Origin: Bdellovibrionales bacterium
Lineage (GTDB): Bacteria > Bdellovibrionota > Bdellovibrionia > Bdellovibrionales > JAUICD01
Length of the DNA stretch: 64,000 bases
Direction of reading: 5' to 3'
NCBI GenBank assembly: GCA_965262715.1
Contig: OZ253553.1
Span: forward strand, 2,560,001-2,624,000
Part shown: piece after piece, positions 1-64,000 of the stretch
Layout of the letters: each line of letters starts with the position of its first letter
How positions within the stretch are numbered: position 1 is the stretch's first letter
Position numbers and translations under genes: made by a program
The notes under the pieces: generated by a model
Seen by the model: only the letters and a program-made list of their open reading frames with translations
Told to the model about the DNA's origin: nothing
Database searches by the model: none

Positions 1-594
1 AGAGTTGTAGATTCTGAAGGAAAAATACTAGGTATTATGGAATCTTCAGAAGCTTTAAGAATAGCTCAAGATAAAGGATTAGATCTGATAGAAATTGCAC
101 CTACTGCCAACCCTCCAACTTGTAAGATTATGGATTATGGGAAATACAAATATGAACAGAAAAAGAAAGCGCAAGAATCTAAGAAAAAGCAAACTATTAT
201 TTCTATCAAGGAAATTCAAATCCGCCCAAGAACAGATTCACATGACTTAAATATCAAGTTAAATCATGCTAGACGATTTTTAGAAAGCGGAGATAAAACA
301 AAAATTACAATGCGATTTAGAGGCCGGGAGATGGCTCATCAGGATATAGGACGTGAGCAAATTAAAAAAGTGATTCGAGCTTTAGAGGACGTGAGTGTCG
401 TGGAATTTTTACCTAAAATGGAAGGCCGTCAAATGTTTGTTATGCTCAATCCCACCCCTACCATATTAAAAAAGATTGCTCAGAAGAAAAAAGAAAGTAT
501 TACAAAAAAGCCTTCTGCTCCACCTGTAAATCAAAAAAAACAAAATGGTTTACCAACTCAAGACATACAATCACATAAAAAGGCTAGTGGATAA
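1..594 (+). CDS. infC: Translation initiation factor IF-3 (5' partial; frame is open from base 1)
   Basis: Motifs GLDLIEIAPTANPPTCKIMDYGKYKYE and KITMRFRGRE; in-frame RVVDSEGKILGI upstream of the ORF-track Met. Confidence 0.96.
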   Translation, partial: RVVDSEGKILGIMESSEALRIAQDKGLDLIEIAPTANPPTCKIMDYGKYKYEQKKKAQESKKKQTIISIKEIQIRPRTDSHDLNIKLNHARRFLESGDKTKITMRFRGREMAHQDIGREQIKKVIRALEDVSVVEFLPKMEGRQMFVMLNPTPTILKKIAQKKKESITKKPSAPPVNQKKQNGLPTQDIQSHKKASG

Positions 595-604
595 CTATAA
601 TTTA

Positions 605-1249
605 GGTTCATGACACCTTAAAGTGTTAATGTTTTCAATTGGAAATGTCTTTAACTTATAATTAATTCAATCTTTTTATCCGGGATTCTGGCAAACCGGC
701 AATCGGGCAGCAGTATCAGGGATCTACTTTAAATTTTTGCACCTTAAAAATTTTCTCCCAAGCCCTGACGGGTTTTAATAAAGGAAAAAATTTTTATGAC
801 GATGCAAAAATTTAAAACTTATCAGTTAGCTATTAATTTTTATCGTAACTCTAGAAAATTAAAGTTAAGGGAACCTCTTAAAAACCAGTTCCATAGGGCT
901 TCTCTAAGTATTGTGTTAAATTTAGCCGAAGGCAGCGCAAAACCAACAGCTAAAGAACGTAGGAAATTCTACAGAATTAGTCTTGGATCACTCAGAGAAG
1001 TTCAAACAATATTAGATATTATTTGTCATCAGAGTTTCATAAAAGAAGCTGACAAACTTGGAGCTTATTTATATAAGCTATGTCAAAACACCTGATTCTT
1101 ATAATTAAGGACTGTTAAATCAACTGAGAAAATATTGTATAAATGTTCTAAATTTGTTCTCAGAAATGCGGGAACGAACAAAATACTTATTTTTCATAAT
1201 TATAACAATAAGTTAACACCTGTGAAAGTCACCTTAAGGTGTCATGAAC
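605..1249. mobile_element. Non-autonomous TIR element carrying a four-helix-bundle gene
   Basis: 16-bp perfect inverted repeat GTTCATGACACCTTAA (606-621) / TTAAGGTGTCATGAAC (1234-1249); direct repeat TATAATTTA at 596-604 and 1250-1258. Confidence 0.75.
796..1095 (+). CDS. Four helix bundle protein (23S rRNA intervening-sequence protein / bAvd-like family)
   Basis: Signature QFHRASLSIVLNLAEG...RRKFYRISLGSLRE. Confidence 0.9.
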   Translation: MTMQKFKTYQLAINFYRNSRKLKLREPLKNQFHRASLSIVLNLAEGSAKPTAKERRKFYRISLGSLREVQTILDIICHQSFIKEADKLGAYLYKLCQNT

Positions 1250-1326
1250 TATAATTTAAGATAACTAACAACTCTCTTTTGGAACAGTTGACATAAGTTA
1301 AAGCTTTAGTTTAGGTTTAGTTCTAT

Positions 1327-2100
1327 ATGAAAAACACAGATCATAAAGTTAATTCTTCTAAATCTATGCTAAAGAAATTCAACGGCATAGGTTCTATATT
1401 GATAGCTATCATAGCTGCATTTACTCTGAGGTGGCTATTAATAGAGGCCTATGTAATCCCATCAGGTAGCATGCTACCCTCGCTTTTAATTCATGACCAT
1501 ATTTTTGTTAATAAAATAGCTTATGGAGTGAGAGTCCCATGGAGTAAAACTTGGCTTTTATATCTTTCTAAGCCTCAGAGGAGCGATGTTGTTGTGTTTC
1601 GTTTTCCTAATCCCGGTAGAAACCCTCGATACGAAGGTCAGTTTTTCATCAAACGCATTGTAGGACTTCCTGGAGATGAGGTTTTATACAAAGAAAGCCA
1701 TCTCTACATCAATGGAAATCAAATTAAAAGAAAAGACCCAATAACTTCTGAGGATTTTGATTGGATAAAAGATACAGATCTACATGGAAGAATGAGGTCT
1801 GATTATGACTTTTTTGATGAACAGCTTATATCTCAAAAAACACATCCTATTCTCTTAAGTAAACAACGCTTTAGAAGTGATTGGGGACCTCAGATCATTC
1901 CAGAAGGTCATTTCTTCGTTATGGGGGATAATAGAGACAATTCCAACGATGGCCGTCATTGGGGATTTGTCCCATTTGAAAACTTTATGGGAAAAGCTAT
2001 GTTTGTCTGGCTCAGCTGTGAAGAAACTTTACCCTTCCTCAATTTCCTTTGTCACCCTACTACAGTCCGCTGGTCTCGCTTTTTTCATTGGATTGACTAG
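1327..2100 (+). CDS. lepB: Signal peptidase I
   Basis: IPSGSMLPSL (Ser), FIKRIVGLPGD (Lys), GDNRDNSNDGRHWG. Confidence 0.95.
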   Translation: MKNTDHKVNSSKSMLKKFNGIGSILIAIIAAFTLRWLLIEAYVIPSGSMLPSLLIHDHIFVNKIAYGVRVPWSKTWLLYLSKPQRSDVVVFRFPNPGRNPRYEGQFFIKRIVGLPGDEVLYKESHLYINGNQIKRKDPITSEDFDWIKDTDLHGRMRSDYDFFDEQLISQKTHPILLSKQRFRSDWGPQIIPEGHFFVMGDNRDNSNDGRHWGFVPFENFMGKAMFVWLSCEETLPFLNFLCHPTTVRWSRFFHWID

Positions 2101-2443
2101 TTCACTAAAAATGAACTGGCCTCTCGAGGCGAGCCTCTGGCCATTTTCTGGCGATGACCACGACGGTTTGCACCGTCGATAAAATGGTCATCGCCTAGAA
2201 AACCTGTTCATTTTTAGTAAGGAGACTCTCCTCATTCTTTTACATCATGTTAAGGAAACTGTTTTGCTAATTCACTAAAAGTGAACTGGCCTCTTGAGGC
2301 AAGCCTTTCGAGGCGAGCCTCTGGCTGTTTTTTGGCAATGACCACGACGGTTTGCACCATCGATAAAATGGTCATCGCCTAGAAAACCTGTTCATTTTTA
2401 GGAGGGAGACTCTCTTCGTTCTTTTATATTATGTTAAGGAAAA
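2101..2443 (+). repeat. Two tandem copies of structured hairpin element, family A
   Basis: Copies ~2101-2258 and ~2270-2443; nested stems AAAAATGAAC/GTTCATTTTT and GGCGATGACCA/TGGTCATCGCC; common tail ATGTTAAGGAAA. Confidence 0.85.
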
Positions 2444-2529
2444 TTCAAAACAGATTCTTTTACCGAGGCTGTTTGCTAGTTATCTGATTTGCCTGATTGC
2501 TAAATCCCAGAATAAAAAAGGCCGCTTAA

Positions 2530-2669
2530 CTAGGAGCTGTTTACCTGTAATAAGTTCTTGAAATTAAAAGCGTACAGCAGACTTCTAACTCTGACTATTA
2601 AATTTCATGTCTATTTTATTCAGCACTAAACTATCTAAAATGAAACCTCGAAAGGTAAACAGTTCCTAG
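2530..2669. mobile_element. MITE, about 135 bp, IS5-like ends
   Basis: TAACTAGGAGCTGTTTACCT (2527-2546) and AGGTAAACAGTTCCTAGTTA (2653-2672) are 19/20 inverted; CTAG on both flanks. Confidence 0.6.
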
Positions 2670-5600
2670 TTATAAATCTGACTGAATATTGCTATAATGA
2701 GATAAAGAAACACCATGATAGAAATACAATAGAATATCTCGATAGCTCCATGGTTCATCAAAGTTTTCAGGAACTACTGCATTTTCTGTAGGTAAATTAT
2801 CAGCATGACTTTTCCATCCTTCTTTGGTAAGCTCCATCATCACTATTTGAGGCAAGCCTCTCCCATGTCCACGATACTGACTTATATGATCATAATCTTC
2901 ACAAAGAAGATAACTAGGAATATTTCTTGATTTAGCCACAGGATTAGTAACATCATCATTAGTTGCCAATTCTGTACAGGAAAAATACTCTGTAAGTGCT
3001 ACTCTACCTCTATAAGATAAAACAATGCCCCTTGTTTCTTGAATAGCTCTGTCACTACGCAAACGTTCTTCTTCAACTCCTAAATAGAGTTGAAATTGAG
3101 TTGTAGGACTAACATCCCACGCGCGAGAATGAACAGTTCTTGCCATGACTACATGATATAAAGCAAAGCTACGAGCTGCAATAGCTTGAGCCTTTAAAGC
3201 ATCCATATCAGAATTCACCGGAAGTTCAGAAGGAACAACAGATCTAATATATTCTTCTATATGTAAATCATTGATAAGACTCCATTCAAGAAGTTCTGAA
3301 TTTTTACTTTGCTCAGCAAGTTGAATACGAAAAGAACCCTGAAAAGATCTCATAGTAGACCCCCAATTTACTTCAGTGACCTCATCCGACTGACTAGGAA
3401 TAATCTTTATATAATGAGTAGATCCGTTATAATCAATCAGTTGATCAAGAGAATACTCATCCCAATACTCTCCTGAGTAGAACCTGATGATATTGTTCTT
3501 ACAGTCGGGTTGATCAGGACAGTCCATTATCAATTGTATTTCTTGTACATGTTCAGCTAAGACTTCATAATTGATTAAGTGTACATCTGAATGAATTTCT
3601 AATCTCATATCTTGGCCTGCAAGAGATAATTGCATGTTATTTCTGCGTGTTCTACGATAGGCATTGTCTCCGCTATGAATAGGAAACAACTTAACACCTA
3701 AAAACTGATATTCTTCCATTTCTAGATTTTCAGTAGCGATCAAGGAATTTTCTAGACCTCTTGCTCTTTCTCTTAACTGAGCCCATTGATTTTCTATTTC
3801 TTCTTTTTTTTGCTCATCACTTCTCTCCGTTTCTATTACTAAGTCTTGTAGACCTTCAGGTAACCTGAATATCTCATGATAAGATATTATATCTTGACCT
3901 CTATATTTGAGCCCCCTCCTCCCTTCATAAGTTAAACGAACCCAATTATTAACATTTTCTTCTGTCTCCCGATTTTCAATCCTTAACACAACCTCTCTTA
4001 GATCAACAGGTATAAGGGATAAACCATACTTATCTATAATACCTTGTTTTTGAATTCGCAGTTGATTTCTATCAATAAAAGATAAGTCAACCCAGTTTTC
4101 AACGTCAGCTCTAATATGATCACTCATTTTAGGTACTGCTATATTTGTGTGATAAGTTGTCTTTAAAGCTACATTTTCCGTATAATCAGCCAGATTATAT
4201 CTTTCTTCTTCTTTTTCTTTTTTTAGATAGCTTTTCCATGCTGACTCTACATCTTCAGAGAAATTGATGACACTTCTTTTTGCTATAGATATTTTATTGA
4301 GAATCCAGTTGTTAGAAGAACCTGATACTTCATCGTTATCATTTGACATTGCATCTTGAATTTCCAACTCTTCTTCAGATTTTTCTTGTTTTTTATTTTC
4401 TTCAACTAAGATGGCTTCATCCTGAAAGTCTGATGAGATTTCTATCAAATCATCTCTTTCAGATATTTCATCTTCTATCCTTTCTTTTATGTATGTGTCC
4501 AACTTATGGTATAAACCTTCCCCAAATTCATATACATGCTGTCCTGTTGTTGTTATTTTATCCAAAATCCCTCTTAATTTAGGTGTAATTTTCTCAAGTC
4601 GCACTTGATCTGAAATCTGCTCAAAAAAAGCAGTCGCTACATCAAATGCCTTATCCCACCTTGAAATATCTAAATCATCTTCCAGATTAATTGGACCAGT
4701 TTGAATTTCTACAGGAGGAATTGTAACAACTTCTAGCACTGGTGCAGGTACATCTGGAACAACAACTACTGGCTCTGGCGTAGGAGTCACTTCCGGAACA
4801 ACTACCTCTAGCTCTGGCGTAGGAGTCACTTCCGGAACAACTACCTCTAGCTCTGGCGTAGGAGTCACTTCCGGAACAACTACCTCTAGCTCTGGCGTAG
4901 GAGTCACTTCCGGAACAACTACCTCTAGCTCTGGCGTAGGAGTCACTTCCGGAACAACTACCTCTAGTTCTGGCGTAGGAGTCACTTCCGGAACAACTAC
5001 CTCTAGCTCTGGCGTAGGAGTCACTTCCGGAACAACTACCTCTAGCTCTGGCGTAGGAGTTACTTCCGGAACAACTACCTCTAACTCTGGTGTAGGAGTC
5101 ACTTCCGGAGCAACTACCTCTAGCTCTGGCGTAGGAGTCACTTCCGGAACAACTACCTCTAGCTCTGGCGTAGGAGTTACTTCCGGAACAACTACCTCTA
5201 ACTCTGGTGTAGGAGTCACTTCCGGAGCAACTACCTCTAGCTCTGGCGTAGGAGTCACTTCCGGAACAACTACCTCTAGCTCTGGCGTAGGAGTTACTTC
5301 CGGAACAACTACCTCTAACTCTGGTGTAGGAGTCACTTCCGGAGCAACTACCTCTAACTCTGGTGTAGGAGTCACTTCCGGAACAACAACCTCTAACTCT
5401 GGTGTAGGAGTTACTTCCGGAACAACTACCTCTAGCTCTGGTGTAGGAGTTACTTCCGGAACAACTACTGGCTCTGGTGTAGGTACATCTGGAACAATAA
5501 CTACTGGCTTTGGTGCAGGTACATCTGGAACAACAACTACTGGCTTTGGTGCAGGTACATCTGGAACAACAACTACTGGCTTTGGTGCAGGTACATCTGG

Positions 5601-6200
5601 AACAACAACTACTGGCTTTGGTGCAGGTACATCTGGAACAATAACTACTGGCTCTGGTGCAGGTACATCTGGAACAACAACTACTGGCTCTGGTGTAGGT
5701 ACATCTGGAACAACAACTACTGGCTCTGGTGCAGGTACATCTGGAACAATAACTACTGGCTCTGGTGCAGGTACATCTGGAACAATAACTACTGGCTTTG
5801 GTGCAGGTACATCTGGAACAACAACTACTGGCTCTGGTGTAGGTACATCTGGAACAACAACTACTGGCTCTGGTGCAGGTACATCTGGAACAATAACTAC
5901 TGGCTCTGGCGTAGGAGTCACTTCCGGAACAACTACCTCTAACTCTGGTGTAGGAGTCACTTCTTCAACATCCTTAATGGTTTCATTATTTTTTTCATCT
6001 TGAGGTTCAGGAGAAGAACAGCCCATTACAACGAATAAACAAATCATCCAAGTAAATGTTTTTAAATAACTTGATAATAAGTAATTCATATAGAGACCGA
6101 GACTATAGGTGATATACTGAAGCAATTCTAAGTTCCTTATCTTTGGTTTACAAAACAAAAAAGTTTTAATATGAGCTTTATTAAAAATATTCATTATCAA
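2670..6200 (-). CDS. Lipoprotein with long Pro/Val/Glu repeat stalk and C-terminal SpoIID/LytB domain (start may be the Met of MNYLL, ~6089)
   Basis: Lipobox-like LFVVMGC; EEYIRSVVPSE, ALKAQAIAARSFA, QFQLYLG and GHGRGLPQ motifs. Confidence 0.85.
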   Translation of the reverse strand: MIMNIFNKAHIKTFLFCKPKIRNLELLQYITYSLGLYMNYLLSSYLKTFTWMICLFVVMGCSSPEPQDEKNNETIKDVEEVTPTPELEVVVPEVTPTPEPVVIVPDVPAPEPVVVVPDVPTPEPVVVVPDVPAPKPVVIVPDVPAPEPVVIVPDVPAPEPVVVVPDVPTPEPVVVVPDVPAPEPVVIVPDVPAPKPVVVVPDVPAPKPVVVVPDVPAPKPVVVVPDVPAPKPVVIVPDVPTPEPVVVPEVTPTPELEVVVPEVTPTPELEVVVPEVTPTPELEVVAPEVTPTPELEVVVPEVTPTPELEVVVPEVTPTPELEVVAPEVTPTPELEVVVPEVTPTPELEVVVPEVTPTPELEVVAPEVTPTPELEVVVPEVTPTPELEVVVPEVTPTPELEVVVPEVTPTPELEVVVPEVTPTPELEVVVPEVTPTPELEVVVPEVTPTPELEVVVPEVTPTPELEVVVPEVTPTPEPVVVVPDVPAPVLEVVTIPPVEIQTGPINLEDDLDISRWDKAFDVATAFFEQISDQVRLEKITPKLRGILDKITTTGQHVYEFGEGLYHKLDTYIKERIEDEISERDDLIEISSDFQDEAILVEENKKQEKSEEELEIQDAMSNDNDEVSGSSNNWILNKISIAKRSVINFSEDVESAWKSYLKKEKEEERYNLADYTENVALKTTYHTNIAVPKMSDHIRADVENWVDLSFIDRNQLRIQKQGIIDKYGLSLIPVDLREVVLRIENRETEENVNNWVRLTYEGRRGLKYRGQDIISYHEIFRLPEGLQDLVIETERSDEQKKEEIENQWAQLRERARGLENSLIATENLEMEEYQFLGVKLFPIHSGDNAYRRTRRNNMQLSLAGQDMRLEIHSDVHLINYEVLAEHVQEIQLIMDCPDQPDCKNNIIRFYSGEYWDEYSLDQLIDYNGSTHYIKIIPSQSDEVTEVNWGSTMRSFQGSFRIQLAEQSKNSELLEWSLINDLHIEEYIRSVVPSELPVNSDMDALKAQAIAARSFALYHVVMARTVHSRAWDVSPTTQFQLYLGVEEERLRSDRAIQETRGIVLSYRGRVALTEYFSCTELATNDDVTNPVAKSRNIPSYLLCEDYDHISQYRGHGRGLPQIVMMELTKEGWKSHADNLPTENAVVPENFDEPWSYRDILLYFYHGVSLSHYSNIQSDL
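4731..5963 (-). repeat. Coding tandem repeats: 39-bp (PELEVVVPEVTPT) block and 36-bp (PEPVVVVPDVPA) block
   Basis: Directly visible near-identical units. Confidence 0.97.
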
Positions 6201-6562
6201 AAAGCCTAAGTTAAAGTAAAAACATAAAGTTTTATGTACAACTGCAAGTATTTTAAAAATACCTTGAAATCATTTAATTAGAGAAGATGAAGAGTGAATC
6301 AAATGTGAAACTTTATTTTAAAAACATTTTCTATAGGTGTAAACACGACGATTGAAAAGAAATCATATTTAGATAAAATAATGGACTGAAGTCTTTAAAA
6401 GGTATTGGACAAATTCTTATATTAAAACACAACCTAAGGTTTCTAGAAGCCATCTCAAAAATAAATATTTGCATTTTACGACATCTCTATTCCGGGGTCT
6501 GGCAATCAGGCAGTCTGGGATCAGTATCAGGTAACAGGGATCTGCTTTAAATAAGTTTAATT

Positions 6563-6808
6563 GATTTCCCTAACATAGTATAAAAAAACGAAGAGTGTCT
6601 ATTTACTCAAAATGAACATGTTTTCTAGACAATAAGCCATTTGCCGATAGCGAAAGGCTGTCAGGCTTATTGCCAGAAAACTGCCAGAGGCTTGCCTTGA
6701 GAGGCTCACCTCGAGAGGCTCACCTCGAGAGGCTCACCTCGAGAGGCTCACCTCGAGAGGCTCACCTCGAGAGGCTCACCTCGAGAGGGTAGTTCATTTT
6801 GGGTGAAA
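6563..6808 (-). repeat. Family A hairpin element with internal 14-bp tandem expansion (GAGAGGCTCACCTC about x6)
   Basis: Reverse complement has TTCACCCAAAATGAAC...GGCAATAAGCC/GGCTTATTGTC...ATGTTAGGGAAA. Confidence 0.85.
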
Positions 6809-6906
6809 CAGCTCAAGCTATATTGAATATGATAGGCCATGTTGACTTAGCAAAACAAGCAGATCAACTAGGAGCTTATTTATATAAGCTATGTCAAAAT
6901 ACTTAA
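6805..6906 (+). pseudogene. 3' fragment of a four helix bundle gene
   Basis: Translates to ETAQAILNMIGHVDLAKQADQLGAYLYKLCQNT*, matching the C-termini of 796..1095 and 62800..63093. Confidence 0.85.
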
Positions 6907-6961
6907 GTCTTATTTGAGGTTTACTTTATTTGTAGGACAAACAAGATTTTTCAAATATTTT

Positions 6962-7666
6962 CTAAGAATCTGTAAATGAAACTTTAGGAAGAATAAAGAG
7001 TTGAGGATCAGAAGGTAGGTATGGCTTAAATTCTTGAATGTAAATAGTGACTTCAAATATCTCCGATGAAATCTTCAACGTTTTTTTATGTCCCCTGCGT
7101 TTTGTCCATATAACAGTGAAAGAATCTATCTTGCATTTATCAACATGTCCTGCCTGATTAAAACCACATATCCAGTTTGATCGAGGCTGCTCAAATACAA
7201 TTGGAATAATCCATAAAGGATTTATTGTTAAAGGGATGACATTTTCAAAAATTTGAGTGTTAGGCGCGCTTTGGCGATAGATTTTCTTCGAAGGAACAAG
7301 TAGAGTAACTTGATTTTCTTTTAAGGTTAGGCTGGCTATATGAAAGCCAATGGATGTTGTGATCTCTAACCTTAATAAAGAAGGCTTCTTAGCAAAAACA
7401 TCTAAGTTAAAGGTAAAAGATTTTTGTTCTTTTATATTGGTGAGCCGCATTCTACCTGAAAATGTACCTTCTTCATATGAATTAATGAAAGGAGTTGTTG
7501 TAACACAAGCAGAAAATATAACTAAATAACTAAGGAGTAGAAGAACATTTATGAGACGCAGGAGTTCTCTCTTCCACAACATCTGTAATGGCTCTAATTT
7601 TAGATTGGAGTTGATCTTTTTCTTGTCTACCAGTTTCAATCTCATAAGCTTTTTTATACATCTCAA
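6962..7666 (-). CDS. LolB-like / DUF4292-like lipoprotein (true start probably downstream of 7666)
   Basis: Lipobox IFSAC, LRLEITTSIG motif, position directly after a TPR gene as in TPR-lolB loci. Confidence 0.6.
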   Translation of the reverse strand: MRCIKKLMRLKLVDKKKINSNLKLEPLQMLWKRELLRLINVLLLLSYLVIFSACVTTTPFINSYEEGTFSGRMRLTNIKEQKSFTFNLDVFAKKPSLLRLEITTSIGFHIASLTLKENQVTLLVPSKKIYRQSAPNTQIFENVIPLTINPLWIIPIVFEQPRSNWICGFNQAGHVDKCKIDSFTVIWTKRRGHKKTLKISSEIFEVTIYIQEFKPYLPSDPQLFILPKVSFTDS

Positions 7667-9356
7667 GAGCTTTACTTAGCAAGTTATTCTTATAATAAGC
7701 ATCTCCTAGATGTTCTGCAATAACGCTTTCATTAGATTGTATTTTATATGCAGACTCAAGCAGTTTAATAGAATCTGATACCTGACCTTTTTTAAAGATA
7801 ACCCAACCTAGTGTATCTTTAATATACCCATCATTAGGTTTTAGTTCTATTGCTTGTCTTGCTAGTTTTTCAGCTTCATCAAGTTGTTCATTCATTTCAG
7901 CGTAAGTATAAGCCAAGTAATTCAAAGCTTCAACATGCTGAGGGTTCAGGGAAAGAACATGTTTCATTATTCTTATTGTTTCTTTTTTCTGTCCCACTTT
8001 ATCATAAAGAGAGCCTAAGATAAAATGTAATTGCTCTTCTTTTGGAAACTTTTTGATAGCTGAGTTAAGAAAAGTAATAGCTTTGCCATATTGTTGAGAG
8101 TCATCAAGTAGAGAGGCATAGACAATAGAAAGTTTAGAGCTTTGAGGACTTGAATCCGTTGCACCTTCTAAAATTTGAATGGCTTTTTGAGATTTTCCTT
8201 GTTTGTTTTCTAAATAAGCTGCATATATACGAGATTCATCATGGTAAGGACTTGATTTAGGAACACTTAAAAAAGCCTTGATGGCTTTTGGATATTGCTC
8301 TATTTCCTCATAAATAGCACCTATATAAAAATGTATACGAGCTGCTCCTGCTTGAGGCTTTTTGTTAAGTATATCTTGTAATTTACTTAAGGCTTCCTTG
8401 TATTTTTTTTGTTTTATCAAAATAAAAGCCATACGTGTCTGCATTTCAATATTACTAGGACTAAAAGCTGAAATAATTTCATATTGTAAATAGGCACTAT
8501 TGTAATCCTGTTGATACAGATAAATTCTGCTCAAATAGAGTGCTATTTGTTCATCTGGACCAAACTTTTTGTTAAAAGATTGTAAAAGCTCTATAGCTTC
8601 TGTAGATTTATTTGTTTGTTCATACAACTTAGTCAAAGCAATTGTTGCTTGTTTAAAATCCTCTTGAATTTTTAAAGCTTTTTTATAGTACTTTTCTGCT
8701 TCAACAAAGTTTTGTTTTCCTTGTTGCATGTAGCCTAAGTAGTAATAAGCCGTATGCTTATGTTGATCTGAGTTTTTAATGAAATTTTGAAGAATTTCTA
8801 TCGCTTCTTTCTCTTTTTCTTTTTGTTGCATAATAGTAAGAGCTAGTTGGAGATAAAGTTCTAAGCTATCTTTATCTTTAGCAGAATAATGACTAAGAGT
8901 TTGGCGATATTGCTCTTCAGCTTGCTTATAAATACCTAAAGACATGTAGATTGTCCCTAAAAAAATAGTAGCTTTTTGATTTTTGGGATCAATTTCCAGA
9001 ACAGTATTAGCAGAAGCAATAGATTTTGTGATATCACCATCTCTAAGATGTAGCTGCGCTAACTTTAGATGCACCAAAGTAGATTTAGAATCATAAACTA
9101 ATGTTTTTTTAAGCTCTTCAATAGCCTTCTTAGTATTGTTTGAAGCACTATAAATCTCTGATAGAGTAAAGTGATAGTCAGCTTTACTCTTGTTATCAAT
9201 GGAAGTTGAAGAAAGCAAAGATATATCTGTTATCTGTCCATCAGTAGTTTTTTTTTTTGAAGAAATAGATGTATCATCTTCATGAGAGTTTTTAGGCAAA
9301 GAAGAACAAGCTACTGTCAATAAACTTAAAATAAGTATCATTATTTTATCAAACAC
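7530..9356 (-). CDS. Tetratricopeptide repeat lipoprotein
   Basis: Lipobox LTVAC, many TPRs, ALNYLAYTYAE...YIKDTLGWV. Confidence 0.9.
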   Translation of the reverse strand: MFDKIMILILSLLTVACSSLPKNSHEDDTSISSKKKTTDGQITDISLLSSTSIDNKSKADYHFTLSEIYSASNNTKKAIEELKKTLVYDSKSTLVHLKLAQLHLRDGDITKSIASANTVLEIDPKNQKATIFLGTIYMSLGIYKQAEEQYRQTLSHYSAKDKDSLELYLQLALTIMQQKEKEKEAIEILQNFIKNSDQHKHTAYYYLGYMQQGKQNFVEAEKYYKKALKIQEDFKQATIALTKLYEQTNKSTEAIELLQSFNKKFGPDEQIALYLSRIYLYQQDYNSAYLQYEIISAFSPSNIEMQTRMAFILIKQKKYKEALSKLQDILNKKPQAGAARIHFYIGAIYEEIEQYPKAIKAFLSVPKSSPYHDESRIYAAYLENKQGKSQKAIQILEGATDSSPQSSKLSIVYASLLDDSQQYGKAITFLNSAIKKFPKEEQLHFILGSLYDKVGQKKETIRIMKHVLSLNPQHVEALNYLAYTYAEMNEQLDEAEKLARQAIELKPNDGYIKDTLGWVIFKKGQVSDSIKLLESAYKIQSNESVIAEHLGDAYYKNNLLSKALEMYKKAYEIETGRQEKDQLQSKIRAITDVVEERTPASHKCSSTP

Positions 9357-9457
9357 AAAAAAACTCCCTTAAAGTTATTTCGGCAGCATTCCTCTTTGTC
9401 TTTACAATGAAATGTCTAACTTAAAGGCTAGTTTTCTCTATTAATTCATAGAAGAAA

Positions 9458-9491
9458 GAAAAAAAGCCAGGCGGAGGGGGACGCCTGGCTT
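9458..9491 (-). terminator. Intrinsic terminator
   Basis: GC stem GCCAGGCG/CGCCTGGC followed by a T-run on the minus strand. Confidence 0.75.
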
Positions 9492-9601
9492 GAAAATAGG
9501 TTAGGGTTTTTAATGTGAGAGCTTCTACTGTGTCTATTTGTTCAAATAAAATTCATAAAGGCTTACACTAATTAGAGCGTCTCGCATATAAATATAAAGA
9601 A

Positions 9602-9617
9602 GCAAAATTAATGCCAC
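9602..9617 (-). promoter_or_regulatory. sigma54 (-24/-12) promoter
   Basis: Minus strand TGGCATTAATTTTGCT fits TGGCA-N-TTGC with GG-N10-GC spacing. Confidence 0.6.
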
Positions 9618-10017
9618 CTTCAATCTGGTGCTATTTTGCAAAAATACCTAATTTATAAGCACTTCACCTCAAATAAAGATTTTTAGAATCGATTTAAGAG
9701 ACAAAAAAAAGCCACCAGTGACAAAAATTATCTTTATTTGATTTAAAAATATGATTCTCATTATCATGATTTTTATTATCCTTCGATTGATTGCGTTTTA
9801 ATTTCAAAAAGAGCTCTTATTTGTCACTAGTGTTTAACTCACCGATCTCTTTTTAAAAATAAAGAAGATACGCTTAACCTATTGAAATTATAGAAATAAT
9901 TTCTAATTCTGTTATCTGAAAAGAATAAAAACGTATCTACAGCTTTTACCTACTTAATATATCTTAGACAAAAAATACTTTGTATTTTCAGTATATTAGA
10001 CTGCTTGTCATCAAAAA

Positions 10018-10033
10018 TGGCACATATTTTGTA
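10018..10033 (+). promoter_or_regulatory. sigma54-like promoter upstream of the VWA gene
   Basis: TGGCACATATTTTGTA: GG-N10-GT variant about 60 bp before the ATG. Confidence 0.45.
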
Positions 10034-10092
10034 TTAACTATATTTAGAAGAAATTAAATAAATTAAATTAATGAAAACGGAGTGAGTGTTTT

Positions 10093-11235
10093 ATGTTAAG
10101 TATAAATAATAGATTACAAAGAAATAAAAGAAACCTAGCGACAATCCACATTTTTGTCATTTTTCTATTAAGTTCATTCTTTACTGGTTTTATCACAGGT
10201 TGTAAAGGAGCAACGTTTTCAACAGGTTCTGACAATCATTCTACATATCATCCTACTAATCCTCCTACTACCACTCCTACTACTCCTCTTCCTACGACAC
10301 CTGTTGTGACTACAAATAATGGATATGAACAATATAAAGACTCTTTAGTAATTCCTATAGAAATAACAAAATTAGATGTTATAATTTGTGTTGATAATTC
10401 TACTTCTATGTCTCAAGAGCAAAGCCGTTTAGGCGCTGGTTTTGACAGCTTTACTCGTGCACTAATAGCAAGTAACCTTGATTATCAGCTTGGTTTTATA
10501 GCATCAGATATGTCAGGTACTGGCCCAACTCAAGATGGAAATTTACTGCCAATTGGTAGAAATACCAACAATGGCTATATATTAGCATCAGGAGATACAA
10601 ATCAAGCTTATAACTTCCGAAGAACAATTGAGCGACCTGAGACAGGCAGTTCAGATGAAAGATGTATTTATGCTGTTATCACAGCATTACAAAAGAATCA
10701 GCATGGTATGATAAGAAGTGATGCGGACTTAGCTATTGTGATTATCAGTGATGAAGACTCACGTGGTGAAGGAGGTACTCACGGCAGGCCTTTAATCAGT
10801 GGAAAAGATTATGGAACAGATCTAGTGACAGAAGCAGCTAGGATAAAAGGTAATAAAAAAGTGACAATAGGCGCAATTATTGTGAAGCCTGGATCTAATG
10901 ATAGCTGTTTATATGAACAACAAGCTCAGGGCGAAGATGCAGACCCTCATTATGGAATACAATATCAAGCAGCAGCTGATGCAACAAATGGTGTAGTTGG
11001 CAGTATCTGTGATACAAATTACAATTATCACTTAGAGCAAATGTCTCAAAAACTTGTAAGTACAGAAGTATCTATTGATCTACAATGTGTACCTGAGCAA
11101 ACTGAAGAAAGACCAGTTATTGTTGAAGGCTTTTCACAAAGTAGCTATAGTGTAAGTGGTTCTTCCATTGTGTTTAATTCTCCAATCACACAAGGAGATA
11201 AAATCAACTACAGTTATTGGTGCAGATTAAACTAA
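10093..11235 (+). CDS. VWA-domain lipoprotein
   Basis: Lipobox ITGC, Thr/Pro linker, MIDAS DNSTS, IISDED. Confidence 0.8.
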   Translation: MLSINNRLQRNKRNLATIHIFVIFLLSSFFTGFITGCKGATFSTGSDNHSTYHPTNPPTTTPTTPLPTTPVVTTNNGYEQYKDSLVIPIEITKLDVIICVDNSTSMSQEQSRLGAGFDSFTRALIASNLDYQLGFIASDMSGTGPTQDGNLLPIGRNTNNGYILASGDTNQAYNFRRTIERPETGSSDERCIYAVITALQKNQHGMIRSDADLAIVIISDEDSRGEGGTHGRPLISGKDYGTDLVTEAARIKGNKKVTIGAIIVKPGSNDSCLYEQQAQGEDADPHYGIQYQAAADATNGVVGSICDTNYNYHLEQMSQKLVSTEVSIDLQCVPEQTEERPVIVEGFSQSSYSVSGSSIVFNSPITQGDKINYSYWCRLN

Positions 11236-11250
11236 TTGATAAGTGTTAAA

Positions 11251-12333
11251 TTAAAAGCCGTACATCAAGCCAATTTTAGCACTTATAAAATGGACTTGAG
11301 CGGTACTTGAAGAAGAAAGAGAAAAGTTATAATCTGCCTGAGCAGCTAAATACATATTTTTTGAAATTATCACATTAACACCTACTATACCTGCAATACT
11401 TCCCATTGTCTTCATTTCCTTAATAGCATAATTCTTTATTGTATTTATAACAAAGTAAGTACCAACCCCAAGTCCCACTAGGGGTTGTATCATTTCAGTG
11501 CCTCCAGGGATGTAATATTGCAGCTGTATACTTAGTCCATACAGATCAACTCTCAATTCACAATCTCTTTCTATACCCGATTGAATTATATCTCCATCAT
11601 CATAACATTCTCTTGGTCCATCATATATTTTATGACTGTCTTGAGATTTAGCAGAAAAACGTTTCCAACCTGTAAAAATACGTACACCTAACATATCCAT
11701 AAAATCATAATCTAAAACTATATTCGCATTAAAACTTAAACCACTAGCTGTCACATTCTTTCTTGGTAGCTCTCCACCTGATCCTTCATAACGATTTGGA
11801 AATTTTAATTTAAGAATATCAAAATCAATACCTCCCAGCAATCCGATAGCAAACTTTTTCCTTTGTGAAGTCGTTGAATAAGCATAAGAGGTATTATCAG
11901 TTTCTTCTGTTTGTCTTTTTATATTTTTATTATTATCAACAAAGTCTGTTTCATCACTACCATTATCATCATCAATGAAATCTTCTTCAACCCCATAGTT
12001 GTCATAACTGTCTTCATTCTCTTCATTATAAATTTCATCATCTGAAGCTGCGGCTCTATTGTTATTGACCTGAGAAACTGGATCACCTTTTTTTACACGA
12101 CCTTTGATAATCTCTGCCAATGCAAAAGAAGAGGCAGCATTAACTTTTTTGATTTTCATACTTACATCATTTGCTGAACCTGAGACGAGTATATCTCCCG
12201 GCTGAACGTTTGTGCCTTTAAGCTCGATGATAGCTTGCTTGCTGTTAGCTTTAAAAACCTCTGCTGCAAACATATTATAGGAACAAAAAAAAATGATAAC
12301 CCCAATAATAAAGTGGTTTTTATAATTTAACAT
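11251..12333 (-). CDS. Outer membrane beta-barrel protein with acidic linker
   Basis: Signal peptide, amphipathic strands, C-terminal Phe (KIGLMYGF). Confidence 0.65.
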   Translation of the reverse strand: MLNYKNHFIIGVIIFFCSYNMFAAEVFKANSKQAIIELKGTNVQPGDILVSGSANDVSMKIKKVNAASSFALAEIIKGRVKKGDPVSQVNNNRAAASDDEIYNEENEDSYDNYGVEEDFIDDDNGSDETDFVDNNKNIKRQTEETDNTSYAYSTTSQRKKFAIGLLGGIDFDILKLKFPNRYEGSGGELPRKNVTASGLSFNANIVLDYDFMDMLGVRIFTGWKRFSAKSQDSHKIYDGPRECYDDGDIIQSGIERDCELRVDLYGLSIQLQYYIPGGTEMIQPLVGLGVGTYFVINTIKNYAIKEMKTMGSIAGIVGVNVIISKNMYLAAQADYNFSLSSSSTAQVHFISAKIGLMYGF

Positions 12334-12671
12334 AGGTGCTCTTTTACTTAACTTTAGTCTATTTGCTGATTATTATTAACCTTTATCAAAATAATAATAT
12401 CTTAATTTAAACTTATAAGAAGTAGAAGCTTCAAGGAAAATAACCTAAAACCCTTAAGATCAAAACTAAAGAAGTAAGAACTTATAGATAATCTATTTTA
12501 AAGTTTGTATTAGGAGAGGCTATCTTACAAAATAGTTTTGCTGCACAAACACAACCTGATTTTTTTTGGCTCATGACATCTTAAGCAGTTAATGTTTATA
12601 ATTCATCACCACTAGTTAAGCCTTCTCAAAAATCTTGTTTGTCCTACAAATAAAGTAAAACTCAAATAAGA

Positions 12672-12774
12672 CTTAAGTATTTTGACATAGTTTATATAAA
12701 TAAGCTCCTAATTGATCTGCCTGTTTTGCTAAGTCAACATGGCCTATCATATTCAATATCGCTTGAGCTGTTTC
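12672..12774 (-). pseudogene. 3' fragment of a four helix bundle gene
   Basis: Near-identical inverted copy of 6805-6906 including downstream flank. Confidence 0.8.
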
Positions 12775-12917
12775 ACTCAAAATAAACCAACCTCTGGTTG
12801 TTTTCTAGCAATGACTGCGACGGCTAACGCCCTCGATAAATAAGTCATTGCCTAGAAAACCTGTTCATTTTGAGTAAATAGATACTTTTCATTTTTTTAT
12901 ACTATGTTAGGGAAATC
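12772..12917 (+). repeat. Family A hairpin element
   Basis: TTCACTCAAAATAAAC...GCAATGACT/AGTCATTGC...ATGTTAGGGAAATC. Confidence 0.8.
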
Positions 12918-13207
12918 AATTAAACTTATTTAAAGCTCATTACCCTGAGGTCAGACTCGTGAGGCGAGCCTCTCAAGGCAAGCCTCTTCTCATTCTTATC
13001 ATTGTTGTTTAAAACCAATATATAGTGCTCTCAAATAGAAGAATTGAACTTGAATGGTAATGATAAGTTTTAAATTTTTGCACCTAATTTGTTTCTCTAA
13101 AAATGGCCAGAGTTAAGGACTGTGTTGTTTTTTAGAAAAACAAGGGGAAAAATCTTTGGAGCAACGATTTGGGTGATTGTGTAAGAGGAGGAGGTAGTAA
13201 AAGGAAA

Positions 13208-13398
13208 TTTTCCTTAACATGATGTAAAAAAATGAGGAGGTCCTCTCTACTAAAATGTATCATTCTTTCTAAGCAGTCAGTTTTTTACTGAAGGGGATAC
13301 ATCCCGTTGCGTAAGCCTTCATGCTGACTGCCAGAAAGTAGCCAGAGGCTTGCCTCGAGAGGCTCGCCTCGAGAGGCTGGTCTGTTTTTAGGGAATCA
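13208..13398 (-). repeat. Family A hairpin element
   Basis: TTTCCTTAACATGATGTAAAA end, GCAGTCAG/CTGACTGC stem, GAGGCTTGCCTC mini-hairpins. Confidence 0.75.
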
Positions 13399-13460
13399 GT
13401 ACCTATTTATCGTGAAAAGATATAAGGTGATTATTCGTACGTAGGGGATAAATTGCATAT

Positions 13461-14024
13461 TTACCTACAAAACGTTGTGCCATTTCTACCAACCACAGTC
13501 TGCCTAGAAAAACAACCAGACCTTTCATTTAACTCACGAAGACGATTTCTAGTATCTATGTTATTATTAATAACATAGGTTGGGGTTGGATAGGGAGAAT
13601 TGTTTAAAGTATTCTCAGGAATTATTCCATTGTTAATAGGATAAGACTCTGCACCGAAGTCCATTAATGCAGATATCACAGCAGGACTTGCTCCTGCATC
13701 TTCAGCTATATCAAGTGGCCTATCTCCTGTTTCAAAGTCACAAGGATCGTTAGATCTAATGAAATGATGAAGACCTGAAGGAAAAAAGTAATCAAAAGTA
13801 TCATTAGCAAACCTTCTTAATTCTGCATCTACATCTTGGGCAGTGGCTTCTCTCAGCCACGAAGGATTACAAACAGTTGCTGATTTTTCTTCTTCTAGTC
13901 GATTTCGTCGCATCTCAGCTAACAGATCTACTCCAATGCTATCAATACGCACTTGAGAAACTGCATCAACACTCATAAAACTTACTAATAAAAGAGAATA
14001 TATAACACGATAATACTTCTTCAT
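13461..14024 (-). CDS. Hypothetical secreted protein with one ankyrin-like motif
   Basis: Signal peptide, GGAGG RBS, GDRPLDIAEDAGASPAVISAL. Confidence 0.55.
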   Translation of the reverse strand: MKKYYRVIYSLLLVSFMSVDAVSQVRIDSIGVDLLAEMRRNRLEEEKSATVCNPSWLREATAQDVDAELRRFANDTFDYFFPSGLHHFIRSNDPCDFETGDRPLDIAEDAGASPAVISALMDFGAESYPINNGIIPENTLNNSPYPTPTYVINNNIDTRNRLRELNERSGCFSRQTVVGRNGTTFCR

Positions 14025-14323
14025 TTGGTTCTACCTCCTTCTTCTTGTGATAGATAAAAATAAGATTAAAGTCAATTATGTTATAAGTTTCAGTTAAAAC
14101 AAATGTTATGTTCTTATATTGACTATAATACTTTTTTATACTACAAATGATGTATCTTATAACAATTTGTCATTATTAAGTTTTTGACAAAATATAAATT
14201 TGAATAAACAACATTTAGAAAGAAGTAATTATTTTGCGAGAGTTTTTATAAGTTATAAAACCATGTAATAAATACAGGGTTTTTATGTAAGATTTACAAT
14301 CTTGATATACATGGACTTGATCA

Positions 14324-15052
14324 ATGCGACAGGTACCTTTAAAAAACCTACAAAAACTGAAAGCTTTTTCTTGTTATGGATTAGTTGGCCAAGGCCGTTT
14401 AGCTAAACACTTAAGTTACTATTTAAAACTACTCAATCTTCCTTATATAAAGTGGTCCCGTAATTCAAAGAATGATCTTTATAAGATGTTCAAAAGCTGC
14501 TCTCATATCTTACTTCCAATTACTGATAGTGCAATTGAACCTTTTATCAGGTCCCATCAAGAGTTTTTATCCGAAAAAATCTGTATACATTTTTCGGGAG
14601 CCTTATTTACACCTCTCGCTATTGGCACTCACCCTCTCATGACTTTTGCTCAGGAACTTTATAATGGAGAAATTTACAAACAAATACACTTTGTTATAGA
14701 TTCCCAACATCCATTTAAAGAAATCCTTCCAGGTTTTCCTAACTCTTATAGTGTCATTTCACCTTCTCAAAAGGCCAAGTATCATGCCTTATGTGTGATG
14801 TCAGGCAATTTTTCTTCTCTTCTATGGCAAATTTTTTTCAAAGAGATGAAAGACTTTGGAATTTCTAAATCACATACACTTCCTTATCTGCAACAAACAT
14901 TTAACAATATTGCTCATTTAGAAGACAGCCTTACCGGCCCTCTAGAGCGCAGAGATGAGCAAACAATACATGCAAATCTTGAGGCATTAAAAGAAAATCC
15001 TTCACTTTATGATATTTATCAATCTTTTATGAAACTAAAGGAGCTAAAATGA
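14324..15052 (+). CDS. Rossmann-like / DUF2520 protein, probable PanG-type ketopantoate reductase
   Basis: GQGRLA, IHFSGA, HPLMTF, YHALCV, LTGPLERRD; first gene of the panBC cluster. Confidence 0.75.
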   Translation: MRQVPLKNLQKLKAFSCYGLVGQGRLAKHLSYYLKLLNLPYIKWSRNSKNDLYKMFKSCSHILLPITDSAIEPFIRSHQEFLSEKICIHFSGALFTPLAIGTHPLMTFAQELYNGEIYKQIHFVIDSQHPFKEILPGFPNSYSVISPSQKAKYHALCVMSGNFSSLLWQIFFKEMKDFGISKSHTLPYLQQTFNNIAHLEDSLTGPLERRDEQTIHANLEALKENPSLYDIYQSFMKLKELK

Positions 15053-15837
15053 GTCCATTTATTTTTAGAGAGAAAAAACAAAAAAAACATAAAATCTCTA
15101 TGGTGACTTGTTATGATACATGGTCTGCAAAAATCTTGAGCAAAACTGACATCGATATTCTGTTAGTTGGAGATAGCCTTGCCATGGTTGTCTATGGCCA
15201 TGATTCAACGCTTCCTGTAAATATCTCGACAATGGCTCTGCACACAGAGGCTGTTAAAAAAGGAGCTAATCAAAAGTTTATTACAGTAGATATGCCTTTT
15301 ATGAGCCTCCACAAGAGTTTAAGTATTGCAATGCAAAACATAGAATGTCTTATGAAAGCAGGCGCAAATGCCATTAAAATAGAAGGAGCTTTTGGGAATG
15401 AAAAAGTCATTCAAAGAGCTTTACAAGCTGGTGTACCTGTTATGGGACATCTAGGTCTTACACCACAATCAATTAATCAATTAGGTGGTTTTAAAGTTCA
15501 AGGAAAAACTTCTAATGAAAAAGATGATATTATAAAGCAGGCAAAACTTCTAGAAGGTTTAGGGTGTTTTGCTATTGTTTTAGAATGTATTCCACATTCT
15601 TTAGCGAAAGAGATTACCTCAATACTAAAAATTCCAACTATTGGTATAGGAGCAGGTATAGATGTTGATGGTCAAGTGCTTGTTCTGCAAGATCTTCTAG
15701 GAATGGATGAATCTTTTGCCCCTAAATATTTAAGAAAGTATCTTAATGGACATAGTTTACTAACAAAAGCTATTTCTCAATTTGACAAAGATGTGAAAAA
15801 TGGAAAATATCCTAATGAAAAAGAAAGATATGATTAA
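15049..15837 (+). CDS. panB: 3-methyl-2-oxobutanoate hydroxymethyltransferase
   Basis: LLVGDSL, DMPF, GHLGLTPQS, IGIGAG. Confidence 0.97.
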   Translation: MSPFIFREKKQKKHKISMVTCYDTWSAKILSKTDIDILLVGDSLAMVVYGHDSTLPVNISTMALHTEAVKKGANQKFITVDMPFMSLHKSLSIAMQNIECLMKAGANAIKIEGAFGNEKVIQRALQAGVPVMGHLGLTPQSINQLGGFKVQGKTSNEKDDIIKQAKLLEGLGCFAIVLECIPHSLAKEITSILKIPTIGIGAGIDVDGQVLVLQDLLGMDESFAPKYLRKYLNGHSLLTKAISQFDKDVKNGKYPNEKERYD

Positions 15838-15948
15838 AAGGAGAGTGCTCTATAAATGTTAATAATTTAATAGTTGCTAGTTTTGTCTCTCTAACAAGCC
15901 TCTGAGAATCAGGCAGACTGGCAACCTGAGAAATAGGAATGTATATCA

Positions 15949-16734
15949 ATGACGAAGATTTTGAAAACTCCTTATGATGTAGAATGTTGGAAAAATAATA
16001 TCCATAGAAATAAAGACAAAAAATCTCTTGGTTTTGTTCCAACAATGGGTGCTCTTCACGAGGGACATTTGTCTCTAGTTAGAAGATCTTTATTAGAAAA
16101 TGAACATACAATAGTTAGTATCTTTTTAAATCAAAAGCAATTTGAAAATATAGAGGATTTTAAGAAATACCCTTCAAATCTAAGTGCAGATATCCACAAG
16201 CTAAAAGAGTTACAAGTTGATGCCATTTTTACTCCTAATGAAAAAGACATTTACCCAGATGATTATAAATATATTATGACAGAAACTGATTTAAGCAAGA
16301 TTCTTTGTGGACGTTTTAGAAAAGGTCATTTTAATGGTGTACTCACCATTATACTTAAGCTTTTTAATATTGTAGAACCTTCTAAAGCTTATTTTGGAGA
16401 GAAAGATTATCAACAATTAGAACTGATAAAAGGACTTATTGACGCATTTTTTTTGAAAATACAAATTATGAGTTGTCCTACTGTACGTGAAAAATCAGGA
16501 CTTGCATTGAGTTCTCGAAATGCGCTTCTTTCTTCAGAGAATAGAAACCATGCATCTGAGTTTTTTAGAATTTTAAAATCTCACCTTAAAGCAAAAGAAG
16601 TGATAGAGCAGCTCAAAAATAAGAATTTTAAAGTTGACTATATCGAAGATAAGGGTGATAGAAGATATGGGGCTGTTTTTTATGAAAATGTGAGGTTAAT
16701 TGACAATGTTAAAATCTCAGAAAACAAAAAATAA
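15949..16734 (+). CDS. panC: Pantoate--beta-alanine ligase
   Basis: GFVPTMGALHEGHLSL, FGEKDYQQ, GLALSSRN. Confidence 0.97.
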   Translation: MTKILKTPYDVECWKNNIHRNKDKKSLGFVPTMGALHEGHLSLVRRSLLENEHTIVSIFLNQKQFENIEDFKKYPSNLSADIHKLKELQVDAIFTPNEKDIYPDDYKYIMTETDLSKILCGRFRKGHFNGVLTIILKLFNIVEPSKAYFGEKDYQQLELIKGLIDAFFLKIQIMSCPTVREKSGLALSSRNALLSSENRNHASEFFRILKSHLKAKEVIEQLKNKNFKVDYIEDKGDRRYGAVFYENVRLIDNVKISENKK

Positions 16735-17257
16735 AATCCTTTTTGGACTTTCAGGATCTATTGCTTGTTATAAAGCTGCCTCTTTAATTTCTGACCTTGT
16801 ACAATCTGGATATCAGGTGCAAACAGTTGCAACAAACAAAGCTCTAAAGTTTATTGGAAGTAGCGCTCTAGAAGGATTAACCTCTCATCCTGTTCTTACA
16901 GACTTATATCAAGAATCCCGTCAAATGGATCATATCCATTTAGTAAGAAATGTGGATCTATTTGTAATTTGTCCTGCAACAGCTAGTTTCATTAATAAAG
17001 TTTTTGCAGGAATAGCAGACGATTTATTAAGCGCTTGTTTTATTGCAAATAATTTTAAGATAAAATGTCTTATTGTACCTGCGATGAATGTAGAAATGTT
17101 TAATTACCCTGCAACTCAAAGAGCACTCGAGGGCTTACAAAAATGGGGAGCTTTTATGCTCATTGGAGAGCAAGGCTCACTTGCTTGCGGAGAAGATGGG
17201 TTTGGCCGTATGGCTGAAGTTGAAGATATCAAAACACAGATCATAAAATTATTATGA
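16700..17257 (+). CDS. coaC: Phosphopantothenoylcysteine decarboxylase (split CoaBC, CoaC half)
   Basis: GSIACYKA, PATA, PAMNVEM, LACG..G.GRMAE. Confidence 0.9.
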   Translation: MTMLKSQKTKNKILFGLSGSIACYKAASLISDLVQSGYQVQTVATNKALKFIGSSALEGLTSHPVLTDLYQESRQMDHIHLVRNVDLFVICPATASFINKVFAGIADDLLSACFIANNFKIKCLIVPAMNVEMFNYPATQRALEGLQKWGAFMLIGEQGSLACGEDGFGRMAEVEDIKTQIIKLL

Positions 17258-17919
17258 AAATATTAATCACAGCAGGTGGATGTAAAGAGCCTATAGATCG
17301 CATACGTCATATTGCGAATTTTAGTAGTGGTCAAACGGGTCTTTTTTTAACTCATTTTTTTTTAGAAAAAAAGCATGAAGTCACACTTTTAATATCCTCT
17401 GATGTTTCTATCTCTTCTTATATTAAAGACCATGCGCATATAGAAAAGTTTACAACATTTGAAGATATCAAAGAATCTTTAATATCTTTACTAAAACTAA
17501 AACACTTTGATAGCGTAATCCACTTAGCTGCAGTAAGTGATTATTTTGTCTCTGATATTTTTTTAGATGGAGTTTCAGTTAAAAATCAGAGGTCTCTCAA
17601 AAAAATCACAGGATCTAAAGAGATAACTCTTAAATTAAAACAAAATCCAAAACTTTTATCTCAGTTAAAATCTTTTTCTAAAAATAAAGACATCTTTATA
17701 GTTGGCTTTAAATTAACAGACACACCCCATATAGAAGAGGAGAAAGCTCAAGTGAAAGAAATGCTTTTAAATAACAATATTGATGGCTTAGTTCACAATA
17801 GATTTAATGAAGTAGAAGGAGATCAGCATATTGCTCAAATTTATAAAAAAGGAGTTTTTTTCCGAAAAACAGAACCTAAAAAACAACTCGCACAAGTCCT
17901 TCTAGAAATCATTAGTTAA
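17254..17919 (+). CDS. coaB: Phosphopantothenate--cysteine ligase (split CoaBC, CoaB half)
   Basis: ITAGGCKEPIDRIRHIANFSSGQTG, HLAAVSDY, VGFKL. Confidence 0.9.
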   Translation: MKILITAGGCKEPIDRIRHIANFSSGQTGLFLTHFFLEKKHEVTLLISSDVSISSYIKDHAHIEKFTTFEDIKESLISLLKLKHFDSVIHLAAVSDYFVSDIFLDGVSVKNQRSLKKITGSKEITLKLKQNPKLLSQLKSFSKNKDIFIVGFKLTDTPHIEEEKAQVKEMLLNNNIDGLVHNRFNEVEGDQHIAQIYKKGVFFRKTEPKKQLAQVLLEIIS

Positions 17920-18012
17920 CCTTAAAATTAATAACAGATCTTACGCAATGAGGTTGAGATCAAGTTTCAAATATTTTTACACAATTTCTATAGAAAAACC
18001 CCAAGTTTATCA

Positions 18013-18057
18013 GGTGGATTCAAGTTGTAAGTGCAACTCCTTACATAGTTGTATAAA
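18013..18057 (+). mobile_element. Solo IS30 end
   Basis: GGTGGATTCAAGTTGTAAGTGCAACTCCTT matches the reverse complement of the IS30 end at ~49773-49812. Confidence 0.75.
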
Positions 18058-18292
18058 TGTTTTCCACAGCTGCACTGTGGATTGATTCACGTCAATATAA
18101 TGGACTTAGTAACAGATCTGGATTTTCTATTTCCCTTAATGCTCCATTTAATTCAGAAACATTTTTTTGAGCATCATGGTAAAGCTTCATAAATTCTATA
18201 AATTTTGGATGCTTTTGAATTTCTATTTTAGAAGGTAACTCTTCTAAATCAAATGGATGTTCAGAGTGAAACATAGTATACCTTTCTATGAT

Positions 18293-18447
18293 AAAAAATT
18301 GCCGTATCTTCGTCTATATCTTATATAACGAAAAAATGCCATATCTTCGATCTATAACATCCTATACAACGAAAATTTGCCATTTTTTCGACCTATCACA
18401 CTCTATATAACGAAAAAATACCACTTTTTCGATCTATGATACTCTAG
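18293..18447. repeat. Degenerate ~41-bp tandem repeat x4
   Basis: AAAAAATGCCATATCTTCGATCTATA...TATAACG units. Confidence 0.75.
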
Positions 18448-18477
18448 TTTTTAGATATTGTAATAATCAGGGTTACT

Positions 18478-18600
18478 TAATTTTAACGTTTTATAGTCAA
18501 TTCGTTAATTTAAGGCAAGTTCATTAACGTCAACGTTAATAGAAATAGATTATTTTAACGTTTTTTGACCAATTCATTAATTTAATATCAATTATGAATA
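18478..18600. repeat. 72-bp family repeat, about 1.7 units, downstream of the Fic gene
   Basis: TTTTAACGTTTT and ATTAAC-N6-GTTAAT; homologous to 19900-20160. Confidence 0.7.
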
Positions 18601-18714
18601 TCCATACTATATCCACAGTTTTTTATGACCATCTTAAATAAGCTAGTAATTATTTAACTGTTTATTTTTTTCGCTCTACAAGGTTTATTCATAAGTTAAT
18701 AATAAAATAGAGCA

Positions 18715-19866
18715 TCACTCAGTCCCTCTCTTTAATATAGCTAAGTATTTATCCATTGAGATAACAGTGCCTCTAGGAGAATCCTTTAATGAAACAATCT
18801 CTTTTTTTTGAAATGCTTCTACTGTGCGCTTAACAGTGGGATATGGGATATTAAACCTTTTAGACAGTCTTGAAACAGAAATAAGAGGATTCTCGCATAG
18901 AATATCATAGATATGATGAGAATGTTTAAGCCCTTTTAATTCTTTGGTAACTATATTGCGTTGACTCTCAATAAAATCAAACAACTGATTGGCAGTATTA
19001 AGTGCCTCTAAAGAAGTTTCTCGAATTCCACGCAGAAAGAATTTAATCCATTCATTCCAATCACCCTCAAATCTAACTTTCATTAAAAGATCATAATAAT
19101 CACTTCTATGCTTCTTGAAAAATAGGCTTAAATATAAAAGTGTCCCTTGCAATATTTTTTTATCACAAAGTAAAAAAGTTATTAGCAGGCGACCTATTCG
19201 ACCATTACCATCATTAAAAGGATGTATTGTCTCAAAATAACTATGTATCACTGCGGCTTTGATTAATACATGACAACCATTTTTTTCATGATAATATTTT
19301 TCTAAATCTCCCATATACTCTATTGTAAAATCAGGAGGAACAGGGATAAATGTGGCTTCATTGAGCTGACATCCAGGATGACCAATCCAATTTTGCAGTT
19401 TTTTAAATTCACCGGATAACTTTTCTCCACCTCTAACTCCCATTAACAATGTTTGATGAATTTCTTTAATTAATCGAAGAGAAAAAGGCAATGTTTTTAA
19501 TCTTTCTAACCCTAAAGTCATTGCTTTAATATAATTAACAACTTCATCAACAGGTTTCATTTCTGTATGATTTTCATCAAATTGAAGTACTTCTTCAAGT
19601 GAACATTGAGTTCCTTCAATTTGAGAGCTCAGTAATGCTTCTTTTTGTACATAAAAAGCTATAAACAAATCCGGATTTTTTAATAACTTAGTGATGCCAT
19701 TTAATTCACCTAAAGCACTACTTGCATCAGCAAGTAAATTTATAAGAGAGTTATCCCATTTTATACCTCGAGGTCCTCCTGATTCTAACTTATGAGGAAA
19801 ATAAGCATGATATCCTCTAGGTTGTTTAATAGTCTTTCCTACATTATTTTCAGATACAGCTTCCAT
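18715..19866 (-). CDS. Fic family protein with C-terminal HTH
   Basis: HPFNDGNGRIGR catalytic motif, SSQIEG inhibitory motif. Confidence 0.95.
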   Translation of the reverse strand: MEAVSENNVGKTIKQPRGYHAYFPHKLESGGPRGIKWDNSLINLLADASSALGELNGITKLLKNPDLFIAFYVQKEALLSSQIEGTQCSLEEVLQFDENHTEMKPVDEVVNYIKAMTLGLERLKTLPFSLRLIKEIHQTLLMGVRGGEKLSGEFKKLQNWIGHPGCQLNEATFIPVPPDFTIEYMGDLEKYYHEKNGCHVLIKAAVIHSYFETIHPFNDGNGRIGRLLITFLLCDKKILQGTLLYLSLFFKKHRSDYYDLLMKVRFEGDWNEWIKFFLRGIRETSLEALNTANQLFDFIESQRNIVTKELKGLKHSHHIYDILCENPLISVSRLSKRFNIPYPTVKRTVEAFQKKEIVSLKDSPRGTVISMDKYLAILKRGTE

Positions 19867-19899
19867 TACATCCTCTATAAAAACCTAATAGCTGTGACT

Positions 19900-20160
19900 A
19901 TTAACGTTTTATAGTTAAATCGTTAATATATAGCCATTGTATTAACACCAGTGTTAATAAAAATAGGCTATTTTAACATTTTATAACGAATTCATTAATA
20001 TAAAGTCAATCTATTAACACCAGTGTTAATGAGAATAGGCTATTTTAACGTTTGACGATGAATTCATTAATTTAAGGTCAATCCATTAACGCCGGTGTTA
20101 AAGGATATAGTTTATTTTAACGTTTTATTGTCAATTCGTTAATTCAATACCAACTATGAA
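19900..20160. repeat. 72-bp tandem repeat, about 3.6 units, upstream of the Fic gene
   Basis: Palindrome ATTAAC-N6-GTTAA at 19941, 20013 and 20085. Confidence 0.8.
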
Positions 20161-20179
20161 GCTATATTCTTAGATATTT

Positions 20180-20272
20180 TTAATCATTATGACAAAAAGG
20201 CGAGTTCTTCCGCAGGATCATTGCTTTTTAGCAATGATTCGAGGACTACTCGCCTTTGGCATAATGATTAAA
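20180..20272 (-). repeat. Structured motif, family B
   Basis: Minus strand AGTCCTCGA-hairpin-CTGCGGAAGA core inside a long stem; also at ~48611 and ~60613. Confidence 0.7.
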
Positions 20273-20323
20273 ATCTGTCACTTAAAAATAAATATCACCT
20301 GAAGATAAAAGACTATCTCAACA

Positions 20324-21355
20324 CTAAGGAAATTTGATATCTAAAACTTGATACCCTTTTTGACTGCAAACTTCACGAATATTTTCTTTTTCATCTGTCC
20401 ATATCATGACACAACCACCACCACCAGCTCCACAAATCTTTATGACAGAAGATGTAGGTATACATCCTCGAAGCTCTTTGATTTCGGGACTGCTAAAAGT
20501 TTCTGTAAGAGACATTCTAGCTGAGAATTCTTCATCAAATAACCCTTTTAAATCATCTAAATCTTGATTTAAAAATCGGTGATACATTTCTTCAGATACT
20601 CGAGCAATTTTTTCAAATGCCTTTTTTGTTTTTTTATCTCCATCAATAAAATCTTTTAAAACCCTCCAATTATTCCATCCTGATTTATGAGATCTACCTG
20701 TGTAAACAAGTAAACATTTGTCTTTAACCACAGAAGAAGTTTGTATATGTTTCCAACTGATACCATTTAAATCATAAGAGATCATAACTGCTCCTGTCTT
20801 TAATACAGGAATAAAATAATCCTGTGTGCCTGTAGGTTGTCCTAGAAAATGGGCTTCTATATTATGTGCTAAGGTTACACGAGATAAAATTGACTGCTCT
20901 TCTCCTAAAACCTGATGAAAAACTTCTAATAAGCCTATCAATAAACTAGAACTACCACCAAGCCCAGCTCCTACAGGGCTCATAGCATTCACATTTAAAT
21001 CAAAGCCAAAGTCAGGATTAAAATACTTTAAAACTTCTTTGATCAAGCCTATTTCTTTATCAGGAGATGTAAGAACATCTTTCAATGAAGAAAATGTTTT
21101 TTGATAATGAAGATCAGTTAAGCTCAAATGAATATATAAATCAGAACGTTTTTTCAAATCTACATGAGTGTAAAGATCAATAGCAAAATTAATAGTGTAA
21201 GCTTTACCTAAGATAGCATAAACAGGCCATAAATCTAAAGTTCCACCAGCTAAATCAATGCGTGTAGGACAAGTTGCCTTAGCCATTATCTTTAGAAGAT
21301 TGGCTTGTTGAAGGGCTAATCTCTTGAGCTTTTTTATCTTCTGATGATTTGTCAT
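20324..21355 (-). CDS. GHMP family sugar kinase, HddA-like (start probably at MAKAT, ~21286)
   Basis: PTRIDLAGGTLD, PVGAGLGGSS, KICGAGGGG. Confidence 0.85.
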   Translation of the reverse strand: MTNHQKIKKLKRLALQQANLLKIMAKATCPTRIDLAGGTLDLWPVYAILGKAYTINFAIDLYTHVDLKKRSDLYIHLSLTDLHYQKTFSSLKDVLTSPDKEIGLIKEVLKYFNPDFGFDLNVNAMSPVGAGLGGSSSLLIGLLEVFHQVLGEEQSILSRVTLAHNIEAHFLGQPTGTQDYFIPVLKTGAVMISYDLNGISWKHIQTSSVVKDKCLLVYTGRSHKSGWNNWRVLKDFIDGDKKTKKAFEKIARVSEEMYHRFLNQDLDDLKGLFDEEFSARMSLTETFSSPEIKELRGCIPTSSVIKICGAGGGGCVMIWTDEKENIREVCSQKGYQVLDIKFP

Positions 21356-22364
21356 CAGCTTGATCTATAGACTTGCTTTCGCCTTTTTTATCTTTATCAG
21401 AGCTTATCTTTAATGGGTCTTCTGGGTCTTTCACCAAAGCTTCCACATCTTTAAAAAGACTTTCTACAGAAGTTTTAGACAGCTTAATAGCTACATCCCT
21501 TGGCATGTTATATACATAAGCATTATTACCTTCAATTGGAGCAAACTTTAAATCATGAAAGCTTTCTAACTTATCCTCTTGTATAATAATATTAAAAACC
21601 CAATTATCAAATAGACTTGCGTCTCTAGACACAAACTCTTGTACCTCTAGATCTTTTATCGTTTCCAAGTAATCCTCTACTGCATCTCGCGCTTGACCAT
21701 CTAAAGTCCAACCTGTTTCTGTTTTTATAAATTGCATTTCTGAAGGTATGTTTTTTGCTTCTTGATTCATCCTGTGTTTAATAATTATCTTTTTAGGATT
21801 ATTAAACACAATAACATCTTTACTTCTAAACTCATTTGGGTTTTTACCTAATTGACTTCTCCACCAAGAATCACCTACCCAGATATTGTCTTTTTTCATT
21901 AAATAAGTTTTTTTATTTAAACCCTCTACACGACCAACTTTCACATCTAAAGACGTTTTGTCTTCTAAAGTTACTTGAAAAGATCCAATTGGATTGTCTA
22001 AGCCATATTTTTCCAGCGTATTTGTATCTTGAGAAATTTCAGCTTCATCTAGCTTGATATCAGATTTTTGCTCTGTAAGTTGATCTAAAAAAATAGAAAC
22101 AGATGTTGTATCTGCAAAGTCAATTATAGGACTTACAATCTTCCATTGATCTTCATCCTCTTTATCAACAGAAATTTTTTCTAAGGAAACTTTAATATCT
22201 TCGCCTGCTCTCTCACTATTAGTGATTGTAAATTTCTGAATAGAAGATACATCTGTGGAAAAAATATGAGACGCTTTTTCTTTACGCTCTTCACCTTTGA
22301 ACTCTACAAAATAATCATAAGCTACAACAAGCGCAACTAATAGTGCAAACAAAGCCTTTTTCAT
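21279..22364 (-). CDS. DUF4340-like protein of a Gld-type ABC cluster
   Basis: N-terminal TM, WKIVSP..AD, LEKYGLDNP; operon context. Confidence 0.75.
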   Translation of the reverse strand: MKKALFALLVALVVAYDYFVEFKGEERKEKASHIFSTDVSSIQKFTITNSERAGEDIKVSLEKISVDKEDEDQWKIVSPIIDFADTTSVSIFLDQLTEQKSDIKLDEAEISQDTNTLEKYGLDNPIGSFQVTLEDKTSLDVKVGRVEGLNKKTYLMKKDNIWVGDSWWRSQLGKNPNEFRSKDVIVFNNPKKIIIKHRMNQEAKNIPSEMQFIKTETGWTLDGQARDAVEDYLETIKDLEVQEFVSRDASLFDNWVFNIIIQEDKLESFHDLKFAPIEGNNAYVYNMPRDVAIKLSKTSVESLFKDVEALVKDPEDPLKISSDKDKKGESKSIDQADDKSSEDKKAQEISPSTSQSSKDNG

Positions 22365-24022
22365 TATGCATTTCTTCTTCTATAAAATAAAATAAAAGCA
22401 AAAATGAAGAAAATAAGAGGAAGTATAATAACAGATACTACAAGAACTCTGTAGGCAGTATCGCTCATACCTTTAAATGTTGTTTGATTAGCAGATTTAG
22501 GCCTAATGCTTACAAGGTCCTCATCTGCTGCAAGCACCGCCACTGTATTCAAAACCAAATCCCTATTAAGCTGCTGAAAAAGACGAGAATTTGTAAAAAT
22601 ATCACTATCTCCATATAAAACAGTATGAAACTCTTTATTTTCTTTCTTTTCAGGTGCTTCTGCATCTGTATCATTTTCTGCTTTTTTAGTACTCTCTTCA
22701 GATTTATTACTTCCATCTAATTTTGTATCATCTGTACCAGAAGAAGTATCTGCCTCATCAGCAGTATCGCCTTCACCTGTTTCTGGAAAAGAACCTTTAA
22801 CAGACTTAACTAAAGTAAAAGGTCCATTAGCACTCACTTCAGCTTCTCTTGCAAGAGTTTTTGTGGCAACTGTCAGTGGACTGGTTTTTACTATATCTTC
22901 CTGTGTTAAAGGATCTTCAGATTTTGTTGTTTCTATATTATCCCATCCTGATGACATAAAAAATAAAGTCATAGCTGATGGAAATTGCTCAGTGATAGAA
23001 TTTGTCGTTGAATAAGTTGTGCCTAATGCTGTTAGAGGAACCTCACGTAATAAGGCAGACATTTTATCGATCACATAATCACCACGAAACTTAACACCTA
23101 GACGAGATAAAATACCATCGAAATTATGCTCTACTCCTGGCTCCAAAGCTAAAAGAAGATTTCCACCATTCTTTAAGTAGTTCTCTACCATTTGAACTTC
23201 AAAATCTAAAAAAAGTCTTTGAGGTCCTAAAATAAAAAGAACATCTGCATCTTCAGGTATTCTTCCCTGAGTGGATAAAGCATCTAACGTTTTTATATTA
23301 TAGCTAGCCGATTCTAGCTCATTTTTAAAAGAACTACCCCCACGTTCTTCATCTGCATCCAAGTCAACCTCTTCATGATTTTTAAAAAAATACAAATTCT
23401 TCTGCTCAACCCGGGTCACCTTAATAATAGCATTGGTAACCTCTTCCTCTGTAGGGACATCAACTCTTGTTTTTTGGCCTTTATACTCTACAATCATTCC
23501 TCCTGCTTCATCTATATTGTACTCTCTCGCTAAAGCAGGTTCCAAATGAGGATTGATGTAAGATTCTTCTACCTTGTTAGATTCCTGTCTATACTTACGC
23601 AGCACATCTTTAAACATCATTTGTTGCTGATCATGATTTTGATTGCCCTTAACAAAAAAGCCCCTAAACACTAAAGGTTCTTCAAGCTGAGATAGAATCT
23701 CTACCGTCTGATCTGCTAAAGTAAAAAGATTTTCTTGAGTTAAGTCCCATGTTTTGTTGTTCTTGATAGCAATATGATTGATGGCAATCATAAGAATCAA
23801 ACACAAAATAATAATGGTCCCCATATTAAGACCATTACGGGTGGTTTTTAAAAACAAAAACTCCTTATAAATCTGAAAATCAACACCAAAAGCCCCTATT
23901 AAACAAGGTAAAGCAACTAAAAGTGGGATATAAGTTTTCTCATAAGAAAGGAGATTTAATAACAAAAATATAATTAAAGAAAAAAATGTAACCCCTAAAA
24001 GAACTTTTCCAATTTTACTCAT
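22364..24022 (-). CDS. GldG-like ABC transporter auxiliary component
   Basis: WDLTQENLFTLADQT, IPEDADVLFILGP, YLKNGGNLL, GDSDIF. Confidence 0.85.
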   Translation of the reverse strand: MSKIGKVLLGVTFFSLIIFLLLNLLSYEKTYIPLLVALPCLIGAFGVDFQIYKEFLFLKTTRNGLNMGTIIILCLILMIAINHIAIKNNKTWDLTQENLFTLADQTVEILSQLEEPLVFRGFFVKGNQNHDQQQMMFKDVLRKYRQESNKVEESYINPHLEPALAREYNIDEAGGMIVEYKGQKTRVDVPTEEEVTNAIIKVTRVEQKNLYFFKNHEEVDLDADEERGGSSFKNELESASYNIKTLDALSTQGRIPEDADVLFILGPQRLFLDFEVQMVENYLKNGGNLLLALEPGVEHNFDGILSRLGVKFRGDYVIDKMSALLREVPLTALGTTYSTTNSITEQFPSAMTLFFMSSGWDNIETTKSEDPLTQEDIVKTSPLTVATKTLAREAEVSANGPFTLVKSVKGSFPETGEGDTADEADTSSGTDDTKLDGSNKSEESTKKAENDTDAEAPEKKENKEFHTVLYGDSDIFTNSRLFQQLNRDLVLNTVAVLAADEDLVSIRPKSANQTTFKGMSDTAYRVLVVSVIILPLIFFIFAFILFYRRRNA

Positions 24023-24055
24023 ATTATCTTAACACCTCTTTTTCGTTATATCTTT

Positions 24056-24844
24056 TCAACCTCTCCATCTAGAAGATTCAATAATACGCTCACCTAAAAA
24101 ACAGAAGAACACTATGATTGTGGTACAAAAAACTAAACTCGATAACTGTAAGTTACCTGCTATAAAGTTATTGATGTGTTGATTCAAGGAAACATGCTCT
24201 AATGCATCCATCAACATCCTATTATCTGTATAAAAATTAGAAAAAGATGAGACAATTAAAAAAGTTATGTTCAAAATAAATCCAGATATAATTGCTACCG
24301 GAAAAGAATTTGTAAAACTAGAACAAAATAAAGCCGCTGAAGTGTAAATACCAGAAACTAAAAAAAGCCCTAAATAAGCAGATAAAAACTTACTCCATTG
24401 AATATCTACAAACAAATTAGCACTTAAAGGATAAACCATTGTAATAAGTATAATTAACCAAACGGCCATAAGACCGCCAAAGAACTTACCCACAATAATA
24501 GATGCAGAGCTTAAAGGACTTGTCATTAAAAGATCAAAAGAATATAATTTTTTATCCTCCGATATAACACGAGCAATAATGACAGGAGTTATAAATATAA
24601 ATAAAAAGCTTATAAAGCCGACATATTGAGAAATAACAGAGTTATGAAAATTAACTGAACCACCACCAAAAGGATTTACAGGACCCCTCTGCACAGCATT
24701 GATAAAACCACTAAAAGATAGTAAATAAATATAGCATATCATACCAAAGAAAACCCCTAAGGTTATGAGATAGCCTGGACTAAAAATAAAACTTTTTAGT
24801 TCTTTTTTACAAATTACATAAATAGGGTTTGACTTCAAAAACAT
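24056..24844 (-). CDS. GldF-like ABC-2 permease
   Basis: KKELKSF, SEDKK...LLMTSP, IIVGKF; multiple TMs. Confidence 0.85.
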   Translation of the reverse strand: MFLKSNPIYVICKKELKSFIFSPGYLITLGVFFGMICYIYLLSFSGFINAVQRGPVNPFGGGSVNFHNSVISQYVGFISFLFIFITPVIIARVISEDKKLYSFDLLMTSPLSSASIIVGKFFGGLMAVWLIILITMVYPLSANLFVDIQWSKFLSAYLGLFLVSGIYTSAALFCSSFTNSFPVAIISGFILNITFLIVSSFSNFYTDNRMLMDALEHVSLNQHINNFIAGNLQLSSLVFCTTIIVFFCFLGERIIESSRWRG

Positions 24845-24873
24845 GCCTACTCCTTAATAATGTACATCTCTAC

Positions 24874-25830
24874 CTAAGCTTGTTCCTTATTATTACGCGT
24901 CAATTGTATAAAAATATCTTCTAACGACTTAGAAACCGTGTGACAAGACATCAATCCTACATTCATTTTAACCACACCAGAAATGACTTTCTCTTGTATT
25001 TCATCTTTATCAAAAGCTAAATTTAAAATATACTCCCCAAGGACAACACCAGATTCAGGATACGTGATAAATTCGACTCCTTCGATTTGAGATAGTTTTT
25101 TTTCTAAAGATGTATCTGATCGCCTCACTTTAATGAAAAGCTGCCTGTGACTCTGTCCAGAAACTTTTGCATTTAAAGCTTCTAAAGTGTCCTTAGCTAT
25201 AATTTGTCCCTCATTAATAATGATGATTTTTTGGCAAATAGCCTGTACTTCAGATAAAATATGAGTAGAAAGCAGTACAGTATGCTTTGTTTCTTTTAAT
25301 GAAAGAATAAGAGATCGTATTTCAAAAACCTGATTAGGATCTAAACCAACTGTCGGTTCATCTAAAATTAAAATTTCAGGATCTGACACTAAAGCTTGCG
25401 CTAAACCTACCCTCTGTTTAAAACCTTTAGACAAATTGTTGATCAATCTATTTTGTTGCTCTTTGATATTGACCTTTTCAAGAACATCGTCAACACGCTC
25501 CTTGATTTTCTTTTTAGGAACCTGCTTGAGCTCAGCTACATAATGCAAATATTCCCTAACATACATATCTCTATAAAGAGGAGGGTTTTCAGGTAGATAG
25601 CCAATTTTTCTTTTAACTTCAATAGGATGCTCAAAAACATCATGACCCCCCACTTTAACAATACCCTCTGTAGGAGACATAAGACCTGTGATGATCTTCA
25701 TAGTTGTGGATTTACCAGCACCATTAGGGCCTAAGAATCCTACAATAGCACCCTTATCCACAGAAAAATCTAGGTTTTTGATGGCTGTATGACGGCCATA
25801 TTTTTTCGTTAAATTACTAACCTGAATCAT
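24874..25830 (-). CDS. GldA-like ABC transporter ATP-binding protein
   Basis: GPNGAGKST, LSKGFKQR, LDEPT. Confidence 0.92.
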   Translation of the reverse strand: MIQVSNLTKKYGRHTAIKNLDFSVDKGAIVGFLGPNGAGKSTTMKIITGLMSPTEGIVKVGGHDVFEHPIEVKRKIGYLPENPPLYRDMYVREYLHYVAELKQVPKKKIKERVDDVLEKVNIKEQQNRLINNLSKGFKQRVGLAQALVSDPEILILDEPTVGLDPNQVFEIRSLILSLKETKHTVLLSTHILSEVQAICQKIIIINEGQIIAKDTLEALNAKVSGQSHRQLFIKVRRSDTSLEKKLSQIEGVEFITYPESGVVLGEYILNLAFDKDEIQEKVISGVVKMNVGLMSCHTVSKSLEDIFIQLTRNNKEQA

Positions 25831-25983
25831 AAATTAATTCTTCTTAAGCTTTTAACATCCCTAAATAAATTTACTTTTGGAAATAAAGAAATGTTATTAC
25901 AAGAGACCAACCATATCAAGTTCCTAAAAATAGATCATGCAATGAGTCGAAGTCTTTTGCATTCCCAAAAAGTCCACAATTTT

Positions 25984-27273
25984 TCAATTCAATATTCTCT
26001 CAATACGCTCTTTTATACTTCTTAAAAATTCCTGACTGGAAAATATAATATCTAAGTCTTTTTTTGAAAGCAGATCTTTGCTTTCAGAGGTTTTTAGAAA
26101 CACTTCTTTAAGAGTTTGATCCTTTTTAAGTCCATGGCTAAGTTTTTGTATAAGATGATACGCTTTTTGACGAGATAAACCTTTTTTTAAGAGAGCTACA
26201 AGCAAATGAGAGCTAAAAAGCTGTCCTTTTGATAAACTCATATTTTCTTTCATGCGCTCTTCATGGACAACAAAATGTTCTATAATATCAGCCATGCGGT
26301 CAATAGCATAATCTAAGAGAATAAATCCATCAGGGAAAATCACTCTTTCTACACAGGAATGACTAATATCTCTTTCATGCCAGACGGCTATATTTTCTAA
26401 CCCACTAACTACATGAGACCTTAAAATACGAGCTACTCCAGTTAAATTTTCCAACCCAATAGGGTTCTTTTTATGAGGCATCATACTACTACCCTGCTGC
26501 CCAGGAGAAAACCCTTCATAAACTTCCCCTACTTCAGTTCTTTGCAGGTGTCGCAATTCAACAGCAAGCCTTTCTATCCCCGCTCCATATTGAGCAAGAG
26601 CTAAAATCACCCCCGCATGACGATCCCTTGGAATAATTTGTGTGGCAATTGTTTCTGGTTGAAGATTTAAGTATTGAGCTACTTTCATTTCCACATCTTC
26701 AGATAGGGTAGAATAAGTCCCTACAGCTCCTGAGAGCTTACAAATACAACACTGCTGAATAGCTTGTTTGATACGGTTTTTATGCCTTCTAAGTTCACAA
26801 AGATGTCCAGCTAACTTTAAGCCAAATGTTGTGGGCTGTGCATGCATACCATGAGTTCTGCCTGCGCAAATGGTTGTTGCATAATTTAAAGATTGTTTTT
26901 TTAAGATAGACTCTAACTTTAAAATCCCTTTTTCTAATACTCCATAAGCTTCTCTAATTTGCAAACTCAAAGCTGTATCTAAAACATCAGAACTTGTTAG
27001 CCCATAGTGTAAATAGCTTCCATTTTCTCCAATATTTTCAGCAACTGCATTGATAAAAGCTGTTACATCATGTTTTGTTATTTTTTCAATCTCTCTGATA
27101 CGGTCAACAGAAAATTTTGATTTGTTTTGAATGTCTTCTGCAGCCTTCAAGGGTATAACCTGCATTTCCCCCTGGATTTTTGCCACGGCTTTTTCAACTT
27201 CTAAAAGAAAGGCAAACCGCTTCTGATCAGTCCAGACATGACCCATCTCTTCTCTTGTGTATCGTAAAATCAT
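25984..27273 (-). CDS. purB: Adenylosuccinate lyase
   Basis: GLTSSD, GRTHG, SSMMPHKKNP. Confidence 0.97.
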   Translation of the reverse strand: MILRYTREEMGHVWTDQKRFAFLLEVEKAVAKIQGEMQVIPLKAAEDIQNKSKFSVDRIREIEKITKHDVTAFINAVAENIGENGSYLHYGLTSSDVLDTALSLQIREAYGVLEKGILKLESILKKQSLNYATTICAGRTHGMHAQPTTFGLKLAGHLCELRRHKNRIKQAIQQCCICKLSGAVGTYSTLSEDVEMKVAQYLNLQPETIATQIIPRDRHAGVILALAQYGAGIERLAVELRHLQRTEVGEVYEGFSPGQQGSSMMPHKKNPIGLENLTGVARILRSHVVSGLENIAVWHERDISHSCVERVIFPDGFILLDYAIDRMADIIEHFVVHEERMKENMSLSKGQLFSSHLLVALLKKGLSRQKAYHLIQKLSHGLKKDQTLKEVFLKTSESKDLLSKKDLDIIFSSQEFLRSIKERIERILN

Positions 27274-27307
27274 TAATATTCCTTATTCTTAAAAAACAGT
27301 CTTTTAT

Positions 27308-28624
27308 TTACTGTAACCACTTTATAAGCTGTTGTAGTACATTTTTATTAGAATAAAACTGCCCATCCCACCCCAATGATGTCCAAATCTCTGGCCCTTC
27401 AAATATCACATTCTTTAATGAAGCTGTTTTCAAACGCTGTCTCTCTTTAAAGTCATAAACAGTAAAAATACTAGGACCTATCTGGTAAGGACTTTCAGTC
27501 AATTCCTTTGGCCAATCTTGAATATCTACGTTGCATGAGGGGATTCTATCTTGCAAGCTGTTTTTAATACATTGCCCATAATTTTTAATATAATCTTTCT
27601 CAAATCTTTGCGTATAAGGAAGCCTAACCCAAGTATCTATCATGTTTTTATCAGCAGTTTTCTGCACAATGATCACATTATCATGTGTCCATGGTAAATA
27701 AATATCTTCTAATATCACAAAATGATCTGGTAGACATTCTAATATATCAGATTTTTCAAAAGACATTCGGTATCTGGTCCAATACCATTTTGGAATCATT
27801 ATACTTTTTGGAAACAATATATCAGCACTATCTCCAAAACAAAAATGAGTCTCATAAGAAGATAACATCCAAACAACATGCCTAGCTTTGATCTGTTTGT
27901 CCTTCTGGTATTGTATGCTCTCTAATAGAGGTTTCTTTACATGGAAAGTAACATGTTTTTTTGAAGGCGATGGATATATAAGGCTTGATAAATTTTGTTG
28001 ATCTTTTCTCTTATAAAACTTTCTATGATAAAAGGAGCTCATTAAAGGAAGTGGCCTGCCAAAAGCAATACCTTTAGCGTTTTCCATCAGAATAGATGAA
28101 CTGATTTGATGGGCAAAGTGCGCAAGCCATGATTCTTTAAAAGAAAGATGCTCAATACGAGGTAAAAAATCTAGTATTTCTGATGAAGAATGATGATCAC
28201 GTAAGTATTCAATAATAATATTGGATATCTCAGTTTTTTGTAACTGAAGATTTCCAAGAGGCCCTTTAAACTCCAAAGGACCTGTTTTCAGCCAAATCAC
28301 ATAACCTCTATCACTTAGAGTCAAAGGGCCTTCATTTGCAAGCCTATTGATTTGAGAGGGTGTATGCTTCTTAGACCCAAAGACACCAAAAGGACCTTCC
28401 ATATCTTCTATAGACCATGTACCCATTAAAGAAGTTAAATCTAAGACAGATACATCATAGCCTCTTTTTTGACATTCAAAAGCAAGCCAGTGACCACGTC
28501 CATATAGATCAACAATAAGTATCTCTTTTTGAAGCGTTTGATTCATAGTCACACTATCATAAATGTCATTATTATGACTTGCAACTATGAATACACGATT
28601 TAGGATTATTTGAAGATTTTGCAT
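27308..28624 (-). CDS. Hypothetical protein, possibly degenerate FAD-binding fold (start likely near 28546)
   Basis: Long ORF; ILIVDLYGRGHWLA...GYDVSVLD resembles a Rossmann start. Confidence 0.55.
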   Translation of the reverse strand: MQNLQIILNRVFIVASHNNDIYDSVTMNQTLQKEILIVDLYGRGHWLAFECQKRGYDVSVLDLTSLMGTWSIEDMEGPFGVFGSKKHTPSQINRLANEGPLTLSDRGYVIWLKTGPLEFKGPLGNLQLQKTEISNIIIEYLRDHHSSSEILDFLPRIEHLSFKESWLAHFAHQISSSILMENAKGIAFGRPLPLMSSFYHRKFYKRKDQQNLSSLIYPSPSKKHVTFHVKKPLLESIQYQKDKQIKARHVVWMLSSYETHFCFGDSADILFPKSIMIPKWYWTRYRMSFEKSDILECLPDHFVILEDIYLPWTHDNVIIVQKTADKNMIDTWVRLPYTQRFEKDYIKNYGQCIKNSLQDRIPSCNVDIQDWPKELTESPYQIGPSIFTVYDFKERQRLKTASLKNVIFEGPEIWTSLGWDGQFYSNKNVLQQLIKWLQ

Positions 28625-28704
28625 TTAAAAGTTGTATTCGCGCAATCAGCAAATAGACTCATATAAGAAAAAAATGATAAATAAGAAAGTCAGGTGATAT
28701 TTGA

Positions 28705-29412
28705 AAAATATCTTTACTTATTAATGAAAACTTATTTTCTCATGTAGACATATCAAGTTCTTTTCATGCCTTTTCTCTTGTACATGAAGCTGCCCATGCA
28801 AACTTTTATTACTCCAATCCTTCAAGAACAGGCTCAAAAGATAAAACTCATCAAAAATGTGGACGCGACAGTATGTGCTGTACAACTTCGGATGGTTGTT
28901 TGTCTGCTATTAATGAAGGTCAAGCGGATTTTCATGGATTGATGTTATTTCCTGATTCTCCAGTGGATGTTCCGAGATTTCCCATTAAAGACTTTATCAA
29001 CAGACAAAATCTAAAGGAAAGAGGCGCAGACATTCAAAGTCCATTTTTTGATGATTCAGGAAATTGTTATATATTAAGAGATCCTAGATCTAATAGAAAC
29101 CTTATACCAGAAGATAATTTTAATTGTGGTCAATGGCGTAACCAAAACAACAAAGGTGAAGTTCATGATATGGGAGCTTCATATGCAAGCATTTGGTGGG
29201 AGATATACAACCACGAGGATACTTCTAAAAAAGACATTGCAACTCTTTTTACAGAACATCTTCCTCTCGTATCGAATGATGATACATTTAGAACAGTCGC
29301 AGTTAAGATCATCAACAAAGCCTATAATCTATTTACTGGCGCAAAAAGAAATCACTATACTTGTATTATCTCTCAAGAGTTTGCAAGAAGAGGACTTCAC
29401 CCTTCACTTTAA
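28705..29412 (+). pseudogene. 5'-truncated gluzincin metallopeptidase (M4/M36-like)
   Basis: HEAAH (28783) is in frame upstream of the ORF-track Met, then NEGQADF and EVHDMG; in-frame TGA at 28702 and no ATG before the motif. Confidence 0.65.
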
Positions 29413-29425
29413 ATAGCATATTAAA

Positions 29426-29503
29426 GAGCCATCTCAAAATATAGTTTTGCATTTTGCAATTCGACTTCTTAAATATTATAAAACTTTATTTTTGAGATAG
29501 CTT
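29426..29503. mobile_element. About 80-bp MITE / IS-end relic just after cas2
   Basis: GAGCCATCTCAAAA...TTTTGAGATAGCTT; related ends near 6449, 12517, 12620 and 36800. Confidence 0.5.
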
Positions 29504-29508
29504 CTATT

Positions 29509-29784
29509 TCAACCAATTAAAATAAGCTCATCGTCATCATTTTTTGCATAACCAAATTTTACTGTTTTACATGTTTTACTTAGAACAAAAATAATGATGC
29601 TGTCATTTTGCGTAAAACGGTCAGCAAAATGACCCTTTATTTCAGAGATGATATTGGTTAACACTCTTTCACTATTTCTGATTTTAAAGACAGAATATTG
29701 CAATCTATAGCCAAACTTACATAGAAATTTAGAAAACTTTGTTCTTACCTTATCATCACTAATATCATAAGACACTATTAACAT
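29509..29784 (-). CDS. cas2: CRISPR-associated endoribonuclease Cas2
   Basis: IVSYDISDDKVR, RLQYSVF. Confidence 0.96.
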   Translation of the reverse strand: MLIVSYDISDDKVRTKFSKFLCKFGYRLQYSVFKIRNSERVLTNIISEIKGHFADRFTQNDSIIIFVLSKTCKTVKFGYAKNDDDELILIG

Positions 29785-29827
29785 TTAATGACTCCATTCA
29801 CTGTCATAGCAAATAATTGGATATCTA

Positions 29828-30796
29828 TTATTTTGATAAAAGAAAAATGGGGTATTCTTCAATAGGTTTTTCACGTATAAAACACCTGTAATATTGTTGC
29901 ACATACAGAAATATAGAGTCTTTGTGATCTAATATTTCCTTCAGCAGCCACTCTACATAAGGTTTGCTCTTTTTCCCAAAAAGGCGATATTGCTTATTGA
30001 CCATTAAAAAGTCTTTCTTCTTAATTTGCTCAAGGTTGTGTGCTTTTTTGATGCGGCCATCAATAATGGGGCGGAAAGGCTCCATCACATCACAGACCAG
30101 TGATTTTCTTTGATAGAAACATTTATGATAGACACCTTTGTAAATATCAAAACCATAAAGATCAAGCAGACTTCCAATAAAGTTAAATAGAATTGTATAG
30201 CCTGTATCTTGCAGTGAATTAATAGGATCATGTTTGACTCTAGGTCTTCGGATCATCCAATTGCAGTCTTTAAAAAGTATCTTAAAGTATTCTCTTGCAG
30301 CAATTCCTTCAAAACCTAATATATGGGATAATTCTATTTCATTTTGTGTTAAACTAGACTTGAAGTCTTCCAATCTTTCAATTGTATTTTTGACATCACT
30401 GTCTTTCTTACGAATTTTTTTGAGAAGAAGGCTTTGATTTTCTATTTTATTTTTCACCAAGTGACAAGCGATAGCAAGGGATGTGTAGTTATATTGTTTT
30501 TCTCTTAGAAGAAAATTCCCTTCAGTTTTTGCTCTCCAGACTCCATAGGGACGCAGACTATATGTCATAAAAACAATTGTAAATCCAAATCTTTCAGATC
30601 TTTGAAGTAATCCAGATGTTATCGTGATATTCCCTACAATATAAAGAACAAATAATCGATAGCACGTTGATTGATGTATGGTTTCATCATCACTGTTTTT
30701 GATAACGAGGTTATCATTTTTAAAGCTTAGCTTTTCTCCTTTACTTGTAAAGACAAAAATAATTTGTTTTTCTTTAAAATCAGGAAGACTCAACAT
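29828..30796 (-). CDS. cas1: Type V (PREFRAN-like) Cas1
   Basis: GFEGIAAREYF, DPINSLQDTGY, SLVCDVMEPFR. Confidence 0.95.
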   Translation of the reverse strand: MLSLPDFKEKQIIFVFTSKGEKLSFKNDNLVIKNSDDETIHQSTCYRLFVLYIVGNITITSGLLQRSERFGFTIVFMTYSLRPYGVWRAKTEGNFLLREKQYNYTSLAIACHLVKNKIENQSLLLKKIRKKDSDVKNTIERLEDFKSSLTQNEIELSHILGFEGIAAREYFKILFKDCNWMIRRPRVKHDPINSLQDTGYTILFNFIGSLLDLYGFDIYKGVYHKCFYQRKSLVCDVMEPFRPIIDGRIKKAHNLEQIKKKDFLMVNKQYRLFGKKSKPYVEWLLKEILDHKDSIFLYVQQYYRCFIREKPIEEYPIFLLSK

Positions 30797-30799
30797 AAC

Positions 30800-31363
30800 T
30801 TAAGCGGCCCTTTTATCACAGAGGTTGGAATAAATGCACCGATTGCATTTTTTTGGATTTGCCTTAAACGGAGCATTTAAATCAAAAGCATTGATCTCAT
30901 TAATTAACTTTTCAAACTTTTCTTGCATCGATTGGTTATCTTTTGGCAGAGGTATAGGGTAGCTTTTATTTGTATCCATGCTGTACAAACGCAACTTTTT
31001 AACTTTATAGCCCATTTCTTTCAGGCAGTGATATTGCGCATAAAGCTGGAAAATATAGCCATCATAAATAGTTTTGATCATTTTTTTACGTTCTGTCAGA
31101 AGTCCTTCAGCTTCATCAAAAATATCAATTTTGCCGTTAAGTTTATAGTGATCGGAATAGACAGAGATACCTTGAAGAACTGTTTTTTTGGTGCTGTATT
31201 TTTTATGATCAATGCTTTTGTGAGCTATTTGACCCTCAATTTGTGGTTTTTCTTGATACATCCTTTGCTCAAGATGGCTATAAAGCCCATGAAAGAAGAT
31301 AGACCTTGGACAAAAGATAAAGTCATTCAGGAAAGAGATGAGTATATAATTCTCCATTTTCAT
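30800..31363 (-). CDS. cas4: Type V (PREFRAN-like) Cas4
   Basis: LNDFIFCPRS, GKID, ERK, QLYAQ, CNRCIYSNLC. Confidence 0.95.
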   Translation of the reverse strand: MKMENYILISFLNDFIFCPRSIFFHGLYSHLEQRMYQEKPQIEGQIAHKSIDHKKYSTKKTVLQGISVYSDHYKLNGKIDIFDEAEGLLTERKKMIKTIYDGYIFQLYAQYHCLKEMGYKVKKLRLYSMDTNKSYPIPLPKDNQSMQEKFEKLINEINAFDLNAPFKANPKKCNRCIYSNLCDKRAA

Positions 31364-31998
31364 TCACTCTGATTTTCATGTTTAAAAAAAATTTTCTTTG
31401 CAATTCTTCCTGAAGAACGACAGGATAAACCATCAACACTTGCTCCAATAACTCCACCAACAAAAGGAATTCCTTTACCTAGATTGATAATACCCTTCTC
31501 TCCAAACTTTGTGACCAACCTAAAACCTACAAGCCGGTTTATTTCTATTAAAGTTTTTCCACTGATTGAAGTAATAACTTTATGAGTGAGTTTTTCACCT
31601 ATTTTTACTCCCATTTTTTTAAAAATATCCATACATGCATCGCCAATTAAACAAGCATATGTTAGAGTCTTCACTTGCTCCTCAGAAGGATTATATCCTG
31701 ATATTTTTGCAATGATTGCAACCATACGCATTTGAATATAAAAAGATGCTGCTAATCCACAAGGAACGGCTACAGGTAAAGTGATTATTCCTCCTAAAGA
31801 AGATAAAAATCCAGAAGATGCATTTTTTGCTATAGCCCATTGAATGACAGATTCAATAGCTTTTTCTTTATTATTATTGTGATTGCTTAAATATTTTTCT
31901 GCTTCATCTTTTACAGGTGATGCGCCAGGCAATCCTTCTAAAGCATTATCATATATAGAATCCAAAATTTTAATGATGTTCTTTTTATTAATTTTCAT
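31360..31998 (-). CDS. EcsC family protein within the cas operon
   Basis: GFLSSLGGIITLPVAVP, YIQMRMVAIIA..GY, INRLVGFRLVTKFGEKGIINLGKGIPFVGGVIG; overlaps both neighbours. Confidence 0.85.
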   Translation of the reverse strand: MKINKKNIIKILDSIYDNALEGLPGASPVKDEAEKYLSNHNNNKEKAIESVIQWAIAKNASSGFLSSLGGIITLPVAVPCGLAASFYIQMRMVAIIAKISGYNPSEEQVKTLTYACLIGDACMDIFKKMGVKIGEKLTHKVITSISGKTLIEINRLVGFRLVTKFGEKGIINLGKGIPFVGGVIGASVDGLSCRSSGRIAKKIFFKHENQSE

Positions 31999-34900
31999 CT
32001 GACTTTGACTCCTTGGATTCTTTGTGATTCACATTGGTCTTGATTTGCATAGTTTTTAAGACTGCAAAAGGCTGGTTTGTCAAGTTTTTTGAATATGGAT
32101 TCTTTGAAGCTATTTTATGATGATTTCTTGATGAACCATTTTTTTGATCTTTTGTTTTATGCCATTGTTTCTTGATTTTGTATTGATTGTGTTTGCTTTG
32201 AGGGTTTTTGTGTTTAGCAACCCGTTGGTTATTTTTGTTTTGACCTTGCTCTTGTCCATAAAAACTTTTGCTATTATGTATTTGTTCTCTAGTTTCAGAT
32301 GGTAGAAACTTCCATTTTCCAATTTCACTACTATCTTTAATCTTTTTGGCAATGTTATAAGCTGCCACTTTATCAGGATCATTAATATCTTTAAGGAATT
32401 CAAATTTCTCATTATAGAAACTTGGCTTGACCTCTGGGGTATAGTCTTTTTCCCTTTCTTCTTCAGTTTTAAAAGCATAAGTATCAAATCCACATGACTG
32501 GCATCTAAAACGTTTTTGTTTAAATTTCTCGTCATTCTTTTCTTTGTGTGTCTGCTTTTCTTCACAATAAGGACAATTCTTGCTTGTGTTAAATTCATCT
32601 ACAAAAACAATAGCTCCAATTTGTGAAGATCTAATGGATTCCTTATTGTCTTTTTGTTGTTTCCGAACATCTTCTCTTAATTGAATGATGTCTTTAACAT
32701 GAGGAGGGACCAAACTCAAAGATTGAAATTTATTATATAGAGCGACTTCTAGCCTATTATAAATATTGTCATTTTCTTTAGTTTTTCCTTTTTCTAAATC
32801 TTCTAAAAGAATAAATCCAGGGTAAGTTTTATATAGATAAGAAATTACTCCTACTATATTAGCAGTAAGAGCATTTCGTAAGTGATTGATTTGTAAAATA
32901 CTCGGTGTATGTCTTTCATCTTGACTTTTTAGTTCATCAAGATAACGATTCAAATCTTTTTCAATGCATTTTTCAGAAATAATGTCTTTATATTTATTAC
33001 AATAGTGGTAAATAGCTGTTTCTGGGTCTTCTCTATTAGCCCCTATATTGATATTTAAAACTCCTTCTGGATGATGTTGTTTCGACTCCTTACCATTTTT
33101 ATATTCAAATTTATATTTACTCCATTCTAATTTTGCTGTTGAATCGACTTGCCCTTTACCATAAAGTTCATACAGTTTACGTTTAGCTGATACTTTTTTA
33201 AGCTTAAGGTAAGTCCTCACATCACCATTAATAACGATTTTTCCTTTAATGACTTTAGCTGTTGTCAAATCCAGACAAGAGGTAGGTTTGATGTCAAAAA
33301 GTGATTTGTATTTGTCATCTATAAAATAAGAAAGGTTGTCAATAGCTCTTTGATGTGTTTTTTCTCTCTGCTTTCCATCATCAAAAAGGATTTGATAGTT
33401 ATAATCTTTCAAAGTGTAGCATTCAATAGAAGCAAGTTTTGATTTTACAACTTTTTTGTCATTAGCTTCATAAATATCTTGATCAAGATTAAATTGAGCA
33501 AGGCATAAGGTCGCAAGTTCAGTTTGGCCTCTATCAATTCCATACTTCCAAGCTGTTTTAAAATCTTTTTCAGAATTGAACTTTGCATTGAAACCATTTA
33601 TTTTTTCGCATAAGTCTTCAGGCTTGGCAAAGGCCAAATCTTCATATTTGTTGCCTGCATTGAGTGCTAAGGTCAATCCTATTGTCAACTGTTCCTGTTT
33701 CTTTCGGTGCTTAAACTTAGTAGGAAAATCTTTGTTGTTAAGGTATTTTTCCAAAGCATCATCAGCCCTCCGGTATCTGATTTTAACTTCAGGATTGAGT
33801 CGTACCTCTCCAACAGGAAAGTTTTTCACTGTTGCGGTTTTATCTGGTTTATCAATATTTTCCCAAAACACTTTCCACAAATCGGTATGATATTTATTTT
33901 TACTAGCAGGTGTTTGATGTGTGTTTTTATTCCTGCCTTCTAGATCATAAGAAGTCATATTTAAGACTGTCACATCATGATTTTTGATAAAGTTTTGTTT
34001 TTCTTCCTCATTAAGAGGTATTTCTTTAACGTGGTAGCAAGCACGTTCTAAAGCTTTTTCAAACTCATTAAACTCCTCAGTTTGATGTACCTCTTGCAAG
34101 TTACTAAAATGTTTAAGCTGTAGGGTCTTTTTTTCATCACTTTCAGGTAATCCCTGTTGCCATTCTAGTACTTTTTTAAAAAATTTTAATTCCTCTTCCT
34201 TTTTTCTTTCTCTTTTTTGTTCACTACTTTGAGAGAATGCTTGATTATTACTCTCTTTTTTATTGATTGCTTTGGTTTTTGTTCGAAGATCTTTTAAGTA
34301 GTCTGGCATTGCTTCAACAAAAGTGCTTTGTTCTGCAAAGCAGAGTTTATGTAAGGCTCTCATAGTTAGGGATTCAAAACAGCAAAGATATGGACATCCT
34401 AAACTGTTGTTTTGTTCAGCAAGTTCATTAATATCTTTCTTTGCATCTTGCATTTTGTCTTTAGGTATAAGCCATAGTTTTTTATGATCATTTTCTACAT
34501 AGATCAAACTCCAATAGCTTGTTTGCTTTGCTTCTTCTTTTTCTTTTTCAATGCCTTTAATTTGAGCAATAAGTTTACCTAGTTCTTGTGCTACTTTTTT
34601 GTAACCTTCACAAAAGTTTCCATATTCTGCGAAATAGCAATTTTTGCCAAATAGAAAGTCCCTCCCTCTTTTTTTTGCTGTATCTCTCTTTTTTTGACTA
34701 TCTTGTTCTTGTTCTATATTTCGAGTTAATTCTATAAATTCGTTGTATTTTTCTTCAGCTTTTCCTGTATAATACTTATTTTTATGCTTATTATCGAATT
34801 GAAACAAAGAAAAAGTTTGATTAATCCCTTCAAGATCAAACTGCTCATAACCTAGTTTATATTCTTTAAGTAAATGATTTTTTTTGACTTCATAACTACT

Positions 34901-35992
34901 ACCACTTTTTTTATCACTGGCAATGTGTTTCATCACTTCATAAAAAATAGATTTTTGCTCTGCTTTAAAAGCTTTCATAGCATGGTAAGTTTGATCTAAG
35001 GAAAGCTCCACTCTATTTTGAAGATCGCCTTTTATTTTATATTCATTGCTTTCGTCTTTATTGTACTTATCAATATACCTTTCAAGCCATTTCTTTTCTA
35101 AATCACTCTTAAAGGTAAGTATTTTTTGATCTTTTTGGCCATTTTTATTTAAAGTATGCCAAATATAACCATTTTTATTTTCTATTTTTGAGCAACATTC
35201 TTCATACCTTCTTTTTTCTAATTTTGCTAATTTATTCTCATAATAATCTTTTGGTTTTTTGTTAACGGTGTAATAATTAAAGCTTGCTTTGGCAATTTCA
35301 ATGCCGGAGGAGTCAGAGGAAAGATAGATTTGCTCTGCTGTTTTTAGATCTTTTTGTAATTGCTCTAAATCACTTTTTAAGCTTTTAATTTGATTATCTA
35401 AATTTGATTCAGATGTATGAGCTTCATTTAAAAAAGCTTGAATATAAGGTAGTCTTTTATTATTTAAAAACCATCTAATGAGATAAGCTATATCACTATG
35501 ACGCGCTTGAAATTCTTTTAGCTGTTGAGAGTATCTTTTAAGCTGATCTACTTTCTCTTTCCAATTCTCAAGCCACTTTTTTAAACTTTCATCTTCATGT
35601 ATGAGTTCTAATTCCTGAAGTTTGTACTTACCATCTTTATTTCTTAGATTCTTGATGGAAGCATGAAAGATATTTTTATGCCAAACTTTTAGCCAATTTT
35701 TACTTACAGATAACTTCTTATTGAATTTTGGTTCTTTATTTTTGGCATCCTCTTTATCATCATCATCTGTTTTGTGAGAAAAAAACAATAATTTTCCTAG
35801 ACCTGTATAAACTTTCAATAAAAGATTAGATAATTCAGGTATATCAACTTGAGATTTATCCCATTGTAGTTTTTTTTGAAAACATTGACTTTGGCTTTGT
35901 GGCTTAACTTTAAAACGGATGGCGCGGGTGTATTGATAAGGATTATCAAAACCATTTTCTTTTAGAGTAGTAGTAGAACTTTCTTCCTTCAT
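31988..35992 (-). CDS. Cas12a2/Cms1-related type V effector, Smithella-like clade (Cas12a3-like)
   Basis: YTRAIRFK start; SSGIEIAKASFNYYTVNKK; FESLTMRALHKLCF; RLNPE; RuvC GIDRGQTELATL / LLEDL / DPDKVAAYNIA; DLTTAKVIKGKIVINGD; Zn ribbon CPYC...CQSC. Confidence 0.88.
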   Translation of the reverse strand: MKEESSTTTLKENGFDNPYQYTRAIRFKVKPQSQSQCFQKKLQWDKSQVDIPELSNLLLKVYTGLGKLLFFSHKTDDDDKEDAKNKEPKFNKKLSVSKNWLKVWHKNIFHASIKNLRNKDGKYKLQELELIHEDESLKKWLENWKEKVDQLKRYSQQLKEFQARHSDIAYLIRWFLNNKRLPYIQAFLNEAHTSESNLDNQIKSLKSDLEQLQKDLKTAEQIYLSSDSSGIEIAKASFNYYTVNKKPKDYYENKLAKLEKRRYEECCSKIENKNGYIWHTLNKNGQKDQKILTFKSDLEKKWLERYIDKYNKDESNEYKIKGDLQNRVELSLDQTYHAMKAFKAEQKSIFYEVMKHIASDKKSGSSYEVKKNHLLKEYKLGYEQFDLEGINQTFSLFQFDNKHKNKYYTGKAEEKYNEFIELTRNIEQEQDSQKKRDTAKKRGRDFLFGKNCYFAEYGNFCEGYKKVAQELGKLIAQIKGIEKEKEEAKQTSYWSLIYVENDHKKLWLIPKDKMQDAKKDINELAEQNNSLGCPYLCCFESLTMRALHKLCFAEQSTFVEAMPDYLKDLRTKTKAINKKESNNQAFSQSSEQKRERKKEEELKFFKKVLEWQQGLPESDEKKTLQLKHFSNLQEVHQTEEFNEFEKALERACYHVKEIPLNEEEKQNFIKNHDVTVLNMTSYDLEGRNKNTHQTPASKNKYHTDLWKVFWENIDKPDKTATVKNFPVGEVRLNPEVKIRYRRADDALEKYLNNKDFPTKFKHRKKQEQLTIGLTLALNAGNKYEDLAFAKPEDLCEKINGFNAKFNSEKDFKTAWKYGIDRGQTELATLCLAQFNLDQDIYEANDKKVVKSKLASIECYTLKDYNYQILFDDGKQREKTHQRAIDNLSYFIDDKYKSLFDIKPTSCLDLTTAKVIKGKIVINGDVRTYLKLKKVSAKRKLYELYGKGQVDSTAKLEWSKYKFEYKNGKESKQHHPEGVLNINIGANREDPETAIYHYCNKYKDIISEKCIEKDLNRYLDELKSQDERHTPSILQINHLRNALTANIVGVISYLYKTYPGFILLEDLEKGKTKENDNIYNRLEVALYNKFQSLSLVPPHVKDIIQLREDVRKQQKDNKESIRSSQIGAIVFVDEFNTSKNCPYCEEKQTHKEKNDEKFKQKRFRCQSCGFDTYAFKTEEEREKDYTPEVKPSFYNEKFEFLKDINDPDKVAAYNIAKKIKDSSEIGKWKFLPSETREQIHNSKSFYGQEQGQNKNNQRVAKHKNPQSKHNQYKIKKQWHKTKDQKNGSSRNHHKIASKNPYSKNLTNQPFAVLKTMQIKTNVNHKESKESKSDEN

Positions 35993-36389
35993 ATTTTTCT
36001 CTTCATTAGTTTCATTTAACTAGGCCTTAAAAATATGTAGTCTTTCTGTAAGCATAATAATATGAATAGGCACAAAGTAATGCTTCTAAGTATGCTTTGT
36101 TTTATACAAGCCATTTGCTTTGAATGTCCTTTCATTTATTTTTGTTAAGTAGAAGAAAAACTGTGATGTTAAGAATCTTGTGATTTAAAAAAGATACTAT
36201 GTTTAATTATCGGTAAGATATAGGCGATTCTTTATTATTTGATGAGGTTTTCTTTTAAGATAATAAATAACAATAAAATTATTAACTTTTCTAATTATAA
36301 AACATATTTTTTAGGAGACTTGTATTGTTTTGATAATTAGAAGCAACAAAAGAAGTTTTATATTTTATAGTTATCTCTTTTAATTGTAA

Positions 36390-36752
36390 TTATTTACTTA
36401 AGGGTTCTAAGAGGGACCACTTAGAAGGAAGGCTGCTAGTGAATTTGATACCCTTATTGATCCACACTATCAGATCTTCTTCAAATTCGATACCTTCTGG
36501 GTCTACAAGCACCCATCCTTTCACTATTCGACCACTCATGTTAGCAAGGCTGGTGTATGGTTCTGCAAGTATCTCATCGTGTTTCTTTTTGTCACATCGG
36601 ACGAGTAGCGATCCTTTCTTCCACGTGCCAACACATATATTGCCATTGAGCATAAAACAGACACTACCAAACATTTTTTTTTCAGAGAACAACCCCTTCC
36701 GTCTTGAAAGGATGGATCGTATGCGTTCAATTAGCACTTCATCGTTTTTCAT
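36390..36752 (-). CDS. TfoX N-terminal domain protein
   Basis: EKKMFGSVCFMLNGN, LLVRC, MSGR..KGWVLV, W...GIKF. Confidence 0.85.
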   Translation of the reverse strand: MKNDEVLIERIRSILSRRKGLFSEKKMFGSVCFMLNGNICVGTWKKGSLLVRCDKKKHDEILAEPYTSLANMSGRIVKGWVLVDPEGIEFEEDLIVWINKGIKFTSSLPSKWSLLEPLSK

Positions 36753-36864
36753 GGATCTCTTGTTTACTTAGAGTTTTCTTTTATGTCAATTTTTAACTAG
36801 AGGCCACCTCAAAAATCCTGAATTTATTACAAATAAAGGAGAAGAATTATTGATATTAATGAAA

Positions 36865-37486
36865 CTAACTTAAGAATAATTTTTTTGCGGCTTTGCCAGA
36901 AGCATAACAAGATGAACCATCAACATTTGCTCCAATAATCCCAGAAACAAAAGGAATACCTTTTCCTAGATTTATTATACCTTTCTCTCCAAACTTTGTA
37001 ATCAATCTAGTACCTACAAAGCGATTTATTGTGTTTAAAGTTTCCTTGTTTATTGAAGAAATAACTTTATGAGTTAATTTTTCACCTATTTTTATTCCAA
37101 TCTTTTTTAAAGGTTCTGTACACAGATCACCAATTAAACAACAATAAGCAAGTGTTTTTACTTGATCTTCAGATGGTTTATATCTTGATATTTTTGCAAT
37201 AATTGCAATCATATGCATTTGAATATAAAAAGATGCTGCTAATCCGACAGGAATGGCTATAGGTAAAGTAATCAATCCTCCTATAGAAGATACAAATCAA
37301 AATATTGAACTTTTTGTTAAATGCCATCGAATAACAGAGTCAATGGTTTCCTTTTTTTTTATTATTGCTATTTTTTAAATATTTTTCTGCCTCTTTTTCT
37401 ACAGCTGATGTGCCATGCAAGCCTTCTATGACATTGTCATATATAGGATCAAGAGCCTTGATAATATTGCCTTTATTAACTTTTAT
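36865..37486 (-). pseudogene. EcsC family pseudogene, paralog of 31360..31998
   Basis: Full-length similarity; ATA at the start position (37484-37486), +1 frameshift at the A9 run near 37355, and an in-frame TGA near 37298. Confidence 0.85.
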
Positions 37487-37531
37487 ATTATTCTTCCTAC
37501 AACTTTAATTTAAGAAAGATTGGAGATTGAT

Positions 37532-40500
37532 CTAAGAAGATTTTCTTAGTTTATAATTTTTTGGGAAACATCTTTTTTTTGACCTCCCAACTACTTTCTC
37601 CGATTGAACGTAATTTTGCCATTTGTTCTTTTTAACAGCTCCTAATTTTAATTTTTCAATATCTTCTGACTTTTTGATTTCCTCTAAAATACAAATACCT
37701 TTCCTTGCAATGTTGTAAGCACCATTGGCATCTGAATCTACCGGCAATTTTGCAGTTTTAATTTCACCGACATACCGACTATCAAAAAAAGGTTCAACAG
37801 GTGAGAGAATATAATCCAAATCACCATCATTAACTCGTATATTCAAAATAGCATTAAAATACCTGGCCATCTGCTCATGCAAATCAACATTATTATTTTG
37901 TGCAAGCTGTCCTTTAATACACTTGCCATCTTGATAGCTGATCTCATGCTTTTTTAATAAACTGACTAGCTCTTTATGAAGATCATAGACATGAGTTATT
38001 TTCTTATCTCTATCATAATAAGAGCGGGTCACATTACTGCATACAGTCCACTCTTTTCTTTTAACTTCAAGATCTTCTTTTTGTTGTCTTCCAGATTGCT
38101 TCACTTTGCTAATATCATAGGTAAACTCAAAATAATCTTCCTTTGTATTAAACTGAATGCTATTAAAACTATTCCAAAAACTTTGAGAATCCTTTAAATT
38201 TGTATAACTATAATGAGTATTTTTTAAAAACCCTGTAATAGGATCTGTTGTTGATGTATAGCTAGCTGTTGTATAAAATAAAATACCGCTCTGTTTGCCC
38301 AATTTTTCAAAACTTTTAAATGGTGCAGCTAGTTGATAAGCCTTAAGATAATGACCAGACTGCCCTTTAGGTGCATTCTTAAAAACTAAATAATTTAGTT
38401 TATCTATAAGCGTCTTTTCAAACTTTTGGTAGACTTGCTTTTCAACTTTAAAACGTCCTCGCTTAAATCCAAAATTTAAATCCTCTAAAACAACGATGGC
38501 ATTATATTTTATGATAAGCTGTGAAAGTTTATGAACCACTTGTGATAGATAACCGTCCTTTAATTCCTTGATGTTTTTAATGTGAAACCAATTCTTTCTA
38601 GCACTATCTCTTTCTTTTCCCTTCTCATCTAGCTTTTTATGGTAATCAATAGCTTTACCCGTATGAGTATTTGTAATGCTATTAAGAGTGTCTTGCTCTA
38701 TAATATCACCATTTTGATTGATAATAGAATAATAAAGTAGGTTTTTTTCTCCTCTGTCAATACCAATGATATTAACCTTACTATGCTGCTTTTTTAAAAA
38801 CTTGTTTATCTCTATATTGGTATCTTTATTTTGTGGATTATTAGGCCGTTTGTAATTAAGAGTGATTGGAACATGAAAGAAAAACTTATCCTCACTATAC
38901 CTGCGGTCTTTTAATATAGGATATTTGAATTTTCCTTTTAAACTTTCTGTATGGTGTCCCTCTGTTTTTTGTTTGTCTGTATATTTAATAGAAGCTGGAC
39001 GGAAGAAAATCTCTGCTTTACCATTTAACTTAATCGTATCACCTTGACTTTTTGCTTTGCCGTTGAAAAGCCGAATGACTTTACCTTCATTTTTCTCTTG
39101 AAATAGACCTTTCCAGTACAGAGTATGAAGGTTATCCTTACCTTTTGATTTTTTGTTTAAAGAAAAGTCTTTGTTATAAATCTCAAAAAAATACAGCCAA
39201 CCTTTTTCTATACAGTAATGAATGTAGTCTACGGATACATCCTGAAATGTGACTTTGTAACCTTGATGTTCTACTTCACGATAAAAATCACTTAAATCAT
39301 TATAGCTTTCTGTGCGAGAAAACTTGAAGTTAAAATGTTTCCAGTCCGAATGCTTTAAAATAGAAGCTTTGAAGAAGTCAATCACTTTGTACATATCGTG
39401 TTGATTAAACTCCTTCTTTTTAAATTCACTTTTAGGCTGTCCATCCTTTGTATGACTAGCATGATTAATTATTTTTAAAATCTCTTTTGAAGGAGAGTAA
39501 TCTTTAATATTCTTTTTGCTAAAAAAGACTTTAGGTAGCATTTTGTTAGCACCCGGTAAGAGTTTATAAACCATCTTCTGGTAGTTGCCATTCTCTTTTG
39601 AAGAAAGATGTGTCTTTTTATCTTTAAGTTCAGTGATTCTTTTTTGATGTTCTTCTAATTTATTTTTAATTTTTTGATAAACTAGAGCACCTTCCTTTTT
39701 TGTATTAAGTAGCTCTTCATCTTTTAATATTAATTCTCTATATGTTGTGATTTGGTTTTTTATTTCTTTAAAATCTATATTCTCAAACAAAGTCCTATGC
39801 TTTTTATCCATAACTCCAAGAAAGTACTGTTGATCTTTGATAAACAGTACGCAGCTATTATCTACTTCTTTATTTTGATCCCAGCCATTTGCAAGTGTAG
39901 GGTTTGCAAAATTAACTTTGACTTTATCCTTACTATAAGGCTTTTGCGTGATCCAATTGCGAGCCTTATTGTAAAGATGCATAACGCCAAACTGATCACT
40001 AAATGTTTGAAGAAACTCTTGCCACCTTTCACCTTCACTACTTTGCTCTTGTTCTTTTAAAAAGTCTTTTTCTCTCACTTGTAAAGTTCTCACAAAACTG
40101 GATAAACTAAGGCAGGCATCAAGAAAGTTTTGTATTAAAGCAATCTGTTCCTTTCGCTTTTTTGGTTTTTTGCTAAGTTCATCAAGGTTTAAAATACCCT
40201 CTTTATTTAATTTATCAAAAGATTCTTTGATACTAAAAATCTTCTGACCATTTTGATCCTTTCTTACTTCTCCGCTGATCAATGCTTTTAATTCTGTATT
40301 GATATAATCCCTGATCAATTTTTCAAGCTTCCATTCTTGCCATTTTTTTGTTATGAGACTTTTGTTTTCTTCTTGAATATAGCTAAAAATATCTTGGATT
40401 TCTTTAAATGATAAAAGCTTCTTCTTATATTCTTTAGTTTGATGGCTTTTAGAAAGATTGTGTTTTCCAGTGATATGCTTCTGCCACCAAAAGTTTAAAG

Positions 40501-41755
40501 TGTTCCAGTGACCACAAGTTTCTATAGATAGGCTTTTTATTTTTGCTCTACTGAGATAATGAAACTTTAAGTCAGTTTCTTCTAATAAATTCAAATGGTT
40601 TTTGATCTCTTTTTGTAAAAGACTTGGTAACTTCTTTTTTTTATTATGAAACATTTTAATGGTATTTAAAAATTCCTCGTCACTATCAAATACATCCATA
40701 AAGACACTGTCATCTTCACTAAGGATTTGTTTGTAGAATTGCTGCATGCCAGGAAAAGACTTGCGATCAGACTGGTTTTTTTGATAAGTTAAATTAATGA
40801 TTTCATTTAGGCCTTGCACTTTTTGAGTACCAGCCATTGCAGGACTGCCGCCTAAAATTTCATTGTATTTATCAATACCCGATTGAGAGAAGTAATTAAG
40901 AAAACCAGCAGGTTTAAATAGTTCATTGAGTTTAACTGTAACCTGTTTTTCTAAGGTGTTGATTTCTTTTTGAAAGTTCTTTTTGTTGGTGCTTGAGACT
41001 TCATTTAGACTTTTAGTGATTGTTTGCCATTTTTGGATATTCTTAAAATGAAACGGTAAATTTTGCTCAAACAAACGATAGGCTATAGATGTTGAATGAA
41101 GATTCTTACAGTCATAAATATTCTCACGGTTATCATGAAATCCTTCAAAATAAGTACTGAAACTCTCAAAAGGTTCACAGCTTTTTTCTAATTCATCTTT
41201 GGTATATGGAGTTTTATCCCTTTTTTGAACTTCAATAACCTTATCATCTCTGTTTTGATCTTCTTCTATTATAGTTTTTAAAACTTTAAAAATGGAAGCT
41301 GAAAGCAATAACTTAATGCCTTTCTTTTTCTTATTAAGTGAGTATTTAGACTCCCAATCATTAATAGTGTCATTAAAAAGATCTCCTAACTTTTTAGCTT
41401 GCTTTTTTTGATGGCCTTGATAGTTTTTATGATTTTCCTTTCTTTTTTCCCATGCTTTATAAAAATCATCTAGAAGTTTATTGTTAAATGTCTTTTTAAC
41501 TCGACTTTCAAGTAATGCTTCCCTTATAAACTGTCTATGCACATCATCTAATATTTCTTTCATGACTTTGTAATCTTCAGCTCGCTTTGCATCTTCACCA
41601 AAAATCTCATTGCTGTTTTTTTGCCATGTAGCTCCAATTATTCCTGCTGTTTTAATATGCTTTGTTGTGTTTCCAATAGGTCTAAGTTCAAATTTTAGAG
41701 TTTTATTTAAAGAATATTGATGGGTGAATTGATCAAAAATACTATTACTGCTCAT
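37532..41755 (-). CDS. cas12a: Type V-A effector Cas12a (Cpf1)
   Basis: FTHQYSLNKTLKFELRPIG, GWDQNKE, YKLLPGANKMLPKVFFS, IIGIDRGE, VLEDLNFGFKRGR, DSDANGAYNIARKG. Confidence 0.97.
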   Translation of the reverse strand: MSSNSIFDQFTHQYSLNKTLKFELRPIGNTTKHIKTAGIIGATWQKNSNEIFGEDAKRAEDYKVMKEILDDVHRQFIREALLESRVKKTFNNKLLDDFYKAWEKRKENHKNYQGHQKKQAKKLGDLFNDTINDWESKYSLNKKKKGIKLLLSASIFKVLKTIIEEDQNRDDKVIEVQKRDKTPYTKDELEKSCEPFESFSTYFEGFHDNRENIYDCKNLHSTSIAYRLFEQNLPFHFKNIQKWQTITKSLNEVSSTNKKNFQKEINTLEKQVTVKLNELFKPAGFLNYFSQSGIDKYNEILGGSPAMAGTQKVQGLNEIINLTYQKNQSDRKSFPGMQQFYKQILSEDDSVFMDVFDSDEEFLNTIKMFHNKKKKLPSLLQKEIKNHLNLLEETDLKFHYLSRAKIKSLSIETCGHWNTLNFWWQKHITGKHNLSKSHQTKEYKKKLLSFKEIQDIFSYIQEENKSLITKKWQEWKLEKLIRDYINTELKALISGEVRKDQNGQKIFSIKESFDKLNKEGILNLDELSKKPKKRKEQIALIQNFLDACLSLSSFVRTLQVREKDFLKEQEQSSEGERWQEFLQTFSDQFGVMHLYNKARNWITQKPYSKDKVKVNFANPTLANGWDQNKEVDNSCVLFIKDQQYFLGVMDKKHRTLFENIDFKEIKNQITTYRELILKDEELLNTKKEGALVYQKIKNKLEEHQKRITELKDKKTHLSSKENGNYQKMVYKLLPGANKMLPKVFFSKKNIKDYSPSKEILKIINHASHTKDGQPKSEFKKKEFNQHDMYKVIDFFKASILKHSDWKHFNFKFSRTESYNDLSDFYREVEHQGYKVTFQDVSVDYIHYCIEKGWLYFFEIYNKDFSLNKKSKGKDNLHTLYWKGLFQEKNEGKVIRLFNGKAKSQGDTIKLNGKAEIFFRPASIKYTDKQKTEGHHTESLKGKFKYPILKDRRYSEDKFFFHVPITLNYKRPNNPQNKDTNIEINKFLKKQHSKVNIIGIDRGEKNLLYYSIINQNGDIIEQDTLNSITNTHTGKAIDYHKKLDEKGKERDSARKNWFHIKNIKELKDGYLSQVVHKLSQLIIKYNAIVVLEDLNFGFKRGRFKVEKQVYQKFEKTLIDKLNYLVFKNAPKGQSGHYLKAYQLAAPFKSFEKLGKQSGILFYTTASYTSTTDPITGFLKNTHYSYTNLKDSQSFWNSFNSIQFNTKEDYFEFTYDISKVKQSGRQQKEDLEVKRKEWTVCSNVTRSYYDRDKKITHVYDLHKELVSLLKKHEISYQDGKCIKGQLAQNNNVDLHEQMARYFNAILNIRVNDGDLDYILSPVEPFFDSRYVGEIKTAKLPVDSDANGAYNIARKGICILEEIKKSEDIEKLKLGAVKKNKWQNYVQSEKVVGRSKKRCFPKNYKLRKSS

Positions 41756-42041
41756 AAAACAAACTCCTTTTTGTTGATTGTATTTTAGTTTTTTTTTGGA
41801 TTTAAAACATCTTGACTAGCTTTTAATGGAAAATTCTTATGATAAAAAATCAAGACTTGATGCTCTTTATTGTACATGTATTTTTTGAAAATCAAAATAA
41901 AAAAGATTTTTTATTTTTATCTTGTATCAATTTGAATCAATATTGAATATACTAAGAAATACTTAAAGTTAAGATATAACCTTTACATGTCTGAATGCAA
42001 AACAAAAACCCGCTATGCTCCCAGCTTTCTTTTTTTAGAAT

Positions 42042-42230
42042 CTATTTTTTAAGTTTTTGAAGTTGTTGGATTGAAAGATTTGTTATTTTGGCAATAAATT
42101 GCAGTTCCATATTTTGCTCTAACATCCGCAAAGCCACTTTTTCCATTCCTTTCTCTATTCCTTTCTCTATTCCTTTCTCTATTCCCTTTTCTATTCCTTC
42201 ATCAATCAATCGATCATAAGTGCTTTTCAT
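42042..42230 (-). CDS. Nested in-frame small ORF, RpnS-like antitoxin, 62 aa
   Basis: Internal AAGGAGGAG followed by CAAGCA-ATG starting MKSTYDRLIDEGIEKG. Confidence 0.7.
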   Translation of the reverse strand: MKSTYDRLIDEGIEKGIEKGIEKGIEKGMEKVALRMLEQNMELQFIAKITNLSIQQLQKLKK

Positions 42231-42989
42231 TGCTTGCTCCTCCTTACTTCTAATAATCTCATTTTCAATCTCTATAAATTCCTCTTTTGAGTAATTTGTA
42301 CCTTGAAGCATGTATCTTCCTAAAATGTCAGCATTCTCTTGATAGTTTGGGTCCTTACCATCTTGATAACACATCTCAAATATAGACTTGATCTTATCCC
42401 GTGTCATATTCCAAATGTGTTTGAATGCAAGACAAAAACTTGCTATATCTCCAGCCTTATCTTTAATATCTTCATCAGGTCTCTGATTTAAATCTACCAC
42501 ATTCAATCTAAAATTGAAACTCTCAGCACCAAAAACCTCTTTTAACCCCTTTGACCAACCAAAAGCCGATTGTAAATCAGAAGGAAGATTTAAGGGTTTT
42601 TTACCATGAACTAATAAAATAGTGGTGATAGGGTAAATATGACTTTCTAAAAGAGCTACATTGTACTTTAAAGCTTGTAGAAAAATCTTTCTCTGTGGCT
42701 CAATATGACTCTTATGCTCAACAATAACTGCGACTAAAAGATCTGTACCTATTTTTGCTTTTTTTAAATTCACTTTTGCAATAATATCTGCCCGACATTT
42801 TTGAATATCTCCACTGGACTGTTTTCTAAGAAGCTCTGTGTCAATAAACTCTATCTGATCTCCAGCAATGACATTAAATTTTTTAGGATCTAATGCAAAC
42901 TTTAAAAGCTGTCTAAAACGATCTTTATTCTTAAAAGCTAATTTAAATATCTTATCATGATCAATTTGAAAATCTGTATCCCTAGACAT
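42042..42989 (-). CDS. Rpn / YhgA-like PD-(D/E)XK nuclease (putative transposase family)
   Basis: HDKIFK, RADII, VEHKS, C-terminal (GIEK)n repeats and IAKITNLS. Confidence 0.9.
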   Translation of the reverse strand: MSRDTDFQIDHDKIFKLAFKNKDRFRQLLKFALDPKKFNVIAGDQIEFIDTELLRKQSSGDIQKCRADIIAKVNLKKAKIGTDLLVAVIVEHKSHIEPQRKIFLQALKYNVALLESHIYPITTILLVHGKKPLNLPSDLQSAFGWSKGLKEVFGAESFNFRLNVVDLNQRPDEDIKDKAGDIASFCLAFKHIWNMTRDKIKSIFEMCYQDGKDPNYQENADILGRYMLQGTNYSKEEFIEIENEIIRSKEEQAMKSTYDRLIDEGIEKGIEKGIEKGIEKGMEKVALRMLEQNMELQFIAKITNLSIQQLQKLKK

Positions 42990-43040
42990 AATATCCCTCT
43001 TTCTATGAATAAAAAATAAACTTCAGGTATAACTTTCAGT

Positions 43041-43056
43041 AGCAAAAGTAATGCCA
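43041..43056 (-). promoter_or_regulatory. sigma54-like promoter upstream of the rpn gene
   Basis: Minus strand TGGCATTACTTTTGCT, GG-N10-GC, about 50 bp before the ATG. Confidence 0.55.
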
Positions 43057-43059
43057 AAT

Positions 43060-43446
43060 TTTTATTGGCTAAAAAGTGGTTTTAAGAAGATTTAAGAGAA
43101 CTTAAGAGAATATTTGTCTTAATGGTTGGACACTAAAGCTTAAATCCCGGACATGAAAGCACGTTTTTTAGAGAAAGCATTTCTGTCCATAATAACAATG
43201 ATTCAATAAAATGAGAATATAAGATATTCTAATATGATGATATAATGAAGTTGGTTTTTATGAGTAAGAGTGTTATATTAAAATAAGGTCTTTGACAAAA
43301 AAATAGTTTTCAAACTTAGGAAAGCCTGTTTATTGCAAACCTTGGTTTTAATATTATTTGTAGGTATCATAATGGCAAAATTATTGATTTTAAAATTTAT
43401 TTTTGTTTGTTTATTTGGTGAAACCTACTTATTTTGGAGCTTATGT
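43060..43446 (+). promoter_or_regulatory. CRISPR leader
   Basis: AT-rich non-coding region 5' of the first repeat; degenerate repeats lie at the opposite end. Confidence 0.7.
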
Positions 43447-46400
43447 GTCTAAGAAGACTTATTAATTTCTACTATTGTAGATGAAACAAAGCGTTCTTTA
43501 TTTTACTCAAGTCTAAGAAGACTTATTAATTTCTACTATTGTAGATTGCATAACGGGGATTTAGTATTCATCTGTCTAAGAAGACTTATTAATTTCTACT
43601 ATTGTAGATATAGTCATTATCTCGCTCTGCAAATCCAGTCTAAGAAGACTTATTAATTTCTACTATTGTAGATCCACTGACACTTCTATACATTTTAAAG
43701 TCTAAGAAGACTTATTAATTTCTACTATTGTAGATAGACCTGAGACCACACCAGGCAAACAAAGAAGTCTAAGAAGACTTATTAATTTCTACTATTGTAG
43801 ATAGATTCAATCTATCATATCTACGCACGTCTAAGAAGACTTATTAATTTCTACTATTGTAGATCAATACGCTTTCTTTTCAGCGAGTCTCGTCTAAGAA
43901 GACTTATTAATTTCTACTATTGTAGATCTGAGTAAAAAGACTCATTAATAATAAATGTCTAAGAAGACTTATTAATTTCTACTATTGTAGATAGTTTAAC
44001 ATTTCATTCCCTTTGCCCTGTCTAAGAAGACTTATTAATTTCTACTATTGTAGATAAGAATAAGTTTTATTATTTCTTTTTCATGTCTAAGAAGACTTAT
44101 TAATTTCTACTATTGTAGATACTGATGATAACTCCAGCGATTCTTGGTCTAAGAAGACTTATTAATTTCTACTATTGTAGATGAACTCTAATTTTGAATG
44201 CTACAAGGGTCTAAGAAGACTTATTAATTTCTACTATTGTAGATAACCCCCTTGCGCTCTGCGCGCTGTTAAATCTAAGAAGACTTATTAATTTCTACTA
44301 TTGTAGATTGATATAAGTTTTGCGCCCTTCAGTTGTCTAAGAAGACTTATTAATTTCTACTATTGTAGATAGTGTTAGAACGACTGTAGCTTTATCTTGT
44401 CTAAGAAGACTTATTAATTTCTACTATTGTAGATTGACATTCCAGTTCAAAAGCGATGTCAAGGTCTAAGAAGACTTATTAATTTCTACTATTGTAGATT
44501 CATCTAATATTTCTTTTTCTGTTTTTGGTCTAAGAAGACTTATTAATTTCTACTATTGTAGATAATCATTTATTCCCCCTATCTGTGTCAGTCTAAGAAG
44601 ACTTATTAATTTCTACTATTGTAGATTGACATTCCAGTTCAAAAGCGATGTCAAGGTCTAAGAAGACTTATTAATTTCTACTATTGTAGATTCATCTAAT
44701 ATTTCTTTTTCTGTTTTTGGTCTAAGAAGACTTATTAATTTCTACTATTGTAGATAATCATTTATTCCCCCTATCTGTGTCAGTCTAAGAAGACTTATTA
44801 ATTTCTACTATTGTAGATTTTCAATGGTGTTGTTTGCAATTATGTCTAAGAAGACTTATTAATTTCTACTATTGTAGATTCACCGACTATCTCATGCATC
44901 TTTTCGAGTCTAAGAAGACTTATTAATTTCTACTATTGTAGATTTGATGAAGATGGAAATTTTCAGGGTAAGTCTAAGAAGACTTATTAATTTCTACTAT
45001 TGTAGATTTATCAGCACTAACTACCTGTGTAAATGTCTAAGAAGACTTATTAATTTCTACTATTGTAGATACTCTGTCTTTTAGGTTTTTAACTTTGTCT
45101 AAGAAGACTTATTAATTTCTACTATTGTAGATTTAGAAACCTCAAATAATTCCCAATAAGTCTAAGAAGACTTATTAATTTCTACTATTGTAGATCTTGA
45201 ATGACAGAGGGATGTGTATAAGTCTAAGAAGACTTATTAATTTCTACTATTGTAGATTGAAGCTGGATAAACTCCATCAATTTTGTCTAAGAAGACTTAT
45301 TAATTTCTACTATTGTAGATAATATCTTTATTTGCTCTTTTTCTGTAGTCTAAGAAGACTTATTAATTTCTACTATTGTAGATCCATCTAACAAATCTTC
45401 CCTAGTTTTCTGTGTCTAAGAAGACTTATTAATTTCTACTATTGTAGATATAGCACACATATTATGTAGATGACTAGTGTCTAAGAAGACTTATTAATTT
45501 CTACTATTGTAGATGGAAAAAAGATACAGATCTATTTGTCTGTCTAAGAAGACTTATTAATTTCTACTATTGTAGATGAAATGTTAGCGGTGTATTTTTA
45601 TCAAGTCTAAGAAGACTTATTAATTTCTACTATTGTAGATTGATACGGGTATTCTTCCAATCTTCGGGTCTAAGAAGACTTATTAATTTCTACTATTGTA
45701 GATAAGCATCACGGAAAGACTTCTTGAGGTCTAAGAAGACTTATTAATTTCTACTATTGTAGATCTAATCATGTTGGTACGATTCTGAATTGGTCTAAGA
45801 AGACTTATTAATTTCTACTATTGTAGATATATAACAATACTACAAATCCAGCAGGTCTAAGAAGACTTATTAATTTCTACTATTGTAGATTAATCATATT
45901 ATCCTCCTTTTATTACGTCTAAGAAGACTTATTAATTTCTACTATTGTAGATATGTTAGTGCATTTCAGTCAGATTTTGTCTAAGAAGACTTATTAATTT
46001 CTACTATTGTAGATACATCGTTAAACATTGTTTTTAAAAAAGTCTAAGAAGACTTATTAATTTCTACTATTGTAGATAATAATAAAAGGTCTCTCACTTC
46101 ACAGGTCTAAGAAGACTTATTAATTTCTACTATTGTAGATGGTCTAGGAACACTGGAAGGTTTTGTGGGTCTAAGAAGACTTATTAATTTCTACTATTGT
46201 AGATGTAAGAAGCTCTTGCACTGGTTTTAGGTCTAAGAAGACTTATTAATTTCTACTATTGTAGATTTATGCTAGGACATGATATTTATAAGGTCTAAGA
46301 AGACTTATTAATTTCTACTATTGTAGATCATTTGTAGGTTTCGAATTTGTCTATTGGTCTAAGAAGACTTATTAATTTCTACTATTGTAGATATGTGCTA

Positions 46401-47205
46401 TCGCTTGTCTCAGGGCTTGGTGTCTAAGAAGACTTATTAATTTCTACTATTGTAGATCTGAACAACTATGGTCAGCCAGATTACAGTCTAAGAAGACTTA
46501 TTAATTTCTACTATTGTAGATGCGAGCGTGAGGTCCCCAGTAGCGGTTAGTCTAAGAAGACTTATTAATTTCTACTATTGTAGATAACTCAATATCCGCT
46601 GCTTTAACATGTGTCTAAGAAGACTTATTAATTTCTACTATTGTAGATTTAGGGATGTCTCACGATAACCCTAAAGTCTAAGAAGACTTATTAATTTCTA
46701 CTATTGTAGATCTAAAGGGGGGGTTCGAATCCCTCCCCAGTCTAAGAAGACTTATTAATTTCTACTATTGTAGATCATAAAGAGATTTCCACAGACGACA
46801 AGTCTAAGAAGACTTATTAATTTCTACTATTGTAGATTACCTAGAAGTCTGTTTACTTGAGCAGTCTAAGAAGACTTATTAATTTCTACTATTGTAGATA
46901 ATTGTTACTTGTCCTATATCATGTGGTGTCTAAGAAGACTTATTAATTTCTACTATTGTAGATACGTGTCTAACACGACCGTCAGACTCAGTCTAAGAAG
47001 ACTTATTAATTTCTACTATTGTAGATACCAATAATAAGTTTTACTTACATCTGGTCTAAGAAGACTTATTAATTTCTACTATTGTAGATACCAATAATAA
47101 GTTTTACTTACATCTGGTCTAAGAAGACTTATTAATTTCTACTATTGTAGATGTAAAAATTGACCTTTCGCTTGATCTGTATGTCTAAGAAGACTTATTA
47201 ATTTC
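43447..47205 (+). CRISPR. Type V-A array: 59 complete repeats GTCTAAGAAGACTTATTAATTTCTACTATTGTAGAT plus a truncated 60th; spacers about 25-31 bp
   Basis: Counted by eye; canonical Cas12a handle AATTTCTACT-ATT-GTAGAT; repeat 14 (~44273) begins with A instead of G. Confidence 0.98.
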
Positions 47206-48435
47206 GATCTTTCACTCAAAATGCCTCTTGCTTCTAGCAACTTTCTGGCAGTAAGCTCGACGACTCTCGTCGTCGTAAAAAGCTTACTGCCTAGAAAGCT
47301 TGAGGCATTTTTACTAAGGAGGACTTCCTCATTCCTTAACACTATGTTAAGGAAATCGTTGTTATTTACCATAGTCAGCCTAATGGTTCACACCATCAGT
47401 AAAATGGTCATTGCCTAGAAAATCTGTTCCTTTTGAGTAAGAAGATAGCCTTTGCTTTTTACATCATGTTAAGGAACCAGGTTTTCTAACAAGCACTCAA
47501 ATCTTCATAGTAGGTTAAGGTTTAGCTTTATAGTAAGAAAATGACTTTTTGCTTCTATTATCGTACATATAACTATTGTCATATATATCTCAGTGTCTAA
47601 GAAGACTTATTAATTTCGATCTTTCACTCAAAATGCCTCTTGCTTCTAGCAACTTTCTGGCAGTAAGCTCGACGACTCTCGTCGTCGTAAAAAGCTTACT
47701 GCCTAGAAAGCTTGAGGCATTTTTACTAAGGAGGACTTCCTCATTCCTTAACACTATGTTAAGGAAATCGTTGTTATTTACCATAGTCAGCCTGATGGTT
47801 CACACCATCAGTAAAATGGTCATTGCCTAGAAAGTTTGTTCCTTTTGAGTAAGAACATATTCTTTGCCTTTAACATCATGTTAAGGAATCAATTTTCTAA
47901 TTAATTTCTACTATTGTAGATTAGAGCTTCGCCAGTTATGGGGTTAAAGTCTAAGAAGACTTATTAATTTCGATCTTTCACTCAAAATGCCTCTTGCTTC
48001 TAGCAACTTTCTGGCAGTAAGCTCGACGACTCTCGTCGTCGTAAAAAGCTTACTGCCTAGAAAGCTTGAGGCATTTTTACTAAGGAGGACTTCCTCATTC
48101 CTTAACACTATGTTAAGGAAATCGTTGTTATTTACCATAGTCAGCCTGATGGTTCACACCATCAGTAAAATGGTCATTGCCTAGAAAGTTTGTTCCTTTT
48201 GAGTAAGAAGATAGTCTTTGCTTTTTACATCATGTTAAGGAATCAAGTTTTCTAACAAGCACTCAAATCTTCGCAGTAGGTTAAGGTTTAGCTTTATAGT
48301 AAGAAAATGACTTTTTGCTTCTATTATCGTATATATAAATATTGTCATATATATCTCAACGTCTAAGAAGACTTATCAATTTCGATCTTTCACTCAAAAT
48401 GCCTCTTGCTTCTAGCAACTTTCTGGCAGTAAGCT
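47183..48435 (+). mobile_element. Array trailer: four repeats interrupted at base 23 by a family A composite element
   Basis: Repeat 5' halves at 47183, 47595, 47949 and 48361, each followed by GATCTTTCACTCAAAATG; 3' half resumes at 47900-47921 with duplicated ATTAATTTC. Confidence 0.9.
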
Positions 48436-48610
48436 AAGGTTTAGTCTTATATCTGTTGCTGTTGCTATTTCGTAACTTCAAATCGTAAGTGCAACTCTTT
48501 TGTGTTTATAGATATTTTTAAAAGTTGTATCATTTTAGGATTAATATTCCAACAAAGTTTTAATTATCATAAAAGATTATTGAAATTTATTTTATTTGAA
48601 TGGATGTATT

Positions 48611-48686
48611 TTGATGTTTATGGCAAAGTCTCGTAGTCCTCGAGCTATCGCTCTGCGGAAGAACGATTCTTTGCCATAAACATCAA
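48611..48686 (+). repeat. Structured motif, family B
   Basis: TTGATGTTTATGGCAAAG...AGTCCTCGAG...CTGCGGAAGA...CTTTGCCATAAACATCAA. Confidence 0.7.
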
Positions 48687-48760
48687 GCTGTCAAATGAGA
48701 TATTCATTAGCAGAAGTTATTATATATAAGTGACATTAAATGGATAAACTATGAATGACT

Positions 48761-49713
48761 TCAGCAAACCATCTTCTGCCTATGAAACTCATTAGGACTT
48801 AGAAATCCTAAACTCTTTCGAGGACGATGGTTTAAAAGAACTTCAACTCTTTTTACATCCTTTTGAGTGATCTTTCTGAAGTCTGTCTTCTTTGGAAAAT
48901 ACTGACGGATTAAACCATTTGTGTTCTCATTTAAACCTCGCTCATAAGAACTGTAAGGATGTGCAAAATAAACTTTACATCCGGTATATTCACTGATCTG
49001 CTCATGACACGAAAACTCTTTACCATTGTCTAATGTGATCGTATGAACAATCTCTCCTTTAAGAGCTTTAGAAATAGAAAAACAGCTTCAGATCTCTTAG
49101 ATCCTATTTTGAAGATCCTCGTCTTCTTAGAGCATCTATCTACAAGAGTCACTAAAGCTCCCTTGTGATTTCCTTCTATCATCAGATCACCTTCTATATC
49201 TCCTATCCGTATCTTCTTATCTACTATCTGAGGCCTCTTATCAATACTCACTCTATTCTGTATCTGACCCCTTTTATCAAATCTACTTGTACCATATCGC
49301 TTCTTCCGTTTTTTCTGACATCTTAAAAATTTGTAGAGAGAACCTCCTACTTTCTTATCCTTTAGAATATGCTGGTAAATACTCTCGTGACTTACAAATA
49401 AACCTCTTTCACGAAGATAACCACAAATCTGTTCCGGACTCCAATAACAACAACGAAGAAACTTCTCAATCCTACGAATAACTTTCTGTGTTATCTTTAT
49501 ATGTCTATGAGAATTCTTCAGACGATAAGAGGCTTTTTCATGGGCTTGGTGAGCGCGATATCCACGCAAACCTCTATTACGATTCATTTCCCTATATAAC
49601 GTGCTTTTATCTCGACCTAACTGCTTTGCAATTGAACTTATTGATTTTCCACTTCTCAAAAGTGCTGAAACCTGATACCTTTCAACTTAGGTTAGATGAG
49701 TGTACTTGCTCAT
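48761..49713 (-). pseudogene. IS30 family transposase pseudogene
   Basis: MSKYTHLT* (early stop), WSPEQI, EGDL, frameshift near 49080, then TLDNGKEF, YFAHPYSSYERGLNENTNGLIRQYFPK, LNHRPRKSLG. Confidence 0.92.
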
Positions 49714-49984
49714 GGAATACTCCTTTCATTATTTAAAGCGTATGGACTAGAGTATTCCTCTAACCCACTTTAAACAACTAGGCAAGGAGTTGCACTTACA
49801 GCTTGAATCCACCAAATCTAAAATCCTTAATCAAATGAAAACTCCGGCTTCCATGATAACCTAAATAATTTAATCTCAAAAATATAAAAAATACTCACCA
49901 ATATCTCTCTAGCTAAATCCTTCTGCAACAAAGCCTTTAAAAGAAATAAAAAATCATCTTATATCTTTAAAAAGTAAAGGATTT

Positions 49985-50629
49985 ATGTTATCAAGAAGAG
50001 AAGGCTCAACAAGTATAGGGCATACTCTAGAACAGGAACTTGGGTTAACTGAAAATAATTTAGCTATTCCCGATATAAGTGGTCGTGTAGAATTAAAGGC
50101 AACTCGAAAAAATTCAAGTTCACTGATAACATTATTTGCTTTTAATAAAGCCGTTTGGAGAATTCACCCAAAAGAGGTTATTGAGAAATATGGTTATATT
50201 GATGAAAAAAGTCGTCAAGCTCTACAGTCAAGAGTCTCCTGTTCTCGTTACAATTCACGGAATTTAAAAATTGAGTTAGATAAAATAGATCATAAAGTTC
50301 ACCTGTATTCTAATACAGAAGATTTGCTTGCAACATGGAATATTTATACAATAGTAGGAAAATTTATCTCTAAATTCGAAAAATTATTGATTGTTTTCGC
50401 AGATACTCGACGTGTTCATGGTAAAGAAAGTTTTTTATTTAATGAAGCATATCTTCTTAAAGAGCCACTTCCTGAATGCTTTCTAAGAGCTTTTGAAAAT
50501 TCTCAAATTGTGATTGAGCTGCGCATGTATTTAAAAAACACAGGTAGTGTAAGGAATCATGGAACTGCATTTCGTATTAAAGAAAGCGATATAATTCATT
50601 TATATAAAGATAAACAACAAATTTTGTGA
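49985..50629 (+). CDS. MvaI/BcnI family restriction endonuclease-like protein
   Basis: IGHTLEQELGLTENN..PD..ELKA, SLITLF, RNHGTAFRI. Confidence 0.85.
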   Translation: MLSRREGSTSIGHTLEQELGLTENNLAIPDISGRVELKATRKNSSSLITLFAFNKAVWRIHPKEVIEKYGYIDEKSRQALQSRVSCSRYNSRNLKIELDKIDHKVHLYSNTEDLLATWNIYTIVGKFISKFEKLLIVFADTRRVHGKESFLFNEAYLLKEPLPECFLRAFENSQIVIELRMYLKNTGSVRNHGTAFRIKESDIIHLYKDKQQIL

Positions 50630-50876
50630 CCACTCCTCCAGCACATAATAAAATAAAGAAGTCTATCATAGCTTTATATACAAGCTAGAAGTTTATGTTA
50701 TAAAACCTTGTTTGCCAGACTCCCAGATAAAGTGTAACCTATGTCTCCAGAATGGACCCAGCTGCCTGAAACGGATTGCCTTGTCTGCCCGATTGCCAGA
50801 TCCTAGAATATATATTGTAGATGCGATATCTGTTGGGACCACTCTATTTAAATTAATATTTATGCAATAGGTTAGG

Positions 50877-52295
50877 TTATTGAGGGTTGTCATAAAGGAA
50901 GGTGGGATATTGCTTATCAAAGCAAGCTGCGCAGTAAGTGTCTTTATCATCCTTAACAGCAGCAAATAAATCTTCCATTGATAAATATGCTAGCGAGTCT
51001 GCTCCAATACTTTGTCTGACCTCTTCTAGAGTCAAAGTGTTCATAATGAGTTTTTCTGCTTTTGGAGTATCTACACCATAAAAACAGGATCCTCTTGTTG
51101 GAGGCGCAGCTATACGGAAATGAATCTTTTCAGCACCAGCTTTTCTCAAAATTTGAACAACCTTCTTACTAGTAGTTCCTCTCACTAAAGAATCATCTAC
51201 AACAATGATCTGCTTTCCTTTTAAAAAAGCGGATAAAGGATTAAGCTTTATTTTTACACCAAAATTTCTCATACTTTGTGTTGGTTCAATAAACGTGCGA
51301 CCTACATAGTGACTTCTAATGATTCCAAGTTCAAAAGGAATTTTTGAAGTCTCACTGTATCCAATAGCTGCAGGTATGCCGCTGTCAGGTACAGGCATTA
51401 CCATATCTGCTTTGATAGATTCTTTTTTTGCTAATAGAGAGCCAAGAGTTTTTCGAACTTTGTATACACTCTCACCAAAAATAAAACTATCTGGTCTTGA
51501 AAAATAAACATGTTCAAATATACATTTTGATTTCTTTGAACTTTTTTTACTAGGGAGAGGTATACTTTTAGCAAAAGAATCAGAATGTTCTCCTGACTGA
51601 TCTCTCCAAAAAATCTCTCCTGGTTCAATCTCTCTTACATAATCTGCTTCAATTAAATCTAAGGCACAAGACTCAGAGGCAATAACTGTTGTTTTTTGGT
51701 CCTTTTTACCTAATATAAGAGGACGGAACCCGTGAGTGTCTCTTATCACAATCAAACTCCTATCAGTTAAGATAAGTAAACTGAATGCACCATCTAGTTG
51801 ACTTAAAACAGTTTTTAACCCTTCTAAGAAAGGCACCTCTGACTGCTTTGCTAAAAGATGTAAAATCACTTCTGTGTCATTAGTGCCATGAAAAAGAGTG
51901 CCTGTACTAGATAACTGCTTTCTAATCTCAGTAGTATTCACAATATTACCATTATGAGCAATAGAGATTTGCCCTTTTCTCCATTGAGTGGTAAGAGGTT
52001 GAATATTATTCATAGAATTGCGGCCTGTGATAGAATATCTGACATGTCCTATAGCAGCAGCTCCTTTTAAACGGTCTAACTCTTTTTGTTTAAAAGCATC
52101 AGCTACTAAACCTAAACGTCGACTTTGGATTTGTAGTTTTTTCTGATAATCTAAGCTAACGATACCACACGCTTCTTGTCCTCTATGTTGTAGAGCATAA
52201 AGGCCTAAATAAGTCCACTTACTAGCTTCATTATCTCCCCAAATTCCAAAAATGCCACATTCGTCCTTAAAACCCAAAACTCTTCTCCTTTTCAT
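50877..52295 (-). CDS. purF: Amidophosphoribosyltransferase
   Basis: ECGIFG, LQHRGQE, AHNGN, VVDDSLVRGTT. Confidence 0.97.
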   Translation of the reverse strand: MKRRRVLGFKDECGIFGIWGDNEASKWTYLGLYALQHRGQEACGIVSLDYQKKLQIQSRRLGLVADAFKQKELDRLKGAAAIGHVRYSITGRNSMNNIQPLTTQWRKGQISIAHNGNIVNTTEIRKQLSSTGTLFHGTNDTEVILHLLAKQSEVPFLEGLKTVLSQLDGAFSLLILTDRSLIVIRDTHGFRPLILGKKDQKTTVIASESCALDLIEADYVREIEPGEIFWRDQSGEHSDSFAKSIPLPSKKSSKKSKCIFEHVYFSRPDSFIFGESVYKVRKTLGSLLAKKESIKADMVMPVPDSGIPAAIGYSETSKIPFELGIIRSHYVGRTFIEPTQSMRNFGVKIKLNPLSAFLKGKQIIVVDDSLVRGTTSKKVVQILRKAGAEKIHFRIAAPPTRGSCFYGVDTPKAEKLIMNTLTLEEVRQSIGADSLAYLSMEDLFAAVKDDKDTYCAACFDKQYPTFLYDNPQ

Positions 52296-54405
52296 AAGAT
52301 TTGTATATTTGATCTAAATCCCAACAGATATCATCATTTTTAATAGCTTCACCACCTGTTTCACCTAAAAGTATACCATCTTTTAAATCTGGTTCTGTAA
52401 ATTGATCTAAAACAGCATTGACACTTAAAGGGTCTACAGCAAGGATGACTTGATAAAGTTTTTCAGAAAACAAAGGAATGTCATTTAATAATTTGATGCC
52501 TACACAAGCTGATTTACAACAAAGTCTGCAAAGAGTATAACCGACAGAGTGTTTTATAACCCTTGAAGCAAATATTTTATCTGTAGAACATAAATTTTTT
52601 AAATCATATATCCATTGATTAAGCTTATCAAAATCTGGCTTCTTGTCATATCGATCAAGATAAGACATATTTATTTCTAACAGTAAAATGGCATGTCCTA
52701 CCTTATAAATTGCATCTTCAGGGATATGTGATGAGTTGTCTTTTAAACCGACCATACCAATTGCAGGAGTAGGTGTGATATTTTGATCTTGAAACTCATT
52801 ATAAAAACTGACGTTACCAGAAATGATAGGAATATTTAGAGATTGACAGGCTTCATTCATCCCATGGACTGTATCTACAAATTGGGTCATGATCTGTGTT
52901 TTTTGCGGGTTTCCAAAGTTTAGGCAATTTGTCACAGCAATAGGTTCGAACCCTTTAATAGCAAGCTCTATAGCAGGGTAAAATATGGCATCTTTGCCTC
53001 CTATTAAGGCATCTTGTTGCATGATGTGAGGGCGACCACCTAAAACTATGCCTAGATCTCTTTGAGTTTCAGGAAGCTTTAAAACTCCTACGCTATAAGA
53101 GCAATCTCTTACAGTTTTAGCTCCAACTCTTTGGTCATATTGTTGAAAAACCCAACGCCTTGAACAGCCTTGCGCGCTTGAAAGCTGATCCCAAATAGAT
53201 ATTGGATGTGTTTGAGATGTGTTTAAAGACTCATATCCTTTATGATCTTCTCCCTCATTGTATGGCCTGTTATATTCAGGGGCATCTTTAACTAAAATAT
53301 CAGGGTCTATTTTAGCTATTTCTTTGCCATGCCAATAAAGATAAACTTGTCTCTCCTTAATGATATGACCTATTTGCTGGGCTTGTAGGTCCCACTTATT
53401 AAAAATAGCCTGTAGTTCTTGAAGGTTTTCAGGGTGGCAGATCACAAGCATCCTCTCCTGACTTTCTGATAAAAGAATATCTGCTGGAGTTAAATTTTGA
53501 TCTCTTAAGGGGACTTGATCTAAATAAAGTTCCATCCCAACTTGTCCCTTAGAGGCCATCTCAAAGCTAGAGCTAGTGAGACCAGAGGCGCCCATATCTT
53601 GAATAGCTTCTACAAGATTGGCTTTCATCGCTTCTAAACAAGATTCAATAAGCAATTTCTCAAAAAAAGGATCACCGATTTGTACAGTTGGTCTGTTATC
53701 AATTCCTTCATCTGAAGGTTTACTTGCCATACTTGCACCATGAATGCCATCTCGGCCTGTTTTTGCGCCTACATAGACAACCAAGTCCCCTTCATTTTTT
53801 GGATGAGATAAAAAAATTTTATCATTTTTACCAAAATACCCTAGAGCAAAAGCATTGACTAAAATATTATAATTATAACCTGAGTGAAATTCTGTTTGGC
53901 CTGTCAGCATAGGTACTCCTACACAATTACCATATCCTCCTATACCACGGACAACACCATTTAGAAGCCATTTCATTTTAGGGGAGATAGGACTCCCAAA
54001 ACAAAGGTAGTTTGCAAGAGCGATAGGTCTTGCTCCCATTGTGAAAATATCTCTTAAAATACCTCCTACACCTGTTGCAGCACCTTGGTAAGGTTCAATT
54101 AAGCTAGGATGATTGTGGCTTTCTATCTTAAAGGCAATTCTTTCTCCTTGTCCTAAATCTACAACACCAGCATTTTCACCAAAACCATGAAGCACTCTTT
54201 TGTGTTGGGAAAAAAGCTTTCTTAGATGTTTTTTTGAGCTTTTATAACTGCAATGCTCACTCCATAAAGCAGAAAAAAGAGACCATTCTACTCCTTGTGG
54301 CTCTCTATTAAGCTTTTTGCAAGCCAATTGGTACTCTTCTTGAGATAAGCCATAATAGTTAAGTTTGTCTTTTTTTGCCTTTTGGCTGTTATCTTCTGTA
54401 TTCAT
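52267..54405 (-). CDS. purL: Phosphoribosylformylglycinamidine synthase subunit PurL
   Basis: WSEHCSYKSS, ESHNHPS, SESQERM, NCLNFGNP, SGNVSFYN. Confidence 0.97.
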   Translation of the reverse strand: MNTEDNSQKAKKDKLNYYGLSQEEYQLACKKLNREPQGVEWSLFSALWSEHCSYKSSKKHLRKLFSQHKRVLHGFGENAGVVDLGQGERIAFKIESHNHPSLIEPYQGAATGVGGILRDIFTMGARPIALANYLCFGSPISPKMKWLLNGVVRGIGGYGNCVGVPMLTGQTEFHSGYNYNILVNAFALGYFGKNDKIFLSHPKNEGDLVVYVGAKTGRDGIHGASMASKPSDEGIDNRPTVQIGDPFFEKLLIESCLEAMKANLVEAIQDMGASGLTSSSFEMASKGQVGMELYLDQVPLRDQNLTPADILLSESQERMLVICHPENLQELQAIFNKWDLQAQQIGHIIKERQVYLYWHGKEIAKIDPDILVKDAPEYNRPYNEGEDHKGYESLNTSQTHPISIWDQLSSAQGCSRRWVFQQYDQRVGAKTVRDCSYSVGVLKLPETQRDLGIVLGGRPHIMQQDALIGGKDAIFYPAIELAIKGFEPIAVTNCLNFGNPQKTQIMTQFVDTVHGMNEACQSLNIPIISGNVSFYNEFQDQNITPTPAIGMVGLKDNSSHIPEDAIYKVGHAILLLEINMSYLDRYDKKPDFDKLNQWIYDLKNLCSTDKIFASRVIKHSVGYTLCRLCCKSACVGIKLLNDIPLFSEKLYQVILAVDPLSVNAVLDQFTEPDLKDGILLGETGGEAIKNDDICWDLDQIYKSYEKEKSFGF

Positions 54406-54610
54406 AAGTGATATGGCCCTCGTTCAATGTGTTATACAAGTGAGGGGAACTTAATGCAAGCTCAATCCTCTTAAGTTCCTTTGGGTTGCAAAAACAATTA
54501 GAAAATAAACTGGAATTATTTTTTAAATTAGCTACAATATAATAAGAAAAATAATAGGTCTTAGAAAGTTATTATTGTTTATGAGTTTGTGAGTTGTTTA
54601 GGCTATCATT

Positions 54611-55405
54611 ATGATGATTTTTTTATTCACTATTTGCTTAGGAGCCATTGTTGGGATACTATCTACTTTTTTAGGTTTAGGTGGTGGGATCTTTTTCGTA
54701 ACGCTTCTTCCTCTTCTTTACGAGGGAATTGACCATAAAACGGCTATTGGAACTGGTCTGGCTAGTGTATTTTTAATTGTTTCTTTAAACACTTTTCAAT
54801 TCAACAAAAGAGGACTTGTATGCTGGAGTACTGTTTTAAAACTGGCGCCCTCTACTCTCATTTTTGCTTTTTTAGCTGGCAAATTAGCGCATAAGGTTCC
54901 AAATGAGATACTTATTTTATGTCTTACAGGGGTTTTGGGTTATTTGTCTTTTCGATCCTTTGTAAATAAGCCTAAAAAGAAAAAGCCAAAATCTATACCT
55001 TTGATATGGCTGAACTTATTAGGAATTTATGCAGGAGGGATTTCAGGGTTGACAGGTATTGGTTCTGGAGCTGTCACAAGTACATGTTTTTTAAACTGGA
55101 ACCTTTTACCAAATCAAAAAATCTCTCCAACAAGTAATGCTGTGATGGTCATGACAAATTTATCAGGACTCCTTGCTTATTTAGAACTTCAAAATATGAC
55201 CTTTCATTGGCCTCTGCAAATCGGTTATGTGAGATGGGATTTAGCCCTTTTGCTTTTTGCCTCTTCTCTCTTAACAGTGTTTTTTGGTGTACGTTTGCAA
55301 GGTCGTATTGCTGAAAAGACTAGATCTTTATCTATTGCTTACTTATTGTTTGTTCTTTGTATTTATGAAGCTTTTCAGTTTTATCAGTTGTATAAGAATT
55401 TGTGA
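54611..55405 (+). CDS. TauE/SafE (TSUP) family transporter
   Basis: GLGGG and GLTGIGSG repeats, about 8 TMs. Confidence 0.85.
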   Translation: MMIFLFTICLGAIVGILSTFLGLGGGIFFVTLLPLLYEGIDHKTAIGTGLASVFLIVSLNTFQFNKRGLVCWSTVLKLAPSTLIFAFLAGKLAHKVPNEILILCLTGVLGYLSFRSFVNKPKKKKPKSIPLIWLNLLGIYAGGISGLTGIGSGAVTSTCFLNWNLLPNQKISPTSNAVMVMTNLSGLLAYLELQNMTFHWPLQIGYVRWDLALLLFASSLLTVFFGVRLQGRIAEKTRSLSIAYLLFVLCIYEAFQFYQLYKNL

Positions 55406-55445
55406 CGTATTTGCTTTTAACTTTTATTGATGTCTTATAAAATCT

Positions 55446-55718
55446 TTAGAACTCAAAAGGTTTAGGTGAAATGGGAGCAGGCCTTCCAGATTTTGAATAA
55501 GCAGCTACACCAATAGGCAAGAGTCCTAAATGACGGGATTTTTTAATAGCTTGTTTAAGATGTCTTTGTTGGAAGTGGCTGAGTTTAGTTATCCTGGCAG
55601 GAGTGATTTTAGCTCCCTCAGACAAACATTTACTTAAGCTTAAAGGGTTTTTGTAATCAAAAACATAATCAGAAGGGTAATCTAGGCGATACTTTAAACG
55701 AACATTTTTGTTTAACAT
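55446..55718 (-). CDS. rpsR: 30S ribosomal protein S18
   Basis: DYKN..L...LSEGAKITPARIT...QR....AIKKSR.LGLLP. Confidence 0.9.
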   Translation of the reverse strand: MLNKNVRLKYRLDYPSDYVFDYKNPLSLSKCLSEGAKITPARITKLSHFQQRHLKQAIKKSRHLGLLPIGVAAYSKSGRPAPISPKPFEF

Positions 55719-55901
55719 TATCTGGCACTCCTTATGGGCTTAAATTTTGTATATCTCTACTTAATTGTATGCATTAGCTGTAAAAAGTAAACAATAAAGG
55801 CTTGTCAAAAGGCCTTCTTTTTTATATACAAAGTGAGAATACTTTTATATAGTATAATGATAGTAAAAACAACTCATAATTTTTAAAAGGGGCTTCTTAT
55901 T

Positions 55902-56186
55902 ATGTCCATTTGCGAGCTTACAAGGAAAAAACCAGTTGTTGTGAATTTAGTGAGTCATTCTAATATCAAAACCAAGTCATTTAGTAGGCCTAATATTCAA
56001 AATAAGCAGCTTTATAGCCAAGCACTCAGGCAGAGCTTTAATTTTAACATTGCAATAAGCACATTACGTACAATAGAGCATAAAGGGGGCTTTGACACAT
56101 TTATTTTAAAGCAACCAAGTCATTTACTTTCAAAAAGGGCCGTGATAGTTCAAAAAAAGATAAAAAAGAAGTTAAAATCAATTTAA
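55902..56186 (+). CDS. rpmB: 50S ribosomal protein L28
   Basis: CELT.KKP...N.VSHSNIKTK...PNIQ; LRTIEHKGGFD. Confidence 0.92.
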   Translation: MSICELTRKKPVVVNLVSHSNIKTKSFSRPNIQNKQLYSQALRQSFNFNIAISTLRTIEHKGGFDTFILKQPSHLLSKRAVIVQKKIKKKLKSI

Positions 56187-56236
56187 TCTAATATTTTGAG
56201 TTAAAATATTTACAAACAAATAAGGTAGAGGGTTTT

Positions 56237-56548
56237 ATGAGCAGTGGTATAGGTAAAAAATTTAGAGCTTATAAAGGACGTTCTGCCAAAGTTATTGCAG
56301 GTGCTGATAAGGGTAAAACAGGCACTATTTTAAACATTCGTGAATTTAATAATACCATACAGGTTCAGGTACAAGGGGTGCGTCTGCAAAAAAAGCATGA
56401 TAAAAAGGAAGGTATAAAAACTCAAACAGGTTATATTGATTTTTCCAATATCAAGGTAGATCTTACAAAAGCAAAGGTTACAAGCTCACCTAAAACAAAT
56501 AAGAAGGATCAAAAAACTCCTGTAAAGGCAAATGATGATAAATCATGA
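56237..56548 (+). CDS. rplX: 50S ribosomal protein L24-like (KOW)
   Basis: VIAGADKGKTGTIL, VQGV..QKKH, IDFSNI. Confidence 0.75.
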   Translation: MSSGIGKKFRAYKGRSAKVIAGADKGKTGTILNIREFNNTIQVQVQGVRLQKKHDKKEGIKTQTGYIDFSNIKVDLTKAKVTSSPKTNKKDQKTPVKANDDKS

Positions 56549-57501
56549 ATAAAAACCTTGCTTTAGAATTTGTAAAGGTCACAGAAACTGCTGCTGTTGC
56601 AAGTGCTAAATTTATAGGAAAAGGAGATTCTATCGCAGCAGATCAGGCGGCTGTAGATGCTATGAGAAAGGCATTTAACCGTGTAGATATTGATGGAGAG
56701 ATTGTTATAGGTGAAGGTGAGCGTGATAAAGCTCCTATGCTCTTCATTGGGGAGAAAGTTGGCAGTTTAACAAGTGGTTGTCCGCAAGTTGATATTGCTT
56801 TGGACCCGTTAGAAGGGACTTCAATTTGCGCAAAGGCTGGGTATGGGGCACTTTCAGTTCTTGCCGTGGCTCCCAAGAAAAATCTTTTACATGCTCCAGA
56901 TACTTATATGGATAAAATTGCTGTAGGCCCAGAAGGTTGTCATGCTGTTCATATTGAAAATTCTGCTACAAAGAACATCCAGTCTTTAGCTAGAGCATTA
57001 AAAAAGAATGTCTCTGATATAACCGTTACAATTTTAAATAGACCTCGTCATGAGAAGCTTTTAGATGAAGTTCGAATGACAGGGGCACGTGTTCAACTTA
57101 TTGATGACGGAGATGTTTCTGCAGCTATTATGACAGCACAAAAAAACTCTGGTGTTGACTTGCTTTTAGGTATTGGAGGAGCTCCTGAGGGAGTTCTTGC
57201 AGCTGTTGCTCTTAAATGTTTACGTGGAAAATTTGAAGGTCAATTAAAATTTCAGGATTCTCAAGAAAGAGAGCGTGCTATTTCTATGGGTTTGAAAGAT
57301 CCTGATCAGAGTTTAAAGTTAGAAGAATTAGTCTCATCAGATGATATTATGTTTATCGCAACAGGTGTAACAGATGGCCCTCTTTTAAGGGGTGTTCAAT
57401 TTTGTTCAGAATCTGGTATAAAAACATTTTCAATAGTGATTCAACCAGGGACGACTCTTTATATTGAAACTATTCATCAATCAGATGAGATGGTCGTGTA
57501 A
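56545..57501 (+). CDS. glpX: Class II fructose-1,6-bisphosphatase
   Basis: VIGEGERDKAPML, DPLEGT, APDTYM, GIGGAPEGV, ATGVTDG. Confidence 0.96.
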   Translation: MNKNLALEFVKVTETAAVASAKFIGKGDSIAADQAAVDAMRKAFNRVDIDGEIVIGEGERDKAPMLFIGEKVGSLTSGCPQVDIALDPLEGTSICAKAGYGALSVLAVAPKKNLLHAPDTYMDKIAVGPEGCHAVHIENSATKNIQSLARALKKNVSDITVTILNRPRHEKLLDEVRMTGARVQLIDDGDVSAAIMTAQKNSGVDLLLGIGGAPEGVLAAVALKCLRGKFEGQLKFQDSQERERAISMGLKDPDQSLKLEELVSSDDIMFIATGVTDGPLLRGVQFCSESGIKTFSIVIQPGTTLYIETIHQSDEMVV

Positions 57502-57805
57502 ATTTGGTCACAATATGATGTCTATAAATATTAAATGCTTTTCTTGTAAAAAAGTCACTAGTTGGGAAAATGTAACAAGAAGGGATGAATGTCCTCATTG
57601 TAAAGCTGATGCGCATGTTTGTTTGAATTGTCGGTTTTTCTCTGAGTCTCATCATCATCAATGCCTAGAAACTCAAGCTGAATATGTCAAAGAAAAAGAA
57701 CGTGCCAATTTTTGTGAATACTTTGCCCCTTCATCTTCCTCTGATCAAAGTGGTTCTAAGTCGGAAGATTTATTAAAAACTGCTGAACAGTTGTTTAAAA
57801 AATAA
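57464..57805 (+). CDS. Small Cys-rich zinc-ribbon protein (start likely ~57515)
   Basis: CFSC, CPHC, CLNCRFF, KERANFCEYF, AEQLFKK. Confidence 0.75.
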   Translation: MKLFINQMRWSCKFGHNMMSINIKCFSCKKVTSWENVTRRDECPHCKADAHVCLNCRFFSESHHHQCLETQAEYVKEKERANFCEYFAPSSSSDQSGSKSEDLLKTAEQLFKK

Positions 57806-57894
57806 TCAATATAACCATTCATAATTTGTGAAAGAAGCCTTTACTAACTAGTAGATGGTTTTTAGGTATAGGGTTTAAGCAACTAAATCATTGT

Positions 57895-58677
57895 TTAAAT
57901 ACTGACAGGTTGTTCTAGTGGAGATGTTCTTCTTAAATAATCTAAGTCATATATACAAGAAAGGTTATTAATATCTTCTTCATTCACTGGTTGCCTGACT
58001 AAATCAGTTATCATATTAGACTTAATGTACATTAGAGGGCTGTTAGGGTTATCAGCTAATCCGAGCGCATGCCCAAATTCATGAGATATAGTATTTCTTA
58101 TCAAGTTTTCGTTAAAAGCTCTTATACCTCTTGGATTTAAATATTGAAGATTAGTATTAATGAGAGTGTTAACTGTATCTTCTACTATTATAATATCAGT
58201 ATTTATAAGCTGAACGTAAGAGTTCACTAGTTTAACACCCGATTTTCTTGTAAGAGCTAAAGAACGTGTATAAGAGTTATTTTCGTCAGTAACTGGAATC
58301 TCACTTCGACTTAACCAATAGATCACATTTTTTTTATCAGATTCCATAGAGTTTACACTTAAGACACGTTTTTGATTGATATCGTTTTGGATTATAATAA
58401 ATTTGGCATCAAGTGCTGTATTCCACATTTCAGCACTTTCATGGAAAAAAGAAATATATTCTTCAGGAACAGTATGGTGTAATTCAAAAAGAACAGGTAA
58501 AGATATACCCCAAGAATGAGGTAAATCTGAAAACTTTTCTGATCGAGTTACAAACTCACATGAATTATCTGGATCTCTTGTTGCGTTAGAATTTGGATTA
58601 GGAGCAGGGGAGCAGCCACAAAAAATTATTGATAAAATCCATAGTGTTAATTTGTGATAGAAATTTTTTTTCATCAT
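57895..58677 (-). CDS. Matrixin-like (metzincin) lipoprotein
   Basis: Lipobox FCGC, HEFGHALGLAD, Met-turn SPLMY. Confidence 0.8.
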   Translation of the reverse strand: MMKKNFYHKLTLWILSIIFCGCSPAPNPNSNATRDPDNSCEFVTRSEKFSDLPHSWGISLPVLFELHHTVPEEYISFFHESAEMWNTALDAKFIIIQNDINQKRVLSVNSMESDKKNVIYWLSRSEIPVTDENNSYTRSLALTRKSGVKLVNSYVQLINTDIIIVEDTVNTLINTNLQYLNPRGIRAFNENLIRNTISHEFGHALGLADNPNSPLMYIKSNMITDLVRQPVNEEDINNLSCIYDLDYLRRTSPLEQPVSI

Positions 58678-59079
58678 AAAGCTCTTTGAAGTTTATGTTA
58701 TAAGAAGCATATCAGAGCACAGGCTTGATAATTTTTCAATCAAAATTTCACTAAAAAAGTAATGTAAAGTCTTTATTAAATATAGATAAAGGACAACCTG
58801 ATAAAGGCAAAGAGGTCTGAAATAATATTTAATAAGTTCAATCTATGTATGAAATAACTAAAATATATTGTAGGTCGCTTTAAAAATAATATTTAACTTA
58901 ATTTATGAAGTAATATCCATGACTTGCTTCTTTTTTAAAGATTCTTTAAATATATATGGACTTTATAGTTTTTTGCAGAAAAACTTGATTCATTAGAAAA
59001 GGATGTGTTAACTGTCTCTCTATAGACTTTTTGTGGCTATGTACTTTTTGGTAACACAACATGGTTAAGGTGGAGTGGT

Positions 59080-59964
59080 TTGCATTTTTGTAGAATTGTA
59101 TTCTTAATAGCTACCAGTATAGCAGTAGTAGGTGGGTTTGTGTTAGCAAATGATCAAGTTGCTGTTTTGCAAACTGAGTCACCTGTCTGTGTCTCGCCTT
59201 TATTACAAGATAGGGTATCAAATCATTTACAAGAGATAGAGCTTTTTGCGGCAATCATGGATGGGGATCACTCAGCTGTACGGAAGGCGTTACAGGCTGG
59301 GACAGATTCTTCTACTATTTCCAATTCTATATATGCAATTTATAAAACGAGTGAACCTATATTAAATGCATCAAATCCAAGAGTTAAAGCAGTCAATCCA
59401 AAAGCTGTATTTATACCTAAGCCTGATGATACACTGTTAGATAGATTTTTTTATACTCGTAAAAATGGTACCAAAACAAACTCATTGATATCGAGTCTGT
59501 TAGATAAACTCTTTAATGTTCATGGGAGTGATAATGATACAGAGATCATAGAACTACCAGCTTTACATATTGCTGTGGTAATGGGTAATCCTCATATAGT
59601 AAAGTTACTTTTAGAAGCTCATGCAGATACAAAAACAATAGATAAACAATATAATCTTACGGCTTTGTCTTTTTTGTGTTGTCAAGGACGTGTTGACGAT
59701 GCAGTTGATGTAGAATTAATGGTAGAATCTTTTATTGAAGCTGGTTCAAACAGTAATGAAGTGGCTAATGCATTTCATTATGCAGCTATGACAAGTAATG
59801 TGATTGTGGCTGCTGCTCTTGTGAAAGAAGCAAAGGAATTCATACCAGATTGGATGCTCACTATGCAGCGTGCAGTTCCATTAAGGGACAGAGAAAGAGC
59901 AAGTGCTTATAATTCAATGTTACAACAATTAATGGATATGAGGTTAATTGAACCAGAACCATAA
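59080..59964 (+). CDS. Secreted ankyrin repeat protein
   Basis: LFAAIMDGDHSAVRKALQAG, ALHIAVVMGNPHIVKLLLEAHAD. Confidence 0.8.
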   Translation: MHFCRIVFLIATSIAVVGGFVLANDQVAVLQTESPVCVSPLLQDRVSNHLQEIELFAAIMDGDHSAVRKALQAGTDSSTISNSIYAIYKTSEPILNASNPRVKAVNPKAVFIPKPDDTLLDRFFYTRKNGTKTNSLISSLLDKLFNVHGSDNDTEIIELPALHIAVVMGNPHIVKLLLEAHADTKTIDKQYNLTALSFLCCQGRVDDAVDVELMVESFIEAGSNSNEVANAFHYAAMTSNVIVAAALVKEAKEFIPDWMLTMQRAVPLRDRERASAYNSMLQQLMDMRLIEPEP

Positions 59965-59985
59965 ATTGACCATCAACTAAAAACT

Positions 59986-60207
59986 TCATACTTCAATTAA
60001 TCTAGGGTGCTGCATTTTAGAAGAGGCATATTTTATAGAAGCTCTTATATCTTTCTCTGTTAATTCTGGAAATTCTTCTATTATCTCAGAAAAAGATAAT
60101 CCATTTCCTAAAAGATCTAAAACATCTACTACCCTTATACGCATTCCTCTTATACAAGGTTGTCCACCACATTGGTTGAAATTTATAGTAATAATATTTT
60201 TATCCGT
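59986..60207 (-). pseudogene. DUF433 antitoxin-like gene with ACG at the start position (absent from ORF track)
   Basis: DKNIITINFNQCGGQPCIRGMRIRVVDVLDLLGNGLSFSEIIEEFPELTEKDIRA; GAGGTG RBS; ATGA overlap with an MKFLVDGQ stub. Confidence 0.85.
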
Positions 60208-60612
60208 ATTTCACCTCATTAAATTATTGTTTTTGAATAGAGAGTATGGGTTTTCTTTTTTCATAATTACCACAATTTATGTTATAATTATACATATAGA
60301 AACTTAGATTTGTCATTATATTTATATTTGTCACAATTTATCTGACAATCGGTTCCTGGATACTGCTTGCCTGAATGCCAGAAAAACAAAGGGTGGATAG
60401 GTACAATCATCAGGCAGTCGGGCAATCTGTATTAGGCAACAGCTTGCCAGATGACTAGAGGAAGATATTAAAAAAATGAAAAGATGATTTCCTTAACATT
60501 TTGTAAAAAAATAATAAAGATCCGCCTTAGTAAAAATAAACGGATTTTTGAGACAGTGTAGTAGAAGGATTGTTTTTTAGAAAAACAAGGAAAAAATCTT
60601 TGAAGCTATGAT

Positions 60613-60695
60613 TTGATGCATAAGCTGAGTCCTCGAGCGATTGCTTAGATAGCAATCACTCTGCGGAAGATCTCGTTCTTCAGCTTATACATCAA
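60613..60695 (+). repeat. Structured motif, family B
   Basis: TTGATGCATAAGCTGAGTCCTCGAG...CTGCGGAAGA...TCAGCTTATACATCAA. Confidence 0.7.
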
Positions 60696-60763
60696 GTCTT
60701 ATTTAGCTATAAAGATTTGGTGTAATTTGTAAGGAGAGGAAGTAAGAAATAAGATAGTAACCA

Positions 60764-60910
60764 TTTTCCCTAACATGAGATAAGAGAATAAAGACATTCT
60801 TCCTACTAAAAATAAACATGCTTTTGAGGTAGTCAGCTTTTTATTGAAGGCGTGAGCCTTCAAGCTGACTACCCAAAAGTGGCTAGAAGCCAGTTTATTT
60901 TTAGTGAGAT
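60764..60910 (-). repeat. Family A hairpin element (partial copy also at ~60488-60555)
   Basis: Reverse complement TCACTAAAAATAAAC...GGTAGTCAGCT/AGCTGACTACC...ATGTTAGGGAAAA. Confidence 0.8.
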
Positions 60911-61161
60911 AAAATCGAGAGGCATTTTAGTGAAACAGAGGCAGGTTTATTTTTAGTGAAATAATTGTAATATGATATAATATTATAAACGTGTTACCTC
61001 ATAATAAATTGTGTTTTTATGAATAGAGATGGACATTTCTCATTTTTGTGTTATAAACTAAGGAAATTTTATCTTAAATGTAAAGACCTGCTGATTTGCT
61101 TTAAAAATACCGATTAGTTTTAATCAGTGGTGGCTTTTTATTACTAAAAGGAGAATTTTTA

Positions 61162-62310
61162 ATGTTGAGAGTGCCAGTAAAACCTGAACTATTACGTTGG
61201 GCATACCAACGTGCAGGTATTAAGCCTCAAGACTTAAACAAACGTTTTAAAAAACTGGAAGATTGGGAAACTGGTAAAGTAAAACCCACACTCAAACAAT
61301 TAGAAGCTTTTGCTGATGCCACTTATGCGCCAATTGGATATTTATTTTTAGATAAACCCCCAGCAGAGGAAAAAATTCCTATACCAGATTTACGCACAAT
61401 AGGCAATAAAGAAGTCCATAGACCAAGCCTTCAACTTATTGATACTATTCATTTATGTCAACAACGGCAGGATTGGTATCGAGATTATATCCGCTCTGAA
61501 GGTCATAAACCTCTTACATTTGTTGGTTCCGCTAATATAAAAAATTCTATTGAAAAAATAGCTGAAGAAATGCGCAAAGCTCTTAATTTTAACTTAGAAA
61601 CGCGTAAACAACTTCAAACTTGGGAGAATGCTTTGCAGTTATTTAGAAAGCAAGTTGATCGTATTGGTGTCATGGTTATGATTAGTGGTGTTGTAGGTAA
61701 TAACACTAAACGCGAACTGAATGTTGAAGAATTTAGAGGTTTTACTTTAAGCGACAATTTTGCTCCTTTAATCTTTATAAATGGTCAAGATGCCAAATCT
61801 GCGCAAATGTTTACTTTAGCTCATGAACTAGCTCATATCTGGCTTGGTGAAAGTGCCATTAGTAACGTGGCTTTAAACTCTCATCTATCTAATAATAAGG
61901 AGATTGAAGTTTGGTGTAATAAAGTTGCAGCAGAGTTCCTTGTTCCATTAAAAAGTCTTAAAAAAGAAGATGTGGGAACTCATCCTCTTAATGTTATTGT
62001 GCCTTTAGCTAAAAAATATAAGGTAAGTACATTAGTCACTATACGTAGATTATTTGATGCTGGATACATTAACCAAGATGAGTTTGATAAGTCTTATAAA
62101 GAGGAGCTTATTAAAATTAGAAAATCTTCTAAAAGCAGTGGTGGAGGTCACTTTTACCGTACAATAGAAATACGTACTAATAAAAGATTTATACGTAACC
62201 TTATGACATCTACTTATGAAGGAAAAACTTTATTTACAGAGGCCTTTCGTTTGCTAGGTATTACAAAAATAAAAACATTCGAGAGGATGAGAAAAGAAAT
62301 ATGGGAATGA
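61162..62310 (+). CDS. XRE-HTH plus ImmA/IrrE family metallopeptidase
   Basis: WETGKVKPTLKQL, FRGF, IFING.D, FTLAHELAHIWLG, CNKVAAEFLVP. Confidence 0.92.
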   Translation: MLRVPVKPELLRWAYQRAGIKPQDLNKRFKKLEDWETGKVKPTLKQLEAFADATYAPIGYLFLDKPPAEEKIPIPDLRTIGNKEVHRPSLQLIDTIHLCQQRQDWYRDYIRSEGHKPLTFVGSANIKNSIEKIAEEMRKALNFNLETRKQLQTWENALQLFRKQVDRIGVMVMISGVVGNNTKRELNVEEFRGFTLSDNFAPLIFINGQDAKSAQMFTLAHELAHIWLGESAISNVALNSHLSNNKEIEVWCNKVAAEFLVPLKSLKKEDVGTHPLNVIVPLAKKYKVSTLVTIRRLFDAGYINQDEFDKSYKEELIKIRKSSKSSGGGHFYRTIEIRTNKRFIRNLMTSTYEGKTLFTEAFRLLGITKIKTFERMRKEIWE

Positions 62311-62618
62311 CCTATTTACTTGATACTGATGTATTTATAAGTGCGAAGAATCTTCATTATGGTTTTGATTTTTGTCCCGCTTTTTGGGATTGGTTAATTG
62401 TAAAAAATAAAGAGGAAAAAGTTTTTAGTATTAAAAATGTATATGATGAAATAAATAAAGGTAAAGATGAATTATCAGAATGGATGAAAAATAAAGGAAG
62501 CAACTTGTTTTTAAAACCAGATGAAGGGTTACTAACTGCTTTAAAACATATTACTGACTGGGTAGCTGTCTCACTTAAAATAAACTGGCCTCTGGCTATT
62601 TTTGGACAGTTAGCCTGA
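62301..62618 (+). pseudogene. DUF4411 (PIN-like) protein truncated by a family A insertion near 62566
   Basis: YLLDTDVFISAKNLHYGFDFCPAFWDWL; after DWV the frame reads into repeat sequence also seen at 63208. Confidence 0.8.
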
Positions 62619-62710
62619 AGATTTACATCTTCAAGAAAATGCTAACTGTCTCAAAAATCCGTTTATTTTAAGTAGAAAGGATATTCTCTTTTCTTTACTA
62701 CATGTTAAGG
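62570..62710 (+). repeat. Family A hairpin element
   Basis: TCACTTAAAATAAAC/GTTTATTTTAAGT and GACAGTTAGC/GCTAACTGTC stems, CATGTTAAGG tail. Confidence 0.8.
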
Positions 62711-62799
62711 CAATCCGGCAAACTGTATCAGGTAGCTGGCAACTGTTTTAAATTTTTCCCTAATTTTTTCTCCCACCAAAGGGTAAAGGAGAAAAAGGT

Positions 62800-63093
62800 A
62801 TGAAAAAATTTAAAACTTATCAGTTAGCAATTCAATTTTATCGTAATTCTAATAAATTATATTTAAAAGAACCTCTTAGAAATCAATTTCAAAGAGCTTC
62901 TCTAAGCATTGTGCTTAATTTAGCCGAGGGCACCGCAAAACCAACAGCTAAAGACCGTAGGAAGTTCTACAGAACAAGCCTTGGATCACTTAGGGAAATT
63001 CAAGCAATATTGGAGATTGTTAATGATCAAAAGTTAATCAAAGAAGCTGATCAATTAGGTGCTTATCTTTATAAGTTATGTCAGAATACATAA
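62800..63093 (+). CDS. Four helix bundle protein, paralog of 796..1095
   Basis: QFQRASLSIVLNLAEG; GGAG RBS. Confidence 0.9.
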   Translation: MKKFKTYQLAIQFYRNSNKLYLKEPLRNQFQRASLSIVLNLAEGTAKPTAKDRRKFYRTSLGSLREIQAILEIVNDQKLIKEADQLGAYLYKLCQNT

Positions 63094-63209
63094 TCTATTT
63101 ATGGGTAAAACTTATCTGACAATCGGTTCCCTGATACTGCTTGCCTGAATGCCGGAATGCCAGAGAAAAAAGAGGTGGATAGGTACAATATCCACCCTTA
63201 AGAGATAGC

Positions 63210-63600
63210 TGTCTCACTTAAAATAAACTAGCCTCTGGCTATTTTTTGGCAGTTAGCCTGAAGATTTACATCTTCAAGAAAATGCTAACTGCCTCAAAAA
63301 TCCGTTTATTTTTAGTAGAAAGGATATTCTTGTTTATTTACTACATGTTAAGGAAATGTAAAGGAAAAGCGGATGGGTACAATCATCCGCCTTTCAAAGA
63401 GATAGTTGTCTCACTTAAAATAAACTGGTCTCTGACCATTTTTGGACAGTTAGCCTGAAGGTTTACACCTTCAGAAAATGCTAACTGCCTCAAAAATCCG
63501 TTTATTTTTAGTAGAAAGGATATTCTTGTTTATTTACTACATGTTAAGGAAATGTAAAGGAAAAGCGGATGGGTACAATCATCCGCCTTTCAAAGAGATA
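63210..63600 (+). repeat. Two tandem family A elements (~197-bp period)
   Basis: Near-identical to 62570-62710, separated by GGATGGGTACAATCATCC hairpin linkers. Confidence 0.85.
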
Positions 63601-63628
63601 AAAAATGATCTGTTAAGATCTTATATGT

Positions 63629-63997
63629 TTAAGTTTTGGCAACTTGCAAATTGCAAGAAGATTTAAATGTATCCCAATTGATAGTCTCACACCTTAATGG
63701 CTGATCGTTCTCTAATGTCACTCTCACTGTGCAAAAATAAACTCTGTATTTACTAAACTTGGTGCTACTTTGTAAATCATTGCACAATTTAGAAGCGTCC
63801 CTACCTCTGAAAAGTCCACAAGAGGCTTGGCAAACATTAAAAAACTCTTCTTTACTTCCTACAGAATTCGTTTTTTCAATATAATCTGTATCAAGTCGGT
63901 ATTGTGCATAAAATACCTTTTGTGCTTTTTCTGTATCTAACTTTAAATTTGTAGATAATAGCTTCTTATCTGCTCTTTCAGTAGCTTCAAGCATCAT
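63629..63997 (-). CDS. Hypothetical Cys-containing protein, probably 5' partial at the window edge
   Basis: Open frame running to the end of the window; no recognised motif. Confidence 0.45.
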   Translation of the reverse strand: MMLEATERADKKLLSTNLKLDTEKAQKVFYAQYRLDTDYIEKTNSVGSKEEFFNVCQASCGLFRGRDASKLCNDLQSSTKFSKYRVYFCTVRVTLENDQPLRCETINWDTFKSSCNLQVAKT

Positions 63998-64000
63998 AAG

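Follow-up and report, generated by a model that had tools for sequence, protein, structure and literature searches.

A genus-limited family of 145-nt structured repeats with a bias for terminal CRISPR repeats and tRNA ends, revealed by an amplified junction behind a type V-A array

We find that four irregular units behind a type V-A CRISPR array in a Bdellovibrionales genome (G000) are a real structure, that they are the amplified debris of one junction, and that they reveal a 145-nt repeat family measurably biased toward tRNA ends and toward the terminal repeats of three CRISPR types. What is new here is that members of this family lie flush at trailer repeats and at tRNA and tmRNA 3′ ends. 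The units fall in the window, the 64,000-nt stretch of DNA analysed (contig OZ253553.1, positions 2,560,001 to 2,624,000), on which an earlier note had offered two readings, a mobile element that targets CRISPR repeats or one insertion amplified by array recombination. The second is supported by our results, while the first survives only in a wider form, as an enrichment at terminal repeats (three CRISPR types, two species) and at tRNA ends.

The array (43447..47182, plus strand, leader on the left) holds 59 complete 36-nt repeats at 43447-47152 with their spacers, and its leader-array stretch aligns to an array of the congener G001. A cas12a gene accompanied by cas1 and cas4, and an array with a AATTTCTACT-type handle, place the system in type V-A. 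All on the minus strand, cas1 (29828..30796) and cas4 (30800..31363) score above the cut-offs of TIGR04329 and TIGR04328, cas12a (37532..41755) matches TIGR04330 at 980 bits and carries RuvC, REC, PI and NUC domains, and an Rpn/YhgA-like gene (42042..42989, PF04754) occupies the interval between cas12a and the leader. A second type V effector of 1334 aa (31988..35992, minus strand) is Cas12a3-like, of the Cas12a2/a3/a4 group; it matches PDB Cas12a3 chains at E 4e-72 and 7e-62 as well as PADLOC Cas12a models, and its G001 ortholog is 50% identical. The two effectors have one array and one cas1-cas4 module in common, and they also occur together in G001, where cas12a is broken and its front part missing. 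Cas12a3 is reported to cleave tRNA CCA tails (PMC12851939, accessible text). Two paralogous small genes (31360-31998 and 36865-37275, minus strand), one behind each effector, match PADLOC PDC-S29 and are possible auxiliary genes, the longer with a marginal EcsC Pfam match. Within the array, a three-spacer block (44399-44782) and a single spacer (46991-47116) are duplicated, a mark of repeat-mediated recombination, and one spacer (45196-45221) equals the host genome over 26 of 26 nt at G000:C1:156807-156832, in a 410-aa ORF and antisense to its mRNA; the letters upstream of this target, TTTC AT, leave the PAM register ambiguous.

Beyond the array, 23-nt repeat starts recur on the plus strand at 47183, 47595, 47949 and 48361 (the last with one T>C), spaced by 412, 354 and 412 nt and each followed by GATCTTTCACTC, so that all four break at one base, as the earlier note had reported and the coordinates confirm. 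Unit 1 consists of a degenerate 26-nt repeat (R*, 47183..47208), which we read as a repeat that has lost the 10 nt TACTATTGTA of its handle, a probable deletion that G001 supports; a family doublet (47210..47476) of one full module at 47210-47355 and one 5′-truncated module at ~47373-47476, identified by BLAST and HMM matches; and a tail T of ~107 nt (47489..47594), which genome comparison places only in units 1 and 3 and at a paralog locus. Unit 2 again has R* (47595..47620) and the doublet (47622..47888), here followed by the last 22 nt of a repeat with a complete Cas12a handle (47900..47921) and by a 27-nt spacer stranded between units (47922..47948). Unit 3 (47949..48360) is built of R*, doublet (47976-48242) and tail T, while unit 4 (48361..48466) is a variant R* with the first 48 nt of a module, joined through GCAGTA to a diverged piece of tail T, probably by deletion. 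Of the four copies of a structured insert claimed earlier, unit 4 has only 52 nt past its repeat start. The trailer is closed by an IS30-family element (48467..49817, minus strand), recognized by its inverted arms, by NF033563 and by its genomic copies, ~22 of them near full length genome-wide.

In unit 2, the word ATTAATTTC at 47609-47617 is repeated at 47900-47908 as the first 9 nt of the repeat end, and the complete handle runs to 47921; overlap, rebuilt handle and spacer are all present as first described. The overlap is an exact 9-bp duplication, but it stops short of the family ends: within the 282-nt insert, the two modules are preceded by 4 additional nt and followed by ~11. The insert folds much better than shuffled sequence (z -9.8), and a terminator-like stem closes the first module of units 1-3. 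Its outer ends indeed lack terminal inverted repeats, but the family modules show an imperfect terminal inverted match of 9 nt, with 7/9 the commonest score among 263 copies. Folding predicts that the crRNA of the 47922 spacer could still mature, as had been suggested: the stem of the rebuilt handle has a pairing probability of 0.93, and 0.86-0.96 in context, against a median of 0.91 over the 59 normal repeats. The first 20 nt of this spacer give 0 exact matches among viral contigs.

Short-read assemblies support these junctions. Mismatch-free Logan contigs extend over 47826-47978 in runs X1-X4, which are one sample, possibly the source of the assembly and so not independent, and 47667-47943 in X5, which comes from another study; contigs from X1-X5 bridge the repeat end of unit 2. 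Contigs of X2 also bridge the junction of tail and repeat between units 3 and 4 (48302-48401) and carry letters private to unit 1 and to unit 3. The X1-X4 contigs begin at 47826, 30 nt ahead of the first letter private to unit 2, and X5 contains an unbranched 277-nt unit-2 contig at a depth of 3.1, compared with 2.4 for unique flank. No contig piece from X1-X5 spans all four units, and stretches lacking contig cover in X5 or X6 (tail T, units 1, 3 and 4, and the array body) are left out as evidence. Differences between copies had been taken to speak against mis-assembly, and they do, as the units differ by 4-8 substitutions in the element and the short-read contigs carry private letters and junctions. 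In wider searches, the exact repeat-element junction had 0 matches in metagenome contigs and a tandem-element pattern 0 in viral contigs. A looser repeat-plus-element pattern returned chance matches, at least 118 loci each in metagenome and genome contigs; among the 236 loci listed, one carries the element, with letters identical to the G001 trailer and so not counted as independent, and one further locus proved to be a chance leader match.

The inserted sequence belongs to a dispersed family. BLAST of the insert against the G000 genome gives 527 matches in 188 loci, and a 145-nt profile built on 82 full copies picks up 462 matches, 263 of them near full length, amounting to 2.0% of the genome; only 17 of the 462 fall within ORFs. 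The consensus folds as a three-way junction with compensatory change at 26 of 31 predicted pairs across the 82 copies. The element contains no ORF and has no Rfam match at E up to 5, and an Rfam scan of 42500-50000 yields only a chance hairpin match within the IS30 end. The family is also dense in G001 (261 matches over 455 kb), has no match in plasmid or phage collections, and is present in 3 of 384 genomes of its order; it is genus-limited. The third of these genomes, G004, has 12 copies on three small contigs (C1, C4 and C11) and no tRNA with a flush-docked copy. Those loci are 85-92% identical to G000, compared with 66-73% for the large contigs of G004, so that the small contigs are likely foreign, misbinned DNA of a close G000 relative by their identity levels, and G004 is rejected as a third host. 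Taken together, these results point to a likely small mobile element with a preference for the edges of non-coding RNA genes, not to a new CRISPR component. Family membership, a single origin of the units and the enrichment at RNA-gene borders are shown by the data, while mobility, a single-stranded intermediate and the order of events given below are what we infer.

The units trace to a single origin. Six units in G000 share a locus-private doublet and non-consensus flanks; the five long ones differ pairwise by 1-14 substitutions over the element, and those in the window by 1-8. Elsewhere in the genome, the best match to the doublet reaches 81%, and tail T occurs in units 1 and 3 and in one paralog unit and nowhere else. 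In unit 4, a short word common to both links the element start to the diverged tail T fragment, and because that fragment is retained, a second-position unit once ran into T and not into a repeat. The four units, and the six in the genome, are one event, amplified, as one of the earlier readings had it; independent insertions are rejected because the private flanks and doublet are shared and the best other match is 81%. The two further units are found at a distance of 86 kb, next to a decayed cas12a/rpn/tfoX paralog (G000:C1:2693535-2699326) that retains only the two ends of cas12a, an rpn fragment and a tfoX remnant, with no leader and no array. Its flank carries 5% substitutions, compared with 1.5-3.4% in the units. 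purM lies beyond this locus, and purF and purL beyond the trailer in the window; metB and purF synteny with G001 disclosed no empty site for the paralog locus.

The break in the repeat is better read as a terminal repeat. The earlier note placed the break after AATTTC, and the position is right, but the GAT beyond it is the last 3 nt of the repeat, so that what looks like half a repeat may represent a terminal repeat minus 10 handle nt, with the element 1 nt behind it. Comparison with the trailer of a related genome, which the note had recommended, finds array ends of the same architecture on a different repeat. The G001 Cas12a is ~50% identical, and its V-A array ends with a repeat minus 3 handle nt (GAT kept), then 4 nt, a doublet, an unrelated tail, and repeat and element start once more. 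Both ends, with losses of 10 nt in G000 and 3 nt in G001 and no handle stem in predicted folds, have the character of degenerate V-A terminal repeats, and among native terminal repeats of V-A arrays, 11 of 14 are reported to have handle-disrupting changes (Liao et al. 2019, PMC6610086, accessible text).

The association with array ends extends to other CRISPR types. In the I-F variant arrays of G000 and G001, so labelled from a Cas7fv-like match below cut-off, the element lies antisense at the trailer at an identical repeat base, with 24 nt of the own-genome repeat on either side and one repeat copy 4 nt short. Three near-identical repeat-element-repeat cassettes surround the G000 I-F-variant locus (G000:C1:476720-476925, 482092-482302 and 490431-490641), one of them with the array. 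A third G001 array, which we take to be III-like from its repeat end and period, stops 4 nt short and runs straight into the element, with no second repeat copy beyond. An element is flush at the trailer repeat in 2 of 6 G000 arrays (background 1.8%, p 0.004), collected by a periodic search for exact words in which small arrays may be overlooked, and in 3 of 4 G001 arrays, sought beside its four cas1 loci (background 6.4%, p 0.001); these p values assume independence, and the V-A and I-F loci are common to both genomes. All five cases (V-A, I-F variant and III-like) are at the end away from the leader, and the other four G000 arrays and one G001 array have no element within 700-800 nt. The four V-A and I-F cases may be two old events with later conversion. 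In a tree on 145 columns, many of whose forks are unresolved, the modules at array sites form no clade, each falling among copies from its own genome, a grouping that fits separate events but that within-genome conversion could mimic.

A second group of sites lies at tRNA genes. In G000, counted after dropping four unassigned tRNA-like repeats, elements start within 7 nt of 5 of 35 tRNA and tmRNA 3′ ends, where the background is 0.2% and 13 of 2153 stop codons are so placed. In G001, 3 of 33 tRNA 3′ ends are docked (background 1.0%, p 0.004), two further tRNAs adding no 3′ case, and the tRNA contrast is narrower there because stop codons are also docked (8/323). Only tRNA-Asp is docked in both genomes. 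Same-strand copies in G000 lie 1-5 nt from the tRNA, after which the distance jumps to 825 nt, and outward-pointing elements abut three tRNA 5′ ends in each genome. We find no general preference for hairpins: dyad symmetry adjoins the tRNA and CRISPR sites, but genome-wide only 1 of 180 leading copies lies behind a GC-rich stem, compared with 0.4% of controls, and the upstream folding energy of copies equals that of controls. Three tRNA loci in G000 deserve separate mention. A tRNA-Pro at G000:C1:2823905-2824100 is interrupted by a family element and lacks part of its middle, and ARAGORN detects only a single further tRNA-Pro genome-wide. Next to the element at tRNA-Asp, on its far side, is a gene for a 590-aa protein in which a retron St85-type effector domain is fused to an RT (G000:C1:2650522-2652294). 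The intact tRNA-Trp gene is preceded by four tandem near-copies of its positions 1-72, all lacking CCA (G000:C1:2198524-2198955).

No duplication of fixed length marks the family. The earlier note proposed that genomic copies be checked for 9-bp duplications, and among 126 isolated full copies not one is flanked by a flush duplication as long as 7 nt, so 9 bp is not the family rule; duplications of 4-6 nt occur in 35, compared with 20.7 in shuffles, with no single length standing out. A longer recurrence is seen in G000, where the upstream flank (24-42 nt) recurs downstream in 17 of 143 leading copies versus 1 and 2 in controls. The element start follows the recurring flank in 7 of the 17, and both V-A trailers are among the 17. 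Among 99 G001 copies the flank recurs downstream in 8, upstream in 9 and in reverse complement in 5, and the polarity seen in G000 is not reproduced. Clean duplications are those of 24 nt in the I-F arrays and 30 nt at the tRNA-Pro-derived site.

No mobiliser was found among the RT, Y1, IS-end, bracketed-ORF and Rpn candidates. The family lacks the fixed short target duplication of a classical MITE, and the ends of 8 multi-copy IS-like families in G000 are unlike the element (one further family yielded no ends). Reverse transcriptases (three in G000, of retron and group II types) and Y1 transposase or RAYT proteins (PF01797; one IS200 TnpA in G000) were rejected, as none of either was found in G001, which is 90% complete. 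None of 11 ORFs bracketed by elements looks transposase-like by eye. Rpn genes, with 19 in G000 and 16 in G001, were also set aside, since the element-free genome G003 has 16.

The explanation we favour, and hold to be probably right though with real reserve, is that the four units are copies of one junction between a handle-less last repeat and a doublet, that the family is non-autonomous and docks flush at tRNA ends and terminal repeats by way of a single-stranded intermediate, and that the unit was amplified by recombination. The element would have landed 1 nt behind the terminal repeat, and a 10-nt deletion would have removed the handle of that repeat, as usually happens to terminal repeats of Cas12a arrays. 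The upstream flank, that is the repeat, and the element start would then have been duplicated downstream, as at other family sites, giving R*-element-tail-R*-element. Next, the preceding repeat may have received a copy of R*-element by way of the 23 nt with which both begin, the copy rejoining at repeat position 15. This step would explain the 9-bp overlap, would leave the 47922 spacer with its handle intact, and would make the unit-2 overlap a secondary junction. One more unit would have been added, likely by recombination between direct repeats, with unit 4 shortened later by a microhomology deletion. Because docking occurs on both strands of tRNA genes, this scheme predicts an enzyme that acts in trans on folded single-stranded DNA. 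A bolder version, tentative and on the whole doubtful, holds that the insertion machinery actively reads non-coding RNA borders (mature tRNA ends, the last repeat of any CRISPR type) as safe landing sites, that duplication rebuilds the target and leaves arrays and tRNAs functional, and that the enzyme belongs outside the tested RT, Y1 and IS families.

The main rival, which we consider unlikely while taking it seriously, makes unit 2 the founder: the doublet would have inserted inside a repeat, directly behind AATTTC, and created a genuine 9-bp target duplication, while conversion of neighbouring repeats would later have given rise to units 1, 3 and 4 and the paralog copies. The exactness of the overlap favours this account, as does the fact that the family sits inside its target with a rebuilding duplication in the I-F arrays and at tRNA-Pro; YPAL duplications span 3-26 bp (PMC2229807, accessible text), and the unbranched, near-single-copy X5 contig, which reads through letters that set unit 2 apart from units 1 and 3, is compatible with a strain that carries just unit 2, although its depth is only ~3. 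Against a founding unit 2 stand the absence of such flush duplications from all 126 isolated copies, the repeat end GAT past the break, which G001 retains likewise, and the three other units that run into tail T, unit 4 retaining a piece, for which several non-homologous joins would be needed. The 9-bp duplication could still have been the founding event at this one locus.

Distinctly improbable, in our judgement, is that selection kept the element at array ends to serve as a terminator or, by its structure, to prevent extraneous crRNA from the last repeat. The five array cases all fall on the trailer side, the terminator-like stem closes the first module of units 1-3, and terminators, hairpins and repeat mutations are reported to cancel extraneous crRNA (PMC12080349, accessible text). 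However, orientation varies between arrays (antisense in I-F), 5 of 10 arrays have no element, copies also stand at tRNA 5′ ends and point away, and the tRNA-side distances are sharper than termination would need. A guide taken from the element start behind an intact repeat has 52 near matches in the genome, 0 of them with a TTTV PAM, and Cas12a self-targeting by extraneous crRNA is accordingly rejected. We give still less credence to the capture of free element copies by Cas1-Cas2 as oversized spacers in young arrays, later left at the trailer: the I-F element does fill a slot between two repeat copies, and the three cassettes around the G000 locus have this form, but one I-F repeat copy is 4 nt short, the III-like array lacks a second copy beyond the element, and the same docking is found at tRNA genes.

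A dedicated CRISPR-repeat-specific element that inserted four separate times is hardly credible; the one base shared by all four junctions is what such an element would leave, but the private flanks and doublet common to the units, with no better match elsewhere than 81% over the doublet, contradict it, 0 of the 59 upstream repeats are hit, and most of the 462 family matches are far from any CRISPR array. Least believable of all is an assembly artefact, for which the want of a read or contig across all four units might be cited, but which would have to account for unit-private letters and three kinds of junction in 0-mismatch short-read contigs, one from another study, and for the same architecture in G001.

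Set beside known systems by their descriptions, the favoured reading appears to make the family work most like the Yersinia YPAL elements (YPAL/RU-2; De Gregorio et al. 2006, described in PMC2229807 and PMC2759123), and we class it as working like them, not as a member. Both are small (168 versus 145 nt), abundant, intergenic repeats with internal stems formed by inverted repeats and no TA termini, and they may also have in common duplications of variable length and targets at or next to dyad symmetry; the accessible text of the two papers names no mobiliser, and we found none here. YPAL/RU-2 differs in lineage (Yersinia/Erwinia) and base composition, and unlike it our family has a covarying three-way junction, duplications of 24-60 nt in a minority of copies, and a preference for terminal CRISPR repeats and tRNA ends that does not extend to hairpins in general, such targets being absent from the accessible text of both papers. 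The handle stem is destroyed in G000 and G001 as in the degenerate V-A terminal repeats of PMC6610086 (accessible text), but in our case a mobile-type repeat is joined to the degenerate one and amplified with it, and one live repeat-spacer unit is stranded among the copies. REPIN/RAYT systems (PMC8049555, accessible text) likewise form a persistent population of extragenic hairpins that also amplifies locally; the present family has a larger, branched fold, and no RAYT-like gene is common to G000 and G001. Group IIC introns also insert at DNA stem-loop motifs such as terminators and attC (PMC4424553, accessible text), whereas the 145-nt element, with no ORF and no Rfam match, lacks a ribozyme core with an RT ORF. 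Prophage integration into CRISPR repeats (bioRxiv 10.1101/2020.10.09.333658, accessible text) is a further case of a mobile element lodged in repeats, but in the present family there is no integrase or cargo, tRNAs are docked as well, and the array stays usable. Neither this family nor the docking of small repeats at terminal CRISPR repeats is described in the papers that a literature search returned, most subscription papers lying outside its scope.

How small non-coding repeats of the YPAL and REP kind move and choose their sites is largely open. If the element merely drifts and gathers at old array ends, what we describe is ordinary genome wear. Two closed genomes supply five CRISPR sites, covering three types, and more than a dozen sites at tRNA ends, all with junctions readable to the base; a target rule thus becomes testable, and the units behind this V-A array illustrate one route by which CRISPR trailers gain long structured “spacers” that could be mistaken for new array-linked RNA.
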